DNA from: Acidobacteriota bacterium
Lineage (GTDB): Bacteria > Acidobacteriota > UBA6911 > RPQK01 > JAPXNP01
Direction: 5' to 3'
Assembly (NCBI GenBank): GCA_037388505.1
Contig: JARRKC010000013.1
Coordinates: forward strand, 9,999 to 73,998
DNA length: 64,000 nucleotides
In this document: positions 1-64,000 of the stretch, one piece after another
How positions within the stretch are numbered: position 1 is the first letter of the stretch
Layout of the letters: each line of letters starts with the position of its first letter
Program-made: the position numbers and the translations under genes
Notes under the pieces: generated by a model
The model's input: only the letters and a program-made list of their open reading frames with translations
Databases searched by the model: none
What the model was told of the DNA's origin: nothing

Positions 1-291
1 CACAGACAGAAAGGTACGTCGCTGAACGGACAGAGCCTCTTCTTCCGCGTTTCCGTGTGCCATGGACCCATAGTCAGCGACTGCACCCGAATTGTAAAGA
101 CTTGCGGTCCTCGGGACCTCCAGCTGGAATCGTTCCCGGAAGACGGAGGATGCCGGGGAGGGTCCACACCAACTGGAAAGCACGTTGCCCCCGGTTTCCC
201 CGGGGGAGTATGATCGGGGTATCGGCCCACCAGCGTCGTGGGCTCCAACCGTTTCAAGATTTGCTCACCAGAAGAAAGGAGGCTTCCAACT

Positions 292-1794
292 ATGGACCTC
301 ACTATCGAGAGTGCAGTCGCTCCGTCCGTACGTGAATTTGTTTTGGGAAAACGGCGGATGCTGATCAACGGCCAATGGGTCGATGCAGCATCGTCGAAGA
401 CTTTCGAGGTTTACGATCCGTCCACCGGCGAAGTTCTGGCTCATGTAGCCGAAGGCGACAGGGAGGATATCGATAAGGCAGTGCGTGCCGCTCGGCTCGC
501 TTTCGAAAGAGGACCCTGGTCGAAGCTCAGAGCGTCGGACCGCGGGCGCTTGATCTGGAAACTGGCCGATCTGATCGAGGAACATCTCGAGGAATTTGCC
601 GAACTGGAGTCGCTCGACAATGGCAAACCTTTGACGGTGGCTCGAGTTGCCGACGTGCCGCTGGCCGCCGACCTGTTCCGCTATATGGCAGGCTGGACCA
701 CGAAGATCGAAGGCAACACGATTCCCGTCTCGGTGGCTTACGCACCCGAAAGCCAGTTTCATTCCTTCACGATGAGAGAACCCGTGGGCGTCGTCGGCCA
801 GATCATTCCCTGGAACTTTCCCCTCCTGATGGCCTCCTGGAAACTCGGACCTGCTCTGGCAGCGGGTTGTACCGTCGTGCTGAAGCCCGCGGAGCAGACT
901 CCACTGTCGGCCTTGAGGCTGGGAGAACTGATTTGCGAAGCCGGCTTCCCGGACGGCGTCGTCAACATCGTCCCCGGTTTCGGGGAGACCGCCGGAGCCG
1001 CTCTGGCTGCTCATCCCGGTGTCGACAAGGTGGCCTTCACGGGATCGACGGAGGTTGGTAGATTGATCGTCCGCGCCGCCTCCAACGACTTGAAGAAAGT
1101 GACCCTCGAGTTGGGCGGAAAGTCCCCCAACGTCGTCTTCGACGATGCCGACCTGGAGGCAGCCATCGCCGGAGCAGCCAACGCCATCTTCTTCAACCAT
1201 GGACAGTGCTGCTGCGCCGGCAGCCGCCTGTATGCCGAACAGAGCATCTTCGACCAGGTCGTGGATGGTGTCTCCAAGATCGCGAAAAACATGAAGCTCG
1301 GCCGAGGCTTGGATCGCGCCACGCAGATGGGCCCGCTCGTCTCGGAAGAGCAACTCGAGCGGGTGACCGGCTACCTGAAATCCGGTTTCGCCGAAGGAGC
1401 GGAGGCTCTCTGTGGAGGCAAGCGCAAGGGAGACAAAGGCTACTTCGTGGAGCCGACCGTGCTCGTGAAGACGAAGCCGTCGATGAAGGTGGTCCAGGAA
1501 GAGATCTTCGGCCCGGTCGTGGTCGCTCAACCGTTCAAGGACTTCGAGGCGCTCGTTCCCGCGGCCAACGATACGGTTTACGGACTGGCGGCCGGCATCT
1601 GGACCCGGGATATCAGCAAGGCTCACAGGCTGGCTTCGAAGCTCCGGGCGGGAACCGTCTGGATCAACTGCTTCAACATCTTCGACGCTGCCCTGCCTTT
1701 CGGTGGCTACAAACAGTCCGGGTGGGGCCGCGAGATGGGTCATGCCGCGCTCGACAACTATCTGGAAACCAAAGCGGTCTGCATCCAGCTGTGA
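292..1794 (+). CDS. NAD(P)+-dependent aldehyde dehydrogenase (ALDH superfamily; betaine/succinate-semialdehyde-DH-like)
   Basis: Full-length ALDH fold: catalytic Cys in FFNHGQCCCAGSRL, general-base Glu in LELGGKSP, Rossmann GxxxxG. ATG at 292 preceded by AAGGAGG; the ORF-track start at 238 is a GTG upstream extension. Confidence 0.9.
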   Translation: MDLTIESAVAPSVREFVLGKRRMLINGQWVDAASSKTFEVYDPSTGEVLAHVAEGDREDIDKAVRAARLAFERGPWSKLRASDRGRLIWKLADLIEEHLEEFAELESLDNGKPLTVARVADVPLAADLFRYMAGWTTKIEGNTIPVSVAYAPESQFHSFTMREPVGVVGQIIPWNFPLLMASWKLGPALAAGCTVVLKPAEQTPLSALRLGELICEAGFPDGVVNIVPGFGETAGAALAAHPGVDKVAFTGSTEVGRLIVRAASNDLKKVTLELGGKSPNVVFDDADLEAAIAGAANAIFFNHGQCCCAGSRLYAEQSIFDQVVDGVSKIAKNMKLGRGLDRATQMGPLVSEEQLERVTGYLKSGFAEGAEALCGGKRKGDKGYFVEPTVLVKTKPSMKVVQEEIFGPVVVAQPFKDFEALVPAANDTVYGLAAGIWTRDISKAHRLASKLRAGTVWINCFNIFDAALPFGGYKQSGWGREMGHAALDNYLETKAVCIQL

Positions 1795-1875
1795 TCCGCC
1801 CTTTCTAGACAGACGCCAAAGGCGGCACGACTGTAGGCGCGATTCATTTCCCGGGATCGAACGGGGACGGGAGAA

Positions 1876-1923
1876 CCGGCCACCCGTCCTCCCGGCCACC
1901 CGTCCTCCCGGCCACCCGTTCTC
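1876..1923. repeat. 16-bp perfect/near-perfect tandem repeat x3 (CCGGCCACCCGTCCTC) in ALDH-GH intergenic region
   Basis: Seen directly: units at 1876-1891, 1892-1907, 1908-1923 (third unit CCGGCCACCCGTTCTC). Confidence 0.8.
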
Positions 1924-2050
1924 ACGTGCCAGTGGTGTCTGGCTTTGGGCGGCTGTCCGAAGCTCTCGGATGCGACTACGTCGTTGGCGTCTCACTCCCC
2001 GGCGAGCGGAACGTTTGACCTTTCCCGGGGCATCGCCGAGAATCCCCTTC

Positions 2051-3910
2051 ATGAAGAAGCTCTTCTGCGCCCTTGTTCTCACTACGGCGGCGACCTTCAG
2101 TTCGGCGTGGGCCGAAGTTCACGTCTGGGAAAAGGTCGAACTCACATTCGAAGCCAGGAACCCCTATGCGAACCCCTACACCGACGTCCAGGTCTGGGTG
2201 GACCTGAAGGGGCCCCGGTTCGACAAGCGTTGCTACGGGTTCTGGGACGGGGGAAACGTGTTCCGGGTGCGGGTCATGGCCACCCAGCCCGGCGAATGGA
2301 CCTGGCGCAGCGGGTCGAATCAAACCGATGCAGGCCTGAACGATCAAGAGGGAAGCTTCACGGCCATCGAATGGTCGGAGGCCGACAAGGCCGCCCTGCC
2401 GATCCGCCGCGGTCTGATCAAACCTTCGCCGGGCGGCCATGCGTTCGAATACGCCGACGGCACACCGTTCCTGCTTCTCGGCGATACCTGGTACGCAGCA
2501 TCAACGTCCCGCTTCCCCTGGCGGGACGACGACCAAGAGCACCCGATCGGTCCCCAGGCCGGCTTCCAAGACTATGTTCGTCTCCGAAAGAGTCAGGGAT
2601 TCAACAGCGTCGCCATCATCGCCGCATTTCCAAACTGGGCGAGCGATGGTCAACCCTGGGAGATCTGGATCGACCGCAATGACGGTCAGGGTCTGGGCGT
2701 CCGCTCGGCTTGGGTGCGTCAGGGAGACATTACCAATCAAGTCCCGAGAGACCAGTGGCAGGCCAAGGATATGTCCAACGAAGGCGGTCGAGCCTTCCTT
2801 TTTCCGGGTAAGGTGCCCGGCTACGAACAGATTTTCCCGGACGTCGACCGGATCAACCCGGAGTACTTCCAGTACCTGGACCGAAAGATCGACTACCTGA
2901 ATGCGCAGGGTTTCATCCCGTTCATCGAAGTGGCGCGCCGCGATATCACGGCTTGCTGGGCGAAATACTACGACTGGCCCGAGTCGTACAGCCGCTATAT
3001 CGAATATGTCTGGAGCCGCTATCAGGCCAACAACTGCCTCTTCAGCCCTGTTCACTATGACTATCCGGTGATGACCGCCACCGCGGCGAAGCTCAACCAG
3101 GCGGCCAACCGGGTCATTGCCGAGTATGGCCCGCCTCCGTTCGGCACTTTGGTCTCCTGCAATTCATCGATTTCAAGCCTCGTGGACTTCGGCGGCCCGG
3201 ACCAAAACAAGTGGCTCACGTTTCACCAGATCGGCAACGGCCGTGAACATGACTACTACTGGTATCTGACCGAGATCTATCAGTCGGAGCCGGCTCGTCC
3301 GGCCCTGAACGGCGAGCCCTACTATTCGGGCATGACCGACCGGCGCTATACGCCCACCTACCGCTTTGGAGCGCCGGGAGGAACCGAGGCGGACGACCGC
3401 GATGTCCGGTCGGGAATCTACGGCAGCTTTCTCTCAGGAGGCTTCGCCGGTCACATCTACGGCGCCGAAGGAATCTGGGGCGCCGACGTCGAACCGGGAT
3501 CCAGCCCCCCCATGTGGGAAGCGTTCTTGTGGAATTCGGCGAACCAGATGCAATATCTGAAGACGTTCGCCTTCTCCGAAGGGCGCCGTTACCAGGACCT
3601 CGTACCGGACGCGAATCTGATCTCACCCAACTCGACCTCCCTGACCAAGGGCTTCGCCGGCTGGGCGTACTGTGCCCGAACGCCGGAGCAGGATTTCTTC
3701 CTCGCCTACTTCGAAAAGGGATGTCCGACTTCCAACGTGATCCGGGGAGCCGTCCCGAACCGGTCGTACAAAGCCGAGTGGTTCGACCCGCGTACCGGTC
3801 AGTGGTCGAGGGCGGGAGACGGGCACATCGAGGCCAACATTTGGGGCCGGATCATGCTACCCGAGTTCCCCTCCGACGACGACTGGGGCCTGAAACTGAC
3901 GCTCGAGTGA
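2051..3910 (+). CDS. Secreted glycoside hydrolase, DUF5060 + DUF4038 architecture (GH140-like)
   Basis: Signal peptide MKKLFCALVLTTAATFSSAWA; N-terminal beta-sandwich then TIM-barrel-like region. Family call from memory of the DUF5060/DUF4038 pattern. The ORF-track ORF 1703-3910 is an upstream extension; ATG at 2051. Confidence 0.55.
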   Translation: MKKLFCALVLTTAATFSSAWAEVHVWEKVELTFEARNPYANPYTDVQVWVDLKGPRFDKRCYGFWDGGNVFRVRVMATQPGEWTWRSGSNQTDAGLNDQEGSFTAIEWSEADKAALPIRRGLIKPSPGGHAFEYADGTPFLLLGDTWYAASTSRFPWRDDDQEHPIGPQAGFQDYVRLRKSQGFNSVAIIAAFPNWASDGQPWEIWIDRNDGQGLGVRSAWVRQGDITNQVPRDQWQAKDMSNEGGRAFLFPGKVPGYEQIFPDVDRINPEYFQYLDRKIDYLNAQGFIPFIEVARRDITACWAKYYDWPESYSRYIEYVWSRYQANNCLFSPVHYDYPVMTATAAKLNQAANRVIAEYGPPPFGTLVSCNSSISSLVDFGGPDQNKWLTFHQIGNGREHDYYWYLTEIYQSEPARPALNGEPYYSGMTDRRYTPTYRFGAPGGTEADDRDVRSGIYGSFLSGGFAGHIYGAEGIWGADVEPGSSPPMWEAFLWNSANQMQYLKTFAFSEGRRYQDLVPDANLISPNSTSLTKGFAGWAYCARTPEQDFFLAYFEKGCPTSNVIRGAVPNRSYKAEWFDPRTGQWSRAGDGHIEANIWGRIMLPEFPSDDDWGLKLTLE

Positions 3911-3960
3911 GACGCCCCCCGAAACGTCCAACCTCACGCACTGCGGTCGTCTGCATCCCC

Positions 3961-4644
3961 TCATTGAGGAGGCTCAGGTGGTCCGGCGTCCTCAGGGCGA
4001 CGGCTTTTCGGATTCGTTTCGGCGAGTGCTGTGCGGATCCTGGCATAGGCATCCCGCAGGGCCTCACGATTGTCGTCCGCGTGAATGTACAGGCCTCCCG
4101 TTCGCTCGGCGAGGGCCTGAAGATTCCCAAGGTTCGAGGGGTACGGAGGGCCCTCGATTCCGACCGCATAGACGCGAACGTGAAAGCGATTCAGAGCATT
4201 GACTGCGGCATCCCGATTGGTCCGACCGCAGTTGTCTTCTCCATCGGTGGCCACGACAATGACTCGTCGCCCGTGACGGTCGGAAAGGAGGTCGGCTGCG
4301 GTCAGCATCAGACAGTCGAACAAGCAGCTCCGTCCGTCAGGCTCCTGTTCGTGCAACGCATCCCGGATGCCCCCGCCAACAACGGAGAAGTCCCTCACCA
4401 GCTGAACATAGTCGTTGAACCGGATGATTGCGAATGCCGCTGAGGAATCTGAAGCGAGCCCTTGAAGGAATCGAGTGGTGGCCTCAGCTCGAATCTCGAA
4501 ACTCGCCGTTCCGCTGAGGCTGTTATCCCAGGCTACGACCACCGAGAGGGGAACTGTCTCCGGAGCGGCTTGAAACCAGGAAAGAAGAAACATGCTCGCG
4601 AGCGAAACGATCACGGCGACTCTCCTGTCTGCAAGATACCGCAT
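3961..4644 (-). CDS. Secreted von Willebrand factor type A (VWA) domain protein
   Basis: Signal peptide; MIDAS-like motifs VVVAWDNSLS ... VIVVATDGEDN. Confidence 0.65.
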   Translation of the reverse strand: MRYLADRRVAVIVSLASMFLLSWFQAAPETVPLSVVVAWDNSLSGTASFEIRAEATTRFLQGLASDSSAAFAIIRFNDYVQLVRDFSVVGGGIRDALHEQEPDGRSCLFDCLMLTAADLLSDRHGRRVIVVATDGEDNCGRTNRDAAVNALNRFHVRVYAVGIEGPPYPSNLGNLQALAERTGGLYIHADDNREALRDAYARIRTALAETNPKSRRPEDAGPPEPPQ

Positions 4645-4833
4645 CCTGTATTGGTTAACAATCGAACGTCTGTAGCACGCAGATGGGTGAGACTAAGATT
4701 CCTGGATGGAAGGTCAGGGTCAGACCGGAGCTCGGAATCTCGTCCATGGGAAGAGAACGAGCTGGAAGCACGTCCACTCTCGGAACCCGGGACTCGGAAC
4801 TCGGAACCTGCCTCCGGGCTCCGGAATTCAGCT

Positions 4834-4998
4834 TCAAGGAGTCGCAACGCAGGCTCTGAGCAGGAAAATCACGAAGAGCACGAGGAAGATGAAGAAAAGA
4901 ACCTTAGCGATCATGACGGAGGCGGCCGCCGCTCCGCGGAATCCGAAAAATGAGGCAATAATGGCGATGATCAGAAAGATGAACGCCCAGATGAGCAT
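4834..4998 (-). CDS. UPF0391/DUF1328 small membrane protein (54 aa)
   Basis: Absent from the ORF track (below 60 aa). Hand-translated minus strand: [59 protein letters not shown] 7 nt upstream of the ATG. Matches the UPF0391 pattern (MLxWALIFL...GFGGIAG...IAKILFFIFL). Confidence 0.55.
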
Positions 4999-5216
4999 GC
5001 GACTCCTCCTTCAGGCAAGTACAACTGCATCTGATTCTCACCCACCGCCGTTCAAAAGTCGAGTACTTCGCTTCAAGAGGAACGACCACAGTTGAGGCTG
5101 GCCGCGCGCGTTCCTATACTCTTAATTAGCAGACAAATAGTGTCTCCCGACGCTCAGCTCGGCTTTCGACCCTTCGAGGGCGCGTTGCGGTTGAGACAAG
5201 CTGCAAGGAGCCAGCC

Positions 5217-6983
5217 ATGCCTATCGATGCTGTCCGGCAAGAAGAGCAGATTCGAATGGCGGAAGAGCTTTTCTTCTCAGGCGAGAAACTGCCCAGCTTC
5301 GCCCGGGCGCTCTTTTTCGGAGTGTGCGACTCACACCGTGTGTTTCCTTTTCCGCAGGTTGACCCGAGCGAACGGGCCCGCGTCGAGGAGGTGGTCACGA
5401 AACTCCGCAGTTTCTGTGACGAGCATCTGGACCCGGATTGGATCGACCGCCACGCCACCATTCCGAAGGAAGTCATCCAGGGTCTCGGTCGACTCGGTGT
5501 CCTCGGCTGCACCATTCCGACGGAGTACGACGGGCTCGGCTTGACGCAGTACGGCTACTGCCGCCTGGTGGAAGAGCTCGCGAGCCGATGCGGCTCAACG
5601 GCGCTCTTTGTCAATGCTCACCAGAGCATCGGCTTGAAGGCCCTTCTGCTGTATGGCACACCTCAGCAGAAGGACCGTTTCCTGCGTCCCCTTGCCCGGG
5701 GTGAGATGCTGGCAGCCTTTGCCTTGACCGAGCCCAACGCCGGCAGTGACGCAGCCGGGATCGAGACGACGGCCGAATTCGACCCCGACCATCGTGTTTA
5801 TCACATCAACGGTGCGAAACAGTGGATTACCAACGGCGGAATTGCGGGGATGCTCACGGTCATGGCCAAGGTCCAGATGGAAGGCCAGCAGCGCATCACC
5901 GCCTTCATCGTGACGCCCGACATGCCGGGTTTCAAGGTCGTGGATCCGGCTCTCGAGAAGGTGGGCATGCGGGGGACTCAGACCGCAAAGCTGGCCTTCG
6001 AGGATCTCGAAGTCCCGCCGGAGAATATCCTGGGTGAGCCCGGCCAGGGTCTGAAGATCGCCTTGACCTGTCTGGATTTCGGCAGAACGACCTTCGGTGC
6101 GGCCTGCACCGGCACTGCCCGTCAACTCTACCGCCTGGCCGTCGATCATGCCGTCCACCGCCGCCAGTTTCAGCGCCCTTTGGCTTCCTTTGGGCTCGTG
6201 AAAGAAATGATCGCTCGAATGGGGGCCCTTCTCTACGCCATGGAATCGGGGACCTACCTGACCGCCGGACTGTTGGACCGGGGCGAAGAAGATTTCATGC
6301 TGGAAACGGCCATGCTCAAGGTTTTTGCTTCCGAGGCGCTGTGGCAGATCGTCTACGACGCCATGCAGATCCTCGGAGGACGTTCCCTGTTCTGCGACCG
6401 GCCTTACGAGAGGATCATGAGGGACACCCGGCTGAATATGATCGGAGAAGGCTCCAATGAGGTGCTGCGAGCATTCATCGGAGCCGGCGGAATTCGGGAC
6501 GTCGGTATGCAGCTCAAAGAGGTGGTCGAAGCCACCCGTCATCCTTTGGCTCGACTCGGAAAGATCCTTGGATTCGGAAGAACGAGCATCCATCGCATCG
6601 TCACCTCGCCGACCATCCCGGTGCGCTCGGAACAGCTGCAAAAAGAAGCCGGCCAATTGGCTTCAAGAATCCGGCGCCTGGGACTCGCCGTCCCCAGGCT
6701 GCTTGCCCGCCACAAAGAAGAGATCATCGAACGCCAAATGATCCTCGACCGCCTGGCGGATGCGGGCATGTCAATGTACATGACGGCCGCCGTCTTGAGC
6801 CGGCTCGACACGGATCTGGAAAAGGATCCACGGCACACCACGCAGATCGGGGAAGAAATCGCCCTGGGAAAGCTCTATTGCACCCTGGCGTTTCAGAATA
6901 TGGATCGAGCCATGGACGGTTTCTTCGATAACGATGACGACCAGGTCGAACAGGTGTCCGACCGTATCACGGGCTGGAAATAG
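5217..6983 (+). CDS. Acyl-CoA dehydrogenase, long form (ACAD9/VLCAD-like, AtuD/LiuA-like)
   Basis: 588 aa; ACAD N-terminal, middle and C-terminal domains (…AFALTEPNAGSDAAG…, …GGRSLFCDRPYERIMRDTRLNMIGEGSNEVLR…). AAGGAG RBS. Confidence 0.85.
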   Translation: MPIDAVRQEEQIRMAEELFFSGEKLPSFARALFFGVCDSHRVFPFPQVDPSERARVEEVVTKLRSFCDEHLDPDWIDRHATIPKEVIQGLGRLGVLGCTIPTEYDGLGLTQYGYCRLVEELASRCGSTALFVNAHQSIGLKALLLYGTPQQKDRFLRPLARGEMLAAFALTEPNAGSDAAGIETTAEFDPDHRVYHINGAKQWITNGGIAGMLTVMAKVQMEGQQRITAFIVTPDMPGFKVVDPALEKVGMRGTQTAKLAFEDLEVPPENILGEPGQGLKIALTCLDFGRTTFGAACTGTARQLYRLAVDHAVHRRQFQRPLASFGLVKEMIARMGALLYAMESGTYLTAGLLDRGEEDFMLETAMLKVFASEALWQIVYDAMQILGGRSLFCDRPYERIMRDTRLNMIGEGSNEVLRAFIGAGGIRDVGMQLKEVVEATRHPLARLGKILGFGRTSIHRIVTSPTIPVRSEQLQKEAGQLASRIRRLGLAVPRLLARHKEEIIERQMILDRLADAGMSMYMTAAVLSRLDTDLEKDPRHTTQIGEEIALGKLYCTLAFQNMDRAMDGFFDNDDDQVEQVSDRITGWK

Positions 6984-6987
6984 CGGA

Positions 6988-8592
6988 ATGACCGAGGATG
7001 TACGCAGTCTCCGGCGGCTGAGGGACACGATTCTGGAAGAGGAGGCCCGCCTGCGGGAGGGTGGGGGGGAAAGAGGCCGGAAGCGACAGCGCAGGCTGGG
7101 CCGTCTGCCGGTACGGGAGCGACTCGCCAAGCTTCTCGATCCGACGCCGCCGTTCCTCGAAATCGGCCTGTGGGCGGCTCACGAGATGTATCCGGAGGTC
7201 GGATCCGTGCCGGCGGCCGGGTTGATCACCGGAATCGGTGATATCTGCGGCCGGCCCTGCATGGTGGTCGCCAATGACGCCACCGTGAAGGCCGGCGCTT
7301 TCTTCCCCCAGACCGTCAAGAAGCTCCTGCGTGCGCAGCGGATCGCTTTCGAATGTAACCTTCCGCTGATTTATCTGGTCGACTCGGCGGGAGTCTACCT
7401 GCCGATGCAGGACGAGATCTTCCCGGACGAGGACGATTTCGGTCGGATCTTTCGGAACAATGCCGTCCTGTCGGCTGCGGGCGTACCCCAGTACGCGGCC
7501 ATCATGGGAAACTGCATTGCCGGCGGTGCCTACCTTCCGGTGCTGTGCGACAAGATTCTGATGACGGAAGGCAGCGGGCTTTACCTGGCCGGCCCGGCGC
7601 TGGTCAAGGCCGCGATCGGACAGGACGTGGACACCGAAGAGCTGGGAGGAGCCGCGCTGCACGCCCAGGTCAGCGGTACCGTTGATTTCCGGGAGAAGGA
7701 CGATGAATCCTGTTTGTCCCGGCTGCGCTCACTGGTCGACCTTCTGCCCGCCCCGAACGATTCTCCAGCCGGTGAAACGCCGCCCGCGAAGGACGGGAAC
7801 CGTCTCTATGAGTTGATCGATGGCGGTACCGACGGAGGCTACGATGTACACGACCTGCTGGAGTGCATCGTCGATTCCGGCTCCTTCCAGGAATCGAAGC
7901 AGGAGTACGGTCAGACCGTCGTTACGGGCTATGCCCGTCTGGGCGGATATTCGGTGGGGATCGTGGCCAACCAGCGCATTCGGCGTCAGTCCCGCTCTGA
8001 GGGCATCCAGATCGGCGGCGTCATCTACACTGATAGCGCGGACAAGGCGGCACGCTTCGTTCTGGAATGCAACCAGTCTCAACTGCCCTTGCTGTTCTTT
8101 CAAGATGTCATGGGGTTCATGGTTGGAAAGCGTGCCGAGGAATCCGGAATCATCCGCAGCGGCGCCAAACTCGTCAATGCCATCAGCAACTCGACGGTGC
8201 CCAAGGTCACTGTCATCGTGGGGGGCTCCTTTGGAGCCGGCAACTATGCCATGTGCGGAAAGGCATACGACCCGGCCTTCATCTTCGCGTGGCCCACGGC
8301 TCAATACGCAGTCATGGGACCGGGGCAGGCATCGGAAGTCCTCCTGACCATTCAACAGAAGGCCGCCGAGAGAAGCGGACATCCTCTGGAGCCGGAGGAA
8401 CTCGAAGAACTGCGCGAGCGCGTCGCCTCCAACTATGAATCTCAGGCGGACATCCGCTACGGAGCGGCCCGCGGCTGGGTCGACGCGATCCTGCCTCCCG
8501 AAGCAACGCGTGGCGTCCTGCGCCGCACTCTCCGGCTGGTGAGCCGGGAACGTCCGAAAGGCCGGTTCCACACCGGCGTCATACAGGTGTAG
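6988..8592 (+). CDS. Acyl-CoA carboxylase carboxyltransferase (beta) subunit, methylcrotonyl-/geranyl-CoA carboxylase type (MccB/AtuC-like)
   Basis: Typical N-terminus (…RGRKRQRRLGRLPVRERLAKLLDP…) and tandem crotonase-fold CT domains. ATG at 6988, 4 nt after the ACAD stop, suggesting an operon. Confidence 0.85.
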   Translation: MTEDVRSLRRLRDTILEEEARLREGGGERGRKRQRRLGRLPVRERLAKLLDPTPPFLEIGLWAAHEMYPEVGSVPAAGLITGIGDICGRPCMVVANDATVKAGAFFPQTVKKLLRAQRIAFECNLPLIYLVDSAGVYLPMQDEIFPDEDDFGRIFRNNAVLSAAGVPQYAAIMGNCIAGGAYLPVLCDKILMTEGSGLYLAGPALVKAAIGQDVDTEELGGAALHAQVSGTVDFREKDDESCLSRLRSLVDLLPAPNDSPAGETPPAKDGNRLYELIDGGTDGGYDVHDLLECIVDSGSFQESKQEYGQTVVTGYARLGGYSVGIVANQRIRRQSRSEGIQIGGVIYTDSADKAARFVLECNQSQLPLLFFQDVMGFMVGKRAEESGIIRSGAKLVNAISNSTVPKVTVIVGGSFGAGNYAMCGKAYDPAFIFAWPTAQYAVMGPGQASEVLLTIQQKAAERSGHPLEPEELEELRERVASNYESQADIRYGAARGWVDAILPPEATRGVLRRTLRLVSRERPKGRFHTGVIQV

Positions 8593-8594
8593 GG

Positions 8595-9959
8595 ATGACG
8601 TTGAAGATCGGCAATGCACAAGGATTCTGGGGCGACGATCCCGACGCGCCGGCGCGTCTCGTAAGTCAGCAGAGCGACCTCGATTACGTCACGATGGACT
8701 ACCTGGCCGAAGTCTCGCTGTCGATCATGGCGGCACAGCGGGAACGGAAGCCTGAGCTCGGCTACCCGCGCGACTGCGTGGAGGCGATCCGCTCATTGGC
8801 CCCTTTCTGGAGGACCGGTCGCCGCATCCGCGTGGTGACCAACGGAGGCGGGCTCAACCCCCGGGGTTGCGCTGAAGCGTGTGCCGCGGCCTTGCGCAAG
8901 GACGGCTGCAAAGGGCTGAGAATCGGGATCGTCTCCGGCGATGACATTCTCGAGAGGATGCGCCGCCTGATCCGGGAGGGCTCGTCCGTCGATCTGATGC
9001 GCAACCTGGAGACGGGAGAAGGCATCGATCGGATCTCGGAACGTCTGGTCACGGCCAACGCCTACCTTGGGGTCGACGGAATCGTGCGGGCCCTCGAATC
9101 CGGCGCCGATATCGTTCTCACGGGAAGGGTCACGGACTCCAGCCTCGTTTGTGCTCCCTGTGTGCATCACTACGGCTGGAAGACGACGGAATACGACAAG
9201 CTGGCCGGAGGTCTGGTGGCGGCCCATGTAATCGAGTGCGGCATCCAAGTCTCCGGGGGAATCTCGACCGACTGGCTGGAGGTCCCCTCGCCTGCCGATA
9301 TGGGATTCCCCTTCGTGGAGGTGGAGCAGGACGGCACTTTCGTGGTGACGAAGCCTGACGGTACCGGAGGCTGTGTCACCGAACAGACGGTCAAAGAACA
9401 GCTCCTGTATGAGATCGGGGACCCCGAGCGATACCTGACTCCCGAAGCGACCGTCTCCTTCCGTGACATCGAGGTTCGGCAGGAAGGAACCGACCGCGTT
9501 CGGCTCTGGGGATTCCGAGGATCGGCGCCTCCTTCGACCTACAAAGTCAGCGCCAGTTACCGGGATGGCTTCTGGGCGCAGGGGACCCTGACGATCTTTG
9601 GCCGAGACGCCCTGGAAAAGGCCGAGCGCTGCGGTCGAATCGTGCAGGAACGGGTTCGCCGTGCCGGCTATGACCTGGAGGGCTTCGAGGTCGAATCGTT
9701 GGGAAGCGGCGCCTGCGCACCGGGCGTTCTGCCGGCGACCGAGTTGCTCGAAACCGTGCTTCGCATAGCGGTTCGCGATTCGCGTGAGGAGGCAGTGGAG
9801 CGATTCTGCCGGGAACTGACTCCCCTGGTCACCTCAGGGCCCCAGGGCCTCACCGGCTTTTCCGCCGGGCGCCCGCGACCGAGCCCGGTCTTCGGCTACT
9901 GGCCGTGTCTGATCCCGCGGGACATGGTGTCGGTAGATGTCGAGATCCTGGAGGTCTGA
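8595..9959 (+). CDS. atuA: AtuA-family protein (DUF1446, acyclic terpene utilisation)
   Basis: N-terminus MTLKIGNAQGFWGDDPDAP matches the DUF1446 start pattern. Translationally coupled to the neighbouring genes. Confidence 0.7.
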   Translation: MTLKIGNAQGFWGDDPDAPARLVSQQSDLDYVTMDYLAEVSLSIMAAQRERKPELGYPRDCVEAIRSLAPFWRTGRRIRVVTNGGGLNPRGCAEACAAALRKDGCKGLRIGIVSGDDILERMRRLIREGSSVDLMRNLETGEGIDRISERLVTANAYLGVDGIVRALESGADIVLTGRVTDSSLVCAPCVHHYGWKTTEYDKLAGGLVAAHVIECGIQVSGGISTDWLEVPSPADMGFPFVEVEQDGTFVVTKPDGTGGCVTEQTVKEQLLYEIGDPERYLTPEATVSFRDIEVRQEGTDRVRLWGFRGSAPPSTYKVSASYRDGFWAQGTLTIFGRDALEKAERCGRIVQERVRRAGYDLEGFEVESLGSGACAPGVLPATELLETVLRIAVRDSREEAVERFCRELTPLVTSGPQGLTGFSAGRPRPSPVFGYWPCLIPRDMVSVDVEILEV

Positions 9960-9960
9960 G

Positions 9961-10269
9961 ATGCGTCTTGGAGAGATTGCTTACGCACGCAGTGGTGACA
10001 AGGGTTCCGCGGCGACCCTCGCGATCTTCGCTCGCCGTCCCGAGGACTTTGGCCGGCTCGAGAGGGTCGTGACGGCCGAGAGGGTGCAGCGCTTCTTCGA
10101 ACCCATGGGATGCGGGCCCGTTCGCCGCTTCTCTCTGCCGAAGCTGCAAGCCCTCAACTTCATCCTCCCCGAGGTTCTGGCCGGCGGCGGCAGCCGCTCC
10201 CTGCGTGTCGATGCCCAGGGCAAAGCCATCGGCCAGGTAGCCCTCGAGATGGAGGTCGGTGATTTGTGA
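9961..10269 (+). CDS. DUF4387 (AtuA-associated C-terminal ferredoxin-like domain protein)
   Basis: 102 aa; ATG 1 nt after the AtuA stop. Has the YARSGDKG motif typical of the small protein encoded next to DUF1446. Confidence 0.55.
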   Translation: MRLGEIAYARSGDKGSAATLAIFARRPEDFGRLERVVTAERVQRFFEPMGCGPVRRFSLPKLQALNFILPEVLAGGGSRSLRVDAQGKAIGQVALEMEVGDL

Positions 10270-10315
10270 TTCGGCGGAGCTGGGAGCTCGAAGCTGGAAT
10301 AGGGGGGGCACAATC

Positions 10316-11083
10316 ATGACCGAGCAGCTGATTTTGATCGATCGTCCGAAACCGCAAACCACCATCCTCACGCTCAATCGGCCTGAGAAGCGAAATGCCC
10401 TCAACCTCCCTCTCATGGAACAGCTCTGTCTCCGTCTCGAGGAGCTGTCGAAGTCCGAGGCTTGTCGAGCGGTGATCCTCCGTGGGGCCGGACCCGTCTT
10501 CTGCTCCGGACTCGACCTGAAAGAGGGACTGGATACTACTCTTGCGGAACGCTCGGGTGAAATGGTGGCCCGAACCTTCCGAACACTCAGTGAGAGCCCG
10601 AAAGTGATCATCGCTGCGGCACACGGTGCCGCCATTGCCGGTGGAGGCGGCCTTCTGCTTGCCTGTGACCTTGTCGTCGCCGGCGACGATCTGCTCGTGG
10701 GTTTTCCCGAGGTGCGCCGTGGCCTCGTGGCGGGTCTGGTCATGGCGTATCTTCGCCGGCGCGTGAGAGAAATCGAGGCCAATGAACTGCTTCTCGGCGG
10801 AGAGCTGGTCGACGCCCCGCGCGCTCGCGAAATGGGACTGGTGAACCGGATTGTCTCGAGCGATCGACTGATGGCCGAAGCGCATCGGCTTGCCGCAGCG
10901 GTCTCCGAGGGGGCGCCCCAGGCCCTTCGGACGACCAAGGAGTTCCTACGTTCGCTCTGGCCGCACTCGCTGGAGGCGGATCTGGAGCAGGCCCTGGGGA
11001 TCCACGGCCGGGTGCGACTCGGCGAGGAAGCACAGGAAGGCATGCGCGCCTTCCTGGAGAAGCGGAAGCCGTCGTGGCGGTGA
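10316..11083 (+). CDS. Enoyl-CoA hydratase/isomerase (crotonase family)
   Basis: Crotonase signature …LNRPEKRNAL… and oxyanion-hole region AAAHGAAIAGGGGLLLACDL. Confidence 0.85.
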   Translation: MTEQLILIDRPKPQTTILTLNRPEKRNALNLPLMEQLCLRLEELSKSEACRAVILRGAGPVFCSGLDLKEGLDTTLAERSGEMVARTFRTLSESPKVIIAAAHGAAIAGGGGLLLACDLVVAGDDLLVGFPEVRRGLVAGLVMAYLRRRVREIEANELLLGGELVDAPRAREMGLVNRIVSSDRLMAEAHRLAAAVSEGAPQALRTTKEFLRSLWPHSLEADLEQALGIHGRVRLGEEAQEGMRAFLEKRKPSWR

Positions 11084-11103
11084 GGGAAACAGGAATGGGA
11101 CCG

Positions 11104-11173
11104 ATAGGACGCATAGGACCTATGGAACGGCGCGAAATTCAAGCCTCGGTCCTATACGTCCTGTTTGTCCTAT
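11104..11173. repeat. Heptamer array: ATAGGAC x3 (9-bp period), 20-bp spacer, GTCCTAT x3 (9-bp period); putative operator upstream of the peptidase gene
   Basis: Seen in sequence: ATAGGAC 11104/11113, ATGGAAC 11122; GTCCTAT 11149, GTCCTGT 11158, GTCCTAT 11167. Shares the 16-mer ATAGGACCTATRGAAC with the array at 35002-35104. Confidence 0.4.
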
Positions 11174-11225
11174 TTCTCCTACTGGCTTATAGTCACCCCC
11201 TGGAAAACCGTTCAGGAGAATGATC

Positions 11226-13388
11226 ATGAAGAGACTGATGCTCACTTTGGCCCTCGTCCTGCCCTTACTGTGGACCAGTTGCACGATACAGGAGAGTGAG
11301 AAGCTCAACTACCCGACGGCCAGACGCGACGATATCGTCAACGACTACTTCGGGACCAAGGTGCCGGCACCTTACGAGTGGATGGAGGACCTCAACAGTC
11401 CGGAGGTCCAGCAGTGGGTCACCGCCGAGAACAAGCTGACGGACGACTACTTTTCCAAAGTCCCCATCCGGGGATGGATCAACCAGCGGTTGACCGATCT
11501 TTGGAATTATCCCAAGGCGGGCGTGCCCGATGAGGAAGGCGGCCGGCTCTTCTTCCGAAAGAACAGCGGACTGCAGAACCAGTCCGTCGTCTACGTCCAG
11601 GATGGCCTGCAAGGGGAGGCACGGGAGCTTTTGAACCCCAACGTGCTCTCACCGGATGGATCTCTTGCTCTGGCGGGCTACGTTCCTTCGCCCGATGGCA
11701 AGCTCCTCGCTTATCAGCTTTCCGAAGGAGGTTCGGACTGGCAGACCATTCACCTCCTGGATGTCTCCACGGGAAAGACTCTGGACGACGCCGTGCGTTG
11801 GGTGAAGTTCTCCGGCGTGGCCTGGACTAAGGACAATCGGGGCTTCTTCTACTCCCGGTACCCGGAACCGCCGCAAGGCAAGGCCATCAGCCAGCAGGTG
11901 ACCAACCAGAAGCTCTATTATCACCGGCTCGGTACGGCGCAGGACCAGGACAAGCTGATCTACCAGCGCGAGGACCTGCCGGGCTGGATCGTCGAGGGTG
12001 CAGTGTCCGACGACGGCAGGTACCTGTATGTCCTTCTGGTCAATGGAACGGCTCACATGAACGAGCTCTTCTACGCCGACCTCGGCAACCCCACCAAACC
12101 GAACATCGGCGCCAAGTTCCAACCTCTGTACACCAGGAACGACGCCCTCTATGAACCCGTAGGTGACGATGGCAATACTCTGTATCTTCACACCACGCTG
12201 GACGCCCCGCGCGGTCGGATCGTGGCGACCACGTTCTCCGACCCCTCGCCCGAGAATTGGCGCGAGGTCGTACCTCAGCGAGAAGGAGTCATCAGCGGCG
12301 CTCTGTTGGCCGACCGACAGATCGTCGTCCTCTCCGAGGTCGTGGCCAAGAGCCAACTGGAAGTTTTCGATGAGAAGGGGGAGCATCACCGGCAGATCGA
12401 TCTACCCGGCATCGGGTCGGTATCCGGACTCAGCGGTCATAGCGGATCTGCGGATCTGTACTTCGGTTTCACCTCTTTTCTCGCCCCCGGAGCCGTTTAT
12501 CACTACGATCTGAAATCGGATCAGCGTTCGACCTTCTTTGCACCCAAGGTCGACTTCGATGCTTCGAAATACGTGACCGAGCAGGTCTTCTACGCCTCCA
12601 AAGACGGCACGCAGATCCCCATGTTCATCACTCACATCAGGGATCTTCAGCTCAACGGCAAAAATCCCACTATCCTCTATGGATACGGCGGCTTTGACAT
12701 TACCGTGAGTCCCAGCTTCAACCCCATCTACCCGGTCTGGCTCGAGTTGGGCGGTGTCTATGCAGTGCCCAACCTGCGAGGCGGAGGCACCTACGGGGAG
12801 AAATGGCACCAGGCCGGCATGCTCGGCAACAAGCAGAATGTTTTCGACGACTTTGCCTGGGCCGCCAAGTACCTCATCGATCAGAAATATACGGACCGCG
12901 ACCACCTCGGCATCCAGGGCTATTCCAACGGCGGTTTGCTGGTGGGGGCCTCGATCACCGAGCATCCCGAACTGTTCGGCGCCGCCTACGCCGGAGCGGG
13001 GGTGCTCGACATGTTGCGCTATCAGCGCTTCTCCGGGGGCGACCTCTGGGCTCCCGAGTACGGCACCTCGGAAAACGAGGAGGCTTTCAAATGGCTGTAT
13101 GCCTACTCGCCGCTCCAGAACGTCAAGGATGGTGTTTGTTACCCGCCTACGATCATTACCACGGCAGACCATGATGACCGCGTCGTTCCCAGTCACTCCT
13201 ACAAGTTCGCCGCTGCCCTCCAGCACGCTCAGGGTTGCGACAACCCGGTGTTGATTCACATTGCGACCAACACGAGTCACGGCTACATGCCCACGGACAA
13301 GCGCATCTCCCAGACCGCCGACGTGTGGGCTTTCGAAGCCTGGAATCTGGGCGTCAAGCAGCCGCCCGCTTCGGCAGACGGAAAGTAG
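11226..13388 (+). CDS. Prolyl oligopeptidase (S9A prolyl endopeptidase), secreted/lipoprotein
   Basis: Beta-propeller N-terminal half plus alpha/beta-hydrolase C-terminus with catalytic Ser in GIQGYSNGGLLVGA, and Asp/His downstream. Signal peptide; AGGAGA SD. Confidence 0.9.
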   Translation: MKRLMLTLALVLPLLWTSCTIQESEKLNYPTARRDDIVNDYFGTKVPAPYEWMEDLNSPEVQQWVTAENKLTDDYFSKVPIRGWINQRLTDLWNYPKAGVPDEEGGRLFFRKNSGLQNQSVVYVQDGLQGEARELLNPNVLSPDGSLALAGYVPSPDGKLLAYQLSEGGSDWQTIHLLDVSTGKTLDDAVRWVKFSGVAWTKDNRGFFYSRYPEPPQGKAISQQVTNQKLYYHRLGTAQDQDKLIYQREDLPGWIVEGAVSDDGRYLYVLLVNGTAHMNELFYADLGNPTKPNIGAKFQPLYTRNDALYEPVGDDGNTLYLHTTLDAPRGRIVATTFSDPSPENWREVVPQREGVISGALLADRQIVVLSEVVAKSQLEVFDEKGEHHRQIDLPGIGSVSGLSGHSGSADLYFGFTSFLAPGAVYHYDLKSDQRSTFFAPKVDFDASKYVTEQVFYASKDGTQIPMFITHIRDLQLNGKNPTILYGYGGFDITVSPSFNPIYPVWLELGGVYAVPNLRGGGTYGEKWHQAGMLGNKQNVFDDFAWAAKYLIDQKYTDRDHLGIQGYSNGGLLVGASITEHPELFGAAYAGAGVLDMLRYQRFSGGDLWAPEYGTSENEEAFKWLYAYSPLQNVKDGVCYPPTIITTADHDDRVVPSHSYKFAAALQHAQGCDNPVLIHIATNTSHGYMPTDKRISQTADVWAFEAWNLGVKQPPASADGK

Positions 13389-13689
13389 GGAGCGAACTGG
13401 AGGAATTCTGAGGTTTGGGGTTTGCGATTTCGAGGGGGAACCGGACGCAGCACCGTGTCCCATGCGTGTGCCGCAGCTCCATGCTCGAAGCTCTTCGCCG
13501 ATTCCCGCATACGCCTACGATGGCGAGGCAACCATAGTAGAATCGACGATCGCCATCGACTCGACGCTTCTCGCGGCCTCAGTTAGACTGGGCATGGAAG
13601 GGACTTCCTGGAAGCGGCTCGATCCACCATAGGGGGTCCGAATACCAGGTGCCGAGTGCGCATGGGGCGAGTCTAGGAGCGTTGGGGGA

Positions 13690-16600
13690 ATGGAAACGAT
13701 GAAGCGCATAAAGCGAAGTCCTGAGGCTCGTCTCTCCGGATCAGCGAATCCGGTAAATGGCTCTTCAGACCAGCGGGGCAGCCACCTGATCGATTTCTAC
13801 CATCAGATTGCAGAGGGTGCACCCGACTGGGAATGTTGGCGAACCCCTGAGGGCAAGTGTGTCTACGTTTCTCCCTCTTGCGAGCGGATCACCGGGTATC
13901 GGGCTCAACAGTTCATGTCCGACCCTGAGCTGCACCTTTCCGTGATCCATCCTGAAGATCGTTCCCGCGTCGCCGCACATTTTTGCGAGTCAGGTGAGCT
14001 CGCAGATGCGGTTCCCCTGGAGTTCAGGATCCTGCATCGTAATGGGCAAGTCCGATGGGTGAATCATGTCTGCCACCCGATTTGCGATGAGCGCGGAAGC
14101 CTGATGTGGAGACGCGTGCTGCAACGGGATATCACGTCCTACAAAGCGGCCCAGCTGGCCCTTGCCGGACAGGAGAAACTCTTTCGCGAGTTGGCCGAGA
14201 ACCTGGAAGAAGTCCTGTGGATCGTCTCACCCGACTGGAATGAAGTGCTCTACGTCAGTCCGGCCTACGCCGAATTGTGGGGCCGCTCGTGTGAGGAGCT
14301 TCGGGTTTCTCCACGTTCCTGGCTCGATGCGGTCCTCGAAGAAGATCGGCCCCGAATCCTGTCGAACATCACCCGTGTGGCTCAGGAACCGCTACAGGGA
14401 TTGGCATCTGTGGAGTACCGTGTCCGCCGTCCGGATGGATCGATCCGTTGGGTGCGGGCGCGCGGCTTTGGGATCCACGATGAGACGGGCCGGATCCACC
14501 GCGTGGTTGGGATTGCCGAAGATGTCACCGACCAAAAGCAAGTCGAGAACGCCCTCCGCCGACGCCAGCAGGAATATCAGACCCTGGCCGGAAACCTGCC
14601 CGGACTCGTTTACCGAGTGTATTTGCAGGAGGGGAGCAGGATGCACTTCTACAACGATCTCCTCGAGCCGACGACCGGCTTTCGGGCCGAAGAGCTGACG
14701 ACCGGCGAAATCTGTTCGATCATTCGACTCATCGTTCCGGAGGATCGGGAGCGTGTCATCGAGACCGTGGAGGAGGCTGTCGAGAAGGAGCAGCCCTTCG
14801 ACATAAGCTACAGACTCGAGCGAAAGAACCGCGAGATTCGTCACATGAGCGAGCGCGGTCGCCCGATCCGTGACGAGAACGGGCGTCCACTCTACATCGA
14901 CGGACTCATCTTCGACGTCACGGATCAAATGCTGCAGGAGGAACAACTCCGGGAGAGAGAAGCTCAGCTGCGGGCTTTTTTCGATGCCAACGCCGTGTGC
15001 ATGAGCATCGTGGCGCTCGATGACGACGATCTCGTCTACGTGCGTCCCAACGAGACAATGGCGGCTTTCTACGGTCTGACGGCTACGACCTTGAGCGGCA
15101 AGCGCTGCCGAGAGCTGGGAGTCAGCGAAGAGACGCTGGCCGGCTGGATCGAGATGTTCGCGGAGTGCCTGCGAACCGGTGAACCTGTGTCCCGCGAGTA
15201 CAACTTCGGGTTGCATGGCCAGGAGCACTGGTATCACGGGACCATAAGCCCGATCTCGCTATCTTCCGACTCCCCCCTGTTCGCACTGGCGACCGTCGAC
15301 ATCACCGAACGCAAGAAGACCGAACAGGCTTTGCGCGAGAGCGAAGCCCGCTTCCGGGAGGTCCTCGAGAACGCTCTCGACGCCTCCTATCGTCGCGATC
15401 TCACTTCAGGTCGGTTGGATTTCATGAGCCCTGTCATCGAACAGATAACCGGATTCTCTCCGGAGGAAATCGCGGCACTTGACGTTCAACAGGGTCTGGA
15501 TCTCGTGCACCCCGATGACCGCCAAGCCGTGATCGGGGAGATCCAGAGGTCCGCCTCAGGCGAAGCCGGTTTCGTGGAATATCGGTTCCGTACCAAGAAC
15601 GGAGAGTACCGCTGGTTCGGTGACAAGATGCGAGTCGTCATGGCGGGTGGCGAGCCGCGCTACCGGGTGGGAGTCGTGCGTGACATTACGCACCGCAAGC
15701 AGGTCGAGGAAGCCCTGCGTCGTGCCAAGGATGAACTCGAGGAGCGGGTGCACCAGCGGACAAAGGAACTCGAACTGCGGGCAAACCAACTGGCACGCCT
15801 CTCTTCAGAGTTGACAATCGTCGAGCAGAGGGAGAGGCGGCGCCTGGCTCAGGTCCTTCACGATCATCTTCAGCAACTTCTCGTCGGGGCGAAATTCGGG
15901 CTCGACGTCCTTTCACGGAGAATCGGCCAGAAACACATGGACACGATCGGACAGGTGGAAGCGCTTCTGAACGAATCGATCAATACGGCCCGGTCCTTGA
16001 CTGCCGAGTTGTCTCCACCCATCCTCCATGAGGCCGGCCTCAATGCTGCTCTGGAATGGTTGATCCGGTGGATGAAGGAGAAACACGGCCTGACCGTGGA
16101 ATTCGACACCGACGAAGAAGTCCGTACCAGTCGCGAGGACATCCGGGTGCTCATCTTCGAATCGGTTCGCGAAGCCCTGCTCAATGTCGTCAAACATGCA
16201 AAGGTGACCCGGGCAAAGGTCAGCTTGACTCGTCACGACCCGGAACATCTACGGGCACTGATCAGCGATGAGGGTGTCGGTTTCGAACCCGGAGTTCTGT
16301 CCAACCGCGACGATTCGACGAAGGGCGGCTTCGGGCTGGTCAGCATGCGGGAACGTCTGAGATTAATGGGTGGCTCACTGGAGATCGAAAGCACCGCCCA
16401 CGAAGGCACGCGCTTGATCCTTACCGTCCCGATAGAGTCCCCGGCGGCGGTCATGGGCGAGGAGGAAGCAGAGGAGACTCGTGAAGAAGAGGGGGCTCAG
16501 CCCGAGACAGGACAACAGGCCGGTGGGGGAGGGAAATCCGCCAGGAAGGGTCGCATCCGTGTTCTGCTCGTCGACGATCATGTGGTGATGCGGCAGGGCC

Positions 16601-16917
16601 TTTCCATGCTGATCGGCGAGGAATCTGATATTGAAATCGTTGGAGAGGGATCCAACGGCAATGAGGCCATCGCTCTCGCCCGGGATCTCCAACCGGATGT
16701 CATCCTCATGGACTTCAGTATGCCCGAAATGAACGGGGTTGAAGCCACCCGGATCATCCATTCGGAACTGCCCAAGATCCGGATCATCGGGCTTTCGATG
16801 TATGAAGAAACCGACCGCGCCGCGGCCATGCAGGAAGCGGGGGCCGTTGCCTACCTCAGCAAGAGCGGCCGGTCGGATGCGCTTCTGCAAACCATCCGGG
16901 AAGCACGGACAGACTAG
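13690..16917 (+). CDS. Multi-PAS hybrid sensor histidine kinase (HisKA_3/HATPase_c) with C-terminal receiver domain
   Basis: Repeated PAS/PAC modules; H-box RRRLAQVLHDHLQQLL (HisKA_3, NarX-like); ATPase G-boxes; then REC IRVLLVDDH…DVILMDFSMPEMNG…. Confidence 0.85.
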   Translation: METMKRIKRSPEARLSGSANPVNGSSDQRGSHLIDFYHQIAEGAPDWECWRTPEGKCVYVSPSCERITGYRAQQFMSDPELHLSVIHPEDRSRVAAHFCESGELADAVPLEFRILHRNGQVRWVNHVCHPICDERGSLMWRRVLQRDITSYKAAQLALAGQEKLFRELAENLEEVLWIVSPDWNEVLYVSPAYAELWGRSCEELRVSPRSWLDAVLEEDRPRILSNITRVAQEPLQGLASVEYRVRRPDGSIRWVRARGFGIHDETGRIHRVVGIAEDVTDQKQVENALRRRQQEYQTLAGNLPGLVYRVYLQEGSRMHFYNDLLEPTTGFRAEELTTGEICSIIRLIVPEDRERVIETVEEAVEKEQPFDISYRLERKNREIRHMSERGRPIRDENGRPLYIDGLIFDVTDQMLQEEQLREREAQLRAFFDANAVCMSIVALDDDDLVYVRPNETMAAFYGLTATTLSGKRCRELGVSEETLAGWIEMFAECLRTGEPVSREYNFGLHGQEHWYHGTISPISLSSDSPLFALATVDITERKKTEQALRESEARFREVLENALDASYRRDLTSGRLDFMSPVIEQITGFSPEEIAALDVQQGLDLVHPDDRQAVIGEIQRSASGEAGFVEYRFRTKNGEYRWFGDKMRVVMAGGEPRYRVGVVRDITHRKQVEEALRRAKDELEERVHQRTKELELRANQLARLSSELTIVEQRERRRLAQVLHDHLQQLLVGAKFGLDVLSRRIGQKHMDTIGQVEALLNESINTARSLTAELSPPILHEAGLNAALEWLIRWMKEKHGLTVEFDTDEEVRTSREDIRVLIFESVREALLNVVKHAKVTRAKVSLTRHDPEHLRALISDEGVGFEPGVLSNRDDSTKGGFGLVSMRERLRLMGGSLEIESTAHEGTRLILTVPIESPAAVMGEEEAEETREEEGAQPETGQQAGGGGKSARKGRIRVLLVDDHVVMRQGLSMLIGEESDIEIVGEGSNGNEAIALARDLQPDVILMDFSMPEMNGVEATRIIHSELPKIRIIGLSMYEETDRAAAMQEAGAVAYLSKSGRSDALLQTIREARTD

Positions 16918-17055
16918 TCCCCACTCGCCTGAGTGACGCGGTCAGTCTCACCTCGTACGAACCCATCGGTTCCGACACCCGATTTGTCGTAGACTAGCCA
17001 CCGGACCCGGTGAGAAACCGGCTTCTGGCACTCACAGCCTGAGGAAGGAAACGCC

Positions 17056-18432
17056 ATGAGATCCTTGCTTCGATGCTCTCCCCTTTTCGCCTTGAGTCTC
17101 CCATTCCTCGCTTTCCAGACCACTTCGGCTCAACAACCGGGTCGGGCGTCTTCCTCCGAAGCCCAGCGGTTCGAGCTTCCGGCCACCGATGACGGTCTGC
17201 CCGGCGAGGGCCCGATCCGCCGGTACGACTGGTTTCGCGACCTCTGGCGAGAACGCCGAAGCGCCTGGTCCAAACAGGTCGAACAGGACCAGCGCGCACT
17301 GGTGTTCCTCGGGGACTCGATCACGCAGGGATGGGGTGACGACTTCGGGGGAGCCTTTCCCGGAGTCCACGTGGCAAATCGTGGCATCATCGGCGACACG
17401 ACACGCGGCATGTTGATTCGTCTGCAGGAGGATGTGCTGGCTCTGAATCCAAGCGGGGTAGTCCTGCTCCTTGGCACCAATGATTTGGAAGAGAACGCCG
17501 AACCGGAGACGGCTGCCGGCAACCTCGAGCTGATCCTGACGGAGTTGGAAAGCTACAGCAGGAAAATGCCGATCGTGCTGTGCCGGGTCTTTCCGAGTTC
17601 GCCTTCGAAAAATCGCCCTGCCGACAAGATTCGTGCCATCAACCGACTCTATGCTCGAGTTGTCGCGCACGACCCGCAGGTGACCCTCTTGGACACTTGG
17701 ACGTTGTTCGCTGACGATCAGGGCAATGCGAAAGCCGAGGAGTTCCCGGATCTGCTGCACCCGAACGCCGCAGGATACGCCAAATGGGCGGCTGCTCTGA
17801 GACCGATCCTGGCTACTCTCGGCTTCATGGATACTGAACCGGACAACTTCTCTCCCGAGCCGGGATTTGAAAGCCTTTTCAACGGTCGTGACCTGACCGG
17901 CTGGGGCTTCCGCCCGACGAGCCCGGAAGACATCGAGGCGCGCAACCATTGGCAGGCGACCGATCCGAATGCCGCCGCCTGGCCGGTCGTGACCAAAGCG
18001 ATGGTCCTCGACGGCCGAACGGCGAGTGACGATGGACGCTATGTGGTCGTCAACGGCCGCCTCGTCGTGACCACACCGCCGGAGGGGCGCCGCATCCAGC
18101 AGATCTGGACGAGCCGGGAGTTCCCAAGAGACTTTGTCTTGAGACTCGAGTTCCGCGCCACCCCGAATGCGGACAGCGGGATTTTCATCCGTGGACCACA
18201 ACTGCAGTGCAGGGACTACCTGCTGGCCGGTCCTTACAAGCAACTCCAGCACTACAAGCCGCAGCAGTGGAATCAGATCGAAGTGACGGTCAAGGGTGGC
18301 ATCGCTCGGGCCACCTGCAACGGTGAAGTCCTGGAAGAGGCGATGGAGGTCCCCTCCACCGGCCCGATCGGTCTGGAAGGCGATCGGGGCCAGATGGAGT
18401 ACCGTCACATCGAGATCCGCGAATTGCCCTGA
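17056..18432 (+). CDS. Secreted SGNH/GDSL hydrolase fused to DUF1080 (3-keto-disaccharide hydrolase-like) domain
   Basis: Signal peptide; FLGDSITQGWG (SGNH block I); C-terminal DUF1080-like jelly-roll (…FRDFVLRLEFRATPNADSGIFIRG…EYRHIEI…). Confidence 0.7.
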   Translation: MRSLLRCSPLFALSLPFLAFQTTSAQQPGRASSSEAQRFELPATDDGLPGEGPIRRYDWFRDLWRERRSAWSKQVEQDQRALVFLGDSITQGWGDDFGGAFPGVHVANRGIIGDTTRGMLIRLQEDVLALNPSGVVLLLGTNDLEENAEPETAAGNLELILTELESYSRKMPIVLCRVFPSSPSKNRPADKIRAINRLYARVVAHDPQVTLLDTWTLFADDQGNAKAEEFPDLLHPNAAGYAKWAAALRPILATLGFMDTEPDNFSPEPGFESLFNGRDLTGWGFRPTSPEDIEARNHWQATDPNAAAWPVVTKAMVLDGRTASDDGRYVVVNGRLVVTTPPEGRRIQQIWTSREFPRDFVLRLEFRATPNADSGIFIRGPQLQCRDYLLAGPYKQLQHYKPQQWNQIEVTVKGGIARATCNGEVLEEAMEVPSTGPIGLEGDRGQMEYRHIEIRELP

Positions 18433-18515
18433 CTGGACACCCGATCGGAACCGCGGCTCACTCCTTCCGGGGCCGAGCCGGCGGACGGTGGCCCCGCAGT
18501 GGAGATGAATCCTTG

Positions 18516-19841
18516 CTAGAAGCCGGTCTGAAGCGTGACCTGGACTCTGTTCTCTCCAGGAATCATGTCGGAACTGTGATTGGTTCGCTGATAGTCGACC
18601 AACCAGATGTTCCCTTTGTACATGCGCCAGGCAATTCCGGCGATGTAGCGGTGGGTAATATCCGAGTAGATCTCGGTGTCCGCGTTGAAGTCGTCAAAGC
18701 GGCCCAACACGCTGATCCTGCTCCCGAAATGCGGCGTTGGAATGTGTGCCGCAGCAAACAATGAGTATCCTCTCTGGCGTGCGGCCCTTCCGTCGGGAGC
18801 CAGTGCCTTGCCCGACTGGTTGCCTCTGCCTACGTATCCCTGAGCCGTGCCGGTGAAGAAGCGGCTCTCGTACGAAACCATCCCGTCGAAGCTTCTCCAG
18901 TTGGGGGGCTGCATTCCGTCTTCTACCGGCTGGTTCCCCTTGCCGACGATACCGAAAGCACTGAACTGGAGCCCCGGCACGACGTCGGGCAGCGGCCGGA
19001 CCGAGAGGCGACCCTCGAAGACTTTGTTCTTGTTCTGCTCGGCGGCATGATAGCCGCCGCCATTGTAGATCCCGGCCTGCCATGAGCCGTATCGACCGGC
19101 GTAGTGAGGATTCACTTCGGCCTTGTATTCGCTGCTCAGGGTTCCCCCGAAATCCGATCCGAAGAGCACTCCGGTGTCGGCGCTGTTGAAAACGCCGTTG
19201 CGCTCCAGAAACATCGTATCCTGCATGCGGTATCCGTTGATGGCTTCCTCGAAGTCCAGCCAGGGCATGTGCGCCAGGCCGAACTCCATGTAAGGGCCGG
19301 TGATGGCCTTGTTGCCCTTCCAGTGGAACTTGCCATAGATGTACTTGGCGCGCGGCTTCACATCGCCGGTCGAATCGACGGTGATATCGGTGACGAAGCG
19401 CGCGGTCAGGTAGGGCGTGACAGCGACGTCCGCTCCGAAGTATCCCCGTTTCAGAAGAAACGCGTTGTAGTCGCTGGTCTCATTGGGGACTCCGGAGTAC
19501 CTGGTTCCGTTCTGGTAGGACAAATAGAACAGCCCGATCGGCTTGAAGCTCCTCAAAGGTTCCGGTATTTCGGCTTTCACCGCTCCCAACTGCCCGCCGG
19601 ATCCGGTCGCCGCCTGGGGCGCGGCGGCTTGGCTCGCGGGTGGAGGAGTGCCGGATTTCTGTCGATTGTACTCGGCCTGCACCTGGGTGGCTTGAACCTG
19701 GGTGATGACTCCATTCTGAACAAGCAGTTTCAGCAGAGGATCCATGTTTTCAGAATCGGTCTGGGTAGTATCGGATGCGTAGACCATGCCCCAGAGGCAA
19801 AAAGCAAAGAGAATGCACGCCATGATCGTCTTCTTCATCAT
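18516..19841 (-). CDS. Outer-membrane beta-barrel porin-like protein
   Basis: Signal peptide MMKKTIMACILFAFCLWGMVYA, alternating amphipathic beta-strands, C-terminal …TLQTGF (aromatic terminal residue). The ATG at 19841 has a GGAGAGAAGGGAAG SD; the ORF-track start at 19943 is an upstream extension. Confidence 0.5.
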   Translation of the reverse strand: MMKKTIMACILFAFCLWGMVYASDTTQTDSENMDPLLKLLVQNGVITQVQATQVQAEYNRQKSGTPPPASQAAAPQAATGSGGQLGAVKAEIPEPLRSFKPIGLFYLSYQNGTRYSGVPNETSDYNAFLLKRGYFGADVAVTPYLTARFVTDITVDSTGDVKPRAKYIYGKFHWKGNKAITGPYMEFGLAHMPWLDFEEAINGYRMQDTMFLERNGVFNSADTGVLFGSDFGGTLSSEYKAEVNPHYAGRYGSWQAGIYNGGGYHAAEQNKNKVFEGRLSVRPLPDVVPGLQFSAFGIVGKGNQPVEDGMQPPNWRSFDGMVSYESRFFTGTAQGYVGRGNQSGKALAPDGRAARQRGYSLFAAAHIPTPHFGSRISVLGRFDDFNADTEIYSDITHRYIAGIAWRMYKGNIWLVDYQRTNHSSDMIPGENRVQVTLQTGF

Positions 19842-20219
19842 CTTCCCTTCTCTCCGATGCAACTCCGCAGCCGGCCGAGACCTTTCGGTCGGCGAATAGC
19901 GGGAGTCTATGCAAGCCGTGTTACACGAATTTGAACGTTCCATGAGGATTTCTTTAAGGAGTGAATTCTGGAAGATCGAACGCCCGCACGGCGCTCGTAT
20001 GCGACGGGCCAGGGCGCTAACCTGGATCCAGCGCCCTACTTTTCGTATTCAAAAAAGTGGCGTGCGCCTATAATCGACTCGACATTCTGGAATTCGTAGA
20101 AAGGAGGTACGATGTCCGATCAACCCCAAGGATGCGCCCGGATCACCGGCACTGTATCCAGTGACGGCTCCAAGGACGAAGATACCGGAAAGCATCTCAT
20201 CAAAGAAAAGGAGGTCAAA

Positions 20220-20837
20220 ATGGCCGTCCTCGTTGGTCAGAAAGCCCCTGATTTCGCCGCTCCCGCTTACCAAAACGGCGGTTTTTCCACAGTGAAACTC
20301 TCCGATTTCCTGGGTAAATGGGTTCTGCTCTGTTTCTACCCCGGTGACTTTACCTTCGTCTGAGCGACCGAAGTGTCGGCGGTCGCCGACCAATACAACA
20401 CACTCCAAGACTTGGGCGTAGAAGTCATCTCCGTCAGCGTGGACAGCCATTTCGTTCATAAGATGTGGAACGACCATGAATTGAGCAAAATGGTCTCGGG
20501 TGGTATCCCCTTCCCGATGGCTTCGGATCAGGCCGGCAATCTGGGTCGGGCTTATGGCATCTACGATGAAGCACAGGGCATCGAACTCAGGGGACGCTTC
20601 ATCATCGATCCCGACGGTGTTGTGCAGGCAATGGAGGTGATGACACCGCCTGTGGGACGCCGTATCGGCGAGACCATACGCCAGATCCAGGCCTTTCAGC
20701 AGGTGCGCGCCACGAAAGGCAGTGAAGCGACACCCGCGGGCTGGGAACCCGGACAGCCGACCCTCCACCCGGGTCCCGCTCTGGTCGGAAAAGTCTGGGA
20801 AGTCTGGAATCCTTCCATGGAACGAACCAAACACTGA
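20220..20837 (+). CDS. Peroxiredoxin (AhpC/Prx1 subfamily) with in-frame TGA at the peroxidatic Cys position, read as a putative selenocysteine peroxiredoxin (alternative start 20112)
   Basis: FYPGDFTFV-[TGA 20361-20363][35 protein letters not shown]. The two ORF-track ORFs 20112-20363 and 20373-20837 are in the same frame and together give a complete Prx. AAGGAGG SD precedes both ATG 20112 and ATG 20220. Confidence 0.6.
20364..20386 (+). promoter_or_regulatory. Candidate bacterial SECIS hairpin immediately 3' of the in-frame UGA
   Basis: GCGACCG-AAGUGUCGG-CGGUCGC: 7-bp GC stem, 9-nt loop containing GU. Confidence 0.45.
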
Positions 20838-21148
20838 CCGTGTCTCGCGCCCTTCGGGAGACGGGAAACGGGAGACGGGAATTCCGAATCCCGAATCCCG
20901 AGGGCGTGTTGCCGAAGTCCTTAGGACCTCAGCTCGACCTTGGTACTCGTCCGTCGAGATTTGAAGATCCGACCTCATGGAAGCCGCCACGGACGGCAAT
21001 GGCTCCAGAACAAAGAAATCCTTTGCGCACCTGGCGCTTCTGCGTGAAATCGAGTCGCCGAGGCTTCACACTGTTACCGGGATTCAGGCCAAGTCGGGCC
21101 TGAGGCTATTGGGGCAGCGCGCCCCGTGTCCCGACTTCCGTTTGCCGG

Positions 21149-22111
21149 CTACCAGGTTCGCTCCTTCAGGATTTCCTGAATCTGCTCCTTGGGAACTGGC
21201 AATTCGTCCATGTGGTCCTTGAGCCAGTTGGAAAAGTCTCGTTCGATTTCGGCGGACCAGCGCGTATCGATTTGGCCGGCGGTGTATTTGCCTTCACGCA
21301 ACCGTTCGTGACCGAAAAGGTCTCGAAGTCGCACGATCTCCGAGGTCTTCACAACCTTCTCGGCAAGTTGAGGCGGAATGAAGATGACGCCCCCATCCTT
21401 TCCGAGTACGACGTCACCCGGCATGACGGTCGCGTGGCCGATTCGGATCGGACAATTGATGCCCATCATGGTCGAGTTGAGGTTGGGGCCGAGATTCGAG
21501 AAGTGGTGAGAGGGATCGTAGGAGCGGACGAACGATACGAAGTTGGGCAACTCCTTCAATCCTTCGATATCGCGGATGGCGCCGTTATATACGATTCCGT
21601 TGCCGCTCTTTGCGTAGATTGCATTGCCGACGTTGTCACCGATCGAAGGTCCGTCGACCTTCAACTCGAAATGATCACAGACGTAGACATCACCTGGTTG
21701 GAGTTCATCGACGGGCCAGGCGTTCTGCCCACCGATCCGGCCATCCTGCTTGCCCACTTCCTCGATGACCTTGTGGATGTCGGGTCTTCCCGGCATCCAG
21801 ACTGCCGTCAAGGCCCGCCCCACGAGGGCCTTGTCAGGATGGATGCTCAACCAGCCATCCTCATACTCATGGCGGAAACCCGCGTTGCGAAGAACGGCCC
21901 ACGCCTCTTCCAGGGTGACCGACTTCATCCGCTCGAGAATGCCGTCGGGCACTTTCGGTCGCCCGTCAGGAAAACGTTCCCCCTTCCATTCCGGGGTGTA
22001 CTTGATCAGATCTTCCTTTGAGAAGACCCCCGGCTGCGCAAGCAGGACTGCCCAGGTGAGAGACACCGACAACGCGATGCAGAGCATGACTCGAAGGGCG
22101 TTTCTTTTCAT
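21149..22111 (-). CDS. Secreted RraA/MenG-like (demethylmenaquinone methyltransferase/HMG-aldolase fold) family protein
   Basis: Signal peptide MKRNALRVMLCIALSVSLTWAVLLA; GDVYVCD … GNAIYAKSGNGIVYNGAIRDIEG resembles RraA-family motifs. Start moved to ATG 22111 (SD AAGGAAAG). Confidence 0.45.
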   Translation of the reverse strand: MKRNALRVMLCIALSVSLTWAVLLAQPGVFSKEDLIKYTPEWKGERFPDGRPKVPDGILERMKSVTLEEAWAVLRNAGFRHEYEDGWLSIHPDKALVGRALTAVWMPGRPDIHKVIEEVGKQDGRIGGQNAWPVDELQPGDVYVCDHFELKVDGPSIGDNVGNAIYAKSGNGIVYNGAIRDIEGLKELPNFVSFVRSYDPSHHFSNLGPNLNSTMMGINCPIRIGHATVMPGDVVLGKDGGVIFIPPQLAEKVVKTSEIVRLRDLFGHERLREGKYTAGQIDTRWSAEIERDFSNWLKDHMDELPVPKEQIQEILKERTW

Positions 22112-22353
22112 TTCGACTTTCCTTATTCGGGTGAACGGGCGGGAGAAACCGGCACTGCGGCGCCGGCAACAGACGTGAGTGAACGTCGGGAATCCAAGGG
22201 GCTCCTTCCGAATCGAGACGAGAGTCACGAAACCGGTTTGATGGTAGACCACGAGCCAGCTTCTGGCAAGAGACCGGCCGGCGCTCGCCCCCCGGGATCG
22301 CGCTTTGCCTGCAACAGGACTTGATATGCTTGGACCCAAGGAGCCTTGTCGAT

Positions 22354-25300
22354 ATGCGATGTCATCGTCTTCTTTCGTTCGCACTCCCTGCCGTCATCAT
22401 CCCGGCATTACTCGCAACGAGCAGCGAGGCGCAGCCAATGCCCGGGAATCTGTTCCAGGAGATGCACTGGCGGATGATCGGTCCTTTCCGCGGCGGGCGT
22501 ACGCGCGCCATCTCGGGCGTTCCGGGCCAGCCGAATCTCTTCTATATGTGTCCGGTCGACGGTGGTGTCTGGAAATCTGAGGACTCCGGGCGCACCTGGA
22601 CACCCATTTTCGACCAGGAGTCGACCCAGTCCGTTGGTGCTATCGCCGTCGCTCCATCCGACTCCAGGATCATCTATTTGGCCAGTGGCGAGGGACTGGC
22701 ACGTCCCGATTTGTCGGTGGGAAACGGCATCTACAAGTCGACCGACGCCGGACGGACGTGGGTGCATCTGGGGCTTCGCGACGGCCAGCAGATTCCGGCT
22801 CTCGTCGTGGATCCGCGCGATCCCGACCGCCTGTTTGCAGCGGTGCTCGGACATCCCTACGGACCGAACGCCGAGCGTGGTGTCTTCCGTTCGACGAACG
22901 GCGGCCAAACCTGGGTGAAGGTCCTCTATCAGAACGAGAACATCGGAGCCTATGATGTGGACCTGGATCCGGGCAACCCCGACGTGGTCTACGCTTCACT
23001 CTGGGAGGAGCGACAGGGACCTTGGGAGTACGACAACCTGTACGGCGGAGAGGCAGGCGGGCTATACAAGTCGACCGACGGTGGCAACACCTGGCATCAG
23101 CTCACGAACGGACTGCCGGAGCACGTCGTCCAACTCAATCTGGCCATCGCCCCCAGCGACCCCAGCCGGCTCTATGCCGTTCTCTCGACGACACTCGAGA
23201 GCCCCTACGAATCGGGCGAAGGCTTGGGCTTCTTCCGCTCAGACGATGCCGGCGCCAGCTGGTACCGAGTGACGACCGATCCCCGACCGGTCATGCTCAT
23301 CGGTGGCGGAGACCTGCCGATGCCCGCTGTGGACCCGAGGAATCCCGATATCGTCTACAGCACTTCCATCGTGACGGTCCGATCAACCGACGGTGGCAGG
23401 ACCTGGACCAGCATACGCGGCGCCCCAGGCGGCGACGACTACCAGAACATTTGGATCAACCCCAACGACCCGAGCATTATCTTTCTGGCCAGCGACCAGG
23501 GAGCGATCATTTCTGTCGACAACGGTCAGTCCTGGAGTTCCTGGTACAATCAGCCGACCGCTCAGCTGTATCACGTTCAAACCAACAACGAGTTCCCCTA
23601 TCAGGTCTGCAGCGGTCAGCAGGAGAGCGGCTCGGTCTGCATTGCCAGCCGCGGCAACGACGGACGGATCACGTTTCGGGACTGGCACCCCGTCGGCGCC
23701 ATCGAATACGGGTACGTGGCCCCGGACCCGCTCGACCCCGATATCGTTTACGGAGCCGGCCGCAACGTCGTCACACGCTATCACCGCCCGACGGGACAAG
23801 TGCAGGATGTCACGCCGATACCGCTGCTGAGCGGCGAGTACCGCGTGGATCGGACCCAACCGATCATCTTCTCTCCGGTCGATCCCCATATTCTGTACTA
23901 TGCCGCGAGCCGGGTTTTCCGGACCGAAGATGGTGGCCGGACGTGGCAGACGGTGAGTCCGGACCTCGGGAGACAGAACCCGGGCATCCCGTCCAGCCTC
24001 GGCACTCTGGCCGATAAAGATCCCGCAGCGGCGAAAAAGCGCGGGGTCGTCTACGCGCTGGGGCCCTCCTTCAAGAGCGTCGACACATTGTGGGCCGGGA
24101 CCGATGACGGCTTGATCTGGGTGACCCGGAACGGAGGCAGCGCCTGGACGAACGTGACCCCTCCGGAGATCACGCCCTGGAGCAAGGTCACGCAGATCAC
24201 CGCCTCCCATTTCGATGACCAGTCGGCCTACGCCTCCGTAAGCCGCTTTCGCGTCGACGACCTGCGGCCCTACATCTACCGCAGCCACGACGGCGGCCGC
24301 TCCTGGGAACTCATCACTGCGGGATTGCCTTCCGATGCTCCCGTGAACGCGGTACGCGAGGACCCCGAACGTCCGGGCTTGTTGTTTGCTGGGACCGAAA
24401 CCGGTGTCTGGGTCTCATTCGACGACGGCGATCATTGGCAGTCGCTTCAGCTCAACTTGCCGCACACTTCGATGCGCGATCTGTGGATCCACGACGACGA
24501 TCTCATCGTCGCCACCCACGGGCGCTCGTTTTGGATTCTGGACGATCTCTCACCCTTGCGACAGATCACTGAAGCGACCGCGGCTCGAGAGGTGGTCCTG
24601 TTCAAGCCGGCCCGCGCCTACCGAGTCCGGCGCGATACGAACACCGACACGCCCCTGCCCCCGGACGTGCCGGCAGGAGAGAACCCTCCCGACGGAGCGA
24701 TTCTCGACTACTATCTTGCTCGCCCTTCGTCCGGCGCCGTGACCCTGGAGATTCTCGATACGAGCGGCAAGCTGGTGCGCCGTTACTCCAGTGAAGACGT
24801 GTACGGCCCCAGTGAGAAGGATCTCAGCAAACAGCTGATCCCTCTCTATTGGCTGCGCCCTCCGAGGGTCCTGTCGACAGACGCGGGAATGCACCGGTGG
24901 ATCTGGGATCTCCGATATCCGGCCCCGGAAGCGACGAATCACTCTTATCCGATTTCAGCGGTCCCCCACGACACTCCGCTATACCCGGTGGGACCACTGG
25001 TGCTTCCAGGGAGGTATGAGGTCCGACTGACGGCAGGCGGGCAAAGTGTGACTCAACCGCTCACCATCGAGATGGATCCTCGAGTCAAGACTCCGCCTTC
25101 CGGACTCGAACAGCAGTTCGAGCTCGAGATGCGTCTGTCGAGTTTGATGAGCGACAGCTCGCACGCGGTCAACGAGGCCCGGTCGATCATCGAGCAGATC
25201 GAAGGTCTGGCGGGGAAGGCAGTCGGCACGTTGAGCGACCAGCTGACCGCTTTGAAGCGGAAGGTAGATGCAGCTCTTCATGGTTCCACGGAGCTTTCCG

Positions 25301-25575
25301 AGTCGACGATCGACCCGACAACGCTCAGCAAGCTGAACAACGAAGTCTCAACGCTTTATGGGATGGTGGGGCAGGCGGACGTAGCGCCCACTCCGGTCCA
25401 GATCCGGGCGGCCCAGGAGCTGGAGGGGGAGTGGCCCGCCCTTCAGAAGCGGTGGGAAGATACGAAAGAGCTGGATCTTGCCAGGGTCAATCATGCTCTG
25501 CAAGCGGCCGGGTTGACCGAGATACGACCCGAAGTGAAGCCCACAACGGAGGCTGCACCAGTCAACCTCGAGTAG
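22354..25575 (+). CDS. Secreted BNR/Asp-box repeat protein (sortilin/VPS10- or GH74-like double beta-propeller)
   Basis: At least 8 S-x-D-x-G-x-T-W Asp-box motifs (DSGRTWT, DAGRTWV, DGGNTWH, DGGRTWT, DNGQSWS, DGGRTWQ, NGGSAWT, DGGRSWE). Confidence 0.7.
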   Translation: MRCHRLLSFALPAVIIPALLATSSEAQPMPGNLFQEMHWRMIGPFRGGRTRAISGVPGQPNLFYMCPVDGGVWKSEDSGRTWTPIFDQESTQSVGAIAVAPSDSRIIYLASGEGLARPDLSVGNGIYKSTDAGRTWVHLGLRDGQQIPALVVDPRDPDRLFAAVLGHPYGPNAERGVFRSTNGGQTWVKVLYQNENIGAYDVDLDPGNPDVVYASLWEERQGPWEYDNLYGGEAGGLYKSTDGGNTWHQLTNGLPEHVVQLNLAIAPSDPSRLYAVLSTTLESPYESGEGLGFFRSDDAGASWYRVTTDPRPVMLIGGGDLPMPAVDPRNPDIVYSTSIVTVRSTDGGRTWTSIRGAPGGDDYQNIWINPNDPSIIFLASDQGAIISVDNGQSWSSWYNQPTAQLYHVQTNNEFPYQVCSGQQESGSVCIASRGNDGRITFRDWHPVGAIEYGYVAPDPLDPDIVYGAGRNVVTRYHRPTGQVQDVTPIPLLSGEYRVDRTQPIIFSPVDPHILYYAASRVFRTEDGGRTWQTVSPDLGRQNPGIPSSLGTLADKDPAAAKKRGVVYALGPSFKSVDTLWAGTDDGLIWVTRNGGSAWTNVTPPEITPWSKVTQITASHFDDQSAYASVSRFRVDDLRPYIYRSHDGGRSWELITAGLPSDAPVNAVREDPERPGLLFAGTETGVWVSFDDGDHWQSLQLNLPHTSMRDLWIHDDDLIVATHGRSFWILDDLSPLRQITEATAAREVVLFKPARAYRVRRDTNTDTPLPPDVPAGENPPDGAILDYYLARPSSGAVTLEILDTSGKLVRRYSSEDVYGPSEKDLSKQLIPLYWLRPPRVLSTDAGMHRWIWDLRYPAPEATNHSYPISAVPHDTPLYPVGPLVLPGRYEVRLTAGGQSVTQPLTIEMDPRVKTPPSGLEQQFELEMRLSSLMSDSSHAVNEARSIIEQIEGLAGKAVGTLSDQLTALKRKVDAALHGSTELSESTIDPTTLSKLNNEVSTLYGMVGQADVAPTPVQIRAAQELEGEWPALQKRWEDTKELDLARVNHALQAAGLTEIRPEVKPTTEAAPVNLE

Positions 25576-25627
25576 AGGCCGCAGTCCTGTTTCTTTTGCA
25601 GTCTGACGAGAGTATTCGGTATCATAG

Positions 25628-26674
25628 GTGAGATTGAGACGAGACGGGTTTCCGGCTTCCACCCGGTTCGAGGACCTGACTGAAGTGACCAAGAGCCTGC
25701 ATTTTCCGCTCAGGCATCTGCCGTTCATTGCAGCGGTAATGGTTCTCCTCACCCTTCCGACCCTGGGCGCGGTCTTGGAGTGTCGCATCGAGATCCCAGC
25801 CGGGCGCCGCCTTCCCGAACATGCTCAGATTGATTTGAGAAACGTTTCCGGCAGTCAGGTCGGCAGCGCTAGCGTTCAGGGCAATGGAACCGCCATATTC
25901 GATCGAGTGCCTGCCGGCTCCTACAGTGTCTCCGTCCGGGCCGAGGGTTTCCTACCGGTGACGCAGGATGTCGAGATTCCGAGCGGATACATCGGCAGCA
26001 GTCTTTTCAGCGTCACGATCCGCTTGAACCCCCAACCCCAGTCGGAGGGTCGGCCGCGAGGAGAGAAGACGGTCTCCGTCCAGTCTCTGAAAGTGCCTCA
26101 GGAGGCGATCGACGAGGTCGAACTCGCCGAGAAAGCCGCCGCAGAGGGAAGCTTTCAGGAAGCCATCGAGCACTGTAAGAAGGCGGTGGAAATCTACCCA
26201 GCGTACTTCCAGGCGTACAACAACCTGGCCGTGTATGAGTATCAGGCGGGCGAACCCGCGAAGGCCGTCGAGTTCTTCGAAAGGGCCCTTGTCTTGAACC
26301 CGGATGCAGTCGGCGCCAACCTGAACCTGGGTCGGGTTCTCATAGACCGGAACCGCCCGCAGGACGCGATTCGCTATCTCGAGCACGCCGCCAAGATCGA
26401 TCCGACGTCATCGCAGGTTCAATATCATCTGGCTCGGGCTTACATCCTCTCGGCTTCACTCTCCCAATCCGTCAAACCACTTCAGCTGGCCCTGGAACTC
26501 CAGCCACCGGTCGAACACGCCCGGTTTCTGCTGGCCCATGTCCTCTATCAACTCGGAGACGCCCCCCGGGCCGTCCAGGAACTCGAGCTTTACCTGAAGA
26601 CCAAGCCGAAAAACGAGCGCGAGCTGAAGCAGACTCTGAAAGCCTGGAAAGCAGCGGCCAAGGGCCAACGCTAG
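25628..26674 (+). CDS. Secreted CarboxypepD_reg-like domain + TPR repeat protein (paralog 1)
   Basis: PAGSYSVSVRAEGF…VEIPSG (carboxypeptidase regulatory-like fold) then TPR repeats (YNNLAVYEY…). GTG start; start uncertain (alternative ATG 25739). Confidence 0.55.
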   Translation: MRLRRDGFPASTRFEDLTEVTKSLHFPLRHLPFIAAVMVLLTLPTLGAVLECRIEIPAGRRLPEHAQIDLRNVSGSQVGSASVQGNGTAIFDRVPAGSYSVSVRAEGFLPVTQDVEIPSGYIGSSLFSVTIRLNPQPQSEGRPRGEKTVSVQSLKVPQEAIDEVELAEKAAAEGSFQEAIEHCKKAVEIYPAYFQAYNNLAVYEYQAGEPAKAVEFFERALVLNPDAVGANLNLGRVLIDRNRPQDAIRYLEHAAKIDPTSSQVQYHLARAYILSASLSQSVKPLQLALELQPPVEHARFLLAHVLYQLGDAPRAVQELELYLKTKPKNERELKQTLKAWKAAAKGQR

Positions 26675-26842
26675 CCCGATCGAAGAGTGATTTGACGCTT
26701 CCTGCGATCAGTGTGAGCACTCTTGAATCCTCATTGAATCGAGACAGAGCCACCTCGGTCTGGCAGGGGCGTCCTCTCCGCCTCGTTCGTTTCCAGTTGC
26801 AGCGAGGTCGGGGATTCCATTAGTCTAGATTCAACGCGTCGA

Positions 26843-27874
26843 ATGCACTTTCGGCTCGATCGCTGCCCGGGAACGGTTTTCGTGATCAAGAGTGCCGCAG
26901 CAGTTTTCATACTTGTCACCGCCCTCGCCACGGCTTGGGCTTTGCCGTTCAAGCACCTCTCCAACCGGATCGTGTGTCACCTCCAACCACCGCCAGGCTA
27001 TCCGATGCCGGACGGCGCGGTCGTCGATCTCAACCTGACCTCGGGTGGGCGAATCGGAACCGGTGACCCGTCCGGCAATGGTAGCTTTACTTTCAGCGAA
27101 TTGCCGCCAGGTCAATACACGATATCGGTGAAGGCGGAGGGATATGAGCCGATCGAACGGGACATCGAGGTTCCAAGCGGGTACCTTCACAACGTCGTTA
27201 ATGTCACTCTTAACCTGACTCCTCGGCCCCAAGCGAGCGGGGCTCCTCCCTCGAAGGAAGAACGAACGGTTGGGATCAAATCGCTGAGAATCCCCGCGGA
27301 TGCATTGGATGAACTCAAAGCCGCGGAGAAGGCGGCTGCCGACAAGAGCTTCGATCAGGCCATCCAGCATGCCGAAAGGGCGCTCGAGTTGTATCCGGAC
27401 TACTTCGAAGCTTATAACAACCTGGCCGTGTACCAGTCCAAGGTAGGGCAGAATGAAAAGGCGGTCTCGCTTTTTCAGAGAGCACTGACTCTCGAGCCCG
27501 ACGCAGTCGGCGCCAGTCTGAATCTGGGCCGAGTGCTCATAGGTTTGAAACGGCCACAGGAGGCGGCCCTCTATCTGCAGCATGCCGCAGACGTCGATCG
27601 AACTTCGTCGGAGATTCAATATCATCTGGCCCGGGCACTGATCCTCTGCCTACGGCTGCCCGACTCGATTCCGCGTTTGAGAATGGCCCTGAAGCTTCAG
27701 CCCCCCGTCAATCATGCCCGGTACCTTTTGGCCAATGTCCTGTATCAACTCGGGGATGTTTCCGAAGCGATACAGGAGATGGAAGCCTATCTCAAGACGA
27801 AGCCCCCCGAAGGGAGCGAATTGAAGCAACAGTTGAGAGCCTGGAAAAAGCTCGCAGCCTCCGCCGGAAAATAG
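26843..27874 (+). CDS. Secreted CarboxypepD_reg-like domain + TPR repeat protein (paralog 2, tandem duplicate of 25628-26674)
   Basis: Roughly half identical and collinear with paralog 1 (…PGQYTISVKAEGYEPIERDIEVPSG…YNNLAVYQSK…QEMEAYLKTKP…). Confidence 0.6.
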   Translation: MHFRLDRCPGTVFVIKSAAAVFILVTALATAWALPFKHLSNRIVCHLQPPPGYPMPDGAVVDLNLTSGGRIGTGDPSGNGSFTFSELPPGQYTISVKAEGYEPIERDIEVPSGYLHNVVNVTLNLTPRPQASGAPPSKEERTVGIKSLRIPADALDELKAAEKAAADKSFDQAIQHAERALELYPDYFEAYNNLAVYQSKVGQNEKAVSLFQRALTLEPDAVGASLNLGRVLIGLKRPQEAALYLQHAADVDRTSSEIQYHLARALILCLRLPDSIPRLRMALKLQPPVNHARYLLANVLYQLGDVSEAIQEMEAYLKTKPPEGSELKQQLRAWKKLAASAGK

Positions 27875-28030
27875 GGCTTAACCGCTGAAGATTGCCTCTC
27901 CGCGATCCTCTTCGCAGAGTCCGCCCGCTGAAGTCTCATCTGCCCATTCTGTTCGGAAGGATGTTAGAATCTCGAACTCGCCGCCGTTCAGGTGGCTCTG
28001 GATTCTCGCGACGCCGGTTACGTGGAGAGG

Positions 28031-29203
28031 ATGAACGGCTTGACGGATTCGACAGCGCGCCAAGATTCGCTACGGAACCACAGTGCGCGACGGGTTCTTA
28101 GCTTGCTGTTCCTCGGGTTCCTGCTGTTCGCTCTGCTCGAAGTCCTGATTTTTCGGCCCGAAGTCTATGGTCGATTCGTGGAACCGCATTCTTACCCGGG
28201 CTACATGGAGATGCTGATCTCAAGGGAGCGCAGCCTGGCACCTGATGACTCTCGGTTCCGAATGACGATCGTTGGAGACTCCAGAATTGCGGAGGGATTC
28301 TCCGAGAAGAGGGCAGAGGAGCTGGAGGAAGGGAGATGGCGATTCATCAATAACGCTATCCCGGGATCGACTCCCCGTGTCTGGTACTACATCCTGCGCG
28401 AAACGGATCCTCGCCGCGACCGCAGCGATTTCGTAGTCATCCCGCTGCAGGACTATCCTGATTTCGATGCCTTCGAGGATCTCTCCGACCGCTTGCTCGA
28501 TCTTCGAATCGCCATCTTTCATTTGGGTCTGTCCGATCTCCCGGGATTAATGCGGTCTTTCGATAACTGGAGTGACCGGTGGCGGGTCTTGCGCACGGTA
28601 CTCCTGAAGGGCGGCACCCTCAAGAAGGATCTTCAGGACCTGCTCAGCGACCCCTGGAGGCGGCTCCATCGAATCGAGCAGTCTCACGAGCGATGGGCCC
28701 GCTCGCGTTACGAATACCCCGGGCGGGAGGGATCTCTAGAAGGACTTCAATATGATCCCTCAACGGGGGAGTTCGTCTTTCCGGCTTCCTTACCGGATCG
28801 ACAGCGCAAGCTGCTCCTGCGCTCGCTCAGTGAGCCTCCCCAGCGCGGTGTGATGCGCCGGTACAGACGGACTTGGCTTACAGCTATCGTTGATTACTAC
28901 CGCAACACCTCGACACATGTGGTCTTCCTCAGAATGCCCCGTGGTCCGGTCGTTGCGCCTTACAGAAGAGGGGCTGGGTCCCGGGGAATAGTGTTCAGGC
29001 TGGCTCGGGAACCGAACGTGGAACTCCTCCCTGAGCATTTGTTCGATGCTCTCGAGCGACCCGGCTACTTCTTTGACAGCGTACACATGAACCGGACCGG
29101 GCGCGAGAAGTTCACAGAGATTCTGGTTCGAACCCTGGAGGAGCTGCAGGCTTCCAGCAACAGCGACCACTCTTCCGTCAACCGCACTGCGACAGGAACA
29201 TAA
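28031..29203 (+). CDS. Membrane-anchored SGNH-like hydrolase/acyltransferase partner of MBOAT (AlgJ/AlgX/PatB/DltD-like)
   Basis: N-terminal TM helix; GDS block (MTIVGDSRIAEGF) and D-x-x-H block (FDSVHMNRTG). Lies immediately upstream of, and is coupled to, the MBOAT gene. Start set at ATG 28031 (GGAGAGG SD); the ORF-track start 27992 is a GTG. Confidence 0.5.
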   Translation: MNGLTDSTARQDSLRNHSARRVLSLLFLGFLLFALLEVLIFRPEVYGRFVEPHSYPGYMEMLISRERSLAPDDSRFRMTIVGDSRIAEGFSEKRAEELEEGRWRFINNAIPGSTPRVWYYILRETDPRRDRSDFVVIPLQDYPDFDAFEDLSDRLLDLRIAIFHLGLSDLPGLMRSFDNWSDRWRVLRTVLLKGGTLKKDLQDLLSDPWRRLHRIEQSHERWARSRYEYPGREGSLEGLQYDPSTGEFVFPASLPDRQRKLLLRSLSEPPQRGVMRRYRRTWLTAIVDYYRNTSTHVVFLRMPRGPVVAPYRRGAGSRGIVFRLAREPNVELLPEHLFDALERPGYFFDSVHMNRTGREKFTEILVRTLEELQASSNSDHSSVNRTATGT

Positions 29204-29208
29204 CAACC

Positions 29209-30609
29209 GTGCTCTTCAATTCCTGGGAATACTGGCTGTTCTTCCTGATCGTCATTCCGCTCTTTTACTCGAGTCCTTTGCGAATCGGTCGGTACGTGCT
29301 GCTGGCGGCCAGCTACTTCTTCTACATGTGGTGGAACCCCAAGTTCATACTCCTGATCCTGACCTCCACGCTGATCGACTATCTGTGCGGCATGGCCCTC
29401 CCCAGGCTCACCAGAAACCGTCGGCTCGTGCTGGTCGTGAGCCTGATCACCAACCTGGGCCTCCTGGGATTCTTCAAGTACTACAACTTCTTCTCCTCCT
29501 CGATTGCGGAAGTCCTCGGAATCAGCACTGACTCCCTGTTCCTGCAAATCGTGCTGCCGGTAGGAATCAGCTTCTATACGTTCCAGAGCATGTCGTACAC
29601 CATCGACATCTACCGGGGCGAACTCGAGCCGGTGCGGAGCTTCGTCGACTTTGCACTCTTCGTCGCATTCTTCCCCCAGCTGGTTGCGGGGCCGATCGTC
29701 CGGGCCCGCGAGTTTCTGCCGCAGCTCAAAGGATGGCACAGCCCTTGCGGCCGGGACGTTCAAGAAGGGATCATGCTCGTCCTCCTCGGGTTGGTCAAGA
29801 AGATGGTCCTTGCCGACAATTTCGCCCGGATCTCCGACGCCTATTTCGGCAATGTGGGAGGCTCTCCCGGTCCCTGGGCCGCGTGGACGGCGACTCTGGC
29901 CTTTGCCATGCAGATTTTCTTCGACTTCTCGGGCTACACGGACATTGCCCGAGGTTCCGCTTTGCTGCTGGGTTTCCGATTCCCGACCAACTTCGAACGA
30001 CCCTACCTGGCTTCCTCGATCACGGAATTCTGGCGCAGGTGGCATATTTCCTTGTCAACCTGGCTCCGAGACTATCTTTACATCCCTCTCGGAGGAAATC
30101 GGAAGGGCCGGCTGCAGACCTACCGGAATCTGATGGTCACCATGCTGCTCGGCGGACTCTGGCATGGGGCCAGCTGGAATTTCGTAGCGTGGGGTGGCTA
30201 CCATGGCGGGCTGCTGGCGGCTCACCGGGTGATCGGACGACGGTCTCGGTCCGAGCCGGTGACCTGGTTCACCCGTGCCCTCCGTCCAGGAGCCGTCCTT
30301 CTGAACTTCGGCCTCGTCCTGATCGGCTGGGTCTTCTTCCGCGCCCGGAGTTTCGAGGATTCCTGGGCGGTCCTCCGCAACCTCTTCTCTCTGCACGTCG
30401 TCAGCGGCAGTCTGATGGGTTGGGGGCTCTGGATCGCTCTCATCGGATCGATGGCGCTGGCCGTCGTCGAGGAGAAGTGGGGCACGTTTCAACGCCTGGT
30501 CGATGCGCCGGCTGCGATCAGGGTGCTCTACTATGTCGGCATCCTGACGGTGCTCGAACTGTTCTCCGTCACCGACCTTCGGATCCCCTTCGTCTACTTT
30601 CAGTTTTGA
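29209..30609 (+). CDS. MBOAT family membrane-bound O-acyltransferase (AlgI/DltB/PatA-like)
   Basis: Multi-TM protein with the conserved MBOAT core (…FWRRWHISLSTWLRDYLYIPLGGNR…LLGGLWHGASWNFVAWGGYHG…), including the invariant His. Confidence 0.85.
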   Translation: MLFNSWEYWLFFLIVIPLFYSSPLRIGRYVLLAASYFFYMWWNPKFILLILTSTLIDYLCGMALPRLTRNRRLVLVVSLITNLGLLGFFKYYNFFSSSIAEVLGISTDSLFLQIVLPVGISFYTFQSMSYTIDIYRGELEPVRSFVDFALFVAFFPQLVAGPIVRAREFLPQLKGWHSPCGRDVQEGIMLVLLGLVKKMVLADNFARISDAYFGNVGGSPGPWAAWTATLAFAMQIFFDFSGYTDIARGSALLLGFRFPTNFERPYLASSITEFWRRWHISLSTWLRDYLYIPLGGNRKGRLQTYRNLMVTMLLGGLWHGASWNFVAWGGYHGGLLAAHRVIGRRSRSEPVTWFTRALRPGAVLLNFGLVLIGWVFFRARSFEDSWAVLRNLFSLHVVSGSLMGWGLWIALIGSMALAVVEEKWGTFQRLVDAPAAIRVLYYVGILTVLELFSVTDLRIPFVYFQF

Positions 30610-30618
30610 ATCATCAAA

Positions 30619-31041
30619 TCACCGAAAGTCTTCTCGGGGCGGCGTAAATGCGTCGATCAGCCTGGCAGTGGGCGTGAGGACCCGGATCCCATGCGGTACA
30701 TTCGAGGGTACGCGGTACGCCCCTCCGGGACCGATTTTGCGCACCTCCTCACCGATCTGCACCTCGATTTCGCCGTCAATCAGGTACGTAACCTGGTCGT
30801 GCTCGTGGTGATGGAGCAGGATCGGCCCCTGCTCCGGGCCTTTGGCTTCGATGACGGCCATGGTCAGCTTGCCGCTAAAGATGGACTGCCGCCGCCAGCC
30901 GTTCGGCAGGACCGTCCAGTCGGCCTCCGATGCCGGCAAAATCGTTTCATCGCTCTGCATGACGTTCCCCCAGATTTGAACACCCACGAAGACGGCCATC
31001 AGGCAGATGGCCGGGATGATCCAAAGGCGTATTCCTCGCAT
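30619..31041 (-). CDS. Cupin-domain protein with N-terminal membrane anchor
   Basis: Cupin motifs HHHEHDQVTYLIDGE … PSNVPHG. Confidence 0.6.
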   Translation of the reverse strand: MRGIRLWIIPAICLMAVFVGVQIWGNVMQSDETILPASEADWTVLPNGWRRQSIFSGKLTMAVIEAKGPEQGPILLHHHEHDQVTYLIDGEIEVQIGEEVRKIGPGGAYRVPSNVPHGIRVLTPTARLIDAFTPPREDFR

Positions 31042-31387
31042 CGTCTCCTCCGTCTTCTCTTTGCGTTATGCGGCCACTCGACCCGCGCGACCTGGCCCCC
31101 CGCGCGGCAAGGTCCACCTCGAGTGCCTATTCCTTATCACAAACTCAGATCTCTGAGACAGAGGCCTCCCCGTTAGCGGGGAGGTAAGATGCGGAAACTC
31201 CGAGAGGGGAGTGGGGATCGTTGAGACTTGGAGATGGGAGGCTATGCCGCGCGAAATTCCAGGGCGCCCCGTTTTCCGAAGGTTGGTGGGTGTCGGCTCG
31301 GCATCTTCCAGGCAGGCCCGGGACCGGAGTACCATACTCCCGCCCCGGGCGAAGTGGAGAAGAGACCATACTGAGCAGATCGAGTCC

Positions 31388-31894
31388 CTAGCGGGGAATC
31401 ACAACGGAATCGATCACGTGAATCACGCCGTTCGAACAGGCGATATCGGTCTTGATGATCTTCGCCTGATCGACCATGGCACCTTCCCCGACCGTCACGC
31501 GGAGATCCTGCCCCTGGACCGTCTTCAGTTCGGCCTGTTTGACGACATCGCTGGCCATCAATCGACCGGGAACCACATGGTAGGTCAGGACGGCGGTCAG
31601 CTTCTCCTTGTCCTGGAGAAGGTTCTCGAGCGTGCCGGCGGGCAGCTTGGCGAAGGCCTCGTCGGTAGGAGCGAAGACCGTGAACGGCCCTTCGCCCTTC
31701 AGAACGTCGACCAGCCCTGCGGCCTGGACGGCTTGGACCAGGGTGGTGAAATTGCCCGCAGAAACGGCCGTATCCACGATGTCGCTTTTCTTCGTGGCGT
31801 CGCTGTGGGTGCTTTCCCCATCGACGGGGGCCACGGCAAAGGACAAGCCCATGACCATGACAGACATAAACAATTGCCAGTTCTTCAGTTTCAT
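31388..31894 (-). CDS. Secreted fasciclin (FAS1) domain protein
   Basis: Signal peptide; FAS1 signatures [11 protein letters not shown] … [10 protein letters not shown] … GVIHVID. Confidence 0.8.
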
Positions 31895-31980
31895 TTCGTT
31901 TCCTCCTGTGTTCCGTGATAGAGAAGGTTCTCATTCCTGGAACTCACATGTTGATCGTTGGAATGGGATATGTCTAAATC

Positions 31981-32042
31981 GTGTCCATGGTTTCAGATTG
32001 TTGTCCATGTTTTGATATTTTGTTGTCCATTATTATCTGGAC
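31981..32042. promoter_or_regulatory. AT-rich island with TGTCCAT x3 direct repeats (20-22 bp spacing) plus one inverted copy (TGGACA); putative operator/promoter region between divergent genes
   Basis: Seen in sequence: TGTCCAT at 31981, 32001, 32023; TGGACA at 32037. The local AT content is far above the genome background. Confidence 0.35.
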
Positions 32043-32108
32043 ACTGCGAATTCGGGCCCGTCCTTCTCAACCCCAATGCGGAGGACTCAGCGAGGAGGAG
32101 TCGCTAAA

Positions 32109-33560
32109 ATGACGAAACCGCGTATTCTTCTGACTGGAGCCAGCGGGTACGTGGGAGGCCGCCTCCGGCGGCGTTTTGAGCAACGGGGCGTACCGCTGCG
32201 ATGTCTGGCGCGAAAGCCTCTCTACCTGGAGACGCGAGTCGCCGAGACGACTGAGGTGGTGGCGGGGGACATACTCGACCGCGACTCTCTCAAACCATCA
32301 CTCAACGGGATCGATGTCGCCTACTACCTGGTCCACGCCATGGGTGCCGCGGGTGACTTCGAAGAAAGAGACCGGCAGGGCGCCGAGAACTTCGCTTCCG
32401 TCGCCCGGAGCGCCGGTCTGCGTAAGATCATCTACCTTGGAGGCCTGGGCCGCGGCCCGAACCTCTCCGCGCACCTGCGGAGTCGACAAACCGTCGGGGA
32501 CATCCTGCGGAGTTCGGGCGTTCCGACGATCGAGTTGCGTGCATCGATCATCATCGGTTCCGGTAGTCTCTCCTTCGAGATGATTCGCTCATTGGTGGAG
32601 AGACTCCCCATCATGATCACACCTCGGTGGGTTCGGATCGCTTCACAACCGATTGCGATCGATGACGTCCTGGACTACCTCGAGGAGGCGGCAGACTCGC
32701 GGTTTCATCAGTCTGAGACCTACGAAATCGGCGGTCCCGATCAAGTTTCTTACAGCGACGTGATGCGCGTATACGCGCGGCAGAAGGGATTGCGCAGGCT
32801 CATCCTTCCAGTTCCCATGTTGACCCTCCGACTCTCCAGCCTCTGGCTCGGACTCGTAACGCCGATCTACGCCCGCATCGGGCGAAAGCTGGTCGACAGC
32901 GTGCGCAACGAGACCGTGGTCAGCGACGAACGAGCGCTGCGGGATTTCTCGGTTCGCCCACGGGGCATCGACGAGGCGATCCGGAGAGCCTTGACCAACG
33001 AAGACCAGACCCTCTCCGAAACTCGATGGTCGGATGCTTTGTCCTCACTGGGCGTCGTCTCGGGCTACGGGGGGCTCAGGTTCGGCAGTCGCCTGGTTGA
33101 CTCCCGTTCGGTCACCGTTCGTGCTGCTCCCGAGGCCGCGTTTCGCCCCATCCGACGGATCGGAGGGGCCAGCGGTTGGTACTATGGCAACTGGCTCTGG
33201 GAGTTGCGCGGTTTTCTCGATCTTTTGGCGGGCGGACCCGGCATTCGCAGGGGCCGGCGGGATCCCGACCAACTGGAGGTCGGAGACGCACTCGATTTCT
33301 GGCGGGTGGAGGCCGTCGAAGCCAATCGCCTCCTGCGTCTGCAGGCTGAGATGCGGGTCCCTGGTCGTGCCTGGCTCCAATTCGAAGTGGAAGAGGCCGG
33401 CGAGGGCAGGAGTTCCATCCGCCAGACGGCCATCTTCGATCCGCTGGGACTGTCTGGACGTCTGTACTGGTACGCCGCCTTCCCGGCTCATCAGTTTGTC
33501 TTCCGAGGAATGCTCGCAGCGATAGCCCGACAGGCGACCGGGGAGAACCCGCCTCCCTGA
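32109..33560 (+). CDS. NAD(P)-binding Rossmann (NmrA/atypical SDR-like) + DUF2867 domain protein
   Basis: ILLTGASGYVGGRL (GxxGxxG) N-terminus; the C-terminal half resembles DUF2867. Confidence 0.65.
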   Translation: MTKPRILLTGASGYVGGRLRRRFEQRGVPLRCLARKPLYLETRVAETTEVVAGDILDRDSLKPSLNGIDVAYYLVHAMGAAGDFEERDRQGAENFASVARSAGLRKIIYLGGLGRGPNLSAHLRSRQTVGDILRSSGVPTIELRASIIIGSGSLSFEMIRSLVERLPIMITPRWVRIASQPIAIDDVLDYLEEAADSRFHQSETYEIGGPDQVSYSDVMRVYARQKGLRRLILPVPMLTLRLSSLWLGLVTPIYARIGRKLVDSVRNETVVSDERALRDFSVRPRGIDEAIRRALTNEDQTLSETRWSDALSSLGVVSGYGGLRFGSRLVDSRSVTVRAAPEAAFRPIRRIGGASGWYYGNWLWELRGFLDLLAGGPGIRRGRRDPDQLEVGDALDFWRVEAVEANRLLRLQAEMRVPGRAWLQFEVEEAGEGRSSIRQTAIFDPLGLSGRLYWYAAFPAHQFVFRGMLAAIARQATGENPPP

Positions 33561-33714
33561 CCGGCCGTCGCGTGGCACCACGGAGAGAGGACCCGCCGTC
33601 GCCCGCTCTTCGACGAGAAGCGCCGATACCAGCCCCTCATGACTGGCTTTGTGCGAAATTCCGGGAGAGAATGGGCCCCAGTTCGGGCACGAGGCCATGA
33701 AAGGGAGGATTTCA

Positions 33715-34476
33715 ATGAATCGGAGAGAATTCAGTCTGGCAGCGATCGCGACATCCGCGGCAGGAATATCGGGCAATGTGCTGGCTCAGGACGACAAGAG
33801 GCCGGCATTCTACGAATTGAGAACCTACGAGTTGCGCAGCGACCTGCCGGTCGCGAAATTCCGCACCTTTCTGGAGAAGAGCTACCTGCCCGTTGTCCGG
33901 CCTCTGGTCTCAGGCCCGATCGGCGTTTTCGAGGTGGTGACCGGACAGGACTCTCCGGCCGTCATTCTGCTGCTTCAGTATGATTCCCCCGACAAACTCC
34001 CCGCCAACTCCCAACTGGCGTCCAAGGCGGATCAGAGCTGGAAGGACTTCGTGTCCTCCGGCATGCCCTATGTGCGATACAGATCCGAGCTTCTTCGTGC
34101 GTTCGAAGGTCAACCCCGGATCGTGGTGCCGGCCGAGCGGCAGTCCGGACATCTTTTCGAATTGCGCACGTACGAATCCAAGAATGCCCTCAAGGCTGCC
34201 GCCAAGGTGGACATGTTCAACACCGAAGAGATGAAGATCTTTCGCGCTTGCGAGATGCCCACGGTCTTTTTCGGCGAAGCACTGATCGGCCAGAAACTGC
34301 CTCACCTCACCTACATGCTCGCCTTCGACGACATGGCGGCTCGTGAGACAGCCTGGGCCCGCTTCGGCTCCAATCCCGACTGGAATCGCATCAAGGACGA
34401 TCCCCGCTGGGTCGACACTGTGTCGAGCATCCACGCGTCTTTCCTGCGACCGGCGTCTTTTTCGGAGATCCGATAG
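33715..34476 (+). CDS. Tat-exported NIPSNAP-family (tandem dimeric alpha/beta barrel) protein
   Basis: Twin-arginine signal MNRREFSLAAIATSAAG; two NIPSNAP-like repeats (…FYELRTYEL… and …LFELRTYES…). GGGAGG SD. Confidence 0.6.
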   Translation: MNRREFSLAAIATSAAGISGNVLAQDDKRPAFYELRTYELRSDLPVAKFRTFLEKSYLPVVRPLVSGPIGVFEVVTGQDSPAVILLLQYDSPDKLPANSQLASKADQSWKDFVSSGMPYVRYRSELLRAFEGQPRIVVPAERQSGHLFELRTYESKNALKAAAKVDMFNTEEMKIFRACEMPTVFFGEALIGQKLPHLTYMLAFDDMAARETAWARFGSNPDWNRIKDDPRWVDTVSSIHASFLRPASFSEIR

Positions 34477-34504
34477 TCCGGTCTCGGAGGTCGGTCCAGA
34501 CAGT

Positions 34505-34900
34505 TCAGTAAGTCATCAACCCGACGTCAGCGACACCAGCCCCCTTGGCGATGTCGATAATTCCGGCGATGGTGCCGAAAGCCAGGCCCTCATCCGCCCG
34601 GACGAACAGGTTCTTACCCGAGCGTCGGCTGAAGATCTCAAACAGGCGCTGACCCAACGTAGCCAACCTGACCCGTTCTCCGTTGATCTCCATCCGGAAG
34701 TTCGCGTCGATGCTGAGAACAATGGCGGGCGGCGGCTGGACTGCCGACTTCTGCGGAGGATCGGGGATGCGCGCCTCCAGGTCGAACATCTCGAGCGGCT
34801 GCAGGACCATGAAGATGATCAGCAGGACGAGCAGGATATCGATGTAAGGAGTGATGTTGATGTCTGCCTTCTTGCGACCGGTCTTTCCTTTCCTTCTCAC
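34505..34900 (-). CDS. exbD: ExbD/TolR-family biopolymer transport protein
   Basis: …ADINITPYIDILLVLLIIFMV… is canonical ExbD. Start placed at GTG 34900 (SD GGGAGGAGG) rather than the ORF-track TTG at 34921. No exbB or tonB is adjacent. Confidence 0.75.
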   Translation of the reverse strand: MRRKGKTGRKKADINITPYIDILLVLLIIFMVLQPLEMFDLEARIPDPPQKSAVQPPPAIVLSIDANFRMEINGERVRLATLGQRLFEIFSRRSGKNLFVRADEGLAFGTIAGIIDIAKGAGVADVGLMTY

Positions 34901-35001
34901 GGGTTCCCTCCTCCCATTCAAGGCTCTATGGTCTTAGAGCCCGCGCTTCCGGACAGGTTCCCGTGAGTGGGTAGGTCTGCCATCAGCGGGAGAACAGAGG
35001 A

Positions 35002-35104
35002 ATAGGACCTATAGAACAGAGGGGGATTGGGTTCTCGAATCCCTCCACAGCCTTCCGGCCGTCCCATTTGTCCTAATATGTCCTATTGGTCCTATTCGTC
35101 CTAT
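35002..35104. repeat. Heptamer array: ATAGGAC/ATAGAAC x2, 43-bp spacer with short hairpin, GTCCYAW x5 at 9-10 bp period; putative operator between exbD and a secreted hypothetical gene
   Basis: Seen in sequence: ATAGGAC 35002, ATAGAAC 35011; GTCCCAT 35061, GTCCTAA 35070, GTCCTAT 35080/35089/35098. Same motif family and orientation as 11104-11173. Confidence 0.4.
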
Positions 35105-35126
35105 TTCCCAGGGCTGTCCCCATTCC

Positions 35127-35990
35127 CTACCGAGCCCGAGACACCGGCAGTTCCCACATGGCATCGGCCGTCACGGCCAGTGAAACCAGCGCGATCCTGG
35201 CTTGGAAAGCGGTCTCGCCTCGCAGCGTTCCCTTGAGCGCGGTAGAGTCCAGCGGAGTCACCCAGGGCAGCTGATCCACGAACTTCACCAGTTGCCCTTT
35301 GGCGGGAAGGATCACCGCGGTTTCGGCGAGCGTGCCGCCATCCGGTCCCCGCAAGCTGAGATTGACCATGACCCTCTGATTCTCGAGGTTCGTCAACGCA
35401 ACCGCGTTTCTCACCGGACGGGCGTTGCGAGCCCCTGGATCCAGCGGAGCGACGAAGGAGGCGACGGCCGGACTGTGCTCCATGGCCGCGCCGCCGGTTG
35501 GCCCGGTGATGACGAGGCTCCCGGAAATCGGGCCGCTGGCGTGGACGACGGCGGACCCGACCTTGAGTGGGCCGGCGCCCGTGCCCGAAAGGATCAGCAT
35601 CCCTCCGGGGACGATCTCAAACGGGAGTCCGTCCAGGGTGGATTCGTCGTTGAGCACCACGTCGACTGGGTCACCCTGGGCTCCCCAGACGCGAACGAGT
35701 CCCTTCACCGGATCCGTGTCACTCAGATTGATCAGAATCAACCGGCTGACGAAGCTGGCGGGAAGAGGGATGCCGACGGCCGAATCGGCGTTCGTCGTGG
35801 CGGGTATCTCTCCATCGGCGAAGAGAGCGAAGTGCAGGCTGTGGGCATACGCTTCGGCGGGATCGGTGGTGCCCGCTCTCCCGGCGGCGGCGCCCGCCCG
35901 ATCCTGAAACGCGCGCTGTGCCGAAATGGAACCGGCGCAGAGACTCACGATGACAAGCAGCCCCAGAACGAAGTGTTTTTTCATTTTCAT
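35127..35990 (-). CDS. Secreted hypothetical protein (Gly/Ala-rich, beta-rich)
   Basis: Signal peptide MKMKKHFVLGLLVIVSLCAGSISAQ. Chosen over the overlapping plus-strand ORF because of that signal peptide. No recognisable family. Confidence 0.45.
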   Translation of the reverse strand: MKMKKHFVLGLLVIVSLCAGSISAQRAFQDRAGAAAGRAGTTDPAEAYAHSLHFALFADGEIPATTNADSAVGIPLPASFVSRLILINLSDTDPVKGLVRVWGAQGDPVDVVLNDESTLDGLPFEIVPGGMLILSGTGAGPLKVGSAVVHASGPISGSLVITGPTGGAAMEHSPAVASFVAPLDPGARNARPVRNAVALTNLENQRVMVNLSLRGPDGGTLAETAVILPAKGQLVKFVDQLPWVTPLDSTALKGTLRGETAFQARIALVSLAVTADAMWELPVSRAR

Positions 35991-36315
35991 CCCTTGTGCG
36001 ACCTCCTCTCATGATTCATTGAGCTGAAGACGACAGACGGATGCGCAAGATGCGTACCACTCGCGGCCTCACCGCAATCATCGACTAACTTGTTCTATTC
36101 AAGCTACTTACGTAGAATGAAAGACTCGTTCCCCAGAGCTCGACGGGTCAATCCGGCCCGGCGCCCGGATCGATAGGACCCGTCGGTGACAGACGATCGG
36201 GATACTCCGGGACTCATCCTGGGCCTTGACGACCAGACCTCGACCATTGAAGCCCCTCGCGAATGCCTCTATGATCACGAAGGTCGTTCGACGACCGATC
36301 GAAAGGAATCGCGCC

Positions 36316-37269
36316 ATGAAACGGACCGCGCTCGGGATCTGTTCTCTGTTGATGGTTCTCATTTCCGCCTTTTCCGCGGCCCTTCTGGCGCAGGACGGGA
36401 TGGAGGGCCGCTGGCTCCTGACGGAGAGGTCGGGTGATCAGTCCTACGCTTCCTGGCTGCGCGTCACTCACCAGCCCGGGGAAGACTGGAAGGCGCTCTA
36501 CCTGCACCGGGGCGGGCATCCTCTTCCGTGCGACGTGCGCGTCGACGGAAATCGCATCGAAGTTCAGATCGTTCCCGAGTCAGGATCCACCGCCAACCCG
36601 AACTCCCGGCGCCCGAAACTGACCGGCGTACTCGAGAACGGTCGACTCCAGGGCACCGGCACGGACGGAGGTGGCAGGACCTTCAGTTGGAAAGGAGATC
36701 GGGCTCCCGATCGCCTGGAAGGCCAGGGACGAAGCGTCACCTGGGGAGAGCCGATCCCGCTCTTCAATGGCCGGGATCTCGAAGGCTGGCGGACGGTTGA
36801 ACAGAGGGAAAGCAAGTGGAAGGTCGTCAACGGCCTCTTGGTCAACGAGTCCACCGGCGCCAACCTTCGAACGACCCGGGAATTCAGGGATTTCAAACTG
36901 CACGTGGAGTTCAAGATCCCGCCGGAGAGCAACAGCGGGATTTACTTGCGCGGGCGCTACGAGACGCAGGTGGCCGATGACTTCGGCAAGGAACCCTACA
37001 TCCGCATGGTCGGCGGCATCTACGGCCAGATCGCACCGCTCGTGAATGCCTGCAAGCCCGCCGGGGAATGGAACGTCCTCGATGCCACGCTCGTAGGTTA
37101 CCGGGTCACGATTCTGCTGAACGGTCAGACGACGGTGGACGGCCAACTGATCGACGGCATCACCGGTGGAGCGCTCAGCGCCGACGAAAGGGCTCCGGGC
37201 CCGATCATGCTCCAGGGCGACCACGGCCAGGTCTCCTATCGCAACATCGTCCTCACCCCGGCAAAGTGA
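36316..37269 (+). CDS. Secreted DUF1080 (3-keto-disaccharide hydrolase / LamG-like jelly-roll) domain protein
   Basis: Signal peptide; …FRDFKLHVEFKIPPESNSGIYLRG…GQVSYRNIVL… matches the DUF1080 pattern (second copy in the window, see 17056-18432). Confidence 0.7.
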   Translation: MKRTALGICSLLMVLISAFSAALLAQDGMEGRWLLTERSGDQSYASWLRVTHQPGEDWKALYLHRGGHPLPCDVRVDGNRIEVQIVPESGSTANPNSRRPKLTGVLENGRLQGTGTDGGGRTFSWKGDRAPDRLEGQGRSVTWGEPIPLFNGRDLEGWRTVEQRESKWKVVNGLLVNESTGANLRTTREFRDFKLHVEFKIPPESNSGIYLRGRYETQVADDFGKEPYIRMVGGIYGQIAPLVNACKPAGEWNVLDATLVGYRVTILLNGQTTVDGQLIDGITGGALSADERAPGPIMLQGDHGQVSYRNIVLTPAK

Positions 37270-37532
37270 CCGAATCCGCGCAAAGCGCATCCACGTCAGT
37301 GCATGAACGAAGTGAGTGCCGCACGGATGCCCAATTGCCAGGGCCTGACCGTTCCCGGCAAAGCCCACCGTCCGTCGAATCGTCACGGTGCCACTCGTGC
37401 TCATTTTGGGGAGACAAGTCAGGAAGTCGGCGACCGTGCAGGGGGTCGCTCACGTCGTTCGCGCACCGACGCTTCCCCGTGACCCGTCCACTGCCCGAAG
37501 CACTGATGCCGCTGACGCTGGCGCTGCGGCGC

Positions 37533-38075
37533 TCACCAGGTCGGTGGCGGCGGCTCGTTGTGCTCCGTTCCCAGCCAGTCGATGCCGATGTCGACCCGCC
37601 GGCGCAGGATCAGCGCAAGCTGTGCTGCGTGATGCTGGGTGTGTCGCAGACTGTTGATCAGGAACTCCCCGACGTTCAGCTTGTACCACCAGAACCCGCA
37701 GCGCTCGCGGGCGCGCTGCTCGGTCAGCGCGGCGAAGACGCCCCTGCACTTTTCCGTGCAGTGATCGGCATACTCCAGCATCTGTTGTCTGCTGTAACAC
37801 TCATCGGGCGTGGTCACGATTCCCGCGTACTCTTTGTAGTCTCCCGGTAGGAAATGATAGTTGTCGACATGATAGTCCCGGGCTCGAAAGCTCTCCAAGT
37901 CATCCGACAAGTAGAGATCGCAAAAGAACAGCGCATGATAGGCAATATGCCAAAAAGGCGTGCCGTCGGACCGATCGTCCCACAGTTCGTCGGGACAGGC
38001 GTCGATCGTGTTACGGAGCATCTCGATCGCCGTGACATATTGTCGACCCATGACTTCGTTCCAGAACGCCGACAT
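37533..38075 (-). CDS. DinB_2/YfiT-like four-helix-bundle metal-dependent hydrolase-like protein
   Basis: His triad-like pattern (HIAYHALFF … HTQHHAAQL). Start moved to ATG 38075 (SD GGGAAGGGGG); the ORF-track start at 38435 is an upstream extension. Confidence 0.5.
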   Translation of the reverse strand: MSAFWNEVMGRQYVTAIEMLRNTIDACPDELWDDRSDGTPFWHIAYHALFFCDLYLSDDLESFRARDYHVDNYHFLPGDYKEYAGIVTTPDECYSRQQMLEYADHCTEKCRGVFAALTEQRARERCGFWWYKLNVGEFLINSLRHTQHHAAQLALILRRRVDIGIDWLGTEHNEPPPPTW

Positions 38076-38262
38076 ATCTGCCCCCTTCCCTCTGTTCCGG
38101 ATCAATGAAGACTGATGCCTACTCTGGCAGCTTTGACAAGTCCGCACAAGTCTCGTTCCGAACAGCGAAGACGAGGCATATGGAAGCGTTCGGAGGAAAA
38201 TCCTACACCGCTTATATTCAAGTGCAGACAGGGACCTGCCTTCGTAGTAACGTCTCAGGATT

Positions 38263-39417
38263 ATGATCCTCCTCCGAGTACTCGTCTGCCTGGGGTTTCT
38301 CCTCTCTCCTTCTCTGACCGCAAACAACGAACTACCGCCGCTGAAAGTCACGGCCTGGCTCCAGGCGCCGTCAGGCTTCAGCGGAGAGTGGAGCACACTG
38401 CGCGGCAAGGTCGTCGTCGTGGAGTTCTGGGCCACCTGGTGCTCCCCCTGCGTTTCCGCCCTGCCTCACTTGAACCAGTTGGCCGAGGAGTTTCAGAACG
38501 AAGATGTCCTGTTTCTCGCGATATCCGAAGACGACCCGAAACGTCTGGAGGGATTTCTGGCGGGTCAATCCGTTCGTGCCATTATCGGAATCGATGCCGA
38601 CCGCAAGACCTGGAAGGCCTTCGATGTCCCGTCGATCCCGCATACCGTCATCATCGACGCGAAGGGACGGCTGATCGGTGCGACAACACCGGAGCAGCTT
38701 TCAGCGGAACGCCTCCGGAGGGTCCTCGCCGGGGAAACCGCAAAGTTTCCGCCGAAGGAGGGAATACGCTGTGATCTCCAGTGGGACGAGGATTCCATCG
38801 AGTGGCAAGATGGTGTTCGACCGACGACCTACGCGATCATCAAGCCGATCAAAACCACCATGGGTGGCTATCTGCCTCAACCGGGCCACCTGACCGCGGA
38901 TGGAGTCCCTCTCAGGACTCTCGTTCAGATCGCGTATCAGACCGATCCCTTCCACATCGAATGGAACCTGCCCAGGGACGACCGGACCTACCGGGCTGCC
39001 TTTCGCGTTCCGTCAGGGCGGGAGCAGCGGCTCTTCCCCCTCATTCGGCAGACACTCGCGGATGCCTTCGGCTTCCGCGCACGCTGGGAGGAACGCCTGC
39101 ACGAGGTTCGTGTGTTGCGTCGCATCGAAGGAGGTTCGATCGTGCCCGAGTCCCGGGCCGATGAGGATCTGGTCCAGGTGATGAAAGGTCGGATTACTTT
39201 ACGCCGCCAACCTGTCAGCAGGCTCTGCCAGATTCTCACGCAGCATGGATTGGGGGCTATCGTCATCGACGAGACGGGAATGAACGGACTCTACGATTTC
39301 GATCTTCCCTACCAGCCGGGCCAACCCGAAGTGACGCTTGGGGCCCTCAATGAAGTTGGTCTCGAGGCGGTCGATGCTCGCCGCACGATTCGCATCCTCG
39401 TGGTCGATCGGCAGTAG
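38263..39417 (+). CDS. Secreted TlpA/ResA-like thioredoxin (WCSPC) fused to TIGR03435-like (Acidobacteria-specific) C-terminal domain
   Basis: Signal peptide; EFWATWCSPCVSALP CxxC; C-terminal region ending …GALNEVGLEAVDARRTIRILVVDRQ resembles the TIGR03435 ending (…GLKLE…VLVID…). Confidence 0.65.
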   Translation: MILLRVLVCLGFLLSPSLTANNELPPLKVTAWLQAPSGFSGEWSTLRGKVVVVEFWATWCSPCVSALPHLNQLAEEFQNEDVLFLAISEDDPKRLEGFLAGQSVRAIIGIDADRKTWKAFDVPSIPHTVIIDAKGRLIGATTPEQLSAERLRRVLAGETAKFPPKEGIRCDLQWDEDSIEWQDGVRPTTYAIIKPIKTTMGGYLPQPGHLTADGVPLRTLVQIAYQTDPFHIEWNLPRDDRTYRAAFRVPSGREQRLFPLIRQTLADAFGFRARWEERLHEVRVLRRIEGGSIVPESRADEDLVQVMKGRITLRRQPVSRLCQILTQHGLGAIVIDETGMNGLYDFDLPYQPGQPEVTLGALNEVGLEAVDARRTIRILVVDRQ

Positions 39418-39586
39418 GAAGATGTCCGCCACAGACCGGGACGACAGGTCAGGAAGTCGGCGACAGTGCGAGGGCTCGCGCACCGAAGGTGCACGGACAA
39501 CGGAACGCGCAATTTGCGGATCTGTGGATGAACGGACCCCTTGGGCGGCTCGACGCAAGCCTGCCCGGAGAATCGTTCTCGAAAGG

Positions 39587-40528
39587 TCATGTACTGAGTT
39601 CCAACTGTGCGCTGACACAGCTCTCGACCATGCCGAGAGAGTGATTGACGCGCTCCGGGCGCCCCCAGTCGCTCCACAGGATCCCTGTCAGCGGCATGAC
39701 CAGGCAGTGCCGGGCGGCCCGATTCAGGAGTGCATAAGAGAGGTTCGTCCTGGGCAGGAGGGCATAGAGATTCAAGAGAGCCTGGCATTGGTAGGCGGCG
39801 GAGCAACCCGAAAGAAACGGCAGTTGTTTCACGAACAACTCGAACAATCGGTGGACTTCGGGCATATAGACGCTCGCCAGCGACCACAGTTTTCGGATCC
39901 GACAACTGATGATGAGCGTGTTCCAGAGGCAGTGTCGAGCATAGAGCAGCTCTGCCATCTCCTGGGTGGGTTTCTCGCAGAAGGTCAGGACCTTTCGGGG
40001 GACATCCTCGACGAGCTCACTCCATCCATCCAGCGGTTCCCCGGGCTGAATCCAGCCATAATCGCTCTCCGGCCGGTTGGGTTGTGCTCCCAAGAGGACC
40101 AGATAGTCGGGATTCGCCCTGACGATTTCCGCGGCGCGTCTCATCTGGAGGTTGAACAAGTCATCCGGCGAGATGAAATGATCAGCTGGGAACACGTGAA
40201 TCAGGGCGTCCGGATCCCGGGCGAGGATGTGCGCTGCCGGGAGAAGAAGCCCCGGACCCGTGTCACGGGACACGGGTTGTTCGAGGATCGTTCCCGGGAG
40301 CCGGTCGGGACCCAGGAAAACGCGATGACGTTTCCGGATGACGGTAACGACGTGTTCGGGCTCGACCAGCTGGCAAGCGCGATCAATCGTGTGCTCGAGC
40401 ATGGTCCGGTTTCCGTAGAACTTGCAGTACTGCTTGGGATAGGGATGCCCGAATTGGTCGCGGATCCAATGGCGCATCCTCTTTCCCTCACCTCCAGCCA
40501 ACACGATCGCCCAGTCCGACATCGTCAT
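39587..40528 (-). CDS. Sugar-phosphate nucleotidyltransferase (mannose-1-phosphate guanylyltransferase-like)
   Basis: N-terminal AIVLAGGEGKRM nucleotide-binding motif. Confidence 0.65.
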   Translation of the reverse strand: MTMSDWAIVLAGGEGKRMRHWIRDQFGHPYPKQYCKFYGNRTMLEHTIDRACQLVEPEHVVTVIRKRHRVFLGPDRLPGTILEQPVSRDTGPGLLLPAAHILARDPDALIHVFPADHFISPDDLFNLQMRRAAEIVRANPDYLVLLGAQPNRPESDYGWIQPGEPLDGWSELVEDVPRKVLTFCEKPTQEMAELLYARHCLWNTLIISCRIRKLWSLASVYMPEVHRLFELFVKQLPFLSGCSAAYQCQALLNLYALLPRTNLSYALLNRAARHCLVMPLTGILWSDWGRPERVNHSLGMVESCVSAQLELST

Positions 40529-41066
40529 TTCTCCTTGATCTTTGAAACCCGGAGCAGGTGGATTCGCTCGGTCGAGCTTCGATTCACCGAACCCGTTATC
40601 GAATAGTGAAAGGAGAGACTCCCTGTGACAATCGGGAGAGCTGGCACTACGACATAGGGAAATCCAGTAGATTTTCGCGTCGGCGGTTGAGCCGTACCAA
40701 ATTCGATCTTCCGATGAGAATCGGAAGGACCATGATTCAGGGCAACGGAAGAGCGCTGCTCAGTGGCTCCAGATTCGATTGATCATTGTGCGGAGAATCA
40801 CCTATCAATGACGGCTTTTCTACATTCCATCGCTCCATGGGGCCCCCAGATTGCCGCGCTCCTCTCCAGCGCGGATTTCGGGGACTCTGGAGGGAGGACC
40901 GAGACGTCCCACGTCTTCAGGAGCTGAACGTTACGAATCCCTTCACCGACTCAACCGGCGCCCTGAGGGGGGCGCACGTCTTCGCGCATTCGAGTAGAGG
41001 CTCCTGGGTGCATCGGGAATGACATGACCTGCGGTCGCAGCTGAGACATCCTTCGACAGTTTCTTA

Positions 41067-41095
41067 TTGACAATCAATAGAGACCAGGCTATCTT
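41067..41095 (+). promoter_or_regulatory. Predicted sigma70-type promoter of the padR-ADOP operon (TTGACA-N17-TATCTT)
   Basis: TTGACA 41067-41072, 17-nt spacer, TATCTT 41090-41095; 25 nt further on, the AGAGGAAG SD and ATG 41121. Confidence 0.4.
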
Positions 41096-41120
41096 CCTAC
41101 AGAACTACAAGAGGAAGTGA

Positions 41121-41450
41121 ATGGCAGAAGATCGCATGAATTTGCTTCAGGGAACCCTCGATCTGCTCGTGCTCCAAACGTTGTACGCGATGGGCCCGAT
41201 GCATGGCTGGGGCATCGCGCGACGGCTGGAGCAGGTGGCCGACGAGCGAATCCGGATCAACTACGGGACGATGTATCCGGCCCTGGTTCGGCTGGAGCAG
41301 AGAGGGTGGATCCGAGCCGAGTGGGGCGCGTCGGAAAACAACCGCCGGGCCAAGTTCTACGCCTTGACGAAGGTCGGACGAGAGCGATTGGAGAGCGAAA
41401 AGAGAGACTGGCACGCGATGGCCGCCATCGTCGACAAGGTTCTGGAGTAG
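41121..41450 (+). CDS. PadR-family transcriptional regulator (Acidobacteria PadR/ADOP-associated type)
   Basis: Winged-helix PadR motifs (LLQGTLDLLVLQTL…HGWGIARRL…NYGTMYPALVRLEQRGWI). Confidence 0.85.
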   Translation: MAEDRMNLLQGTLDLLVLQTLYAMGPMHGWGIARRLEQVADERIRINYGTMYPALVRLEQRGWIRAEWGASENNRRAKFYALTKVGRERLESEKRDWHAMAAIVDKVLE

Positions 41451-41585
41451 GACAACCTTCCAGGTTGTCCAGCTGCCGGGGTCGCGGCCACCGGGAAAGC
41501 TGAACGGCGCATCGAGACAGGAGCGTCCGTGGCGGCGTCGAGGAATCGTTCATTAGGGGCAGGGAGACAACCGGGGACGGTTGTC
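41450..41585 (+). promoter_or_regulatory. Two hairpins sharing one stem sequence (GGACAACC…GGTTGTCC) in the padR-permease intergenic region
   Basis: Hairpin 1 at 41450-41470 (9-bp stem, loop TCC) starts at the padR stop. Hairpin 2 at 41566-41585 (GACAACC-GGGGAC-GGTTGTC) ends 23 nt before the permease ATG. Confidence 0.3.
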
Positions 41586-41608
41586 CTACGTTGTCGGGAA
41601 AGTTCGAA

Positions 41609-44263
41609 ATGGGAGTCTTCTGGAATCGGCTTCGCAGTCTGTTGCGCAATGGAAGACTGGACGGCGAGCTGGACGAAGAGCTCGAGTTTGTTTTTCAGAT
41701 GGAGGTCGACGCCAACCTCGAGCGTGGCCTGAGCCCGGAAGAAGCAAGGCGGCAAGCACGGATCACCCTGGGGAGTCTCGAATCGATCAAGGAGGCCCAT
41801 CGTGACGCCCGGGGCATCCCCTGGCTCGACAACCTCCGCCGGGACACGATTCAGGCTGTCCGCTCCTATCGTCGAACCCCTTTGTTCACCGGCGTCGTCC
41901 TGATCACCCTGGCTGTGGGAATCGGCTTCTCCACCTTCGTGTTCAGCCTGATGGATGGGATTCTGTTGAAGCCCCTGCCCTATCCGCACGCCGAGAAGAT
42001 CGTCAGGCTCTTCCGAAATGTCGAAAGTCCCTTCTATCTGCGGGAATTCGCCTCCTCTCTCTATCTCGAGGACCGCGCGAACCAACCGGACAGTATCGAA
42101 GCCGTCGCGACCTTCCGACAATCCGGATTCAACATGGCCGGATCCGGCGAGCCACTTCGGGTCTCAGGAGCCTGGGCTACGCCTTCGTTCTTCAACGTGC
42201 TGGGGATCCCTCCTTATTTGGGAAGGACCTTCTCGCGGGACGATGTCAAAAGCGGTCGGTCCCTCGCCGTACTGAGCTACGCACTTTGGCAAGGAGCCTT
42301 TTCAGGAGAGCGATCTGCAATTGGGAGGAAGATCCTCCTCGACAACAAGCCATTCGAAATCATCGGCGTGATGCCCGAGGGCGAAGACCTTCTGGACGGC
42401 AGCTCCTACCAGCTTTGGCTGCCCCTGGATCTCAGCGCCCGCCCTCGGATCCGCGACGGCTTTTCGATCGACCAGGCCCAGGCCGAGGTCGATCTGTGGG
42501 CCGCGCGCATGCGCCGTACCTATCCGGGAGTGAAAGAGGAACTCGGACTCCATATCGAGCCCTACTTCGACGACCGATTTGCCGAGGCGGAGACGCACCT
42601 CTGGATCCTCTCATCTGCCGTCGCCTTAGTCCTGCTGCTGACCTGCGTGAACGTCGCGGGCCTCCTGCTTGCCAGGGGTTCGAGGCGAGGCCGGGAAGTC
42701 GCCCTCCGCTCGGCTCTTGGCGCGGGTCGGTCCCGACTGGTCGTGCAATTCCTGACGGAGAGTCTGCTCCTCGCCGTGCCGGCCGGCATCCTGGGGCTGG
42801 GCTTGTCCTATCTTGCGCTGCAGACCATGCGGATGTGGTCTCCCAACGGGCTGCCCCGTCTGGACAACGTTACCCTGGGTTGGTTCGAACTTCTGTTCGC
42901 CGTGACACTGGCCCTGGTTTCCTGCTTGTTGCTGGGCCTGGGTCCGGCGCTGAGAGACTCCCGTGCAAGACCGATGACGGCGTTGAAACAGAGCAACTTG
43001 ACGACCACCGGTGGCAAGAACCGGGGACGATGGAATTCGGTCCTGGTCGCCGGACAGATCGCTCTGGCTCTGATCCTGATGTTGGGAGCCGGCCTCTTTC
43101 TCAAGAGCTACTGGGAACTCTCCCACGTCGAGCTCGGCTTTCAGACCGAGAACGTCCTCACGGCCCGGCTGGATCTCTCTCAGGCGTTCACCTCCGAGGC
43201 GGAACGGGGTTCGTTGTCGCCCATCAACGATCGCCAGCAGGAACGGATCGTGGATTTCACGGGAAGGGTCATGGATGAACTCCTGAGTCTTCCGGGGGTC
43301 GAGTCGGTGGGGGTCGCGGTAGCTCCCCCACTGGGAGACTGGACGATCGGTTTGAGCGGTCTCGAAAGCGAAGACTCCAAAACTGGAGACGTGGGAAGCT
43401 TCACCGCCCGCGCTTCAGCTGTCAGCCCTGGCATCTTCGAGGTGCTGGGACTCCACCTGCTCGAGGGCCGGTTCTTCGATGCCCGCGACACTCGGTCGGG
43501 TGAATCGACACTGATCGTCGATCGGATGGTTGCAGACCGGTTCTGGCCCGACCAGAGCCCGCTCGGAAAGCGCCTGAAGTTCGGTAAACAGTGGCGGCGA
43601 ACGGTTGTCGGAGTCGTCGGGAGCATCCATTCAGCCGGCCCCAGTCGGCCTGCCGATCCGAAGGTTTACTTCCCCTTTGCCCAGTACCCCCTCCTGTCCG
43701 ACGTGACGTTCCTCGAGAAGGGCCGTATCGGCACGCCTCAGTTCGGGCGGGAGATCAAGAGGATCGTCGCCGGTTTAGAGCCGAATCTGCCGGTCTACGG
43801 TGTCGAAACGCTCGACGATCGCCTCGATCTTTGGAACTCGACCGAGAAACTCGTCAGCCTGCTCTTAGCCTTGTTCGCCGTTGTCTCCCTGTTTCTGGCC
43901 GCGGTCGGCCTCTATGGAACACTCGCCTTTCTGGTATCGGAAAGAACTCAGGAGGTCGGCATCCGCATGTCGCTCGGCGCCGATCGCGCCCGGATCTTTC
44001 GGATGATCACCTTCAGGGGCCTGTCCCTTGTTCTCGCGGGCTTCATTCTCGGATCGATCGGGGGTCTGGCCGTCAACTACTTCCTGGCCGGGCTGGTCTC
44101 CTGGGACCCGAACGCTCAGCTGATCTTTCAAGCGAAGGCCCTCGACATCTCCGTCTTCGCAGCCGTCGGCCTGCTCCTCCTCCTGATCGGTTTCCTGGCC
44201 TGCGCGATCCCGGCCCTCCGGGCCGCACGCCTGGACCCCAACCGGGCGCTGCGCTATGAGTGA
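41609..44263 (+). CDS. ADOP-family duplicated FtsX/MacB-like permease (TIGR03434-type)
   Basis: N-terminal …LRSLLRNGRLDGELDEELEFVFQMEVD…LSPEEARRQARITLGS… followed by two FtsX permease halves. ATG 41609 preferred over TTG 41591. Confidence 0.85.
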   Translation: MGVFWNRLRSLLRNGRLDGELDEELEFVFQMEVDANLERGLSPEEARRQARITLGSLESIKEAHRDARGIPWLDNLRRDTIQAVRSYRRTPLFTGVVLITLAVGIGFSTFVFSLMDGILLKPLPYPHAEKIVRLFRNVESPFYLREFASSLYLEDRANQPDSIEAVATFRQSGFNMAGSGEPLRVSGAWATPSFFNVLGIPPYLGRTFSRDDVKSGRSLAVLSYALWQGAFSGERSAIGRKILLDNKPFEIIGVMPEGEDLLDGSSYQLWLPLDLSARPRIRDGFSIDQAQAEVDLWAARMRRTYPGVKEELGLHIEPYFDDRFAEAETHLWILSSAVALVLLLTCVNVAGLLLARGSRRGREVALRSALGAGRSRLVVQFLTESLLLAVPAGILGLGLSYLALQTMRMWSPNGLPRLDNVTLGWFELLFAVTLALVSCLLLGLGPALRDSRARPMTALKQSNLTTTGGKNRGRWNSVLVAGQIALALILMLGAGLFLKSYWELSHVELGFQTENVLTARLDLSQAFTSEAERGSLSPINDRQQERIVDFTGRVMDELLSLPGVESVGVAVAPPLGDWTIGLSGLESEDSKTGDVGSFTARASAVSPGIFEVLGLHLLEGRFFDARDTRSGESTLIVDRMVADRFWPDQSPLGKRLKFGKQWRRTVVGVVGSIHSAGPSRPADPKVYFPFAQYPLLSDVTFLEKGRIGTPQFGREIKRIVAGLEPNLPVYGVETLDDRLDLWNSTEKLVSLLLALFAVVSLFLAAVGLYGTLAFLVSERTQEVGIRMSLGADRARIFRMITFRGLSLVLAGFILGSIGGLAVNYFLAGLVSWDPNAQLIFQAKALDISVFAAVGLLLLLIGFLACAIPALRAARLDPNRALRYE

Positions 44264-44784
44264 GAAGCAACGTCCAGGTTGGCGGCCTGTTGAGTCGGAC
44301 GGGCTGCGCCACCCGACGAGCTTGGAGGTATGGATTCGTCGCTCAACCAGGAAATCGCAGTCATCATCCGAACGGCCTTTGCGGAGAATTGCGTCGAAGG
44401 GAACACGTCGATGTCTGGGCAGGGCCGCCTACTTCATGGCCTACAACTATTTCCTCCGCGGGCTGGCCTCTTCCGCCCGCTTCTGGGTGGATCGGGCCCT
44501 GGAGCTCACGCCCACCCTCGAAGGGGCCCACTACCTGTCCGGAGTCCTCTATTTCGGAGAGCATGATCTTGCGAGGGCAGCCGAAGAACTCCGGCAGGTC
44601 GTGGAACCGGGGACGACGATCTGCGACGCATACTTCAAGATCGGCTGAACGCGATCCCGGTCGACGAATAGGCAACGGCCATCCCGCCTCGTTGAACCTG
44701 TCTCGGTTCGCGCCGTCGGACCCACTCGATTGACAACGAGGGCAGCCGATTCTAGAGTCGCCTTAAGGTGGGAAGGAGGCAGCT

Positions 44785-47283
44785 TTGGCAGTTCCTGGTC
44801 AGATCATCTCCGGTGACGAGGCGAAGGAGAGAAGCGCGGACGATCTCTTTACTCAGCTGAAAAGCAGTCGCCAAGGTTTGACGACTTCCGAGGCTGAGCA
44901 GCGTCTGGCCCAGTACGGCCCCAATGCCCTGGAAGAGGAAAAGGTCAATCCCATTCTGAAATTCCTGGGTTACTTCTGGGGACCCATTCCGTGGATGATC
45001 GAGGTCGCAGCCATCCTTTCGGCCGTCGTCCGCCACTGGACCGATCTGATCATCATTCTCGTCCTGCTGCTGTTCAACGCACTGGTGGGTTTCTGGCAGG
45101 AGTACAAGGCAGCCAACGCCCTCGATGCTTTGAAGAAGCAGCTGGCTCTCAAGGCCCGGGTCTTGCGGGACGGCAAGTGGCAGGACATCTCGGCCCAGGC
45201 ATTGGTCCCGGGAGACATCATCCGTCTCCGTCTGGGAGGAATCATTCCGGCCGACGTGAAGCTGATCGAAGGTGACTACCTCAGTGTCGACCAGTCTGCC
45301 TTGACCGGAGAATCGTTGCCCGTCAGCAAGGAGGCCGGAGACATCGCTTACTCCGGATCGGTAGCGAAGCAGGGAGAAATGGTGGCCCTGGTCACCGGCA
45401 CGGGGACCGACACTTACTTTGGCCGTACGGCCAAGCTGGTCCAGACGGCCGGAGCTGCTTCACACTTCCAGAAGGCCGTTCTGCAAATCGGAGACTACCT
45501 GATCTTCCTGTGCATCGGGTTGGTCATCATCCTCATTCTGGTGCAGCTGGCACGCGGTGACCAGATTCTCACCCTGGTGCAGTTCGCCCTAATTCTTACG
45601 GTAGCCTCCATCCCCGTGGCCCTGCCAGCCGTGCTCTCCGTGACCATGGCGGTGGGGGCGCTGGCCCTGTCCCGGATGAAGGCCATCGTCACCCACCTTC
45701 AATCCATCGAGGAGATGGCCGGCATCGATATTCTGTGCTCCGACAAGACGGGCACTCTGACTCAGAACAAGCTGACCCTTGGAGATCCCATTACCTTCGC
45801 CGCCAAAGATCCTCAGGAGTTGATCCTTTACGGGGCGTTGGCCTCCAAGGAAGAGGATGAAGATCCGATCGATCTGGCGGTTTTGGGCGGTGTGCAGGAC
45901 AAGGAGAAGCTGCAGTCCTATTCGCTCGTGAATTTCGTGCCTTTTGATCCGGTCCACAAGAAGACCGAGAGCACGGTCAAGGACTCAAAAGACAGAACAC
46001 TCAAAGCCGCCAAGGGTGCTCCTCAGGTGATCATGGAACTGTGTCGCCTTGATGGGGACACGCTTGCCCGTGCTCAGAAGAAAGTGGAAGAGCTGGCAGG
46101 CAAAGGTTACCGCACCCTTGGAGTAGCCCGCTCCTCGAATGGCGACTCATGGGAATTCCTGGGCATCCTGCCGCTGCTGGACCCGCCCAGGGAGGACTCG
46201 GCGGCTACCATCAAGGACGCCGAGAAGCATGGCATCGAGATCAAGATGGTCACCGGTGACGACGTGGCCATCGGTCGCGAAATCGCAAGGAAGATTGGAC
46301 TGGGCGACGCTATTCAGCCCGCCACGGAGCTTTTCAAGAAGGACACCGATGTCGACAACCTGAGCTCGAAGGCCATCAGTGAAATCGAGAAGGCCGAGGG
46401 CTACGCCCGGGTATTTCCGGAACACAAGTACAGCATCGTCCGCGCTCTGCAGTCGAGGGGACACTTCGTCGCCATGACCGGCGACGGAGTGAACGACGCT
46501 CCGGCGATCAAACAGGCCGATGTCGGCATCGCGGTCAGCGGAGCCACCGACGCGGCCCGCAGCGCGGCGGCGCTGGTTCTCACCGCCCCCGGCCTTTCGG
46601 TGATCGTCAGCGCGGTCGAGGAGGCACGCCGGATCTTCGAGCGGATGAACAGTTATGCCATCTACCGCATTGTCGAGACGATTCGGATCATGTTCTTCGT
46701 GGTGTTGGCCATCGTCTTCTTCAATTTCTATCCGATCACGGCGATCATGATCATCCTGCTGGCCTTCTTTAACGACGTTCCCATCATGACCATCGCGTTC
46801 GACAACACCCGGGTCGACCCCAATCCGGTGAAGTGGAATATGCACCGGGTTCTGACGATCTCCACGGCGCTGGGCCTGACGGGAGTCGCGGGAAGCTTCC
46901 TGATGTTGATCGTCGCCAGGAACTGGCTCAATCTGGACATTCGAGAGATCCAGACCTTTGTCTTTCTGAAAATGGCGGTGGCCGGCCATCTGACGCTCTT
47001 CGTAACCCGAACCACCCGCAAGTTTTGGCAAAAGCCCTATCCCGCACCCATCCTTCTCTGGTCGGCCGTAGTCACGAAGATTTTGGCGACCTTTTTCGTG
47101 GTCTACCCCTTCGGCCTGATTACCCCAATCCATTGGAGGAGTGTGGGCGTCATTTGGGGCTACTGCATTGCCTGGCTCTTCATGGGTGACTTCGTCAAAC
47201 TGGCCGTGCTGAGACACCTGGAGATGAGCGGCTCGAGACATACCGGTTTCCTGCGGTTCGTGAAGAAGTGGGTTCACCCGTAG
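44785..47283 (+). CDS. P-type ATPase, type IIIA (plasma-membrane H+-ATPase-like)
   Basis: TGESLPV…, phosphorylation site CSDKTGTLTQN, TGDGVNDAPA. TTG start with GGAAGGAGG SD. Confidence 0.8.
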   Translation: MAVPGQIISGDEAKERSADDLFTQLKSSRQGLTTSEAEQRLAQYGPNALEEEKVNPILKFLGYFWGPIPWMIEVAAILSAVVRHWTDLIIILVLLLFNALVGFWQEYKAANALDALKKQLALKARVLRDGKWQDISAQALVPGDIIRLRLGGIIPADVKLIEGDYLSVDQSALTGESLPVSKEAGDIAYSGSVAKQGEMVALVTGTGTDTYFGRTAKLVQTAGAASHFQKAVLQIGDYLIFLCIGLVIILILVQLARGDQILTLVQFALILTVASIPVALPAVLSVTMAVGALALSRMKAIVTHLQSIEEMAGIDILCSDKTGTLTQNKLTLGDPITFAAKDPQELILYGALASKEEDEDPIDLAVLGGVQDKEKLQSYSLVNFVPFDPVHKKTESTVKDSKDRTLKAAKGAPQVIMELCRLDGDTLARAQKKVEELAGKGYRTLGVARSSNGDSWEFLGILPLLDPPREDSAATIKDAEKHGIEIKMVTGDDVAIGREIARKIGLGDAIQPATELFKKDTDVDNLSSKAISEIEKAEGYARVFPEHKYSIVRALQSRGHFVAMTGDGVNDAPAIKQADVGIAVSGATDAARSAAALVLTAPGLSVIVSAVEEARRIFERMNSYAIYRIVETIRIMFFVVLAIVFFNFYPITAIMIILLAFFNDVPIMTIAFDNTRVDPNPVKWNMHRVLTISTALGLTGVAGSFLMLIVARNWLNLDIREIQTFVFLKMAVAGHLTLFVTRTTRKFWQKPYPAPILLWSAVVTKILATFFVVYPFGLITPIHWRSVGVIWGYCIAWLFMGDFVKLAVLRHLEMSGSRHTGFLRFVKKWVHP

Positions 47284-47450
47284 GCGAAACTGACCCAGTA
47301 TCCCGAGTCGGAAATCCGCGTGCACCTGCCGCTTTTCGATTCGCCGCCGGGCCAGGGCTTCCAGGCGGTTCATGGAAGTTCAGACTACGGTCGCCGGAAC
47401 AGGGTGTCAATCTCGGAGTGGAACACGGATCTCCTCCGCGCAAATTCGGC

Positions 47451-47498
47451 CTTGACTCCGTTACACATGTCACTTAAGCTTCCGTTACACGGGTAACG
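47451..47498 (+). promoter_or_regulatory. Putative blaI promoter with TACA/TGTA-type operators (TTGACT-N17-TAAGCT; palindrome CGTTACAC-GGGTAACG)
   Basis: -35 TTGACT 47451-47456, -10 TAAGCT. ACATGT-centred half-site in the spacer. Perfect 6+6 inverted repeat CGTTAC…GTAACG at 47483-47498, 5 nt before the blaI ATG. Confidence 0.4.
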
Positions 47499-47503
47499 CC
47501 AAG

Positions 47504-47881
47504 ATGAGACTCTCCGCTACGGAATGGACGGTCATGAACGTGGTCTGGGAGGAGCAGCCGGTCTCTTCGCGAGACGTACATGACCGGGTCGCGGACGGAA
47601 CGGGTTGGGCTTTCGACACGGTCCGAACGATTCTGAACCGCCTGGCGAAGAAGGGCGCCCTGAAATCCGAGGTGCGAGGCGGTACGGCTTATTTCACATC
47701 TCTTCTGAGCCGGGAAGAAGCCCGTCAGTCGGCGCTCTCCTGGATCGCCGAGAAGGCCTTCGGTGGTGCCCGGGAGGCCATGATGCAGTTTCTGGTCAGC
47801 CGCCACGATCTATCCCCGGCAGAGCGGGAGACCCTGCAAAAGCTTCTGGCCGAGTTGGACAACGAGGAGTCGGAACCATGA
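47504..47881 (+). CDS. BlaI/MecI/CopY-family transcriptional repressor
   Basis: Penicillinase-repressor winged-helix N-terminus MRLSATEWTVMNVVWEEQPVSSRDVH…TVRTILNRLAKKGAL. Confidence 0.85.
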   Translation: MRLSATEWTVMNVVWEEQPVSSRDVHDRVADGTGWAFDTVRTILNRLAKKGALKSEVRGGTAYFTSLLSREEARQSALSWIAEKAFGGAREAMMQFLVSRHDLSPAERETLQKLLAELDNEESEP

Positions 47882-50628
47882 TCGAGACCTTGAACGAATG
47901 GGCGTCTCTGTGGTGGGCCTGGATGTCGCCGCTGACGCTTCAGGTCTCGCTTCTGATCGGTCTCGTCTATCTCTTCGAGCTCGTGACACGACGCTGGGTC
48001 TGGCCTCAGTTGCGGCTCGTGCTCTGGCTTCTCGTCCTCGCACGCCTCCTGCTGCCCCCATCATTGAGCTCGCCGTGGAGCGTGACAGCACCCATTTACA
48101 CGGAGACCACACAGCTTCTTCGGGCGTTCGTTTACCCTCAGGATCCGCCTGCCGTGGATCCGCCCCTGGATGCATCGACGGCGGTCTTCCCTGAGTTTCG
48201 ATCCGACGGCCCGGAGCTTTCCGGGCCTCGAGATCACAGCACGATCCAGGGCCGAGATCCACAACCTTCAGTTCTTCTTCGAGCCGACGGCGTCCCGCCC
48301 CGGCCGGGGCTGACCTGGCAGTCCTGGCTGCTGATTCTCTGGGCCGTCGGGCTGATCGTATTCTTCTCTCTTCTGGCGGCATCCGTCCATCGATTGAAGA
48401 AGGAGCTTTCCGGAACACGGCGGGATCCGGAACTGACCGACATCGCCTCGAGGGCCGCCAGAACCGCAGGATTGAGAGCGGCACCCGACGTCCGCATCTC
48501 CTCGAGCGTGCCGACACCCGCCGTCGTCGGTGTCTTGCGCCCTGCCGTCCTGGTGCCTAAAGACCATGCGTCGGTGCTTCGCCCCGAAGACGTCCGCAAT
48601 GCTCTCCTTCACGAGATGTGCCACATCAAGCGGCGCGACCTTCTCGTTCAAAGAGCAGCGCTTCTGCTGCATCTCCTGTACTGGTTCAATCCGCTGCTCT
48701 GGGTCGTTCGTCGAAGAATCCGCCACCTGACCGAGATGAGCTGCGATGCCCGTGTGGTTCGATTGCTTCGGGGAGAAACGGACAGCTATCGCGCGACGAT
48801 TCTGCGCGCACTTCGGCCTCTCCTCGACGGCCCCATGCCGAGCAGACTCGACCAACTCGGTCTCGTCGAATGGCCGGGCCGGCTGACGGACCGGCTGAAC
48901 TGGCTCACCCGGACCGTTGGATCGAGATTCCGTGTGCCGGTCGCCGCCGCCGTGTCACTGGTGGCGATCGCTCTCGTGCTTCCGATGGTGCCCCCGGCCA
49001 GGGGCGACGCCGACGGTTTCGCCATTCTGCGCATCACAACCTTCACTCCGGTCGGAAACGGACAGAGCTACTTGGAAGGCCTCGATCTGTTCATCGGAAG
49101 GCCCTCAGAGACAATGGGCCTTTGGTTCCTCGGCCAGTTCACTGATCCCGAGCAGCCCCGCCGGATGCAGATCAGCATGCAGGTCGACAATATGGGGCCG
49201 GTTGGCCTGTTTGATGGAGACGGGGACAGTCGTGTGCCGGGGGATCGTTTCGTTCGGGAGGATCGAGTTCTGCGACATCGGACGCTCGTCTACCGGACAG
49301 AACCACTGGGCGTCCGCGGCGACGTGACCGAGGAGTCCCTTGCGCCGGAGTTCGGGTCTCGGTCACTGAAGAGCCTCACGGCATCTCGAGACGGAATTAC
49401 AGAAACCAGGACGGTCTTGATTCGAGGCGACGAGAGGCTTGCGGATTCGCTCGGTCTACCCGATCTGTCGGAAGAGTCTTTGCGGAAACGCTATCCCGGG
49501 CCGACGGAAATGAGTTCCGAGAAGGTCCAACAGTCCTTCCCGAAGGTCATCGCCCTGATGAACGATCAGTTGGAGAATCTCAGCTCGATGTCCCTCGTGA
49601 GCGACTACCGGGAATCCGTGCGGAAGGCGGCCCGATCGCTCGTCTGGGAAGAGACGGGTCCCGAGGTCACCAGTCGTGCCTTCGAATATCCCCTCGCGTA
49701 CCAGGAAACGGCTGTCATCGGTCCCGGCAAGAAGTACTTCCTGACGCGTCGTGGCGTGGACGTCATCCACCGATGCCAGGAAGACGGGGGCATCCTCGAG
49801 AGCTATCCGGTCGGTCCGGAGACGCTCGCCGCAACCCACCGGTCCTTCACCGTTGATTCGCAGGGGCATCTGGTCACCCTCCTCCAACGACCCGATTCCT
49901 TCAAGACCTTGCGTCGAGGAGAGTTGGTTCGGATCTTCGAATCGCCCGAGTCGTACACCGAAATTCCCCTCGCGCCCCCGGTCCGGTGGCCGATGGATCT
50001 CTCGATCGATGCGGCCGGCCGATACTACGTGCTGCGATGGCATGCCACTGCGGCCGACGTTCGCCGGATGGGACGAGAACTCTTGCCCCCCGCCTCTCAC
50101 TCGCTCTCGGTCGACCGCTACTCACCCGGTGGGAAACTCGAACAATCTCTGCTGCTGGATTCTTTCCTGACGGATGCACCGGCGGGCCACACCTGGAACT
50201 GGCCAAGGCCGGCCAGCCTCGCAGTTCTGGGAGACGGACGGACATTCATCCTTGCGTTGAGCAACCGGAAGGAGGGCGGAGCTCGGGTCACCTCGGGTCG
50301 CTTGTTTGAAGTCGATTGGCGGGGCTCGATTTTGCGTCCGGTTCCGCTCGAAGTTCCGGCAGCAGGACCGGTCACTTTGACCGACGTACATGGCCTTGGG
50401 AACATCCTGGCTCTGGAATGGTCGGATTACACGTCCATCCCGGAGGGACAGCCATCGATATCGACGCTTACAGTGAAGAGACTGCAACTCTGGCAGGACG
50501 GCGCGAACGAGCCCCTGGTCAACATCCGGGGAATCATCGAGGCCGTCTCCGGGGATCAGGCGCTCGTCACCCGAGCGGTGGCGGGAGGACCCGACACGCC
50601 GTCACTCTTCCTGGTGACTTACCGTTGA
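47878..50628 (+). CDS. BlaR1-like M56 family zinc-metallopeptidase signal transducer with ~600-aa non-PBP extracytoplasmic C-terminal domain
   Basis: ATGA overlap with blaI. TM helices, HEXXH (ALLHEMCHIKRRD), then a large domain of unknown family. The ORF-track 47605 start is an upstream extension. Confidence 0.8.
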   Translation: MIETLNEWASLWWAWMSPLTLQVSLLIGLVYLFELVTRRWVWPQLRLVLWLLVLARLLLPPSLSSPWSVTAPIYTETTQLLRAFVYPQDPPAVDPPLDASTAVFPEFRSDGPELSGPRDHSTIQGRDPQPSVLLRADGVPPRPGLTWQSWLLILWAVGLIVFFSLLAASVHRLKKELSGTRRDPELTDIASRAARTAGLRAAPDVRISSSVPTPAVVGVLRPAVLVPKDHASVLRPEDVRNALLHEMCHIKRRDLLVQRAALLLHLLYWFNPLLWVVRRRIRHLTEMSCDARVVRLLRGETDSYRATILRALRPLLDGPMPSRLDQLGLVEWPGRLTDRLNWLTRTVGSRFRVPVAAAVSLVAIALVLPMVPPARGDADGFAILRITTFTPVGNGQSYLEGLDLFIGRPSETMGLWFLGQFTDPEQPRRMQISMQVDNMGPVGLFDGDGDSRVPGDRFVREDRVLRHRTLVYRTEPLGVRGDVTEESLAPEFGSRSLKSLTASRDGITETRTVLIRGDERLADSLGLPDLSEESLRKRYPGPTEMSSEKVQQSFPKVIALMNDQLENLSSMSLVSDYRESVRKAARSLVWEETGPEVTSRAFEYPLAYQETAVIGPGKKYFLTRRGVDVIHRCQEDGGILESYPVGPETLAATHRSFTVDSQGHLVTLLQRPDSFKTLRRGELVRIFESPESYTEIPLAPPVRWPMDLSIDAAGRYYVLRWHATAADVRRMGRELLPPASHSLSVDRYSPGGKLEQSLLLDSFLTDAPAGHTWNWPRPASLAVLGDGRTFILALSNRKEGGARVTSGRLFEVDWRGSILRPVPLEVPAAGPVTLTDVHGLGNILALEWSDYTSIPEGQPSISTLTVKRLQLWQDGANEPLVNIRGIIEAVSGDQALVTRAVAGGPDTPSLFLVTYR

Positions 50629-51006
50629 AGCGCCGTCTTGAGGACCGCGTTTCAGGATTGCGTCCCTCGCTGGGGCGCCTGCAAGTTGGGTGGATTCGGC
50701 GAACCCGGGGTGGTGCTTGCCGGTCGGTCCCGATTGACCCCGAGCTGGGATCGTGCCCCTCGAGGGTATCCGGTTGTTGAGTTCGCCCTTCGCTGACCGA
50801 ACCAGTTCGGGGCCTTGGCCCCGGCAGGGGCCGGATTCCTCTTGCCCGGGGCCAAACCGCTTCGGTCCGGCCCCGGCTTTGGCGGGCCAAAGCGACCAAG
50901 TCCGCTCCGGTGAGGGGCGGGATATCGCTTCGATTCGCCGCTTGGAACAACTCCGACGCGAACACGTCGTGAACGGCTCATCCTGCAGCCGGAGGAGGCA
51001 TCGACA

Positions 51007-52839
51007 ATGAAACACCGTCATCTCCACACATTTTCGATTGGATCGGCCGGCGTCCTCCTTTTCCTCCTGATCGGAGGCACCTGCGAATCCAGTCTCGCAG
51101 AGATCATCGTGCCCGGCGAGCGTGTGCACTGGGGTGACACGATTCACGTCGTCGTGAAGCCGAATCCGGAGAGGGGGCTCTATCCCGGCGACCGAGCCTG
51201 GCTGACAGTCGGCTTCTGGCGCCAGGGAGTGGAATTCATCCGATACGAGCCGCTCCAATCGGAGGGAGGGCAGTTCAGCTGCGATCTGACTCTGCCGGAC
51301 GACTGGGAGTACGCGAACGCCAGCGTCGTGACGACTGAGAGGTGGATCCCAGGCGGAAAGGGCCTGGCTGCCCTTGATCGAAACGGAGAGATTCCCCCGG
51401 GCGCACCCGTTCTCGAGACCAGCTTCATCTGGAACGGCTCCTCCCGGCGAGCCGACTGGGAAGCCGTTGCGAAAGCTGAACTGTCGCGGTACCCGACTCT
51501 CTGGTGGCTCTATCCCGAGGTTTGGGGACTTCATTTCATGGCGAGCGGAGGCAAGGTTCCCGTCGAGCTGATCCGAGATCAGCTCCCGTTCCTCGAACAG
51601 GCCGACGAGAGCGCCGTACTCCTGCGGGTATTGATGCAGGCAAACTGGGAGCTCGGAGAGACCACCGAGGCACTGCGGCAGTTGGAGCGTCTGTGTGAGC
51701 ACTACCCGGACTCCCGCGATACGATTCGAGCACTGAACAAAGCCGGCTATGAGATTTTCAAGAGGGGATTGCTCCCGGTTTCGAATGAGAGATGGAAAGC
51801 TCTGGCGGCTCAGGCCGTCAACGGTGCCCCCGACAACCCTGCGTTGCGAGTTTATGATATCGGTCTCTACTCGAACGAAGCGATTACGCTCGCTTCGTTC
51901 CGTCGGCTTTTCGAAGCCTGGACGAAGGATGACGGCGAGAGTCCCTACCCTTACATCCTACTGGCTCGAGCTCTCGCCCGCGAAGAGACGGAATTGGACC
52001 GAGCAGAAAAGCTTCTCACTCGAGGTCTCGAACTGTCGTTCGCCGTGCGACCGGTCCTGCTCTACGCACGGTACCCCGGCCTGGCTTTTCGTCTCCGTTC
52101 CGATTTGCGTGCTCGACGAGCCGACACCGCCGGAGCGCTTGCCGATATCCGGGCTGCGCAAGCTCTGGCTCGGAAGGGTGATCCGACGGACATCGAAACA
52201 GAGGCCGAAATCTGGCTTCAGGCGGGCAGGCCCGTCAAGGCGGAAACGGTGGCCCTGGAAGCGTACCGCAAGGGATCCCTCGAGGCCGAGGCATTCGTCA
52301 AGGATCTCTACGCGACGCGCACCGGTCGCTCGAACGGAGCGGAGGAGTATTTCTGGAGCCGGCTGACGGAGGGTGCCGACCGGCCCGGCGATCCTTCCGA
52401 CGAACCGGAAGACGCTCCCCATTTCGAGGGCGTGACCCTGGAGGGCCGTCGAGTCGACAACGCCTCTCTGAAGGGCAAGGTGGTCGTCCTGAACTTCTGG
52501 TTCACCACCTGCGGCCCCTGCATCGGAGAAATGACGGAGCTGAACGAGCTGGTTCGGGACTTCGGCGACCGGGTCCGCTTTCTGGCCTTCACCCACGAAC
52601 CACCCGAGATGGTTCGGACGTTCCTCGAGAGTCACGAATTCGATTATGAGATCGTCCCGAATGCGCGCGAGATCGAGGAATCCTTCGGCATCGGCTCACA
52701 CCCGACGCACGTTCTCATCGATCAGAAGGGCAAAGTCCGCTGGCAGGGCCTGGGAGCCAACCCCGACAACCTCAAGCGCCTCCGCGCGACTATCCAGCGA
52801 GTCCTGACAATAGGTGACACGCACGTAGTGAGTCCGTAA
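51007..52839 (+). CDS. Secreted TPR-like helical domain + C-terminal TlpA-like thioredoxin (CGPC) protein
   Basis: Signal peptide; C-terminal VVVLNFWFTTCGPCIGEMTEL… thioredoxin fold. Confidence 0.55.
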   Translation: MKHRHLHTFSIGSAGVLLFLLIGGTCESSLAEIIVPGERVHWGDTIHVVVKPNPERGLYPGDRAWLTVGFWRQGVEFIRYEPLQSEGGQFSCDLTLPDDWEYANASVVTTERWIPGGKGLAALDRNGEIPPGAPVLETSFIWNGSSRRADWEAVAKAELSRYPTLWWLYPEVWGLHFMASGGKVPVELIRDQLPFLEQADESAVLLRVLMQANWELGETTEALRQLERLCEHYPDSRDTIRALNKAGYEIFKRGLLPVSNERWKALAAQAVNGAPDNPALRVYDIGLYSNEAITLASFRRLFEAWTKDDGESPYPYILLARALAREETELDRAEKLLTRGLELSFAVRPVLLYARYPGLAFRLRSDLRARRADTAGALADIRAAQALARKGDPTDIETEAEIWLQAGRPVKAETVALEAYRKGSLEAEAFVKDLYATRTGRSNGAEEYFWSRLTEGADRPGDPSDEPEDAPHFEGVTLEGRRVDNASLKGKVVVLNFWFTTCGPCIGEMTELNELVRDFGDRVRFLAFTHEPPEMVRTFLESHEFDYEIVPNAREIEESFGIGSHPTHVLIDQKGKVRWQGLGANPDNLKRLRATIQRVLTIGDTHVVSP

Positions 52840-52938
52840 GTACCTGTCAATAAAGACTTCCGAGGCGAGTCTGGCACCAACCTCTGATTCTGCGGCCGGG
52901 GAGACTCGATTCCAGGCGACGACGATCCCCCTCGCAAC

Positions 52939-53328
52939 CTAGACAACCTTCGGCATGCGGAAGGGCTCCACCGTCTTGTGGAACGCCCGGAGGTACAGGG
53001 GGAACTCCGGGCTATAAAAGAGATGCGTCGGACAATCGCAATCACTCGAGCCGAACCCGGCCGGTCCCGGTGTGAGGATCGAACCCATGGCTTCGGCAAG
53101 CGCGCACTCCTGGCGCAGGGACGAGCGGATGGGGAGCGCGCGACACTCCAGAGCTGCCTCTCGCAGGTAGTCCACGTGCCAGCGAAAGCGCTTTCGGTGC
53201 CGCAGGTGACGGGCAATTCTCGCCGTCAGATTCCGCATCGCCGAACCGACATAGACGTACCAGCCGCTCTCAAACCTCAGCTCTCCGAGCTTTCCGACAC
53301 AGATCGGACGATTTTCGGTGAGCTTCAT
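52939..53328 (-). CDS. DUF123-family protein (predicted nuclease-like; GxYxYVGSA / HWHxDYL motifs)
   Basis: …GWYVYVGSAMRNLTARIARHLRHRKRFRWHVDYL… Start placed at ATG 53328, overlapping the sfsA 3' end by 59 nt; true start uncertain (ORF extends to 53598). Confidence 0.4.
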   Translation of the reverse strand: MKLTENRPICVGKLGELRFESGWYVYVGSAMRNLTARIARHLRHRKRFRWHVDYLREAALECRALPIRSSLRQECALAEAMGSILTPGPAGFGSSDCDCPTHLFYSPEFPLYLRAFHKTVEPFRMPKVV

Positions 53329-54076
53329 CAGCAGAAGATAGGCGCCGCAGTCCTGCGCCTCCCTCTCGATGAAGGCCCAAGGAATCGACAGCGGCTTGGG
53401 CCGACCCTTCAGCCTCAATGACGATGTCCATCCCAGGGCAACCGGAAGAATACGTGTGATAGTCCGGAAGGAATCGTTCGACTCGATTGGAATGGACCAG
53501 GAACAAGACCACTGGTTTCGGTTCATCAGTTCGTGCAGCATCGGACCCAAGTCCAGCCAACTCCAATAGATGCCGTCGGCCCCGTTCCGTGACGGCATCC
53601 GGAAAGAGGGCGGCGCCGTTGCCGAACAGGGTCACCGACTTCACTTCGAGGAAAAACCTCTCTCGGTTCTCCTCCATCAAGAAGTCGAAGCGGCTGGATC
53701 CGAGCGGAACCTCCGATCTGACGACTTTGGCAGATTCCAAGCCCGGGATCCGCTGCTGTTCGAGCAGGTTTCGGGCGACGGCGTTGGTCTGGTGAGTGTG
53801 GATGAAGATCGTCTCGCCCTCCCGGTCGACGGCCCAGGCCGTGTAGCGGGTCTTTCTGGGAGCCCTCCGATGGGCACGCGGCACTCTCCTTCGAGAGGAC
53901 TCGAGTTCGTCCGCCAGGTAGATGGTCACCCCGGGGAGCAGAAGTTCGTCGAGCCTGCCGGAGTTCGGCATTTGCGCTTCGACGACACCCCTTCCGTGGA
54001 TGCGACAACGGACGAGAAACCGGTTCGGACGTTCGACGAAGATGCCCTTTACCAAGCGACCCGGCACGAGATCCAT
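53270..54076 (-). CDS. sfsA: SfsA (sugar fermentation stimulation protein A) family nuclease-like DNA-binding protein
   Basis: Collinear with E. coli SfsA from N-terminus through …FFLEVKSVTL…FPDAVTERGRRHLLEL…VLFLVHSNRVERFLP…. Confidence 0.7.
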   Translation of the reverse strand: MDLVPGRLVKGIFVERPNRFLVRCRIHGRGVVEAQMPNSGRLDELLLPGVTIYLADELESSRRRVPRAHRRAPRKTRYTAWAVDREGETIFIHTHQTNAVARNLLEQQRIPGLESAKVVRSEVPLGSSRFDFLMEENRERFFLEVKSVTLFGNGAALFPDAVTERGRRHLLELAGLGSDAARTDEPKPVVLFLVHSNRVERFLPDYHTYSSGCPGMDIVIEAEGSAQAAVDSLGLHREGGAGLRRLSSADEAHRKSSDLCRKARRAEV

Positions 54077-54158
54077 GGCCTGTCATGATCTCATCATTCG
54101 GCCATAGTGACCTCAATTGGTCCCGGCTTTCGCGGTAGGGGAGCCAAGTCTCGAGACG

Positions 54159-54545
54159 TCACATGTAATTGACGAGTCGCAGTTGGGGAACCCGTTCGAA
54201 ATGACCCTGATCCGACGTCACCAGCTCGGCCTCGGCTTCGAGTGCCGTCGCCGCAATCAGGATGTCAAAGTCCCCGATGCTTTTCCCCTGCCGGCGCAGA
54301 TACCTGCGGACACGACTCCCTATCCTGCAGACATTCTCATTGACCTCGAGTCTGACGAAAGGCTCCAGAAAGTCCTCGCCGTCTTTCGTTCGCTCGTAAC
54401 CTTCGAGGAACTCGAGCATGCTGATGACTGAGATGGCAAACTCATCATCCTCATGGAGTGTGAGGAATTGTTGCGCTGGACCCGGCTCTCCGGCCGCAAG
54501 CTCCCGTTGCAGATCAATCAGAAAGGTGGTGTCGAGAACCTTCAT
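54159..54545 (-). CDS. vapC: VapC PIN-domain toxin
   Basis: MKVLDTTFLIDL… with acidic PIN residues. ATGA overlap with the upstream antitoxin. Confidence 0.8.
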   Translation of the reverse strand: MKVLDTTFLIDLQRELAAGEPGPAQQFLTLHEDDEFAISVISMLEFLEGYERTKDGEDFLEPFVRLEVNENVCRIGSRVRRYLRRQGKSIGDFDILIAATALEAEAELVTSDQGHFERVPQLRLVNYM

Positions 54546-54802
54546 TTCGTTGGATCCTGCTTCCATCGTGAAGGGCTTGCGGTGCGGACCTGCTCGACAC
54601 CGCCCTTCCAGTACTCCAGAGCCCGGCGATCCGCCTGTTTCACCCCTCGATTCCGCAACGCTCGCAGAACCGACCGACCCGACGCATCTGGAGGTCCGAA
54701 ACGGGCTCGCCGCACCACCTCGGAAAAGGACTCACCAGGTCTCTTGGCGGAGCGAAGCTTCTCGTAGGCGTCAAGCTCGAGGGAAATGGTCTTCGTTGAC
54801 AT
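54542..54802 (-). CDS. vapB: VapB-type antitoxin
   Basis: MSTKTISLELDAYEKLRSAKRPGESFSEVVRRA…; 87 aa. TATTAT -10-like hexamer 7 nt upstream of the ATG (possible leaderless mRNA). Confidence 0.65.
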   Translation of the reverse strand: MSTKTISLELDAYEKLRSAKRPGESFSEVVRRARFGPPDASGRSVLRALRNRGVKQADRRALEYWKGGVEQVRTASPSRWKQDPTK

Positions 54803-54971
54803 GCATGAAATAATACACGAAACTGTCTCAGTTCGCTCCAATTTCGTCCAAACGCGGTGACACACCAAAACCTCTGCCTCTGAGCCTCCCTTGAAAAGCC
54901 TGGCCCCGTTGCGCACTCGTGAATAGACCCCAGAGAGGCCTGAGAATCGTGTGTTTGTAGCAACTTACAAA

Positions 54972-55024
54972 GGTGAAAGGGACAGACTGATTCTCGGTTG
55001 GTGAAAGGGACAGGCTCGTTCTCG
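54972..55024 (+). repeat. Tandem pair of a ~25-nt locus-specific repeat (GGTGAAAGGGACAGRCTSRTTCTCG)
   Basis: Copies at 54972-54996 and 55000-55024; see also 56692-56748, 61262-61284 and 61971-62144. Confidence 0.7.
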
Positions 55025-55098
55025 CTCCCCCTTGGGACTTCCCGGGATCTCCGGAGCGGATGGGTCGCGGCGCAATCTCAAGACATCCGCAGCCGGCC

Positions 55099-56334
55099 CT
55101 ATGGCTTCCGCTTCAGCTCGACACGCCGGTTCAGAGCCCTTCCCTGCGCGGTCTCGTTACCGGCCACCGGCCGGTCCTCTCCGTAGCCCTGAGGCTCGAG
55201 TCGTCCGGAATCGATTCCCTGTTCGACCAGCCACGCCACAACGGAGCGGGCGCGGCGCCGCGAAAGATCCCGGTTGTAGGCGGCGTCGCCCGTGGAGTCG
55301 GTGTGACCTTCAACGATGAGAGCGAGCTCCGGTTGCTGTTCCATCACGTTCAGCACTTCCTGAAGCGTAGCCTCAGAGTCGGAGCGCAGCCGGTCCGAAT
55401 CGAGGTCGAAGTGAATGCCATAAACGATGGCCCGGCCACTCTCCCGGAGCGACTTCTGGAGGGATCCCTCGTGTTGGAGTTGACAGGAGGGTCGTTCGCC
55501 GGGCGCGGCGCGGGAGCCCACCCAGAACCCTCTGTAGGCCCCCTTCTCATACCAGAGTCCATTCAGTTGGTCGCCCGTCGAAGAGAGCACCATGAGAGCT
55601 GTTCCGATCTGCTGTCCCTCGTTTTCGCGCCACTCGAACTGGATGACCCGACCATCGAGATTCCCGCTGAGCGAGCCCTGGTCCCAGTCATAACAGCCGC
55701 TGATACTGGACCCGTCCTGCGCGAAGAGAACAAGGCCGAAGTTGGTCCGATAGACCCCCGAAACCCGAACCTCCGACGCTTCTTCTTCCAGTTGTCGACC
55801 ATACGCTTCCAGTTCCATGAGCTCGGTGTAGCTTTCCTGACCCCAGTTCGACAGGATGACAATCTTGAGCCATCGAGCCTGCGTACCTGCCGCGAACTCG
55901 AACTGAGTGCGGCTTCCCTTTTCGGCCTCCACTCCGAGGACTTCGGAAAAGGGGCCCGTAGGACCTGCACTGGAAGTCCACACTCCGATTCGGCGCGCCG
56001 AGATCCCCGGATAAGAGTCTTCCTGAGCGGTCGAGTTGTCGAACACGATCGAGGTGAGCTGACTCGGTCGGTCCAGTTCGATGACGACCTGATGCGGAAA
56101 GGCGGCACCTTCAGCCGTGCACCAACCCTGTTCCGCCGTGTCGTCGAGTACCAGGAGAGCCGCCCACTTCTCATTGAACTGGCTCGACTGAGAGAGCACA
56201 ACCGCTCCTTCGGCAAGATTCAGAAGGTCAACGGAGGGCTGCCCGTTGTTTTGCTCCGCTCGTGTCGAACCGATACAAAGAGAGAAGCAGACGAAGAGAA
56301 CCAAATGGCACGATGGCCGGACAGAAATGTTCAT
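55099..56334 (-). CDS. OmpA-family peptidoglycan-binding protein with N-terminal F5/8 type C (discoidin-like) domain
   Basis: C-terminal OmpA_C motif (…EGHTDSTGDAAYNRDLSRRRARSV…NRRVEL); signal peptide from ATG 56334. Confidence 0.7.
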   Translation of the reverse strand: MNISVRPSCHLVLFVCFSLCIGSTRAEQNNGQPSVDLLNLAEGAVVLSQSSQFNEKWAALLVLDDTAEQGWCTAEGAAFPHQVVIELDRPSQLTSIVFDNSTAQEDSYPGISARRIGVWTSSAGPTGPFSEVLGVEAEKGSRTQFEFAAGTQARWLKIVILSNWGQESYTELMELEAYGRQLEEEASEVRVSGVYRTNFGLVLFAQDGSSISGCYDWDQGSLSGNLDGRVIQFEWRENEGQQIGTALMVLSSTGDQLNGLWYEKGAYRGFWVGSRAAPGERPSCQLQHEGSLQKSLRESGRAIVYGIHFDLDSDRLRSDSEATLQEVLNVMEQQPELALIVEGHTDSTGDAAYNRDLSRRRARSVVAWLVEQGIDSGRLEPQGYGEDRPVAGNETAQGRALNRRVELKRKP

Positions 56335-56691
56335 TGTCCTGAGGAATGCACCACAAATGCCGCCTCCTGGGAATTGACCTCGGACTGCTCCTTTAGGCAA
56401 AACGACACCTCCTCGGCTGACGACTGGTCAATACGAACTGGCGGATCGCGTTCATCATATACAGCGTCCCTGTCGGACCGACGGGAGCCTTGCCCTCTGA
56501 AGCATGCGGTGGATGCCGATCACATAGCTCCGTCACCGGTCACCCATTCACCCGAATTCACCAGGCGCAGCGTCAGTGCGCGAACGCACGTGAGCGATCC
56601 CGCTCACGGTCGCCGGCTCCCTGTCTTCCCCCGGGGCACGAGCACCGGCGGCAATCTACCGCATCGGCACGAGCCGAAGAACCAAGGTGGT

Positions 56692-56748
56692 CCAAAAGGG
56701 ACAGGTTCGTTCTCGCCCGAAGAGTCGAAAGGGACAGGCTGGTTCTCG
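56692..56748 (+). repeat. Second tandem pair of the GAAAGGGACAGGYTNGTTCTCG repeat
   Basis: Copies at 56692-56715 and 56726-56748, between the divergent OmpA-like and lipoprotein/TlpA genes. Confidence 0.7.
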
Positions 56749-57022
56749 TCAGGTACGGGCGGCTCTCATCTCGATAGGATCCGCCGAGTCCAGTCGTTGG
56801 TGTGCGTTGACCTTGCTGCGGCCGTTCTTCTGCTTTGAGATTCCCGTAGGGCGAGCCCCAGTTTCGGAAGCCCGGCCTCTCGGGCTGTCATGAAATTGGT
56901 CGACTCGTTGCGAATGCCCGGATCTGGCGATATAGGATCTTGATCATATCGTCTTTTCGCGGACAGTAGGAGAGAAAGTACTATCCGACTCGGGCCAGGG
57001 CCTGACGAGCAGGAAGGGGATC

Positions 57023-57358
57023 ATGAGACGATCCAAGGCTTCATCTTTCTTCATCATGGTATCGCTGTTGGGTTGCGCGGCGGCATGCCGATCGGGAAAA
57101 CCCGATGACTTGACGCCCCGGTATCTTTCCTCACCTACCCCACAGAACCTGCAGGCCCCGCCACTTACTCTCCGCAAACGGATCGTTCTCCGGGATTGTG
57201 AGAGTCTGTCGATGCAGTACGTTCTCACGGTTACTCCCGCCGAAGATGCTTATTACCTGTTCACCTCGCAGGGAATCGGTCAAATCGATTCTACGGGGCG
57301 ACTGGTGCGGCTCCTGGGGGACGACCTCGTCAAGCAGCGAACGCAGGACGTTCGGTGA
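57023..57358 (+). CDS. Lipoprotein N-terminal fragment (possible 5' part of a frameshifted lipoprotein-TlpA gene)
   Basis: Lipobox MVSLLGCAAAC. Protein-like sequence ends at TGA 57358, while a different frame carries protein-like sequence from ~57366 onward. Confidence 0.35.
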   Translation: MRRSKASSFFIMVSLLGCAAACRSGKPDDLTPRYLSSPTPQNLQAPPLTLRKRIVLRDCESLSMQYVLTVTPAEDAYYLFTSQGIGQIDSTGRLVRLLGDDLVKQRTQDVR

Positions 57359-58319
57359 TCCAAGCCATGAGTATAGAAAGAGTTTTCTACCTCGGTTCCT
57401 CCTCGCAACGGATTCCCGTGCGGAGATCTTCGCCGTCAATGCTATTGATTACGAGATTAGAAAGTATGACAGCCGAGGTGACTACATCGGCGACTTCCGC
57501 CTCTGCGAGGATGAGGACTATCGACCTCCTCCAGAATCCGTCGACGTTGAGCGGCTCAGCACCGACCTCGACTGGCGGACTGATTGGGCCAACACCTGGA
57601 CCCGGCTCAAGAACGTAGAAACGATCGACGACCGTTACCTGATCGTCCAATTGACGTCCCCCGAGTCGCAAAGGTACCGCCTGCAATTCTATTCCCTCGA
57701 CGGAGCGGTCGCCTTCAAGCCAATCGACTGGGATCTGGAACTGGCCGATGCCGATCAAGCGGGAAATCTCTACTTCGAGGAGAGGGACGCGGGCGGCGGC
57801 GTCACGGCTCTGGATGTCTACGGACTCGGACCCAAGAGGGACGAAGCTCGGCAGACGCTGGTTCCTGCTGTGACGGGCATGACAAATCGACGGGCTGAAT
57901 CTCCGGTGCCGGCGCCTGAATTCTCGGTCACTGATCTCGAAGGAAACGAGTTCTCGTTGGAGAATCTACGAGGACGCGTGGTTCTGGTGACTTTCTGGTC
58001 CATCGGCTGTTCTCCTTGTCGAGCGGAGGTACCTCGACTGAACGCACTGGCAGAGGAGTTCAAGGGTCTGCCCGTCACTTTTCTCGCGCCGACACCGGAT
58101 GGAGCCAAAGCGCTGCAGCAATTCCTATCAACGACCGATTTCCGGTTCCGGGTTATCAATTATGCGGGCACGGACTTGGCGGATCGCTTCGGTGTCCACG
58201 GCAGTATCCCCGTTCATTTCCTGATCGATAAGAAAGGGAATGTCGATTCGGTGATCAACGGCGCCGTAGTGAACGACGAGCGGCTCGGTCGGCGAGTCAG
58301 GCAGTTGCTTGACCGCTGA
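57198..58319 (+). CDS. TlpA/ResA-like thiol:disulfide oxidoreductase domain protein (upstream region probably frameshifted, so start unreliable)
   Basis: C-terminal thioredoxin fold VVLVTFWSIGCSPCRAEVPRL. The first ~55 codons of this ORF (Cys/Ser/Arg-rich) look non-coding. Confidence 0.5.
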   Translation: MRVCRCSTFSRLLPPKMLITCSPRRESVKSILRGDWCGSWGTTSSSSERRTFGDPSHEYRKSFLPRFLLATDSRAEIFAVNAIDYEIRKYDSRGDYIGDFRLCEDEDYRPPPESVDVERLSTDLDWRTDWANTWTRLKNVETIDDRYLIVQLTSPESQRYRLQFYSLDGAVAFKPIDWDLELADADQAGNLYFEERDAGGGVTALDVYGLGPKRDEARQTLVPAVTGMTNRRAESPVPAPEFSVTDLEGNEFSLENLRGRVVLVTFWSIGCSPCRAEVPRLNALAEEFKGLPVTFLAPTPDGAKALQQFLSTTDFRFRVINYAGTDLADRFGVHGSIPVHFLIDKKGNVDSVINGAVVNDERLGRRVRQLLDR

Positions 58320-58435
58320 CCAGGTCTATCACTGGAGAAGAATAAACAGGGTCTTCGTTCAGAGTCAGTACCAACTCTCTTCCGACTGGGCGTCTCTCTC
58401 CTCGGATTCGGTGGACGCAGAATGGGTAGGAGAGC

Positions 58436-61243
58436 CTACCTGGCCCTACGGTGCTGCAAAGCCCGGAGGATGGCATCGATCACATCGTCAAGATGCTTTC
58501 CGAGATCTTGCGCAAGGAATCGCAGTACCAGATAGCCGTTCTCCTGCAGCAGATAGTCCTTGCGGCGATCGCGACGATAAGCGTCCGTGTCGGCGACGTG
58601 TTGGGGGCCATCGACTTCGAGGACCAACCTGGACTCAGCACAGAGGAAGTCCACCTCCATCGCTCCCCGTCCGTCGAAGGGGATCGGCAATGTCACGTTC
58701 AGTTGAAACCGCCCGGCGGTCTGGGGGAGCGTTTCCAGACGCCGGAAAAGGAAGGCCTCACTGCCACTTCGAGCCCGGCCGACCTCCGTCGCATCGGCGG
58801 ACGGAGTTCTGGTTGCGCGGACGAACAGATCGGCCAGCGGCTTATCCACGCCGTCTCGAACCAGCCTCCGGACACTGGCTGCATAATCCTCTTTCCAATC
58901 GGGATCGACGGGGAGCGACACGTCTGTGGGCCAGCCGGGCAACGCGTGGGCCGGCAGGATGATCTTGTATCCCGCCGCCTCGTAGCCTTTGCAGCGTCGG
59001 TCGAACATCCGCGCCAGCATAGGCACGTTCAGATCGGCATAGTCATAGACTCGAACTTCACGCTTCCTTTCATGCAGACGATGGAGCCGGCCGAGATACT
59101 GTGCGATCGTCCCCCGCCACGAGACGGGAAGAGTTAGAAACAGAGTATCCAACCGGGCATCGTCGAATCCTTCTCCGATGAAGCCACCGGTCGCCAAGAG
59201 AACACGCTCCTCAGTCTCCGGGATCGCGGCCAGCTGGGCTCGTGCTTCCCGAAGGGCCTTGCGTCCCATGCCGCCCCTCAACGTGACCAAGTGCGTCACT
59301 CGATCCGACAACGCCCGAGCCAGGATATCGAGATGCTCGTTGCGTTCGGTCAGAACGATGGGCGAGCGACCTTCTCGGACCGTCTGCACGACGTCCTCAC
59401 AGATGGCGCGGTTTCTTCTTTCATCGACGGTCAACTCATCATAGAGATCCTGAAATCGCAATCGGACATCGGGATCCGCAGGTCGAAGCGCACGAAAATC
59501 CGTAGGACGAACCAGCACCTTATGATCGAAGGGACGTCGGGCAGCCTGCCTTCTGGGATCCACGCGGTATCGGATCGGACCGCACTGCATGAAAATGATG
59601 GGATGGTGGCCGTCCTTGCGGATGGGCGTCGCCGACAGGCCGAGCACGAACTTCGACTTCGCCTCACGTGCAGCCAATTCGAAGCTGTGTGCAGGAATGT
59701 GGTGGCATTCGTCGACGATCAAATGGCCATATCGGCTCACGAGGTCGTCGACCTCCCCCTTGCGGACCAGGCTCTGGATCACCGCCACGTCCAGGAGACC
59801 CGTGGGCTTCTTTCGTCCTCCGCCGATGGTACCGATGCTCAACCTGGAAAGGCCGAGGAACGAGCTCAGTCTCTCGACCCACTGCTCGAGCAACTGTCTC
59901 CGATGAACGATCACCAGGGTATTGACACGGCGCCGGGCGATCATCCACGCGGCCACGACCGTCTTTCCGAAAGCCGTCGTCCCGGACAGCACCCCGATGT
60001 CGGAGACCAGCAGCGCGTCGGCGGCGAGCTTCTGCTCCGGCCGCAGGCGGCCCTGGAATTCGACATCCAGCGGCTCACCGCAGTAGCGTTCCTCCCGGAT
60101 TGCGGTTTCGATCCCAAGATCGGAGAGAAGCTGCATCAGGTCCTCCAAACATCCCCGTGGAAGGCCGACGTGCCGCGGGTAGTCTCGGGCACATCCGATG
60201 ATGCGAGGTTTGCGGAAGGTGGGAAGCCGCATCGCCTGGGCCCGGTAGAACTCGGGGTTCTGAAAGGCAGCCAGACGGATCAACCGGTTACGTAAGGCTG
60301 GCGCCAAGTCCTCTTTGGGAATGAAGATCTCATTTCCCAGAACGATCTCGAGCCGTTCCGGCAGCGGACCCGTGACGGGTGGGCCGACCCATCGGCGTGA
60401 CGGAGACGTCTTCCAGGGAGTCGCATCGTCGTCATCGGGCGCGAGGCGCACGCCGAGGATTCTCCCGCGGGCTTCCGCTTCGTCGACAACCGCTTCCACT
60501 TCAGCGCGCGTCATCTTCCGGATTTTCGACAGGAAGCTCCACTGATCCGAATAAGGAACAAACTGGTCGTCAACAAAGACTGAGTTTCCACCTTCCCTGG
60601 GTCCCTTTTGAAGGGGAAGGGCGATGAGATTGCCGAATCCGCCCTTCGGCAGGGTATCCTGATTCGGAAAGAGACGATCATACGAATCCAGGCCGATGTC
60701 CGGGCAACGCTCCATGGTTTCGGTCAAGATGAATGTGCCGAGCGAACGTGCCATTCGCGCGGGAATCGACTCATCGAAGAAGAACCACACATGGGCGCCG
60801 CCGCCGGACCGCGAGCGTTCCATGGCTGCCGGAAGATCAAACACGCGGCAGGTCTGAAGGAAGGCCAGTGCGTCCTCCTGCCAGTTCTCCTTGTCGAAGT
60901 CGGCAGCCAGAAAGAAGCAGGTTTCGTCCCGGAGCATCGGGTAGACGCCGACTACGCAATCCTGTTCCCGATCGTCTCGTCCCTCCAGATGGAAGCGGAT
61001 GACGTCGTCCGTCACGGCCAGAAAGCGCTGATGTGGACAGCGACTGCATTTGATCTTCGGCTTCTCGCACACGCCGGCCACCCACTCGTTCCCACAAGCC
61101 GGAGAGTATCCGGACCGGCCCGTCCTGCGGCTTTCGAATCGCCGCGGATACACGTCCTCGCGTCCTCGGAACAAGGACCGAAAGAGCGCGATCTTTACTT
61201 CCGGAGGAGAATGAAGATCGACGGCTAACGGCACTTCATCCAC
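58436..61243 (-). CDS. Multidomain protein: Zn-ribbon + archaeo-eukaryotic primase-polymerase (Prim-Pol) + XPB/Rad25-like SF2 helicase + C-terminal DUF559 (Vsr-like endonuclease fold)
   Basis: AEP motifs I FLAADFD, II SGGGAHVWFFF, III GLDSYD. Helicase motifs I GTTAFGKT, II VDECHH, III LSATP, VI QYLGRLHR. DUF559 …LVLEVDGPQHV…YRRDRRKDYLLQENGYLVLRF…. Confidence 0.8.
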   Translation of the reverse strand: MDEVPLAVDLHSPPEVKIALFRSLFRGREDVYPRRFESRRTGRSGYSPACGNEWVAGVCEKPKIKCSRCPHQRFLAVTDDVIRFHLEGRDDREQDCVVGVYPMLRDETCFFLAADFDKENWQEDALAFLQTCRVFDLPAAMERSRSGGGAHVWFFFDESIPARMARSLGTFILTETMERCPDIGLDSYDRLFPNQDTLPKGGFGNLIALPLQKGPREGGNSVFVDDQFVPYSDQWSFLSKIRKMTRAEVEAVVDEAEARGRILGVRLAPDDDDATPWKTSPSRRWVGPPVTGPLPERLEIVLGNEIFIPKEDLAPALRNRLIRLAAFQNPEFYRAQAMRLPTFRKPRIIGCARDYPRHVGLPRGCLEDLMQLLSDLGIETAIREERYCGEPLDVEFQGRLRPEQKLAADALLVSDIGVLSGTTAFGKTVVAAWMIARRRVNTLVIVHRRQLLEQWVERLSSFLGLSRLSIGTIGGGRKKPTGLLDVAVIQSLVRKGEVDDLVSRYGHLIVDECHHIPAHSFELAAREAKSKFVLGLSATPIRKDGHHPIIFMQCGPIRYRVDPRRQAARRPFDHKVLVRPTDFRALRPADPDVRLRFQDLYDELTVDERRNRAICEDVVQTVREGRSPIVLTERNEHLDILARALSDRVTHLVTLRGGMGRKALREARAQLAAIPETEERVLLATGGFIGEGFDDARLDTLFLTLPVSWRGTIAQYLGRLHRLHERKREVRVYDYADLNVPMLARMFDRRCKGYEAAGYKIILPAHALPGWPTDVSLPVDPDWKEDYAASVRRLVRDGVDKPLADLFVRATRTPSADATEVGRARSGSEAFLFRRLETLPQTAGRFQLNVTLPIPFDGRGAMEVDFLCAESRLVLEVDGPQHVADTDAYRRDRRKDYLLQENGYLVLRFLAQDLGKHLDDVIDAILRALQHRRAR

Positions 61244-61261
61244 AGTTGTAGTGTACCTTTT

Positions 61262-61284
61262 GAAATAGGGACAGGCTGCTTGAG
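61262..61284 (+). repeat. Single copy of the GGGACAG repeat family (GAAATAGGGACAGGCTGCTTGAG), 19 nt upstream of the Prim-Pol/helicase start
   Basis: Seen in sequence. Shares GAAATAGGGACAG with the inverted copy at 62008-62022. Confidence 0.6.
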
Positions 61285-61294
61285 TTCGAGCGAG

Positions 61295-61786
61295 CTACAG
61301 CCTCTCCCGGCAGAACAGAACGAAGTCCGTGGAGGCGGCAGGAAGACCGGATTGTCTCAGCAGGGTCGTAATCTGTCCGCGATGGTAGCTCGAGTGATTG
61401 ACCACGTGAAACAGGAGTTGCCACAGAGGTTGGGCGAACGGCTCCCCGGACGTATTTCGATAATGCAGGACTTCGCCCAGTGATGCCTCGGTCAAACCGG
61501 ACAGGAATTTGGCCATTTCACTGTCGACTTCTCGCCACCGTTCTCGGATCTTCGGAATGGACGACGAGTTCCAGCCCTCCGGTATCCCGGAGGGGGATGT
61601 TCCGGTCCAGCGTTCGAGCCAGACCCACTCGGCCGAGAGAATATGGTCGAGTGTTCCCTGGATTGACGCAAAGCTGCTCGAAAGGTCGCGCTGCAGCTCG
61701 TCCGAGCCGACGGCCGAGACAACATCCAACATGCGCCGGTTGGCCCACCCATTGTAGCCATAGAATTCTCGAATCTCTTTGAGCAT
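61295..61786 (-). CDS. DinB_2/DUF664-family (damage-inducible DinB-like four-helix bundle) protein
   Basis: …YNGWANRRMLD…HILSAEWVWLERW…HVVNHSSYHRGQI… typical of the DinB/YfiT family. Confidence 0.7.
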   Translation of the reverse strand: MLKEIREFYGYNGWANRRMLDVVSAVGSDELQRDLSSSFASIQGTLDHILSAEWVWLERWTGTSPSGIPEGWNSSSIPKIRERWREVDSEMAKFLSGLTEASLGEVLHYRNTSGEPFAQPLWQLLFHVVNHSSYHRGQITTLLRQSGLPAASTDFVLFCRERL

Positions 61787-61970
61787 GGGTCTCCTTCTCC
61801 CGCAGACAGGCTGGAGGAATCCCTGTCAGGTGCAATTACTCTGTCAGGTGTTGAGGAAGGAATGGACTTGACCCGTGTCCCGTGCTGCTTGAAGTCGTCA
61901 ATCATGAACGTAGCGTTTCAGATGCCGTAACAAGAGACCACATCGGAGCCGTCTTCAGCTTGCCGTGCAG

Positions 61971-62144
61971 CCTGTCCCTTTCCTACGTTCCTGACCGCGT
62001 AAACGAGGCTGTCCCTATTTCCGTCCTGTTGTCTCCTGCCTTTACCTTTCGCCCCGGCTGCAGTCTGTCCCCTTCCCCTGCCCGCGCTCGCGTGAATGAG
62101 TCTGTCCCCTTCTTCCGTCGTGAAGGAGTCTGTCCCTTTCTTGG
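61971..62144 (-). repeat. Array of five copies of the GGGACAG repeat (plus-strand form RGYCTGTCCCYTTYC) within a 780-bp non-coding gap upstream of dinB_2
   Basis: Copies at 61971-61983, 62008-62022, 62063-62078, 62098-62116 and 62126-62144 (spacings 37, 55, 35, 28 bp), all in the same orientation and inverted relative to the copies at 54972-61284. Confidence 0.7.
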
Positions 62145-62563
62145 TCATTGGGCGGATACCGAGGAACGGGATCCGAAGGGGAGATCCACGGAGAGGCCAA
62201 GTCACCGTGAGCCTTCCTCACCTCTGTCCCCTCCTCGTGGCCCAATATGCAACTCGTTCAGTCCACACCGGAAGCCGACCTCAGTTAGGATTCCGAGGGT
62301 GTGTTGCCGAAATCGTCTAGATCCTGCCTCGGCCTTGTCCAGTGTTCGTCGAGACTTGCTGAATCGATTCCTACGCTAAGCTCACCGAGGGCCTTAAGAC
62401 AGAGAAATCCTTTGCGTGAGATCGAGCCGGCGAGGTTCCGCATGCGCGCGAAGTGTCCAACCAAGCCGGGGCTGAAACCATTTGGGCAAAACGCCCACGG
62501 ACATCGAGCTGCTCCTGAAAGGATCACCAACCTGGTCAAGTCGAGCGTGGCGACTCTCGCGCA

Positions 62564-64000
62564 TCACGAGGTCGCCAGATGGGCGACGGTATAAGAGCGT
62601 GCCGGCAGCTTGAAGGTCATCCTCGCACCCGCCTGCGGCGCATCGAGCTTGCTCGGAACGACCAGATTCGGCTGATCGAAGGTGTTGAGCGCCTTCAGAT
62701 CCCCGCCGGTCAGCGTCTCGCAGGCCAGAACGCTCGTAGGGGTCGGATCCCGCCATTCGAGGATCAGTTCCCTCTCCGAATCGAGATCCCGATTCAGCAT
62801 GAATACCGATGCCTGGCCGTTCTTCCGGTCCATCGTTGTCACAACGTCCAGGTACGGCACGTCATCGTTACGAGCGAAATCCGCCTGCAAATGACCTGCC
62901 CTGATCGGATAGGTCTCGGATTCTACTTCCAAGTCGAGCACTCGCCCATTGGCGTACTTAAGTGCCCAGGCGAACGGATAGTAGATCGTCTGCTTGAGGA
63001 CCGAAGTCTCATTGGTCATTAGCGGCGCAATCACGTTGACGAGCTGAGCCAGGCAAGCCACTCGCACGCGATGCGACTCCCGCAGGAGCGTGTTCACGAA
63101 TCCGCCGACGAGCAGTGCGTCTTCGAGGTTATAGGGCTCCTCCAGGAGGTGAGGTGCAAAGGTCCGCTCGCCGTCGACGAAACGTCCGTTACGAGCACGA
63201 TACCAGACATTCCATTCATCGAAGGAAAGCCAAAGCTGTTTGGGAGATTTGCGCAGCCCCTGGACATAGTCGCAGACCGCGATGATTTCCTGGATCTGTT
63301 TCTCCATGTCGAGATTCATCGCAAGGTAGCGCGAGGTGTCGTTCCCTGACAGTTCGGGTGTGTTGCCGTAGTAGTTGTGCAACGAGATGCCGTCGACCAG
63401 ATCGAAACACTCCTCGAGCACCTCGCGGTCCCAAGTGAGGTAGGTGGGCATGTTCGTGTTGCTCGATCCACAGGCGATCAGCTTGGCATTGGGGGTGGTA
63501 ACGCGAATCTGCTGAGCGGCATCGCGCGCTTTGCGGCCATACTCGCGCGCCGGCATGTGGCCCATCTGCCAAGGCCCATCCATCTCATTGCCCAGACACC
63601 AGTACTTCACGTTCCAGGGCTTTTCGTAGCCGTGCTGACGCCTCAGGTCGCTCCACTTCGTACCCTTCTCGATGTTGCAGTATTCGGCCAGGGCCGCAGC
63701 GGATGCAGGTGTGCCCGTGCCGAGATTGAATCCAAGCAACGGCTCCGTGTTGACCAGTTGACACCACTGCATGAACTCATTCGTGCCGAACTGGTTGGTT
63801 TCAATCGAATTCCAGGCCTTTTCCAAGACGGTCGGGCGCTGATTCTTTGGTCCGACACCGTCCAACCAGTTGTAGCCGGAGACGAAGTTTCCGCCGGGGT
63901 ACCGAATGATCGGGACACCCAGTTCCTTTACAGCCGCCATCACATCGCGGCGGAAGCCGTGTTCATCGGCCAGAGGGGAACCCGGCTCGTACACGCCTTC
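62564..64000 (-). CDS. Alpha-L-arabinofuranosidase, GH51 (5' end beyond window)
   Basis: Collinear with GH51 AbfA (…YEPGSPLADEHGFRRDVMAAVKELGVPIIRYPGGNFVSGYNWLDGVGP…, catalytic …CLGNEMDG…). About 35 N-terminal residues lie outside the window; the ORF-track M at 63994 is an internal GTG. Confidence 0.8.
   Translation of the reverse strand, partial: EGVYEPGSPLADEHGFRRDVMAAVKELGVPIIRYPGGNFVSGYNWLDGVGPKNQRPTVLEKAWNSIETNQFGTNEFMQWCQLVNTEPLLGFNLGTGTPASAAALAEYCNIEKGTKWSDLRRQHGYEKPWNVKYWCLGNEMDGPWQMGHMPAREYGRKARDAAQQIRVTTPNAKLIACGSSNTNMPTYLTWDREVLEECFDLVDGISLHNYYGNTPELSGNDTSRYLAMNLDMEKQIQEIIAVCDYVQGLRKSPKQLWLSFDEWNVWYRARNGRFVDGERTFAPHLLEEPYNLEDALLVGGFVNTLLRESHRVRVACLAQLVNVIAPLMTNETSVLKQTIYYPFAWALKYANGRVLDLEVESETYPIRAGHLQADFARNDDVPYLDVVTTMDRKNGQASVFMLNRDLDSERELILEWRDPTPTSVLACETLTGGDLKALNTFDQPNLVVPSKLDAPQAGARMTFKLPARSYTVAHLATS

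Follow-up and report, generated by a model that had tools for sequence, protein, structure and literature searches.

The analysed stretch of DNA (64,000 nt; hereafter, the window) contains a 777-nt gap, 61787-62563, extending from the start codon of a DinB-family gene (61786) to the stop codon of a GH51 gene (62564), both on the minus strand. According to Pfam scans, the genes in 53-64 kb encode SfsA, VapBC, OmpA-like, TlpA-like redoxin, TOTE, DinB and GH51 proteins, and there are no rep, par, integrase or transposase genes among them. The following genes adjoin the gap or lie close to it:

58436-61243, minus strand: TOTE conflict-system gene (935 aa), the second conserved anchor of the locus; 70.5% amino acid identity to the gene in locus L215
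61295-61786, minus strand: DinB-family gene (PF05163, E 1.5e-27)
62564-63994, minus strand: GH51 alpha-L-arabinofuranosidase gene (abfA), a conserved anchor; ~80% nucleotide identity to relatives L205 and L206, ending at 62564

The gene called dinB_2 in the earlier note on this DNA encodes a DinB/YfiT-type protein (PF05163) and not DNA polymerase IV. The TOTE protein combines an AEP primase-polymerase domain (E 2.4e-98), a ResIII/DEAD helicase and a DUF559 nuclease-like C-terminus. We found no credible gene in 61787-62563. Neither the 165-aa ORF (61882-62379) nor the further ORFs of 95, 84 and 97 aa have a Pfam match, and the gap can indeed be described as gene-free. By contrast, its size, considered unusual in the earlier note, is ordinary, because crude ORF calling gives further gaps of 590-990 nt within the window.

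The repeat array and its copies elsewhere in the window

A ~22-nt unit recurs in the gap in five good copies and a further, degenerate one, all with the same orientation. In other words, the five same-orientation copies reported earlier upstream of dinB_2 are real and are joined by a sixth. On the minus strand the unit reads GAAAGGGACAGRCTSNTTC (~22-nt form GAAAGGGACAGRCTSNTTCNCG, short form GGGACAGRCTSNTTC). On the plus strand the 14-mer AGYCTGTCCCYTTC occurs at 61969, 62006, 62062, 62099 and 62127, giving start-to-start spacings of 37, 56, 37 and 28 nt; the core of the degenerate copy, CTGTCCC, is at 62224-62230 and runs in the same direction as the other five. The repeat consensus is gA.AAAGGGACAGRCTS.TTC, with the core RGGGACAG followed by RCTSNTTC. 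All copies in the window are given below, with scores from a PWM whose training set consisted of units from other genomes only:

54973-55024, plus strand: pair A, two copies 28 nt apart, between the OmpA-like stop and the vapB start; 30.1 and 28.7 bits
56692-56748, plus strand: pair B, two copies 33 nt apart, in the divergent OmpA-like/redoxin region; 20.1 and 24.4 bits
61262-61285, plus strand: solo copy C, inverted relative to the D array, between the DinB stop and the TOTE start; 17.9 bits
61961-61984, minus strand: D1, the copy nearest to DinB, GGAAAGGGACAGGCTG...; exact 14-mer match at 61969-61982
61998-62021, minus strand: D2, GAAATAGGGACAGCCTCGTTTACG; 19.1 bits
62054-62077, minus strand: D3, GGGAAGGGGACAGACTGCAGCCGG; 12.3 bits
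62091-62114, minus strand: D4, AAGAAGGGGACAGACTCATTCACG; 22.2 bits; forms a 28-nt tandem pair with D5
62119-62142, minus strand: D5, AAGAAAGGGACAGACTCCTTCACG; 29.5 bits
62213-62236, minus strand: D6, degenerate; core GGGGACAG, then AGGTGAGG

The 14-mer has 14 matches at two or fewer mismatches in the whole window, compared with 2.95 +/- 1.75 in shuffles (0 of 100 shuffles reach 14), and nine window copies score 12-30 bits with the PWM, whereas shuffles give 0-1 matches. The 11 copies, all intergenic, fall within 54.9-62.2 kb as one monomer, two dimers and a six-copy cluster. The remaining 56 kb of the window has no copies, despite ~20 gaps longer than 100 nt (crude ORF calling). Outside the gap the unit has the plus-strand reading GAAAGGGACAG at three places. 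The core is GGGGACAG in 3 of the 11 copies and AGGGACAG in the other 8. Neighbouring copies form 28-nt tandem duplicates at 54972/55000 and 62091/62119, and D4 together with D5 (62090-62140) makes up an inverted copy of the 54975-55025 pair (51 nt, 76% complementary). Tn7- or Mu-like ends were considered for these inverted 51-nt two-copy modules (54975 and 62090), but there is no transposase between them, no target duplication, and further copies lie inside.

The distribution of copies bears directly on the proposal that the array represents promoter architecture of a damage-inducible gene. An operator or promoter specific to the DinB gene would be consistent with the position of the array, 175-450 nt upstream of DinB on the coding strand, and with the direct repeats CACCTGACAG located 46 and 64 nt before the ATG. 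Nonetheless, we regard this explanation as very improbable. The unit is not confined to the dinB gap but is also present at 54.97, 55.00, 56.69, 56.73 and 61.26 kb, where it adjoins vapB, OmpA-like, redoxin and TOTE genes in both orientations. No repeats were found near three DinB homologues (54-57% identity) in six contexts; for the same reason we rejected the idea of DinB as a recurrent passenger of repeat brackets. Moreover, relatives L205 and L206 have the array without DinB, and the gene itself is of the DinB/YfiT family rather than Pol IV. Work from the Erill lab reportedly identified a GTTC-N7-GTTC LexA box in an Acidobacterium. This box, which is that Acidobacterium's and may not be the host's, shows no enrichment across the window, with 74 matches where 65.7 are expected; the gap contains a one-mismatch match only, with no exact box. 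The spacing is unsuited to a sigma-54 or ECF promoter. As for the CACCTGACAG repeats, they correspond to two exact CTGTCAGGTG direct repeats, 18 nt apart, at 61823-61850. Such direct repeats show no window-wide enrichment, and the pair could be either a real DinB operator/promoter element or degenerate GGGACAG-like copies.

Another suggestion of the earlier note was that the gap encodes an sRNA. A small or sponge RNA with repeated purine-rich (AAAGGGA) or pyrimidine-rich (UCCCUUU) motifs would fit the strong composition skew across the array (GC skew -0.24, AT skew -0.3), and the motif, read by eye, resembles a Shine-Dalgarno or A(N)GGA sequence. However, Rfam gives nothing at gathering score for the gap, with chance-level matches only at E up to 10. 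Structure prediction, which had been proposed for both strands, gave folding energies of -277.2 kcal/mol for one strand (-281.1 +/- 6.5 in dinucleotide shuffles, z +0.61) and -257.7 kcal/mol for the other (-270.6 +/- 7.1, z +1.83), so that neither strand folds better than shuffles. Simple scans found no promoter-like or terminator-like sites within the gap, the sole terminator-like site being inside the DinB gene. Copies also occur in both orientations relative to genes, and conservation of the core is explained by the link to Y1 genes described below. Taken together, these results make an RNA gene highly unlikely. We also rejected a CsrA-type sponge, a Shine-Dalgarno mimic and a Rho-loading site (inconsistent gene orientation, no transcript signals found), as well as a per-unit hairpin, the conserved part of which would be a GAA...TTC 3-bp closure only, without covariation. 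A search for inverted repeats inside the array found none; Tandem Repeats Finder reported nothing for the gap.

The comparison with an iteron or binding-site array is only partly justified. The copies are probably protein recognition sites, so loosely the comparison stands. Iterons of a plasmid or integrated replicon origin, or centromere-like arrays, do share with the window same-orientation direct repeats of ~20-22 nt in non-coding DNA. Yet there is no rep, par or integrase gene in 53-64 kb, the spacing is irregular (28, 37 and 56 nt), and the unit is scattered at four other sites here and at many dispersed sites per genome across many genomes. Of all the alternatives, we consider this one the least credible by far.

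Related loci and the Y1 gene

L205 and L206 are the two closest relatives with long contigs (AbfA 90% identical). Nucleotide homology between them and the window does not extend beyond the stop codon of abfA, and the gaps that follow abfA in the three genomes cannot be aligned apart from the repeat cores. Even so, the gap after abfA carries three copies in L205 and six in L206, oriented relative to abfA as in the window. Thus, with regard to the conservation in relatives that the earlier note asked about, the array and its orientation are retained, whereas the gap sequence is not and DinB is absent there. The copies in L205 and L206 have the form GAAAGGGACAGAGTGCTTC and belong to a sister sub-type, GGGACAGAGTGCTTC, while the window has the RCTSNTTC sub-type. 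After the array, at the place where the window has DinB, both relatives have a gene for a 298-aa protein. This protein matches PF01797 (Y1_Tnp) with 29.1 bits (cut-off 23) and, partially, the NCBIfam REP_Tyr_transpos (REP-associated tyrosine transposase), and contains the motifs H-Y-H and Y-I-E-T-N. In the 64-kb window, tblastn detects no homologue of it. Likewise, the internal sequence of the Y1 unit is missing from the window, and the ~20-nt termini alone are present. DinB is bracketed by inward-facing copies, that is, C on the plus strand and array D on the minus strand, so DinB sits where the transposase gene sits in the relatives. The DinB encoded on a 1.2-kb contig, L120, is 93% identical to that of the window. 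Where the window has one copy between DinB and TOTE, this contig has two, 21 nt apart, and its end lies 43 nt upstream of DinB.

Further arrays are present in both relatives. L206 has ~20 copies in 21.7 kb (for example, at 3571-3806 and 17775-19130), and in L205 they occur within 5389-17164, where the surroundings of the abfA locus also encode DDE transposases and a group II intron reverse transcriptase. Judging from this content, the abfA region in L205 and L206 is an apparent mobile-DNA hotspot. TOTE orthologues in L206 and L215 are also near repeat arrays or Y1 units. Metagenome versions of one locus differ in copy number (L173 versus L184/L153; L129/L131/L185; three versus two copies, 27-nt period), and this one-unit difference is further evidence for what appears to be expansion and contraction of the arrays. 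In metagenome contig L171, Acido-Lenti-1 RNA motifs (RF01687) occur at 2430-2475 and 4121-4167 on the minus strand (46.2 and 31.9 bits), each 25-75 nt upstream of a GGGACAG copy. As an explanation of the repeats this RNA was rejected: it is found beside copies in that one metagenome locus and is absent from the window.

Association of the repeats with a Y1/HUH protein family

We collected 199 loci (119 genome and 80 metagenome) chosen solely for two nearby copies of AAAGGGACAG or AAAGGGACAGRCT. According to tblastn, a homologue of the 298-aa protein lies beside the repeats in 33 of them, or in 35 loci when L205 and L206 are included. In 30 of the 35, copies on the same strand are found upstream of the Y1 gene; in ~20, the nearest one starts 41-65 nt before the ATG, just ahead of a TTGACA- or TAGACA-like box; and in ~10, there are inverted copies downstream of the gene. 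Host records include Acidobacteriota, many Verrucomicrobiota (Akkermansia muciniphila among them), Gammaproteobacteria and, more weakly, Clostridia. It should be kept in mind that this sharing of the core across phyla was found by searches requiring that core. Therefore, what counts as independent evidence is that a homologous protein recurs next to the repeats and that the geometry is fixed, not that the core recurs. No arrays were found in viral contigs, and a literature search by raw repeat sequence returned primers only. With respect to flanking genes, arrays across the loci are oriented in every way (33 sense, 20 antisense, 24 convergent and 20 divergent by crude gene calls), and ORF-based classification of context is too noisy to say more than that they occupy all kinds of intergenic regions.

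In eleven homologues (290-367 aa), the catalytic His-x-His and Tyr residues are invariant, as are Trp, Arg and Asn. Among PDB structures, their profile matches E. coli TnpA_REP best (4ER8, E 2e-4) and IS200/IS605 transposases next, and the JGI label for family members is 'REP element-mobilizing transposase RayT'. Most JGI contigs with family members are only 1-2 kb long, as expected if assemblies break at repeats on both sides.

A particularly informative case is an Acidobacteriota contig (the same as L030) with two copies of the Y1 unit, L214 and L215, 17 kb apart. Over 1,218 nt the two share 99.67% identity, from 1 nt before GGGACAGACTCGTTTTTC (GGGACAG) to 103 nt past the stop codon, where the sequence ...GGATTCGTCCA is no more than a degenerate inverted copy. 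Their flanking sequences are not related, and no target duplication is seen. This pair is evidence that the predicted Y1 unit moves and that the repeat is its putative terminus. In L215 the Y1 unit is the divergent neighbour of the TOTE gene related to that of the window. The window sub-type, GGGACAGRCTSNTT, is present in L213, L214, L215, L098, L003, L022 and L030, and copies of it flank Y1 genes in L213, L214, L215 and L072.

Comparison with known systems and interpretation

RayT-like genes with terminal inverted repeats (TIRs) instead of REP hairpins have been described as TIRtrons encoding TIRYTs (Di Nocera et al. 2013, PMC3733652). Many of these TIRs share GGGGWSAS and sit at similar distances from the gene, in some genomes they constitute moderately abundant families occurring as dimers or clusters, and an Acidobacteria group of TIRYTs was singled out (PMC3733652). 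In a later classification of Y1 proteins, TIRYTs were equated with subclass 2.1, and no associated repeats were found for subclasses 2.1 and 2.3 (Quentin et al. 2018, PMC6006769). The repeats studied here resemble TIRtrons in several respects. The window cores GGGGACAG and AGGGACAG fit GGGGWSAS (consensus in PMC3733652 and PMC6006769), copies flank RayT-like Y1 genes at similar distances (in related genomes rather than in the window), and away from the gene copies occur as monomers, dimers and clusters. On the other hand, the window locus is an orphan cluster without a transposase gene, mostly same-orientation arrays of 2-6 copies replace the single inverted pair, and the associated proteins are long (290-367 aa) with wide HuH-to-Tyr spacing. 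By description, as opposed to subclass HMMs, these proteins are like subclass 2.3 in their length, in the ~100-110 residues from HuH to Tyr and in the motifs NH[FY]H, W[EAG] and Y[IV][DE]LN.

REP/BIME sequences and REPtrons (RAYT/TnpA_REP, 4ER8) are similar in that short intergenic repeats are tied to a domesticated-looking Y1/HUH enzyme, copies are clustered and variable from strain to strain, and contigs often break at them. However, the window unit is neither a palindrome or hairpin nor self-complementary, its consensus has no GTAG or CGTC tag, and the arrays are head-to-tail instead of alternating inverted REPIN pairs. IS200/IS605 elements also have a Y1/HUH transposase, with its promoter just inside the left end, and the 1,218-nt unit likewise shows no target-site duplication. 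Unlike in IS200/IS605, the protein here is twice as long and has extra domains, the tyrosine motif is Y-x-x-x-N and not Y-x-x-x-Q, clear subterminal hairpins and a tnpB partner are lacking, and solo ends accumulate in arrays. In any case, the window locus does not hold an autonomous IS200/IS605-like or TIRtron element: there is no Y1 gene, and DinB lies between the ends.

Based on these comparisons, we propose that the gap array is an orphan cluster of putative terminal recognition sequences from a TIRtron-type mobile element, and we would put the probability of this at about 75%. Such a TIRtron would be a ~1.2-kb unit encoding a RayT-like Y1/HUH tyrosine transposase (TIRYT), with a GGGGWSAS-type core at its termini. 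Comparative data show that the unit sequence of the window matches the putative left terminus and the flanking copies of Y1 units in other Acidobacteriota, that in relatives the predicted Y1 gene directly follows the orthologous array, that the window has the ~20-nt termini only, and that copy number varies among close strains by gain or loss of one unit. A plausible scenario is that a Y1 unit formerly followed abfA and that its gene was lost or replaced by DinB in the window lineage. The copies might then owe their formation or upkeep to a Y1 enzyme that is encoded at another place in the genome and acts in trans, together with local slippage. Since related genomes carry the Y1 gene at the same spot, the array would represent mobile-DNA debris or landing sites and not a DinB switch. 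It would have no dedicated role in DinB control and may instead mark a recombination-prone junction.

The main rival explanation, which is compatible with a mobile-element origin, is takeover by the host. The copies would now function like REP elements, as signals for transcript ends, insulation or mRNA stability, or else as operator sites by which a Y1-derived protein controls genes nearby. The array persists downstream of abfA in three genomes despite fully diverged spacers, the copies near Y1 genes keep a fixed distance just upstream of the -35-like box, and the window copies fill four consecutive intergenic regions. The persistence of the array in diverged genomes and the restriction of the window copies to 7 kb might each indicate a function for the host and not mere debris. 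Against this, the copies have no consistent direction with respect to neighbouring genes, either in the window or, by crude gene calls, at the other loci; scans and folding of the gap revealed neither terminator-like sites nor stable structures; and strains differ freely in copy number. On balance, we think that host takeover is unlikely, if less so than the DinB-, RNA- and replicon-based explanations.

Returning to the terminal sequences of a mobile element, it is possible to go one step further, albeit only tentatively. The 10-13-nt core AAAGGGACAGRC might serve a clade of long (~300-340 aa) Y1/HUH proteins as their common terminal recognition sequence, and head-to-tail solo termini might act as landing or recombination pads that swap the bracketed gene; we would hold this extension to be doubtful, though more probable than host takeover. 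DinB would then have replaced the transposase gene between the inward-facing copies, beside the TOTE defence gene. The clade would span Acidobacteriota, Verrucomicrobiota, Gammaproteobacteria and other groups, and would resemble the subclass without associated DNA repeats in the 2018 survey.

For the annotation of the window, the consequence is that a tempting false lead is removed: there is no need to invoke an SOS-type control region, an iteron set or an sRNA gene. The proposed origin of the array would also explain why the abfA-TOTE junction differs in every relative examined. More generally, the collected loci connect a single short, conserved core with a large branch of RayT-like Y1/HUH proteins that has received little study. 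The fixed position of the core before the gene and the recently duplicated 1.2-kb unit starting exactly at the core provide a concrete substrate for enzymes with putative DNA targets.

Several minor features of the window are worth pointing out. Between the repeat copies, the minus strand of 62040-62092 has a run of G-tracts (GGG ca GGGG aa GGGG ... GGGG); on this purine-rich strand the stretch might form a G-quadruplex. Directly downstream of pair A lies a VapBC-type toxin-antitoxin pair (PIN toxin and VAPB antitoxin; 54159-54803, minus strand). Genes in 53.5-58.3 kb have a third-position GC of 0.62-0.65, compared with 0.70-0.79 in the rest of the window, which suggests that this segment was acquired. 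Finally, two TCCGTTACAC(A/G)(T/G)GT(C/A)AC copies 24 nt apart (47457-47497) are present in a 321-nt gap upstream of a 1007-aa ORF at 47605, and may be regarded as a candidate pair of binding sites unrelated to the gap repeats.
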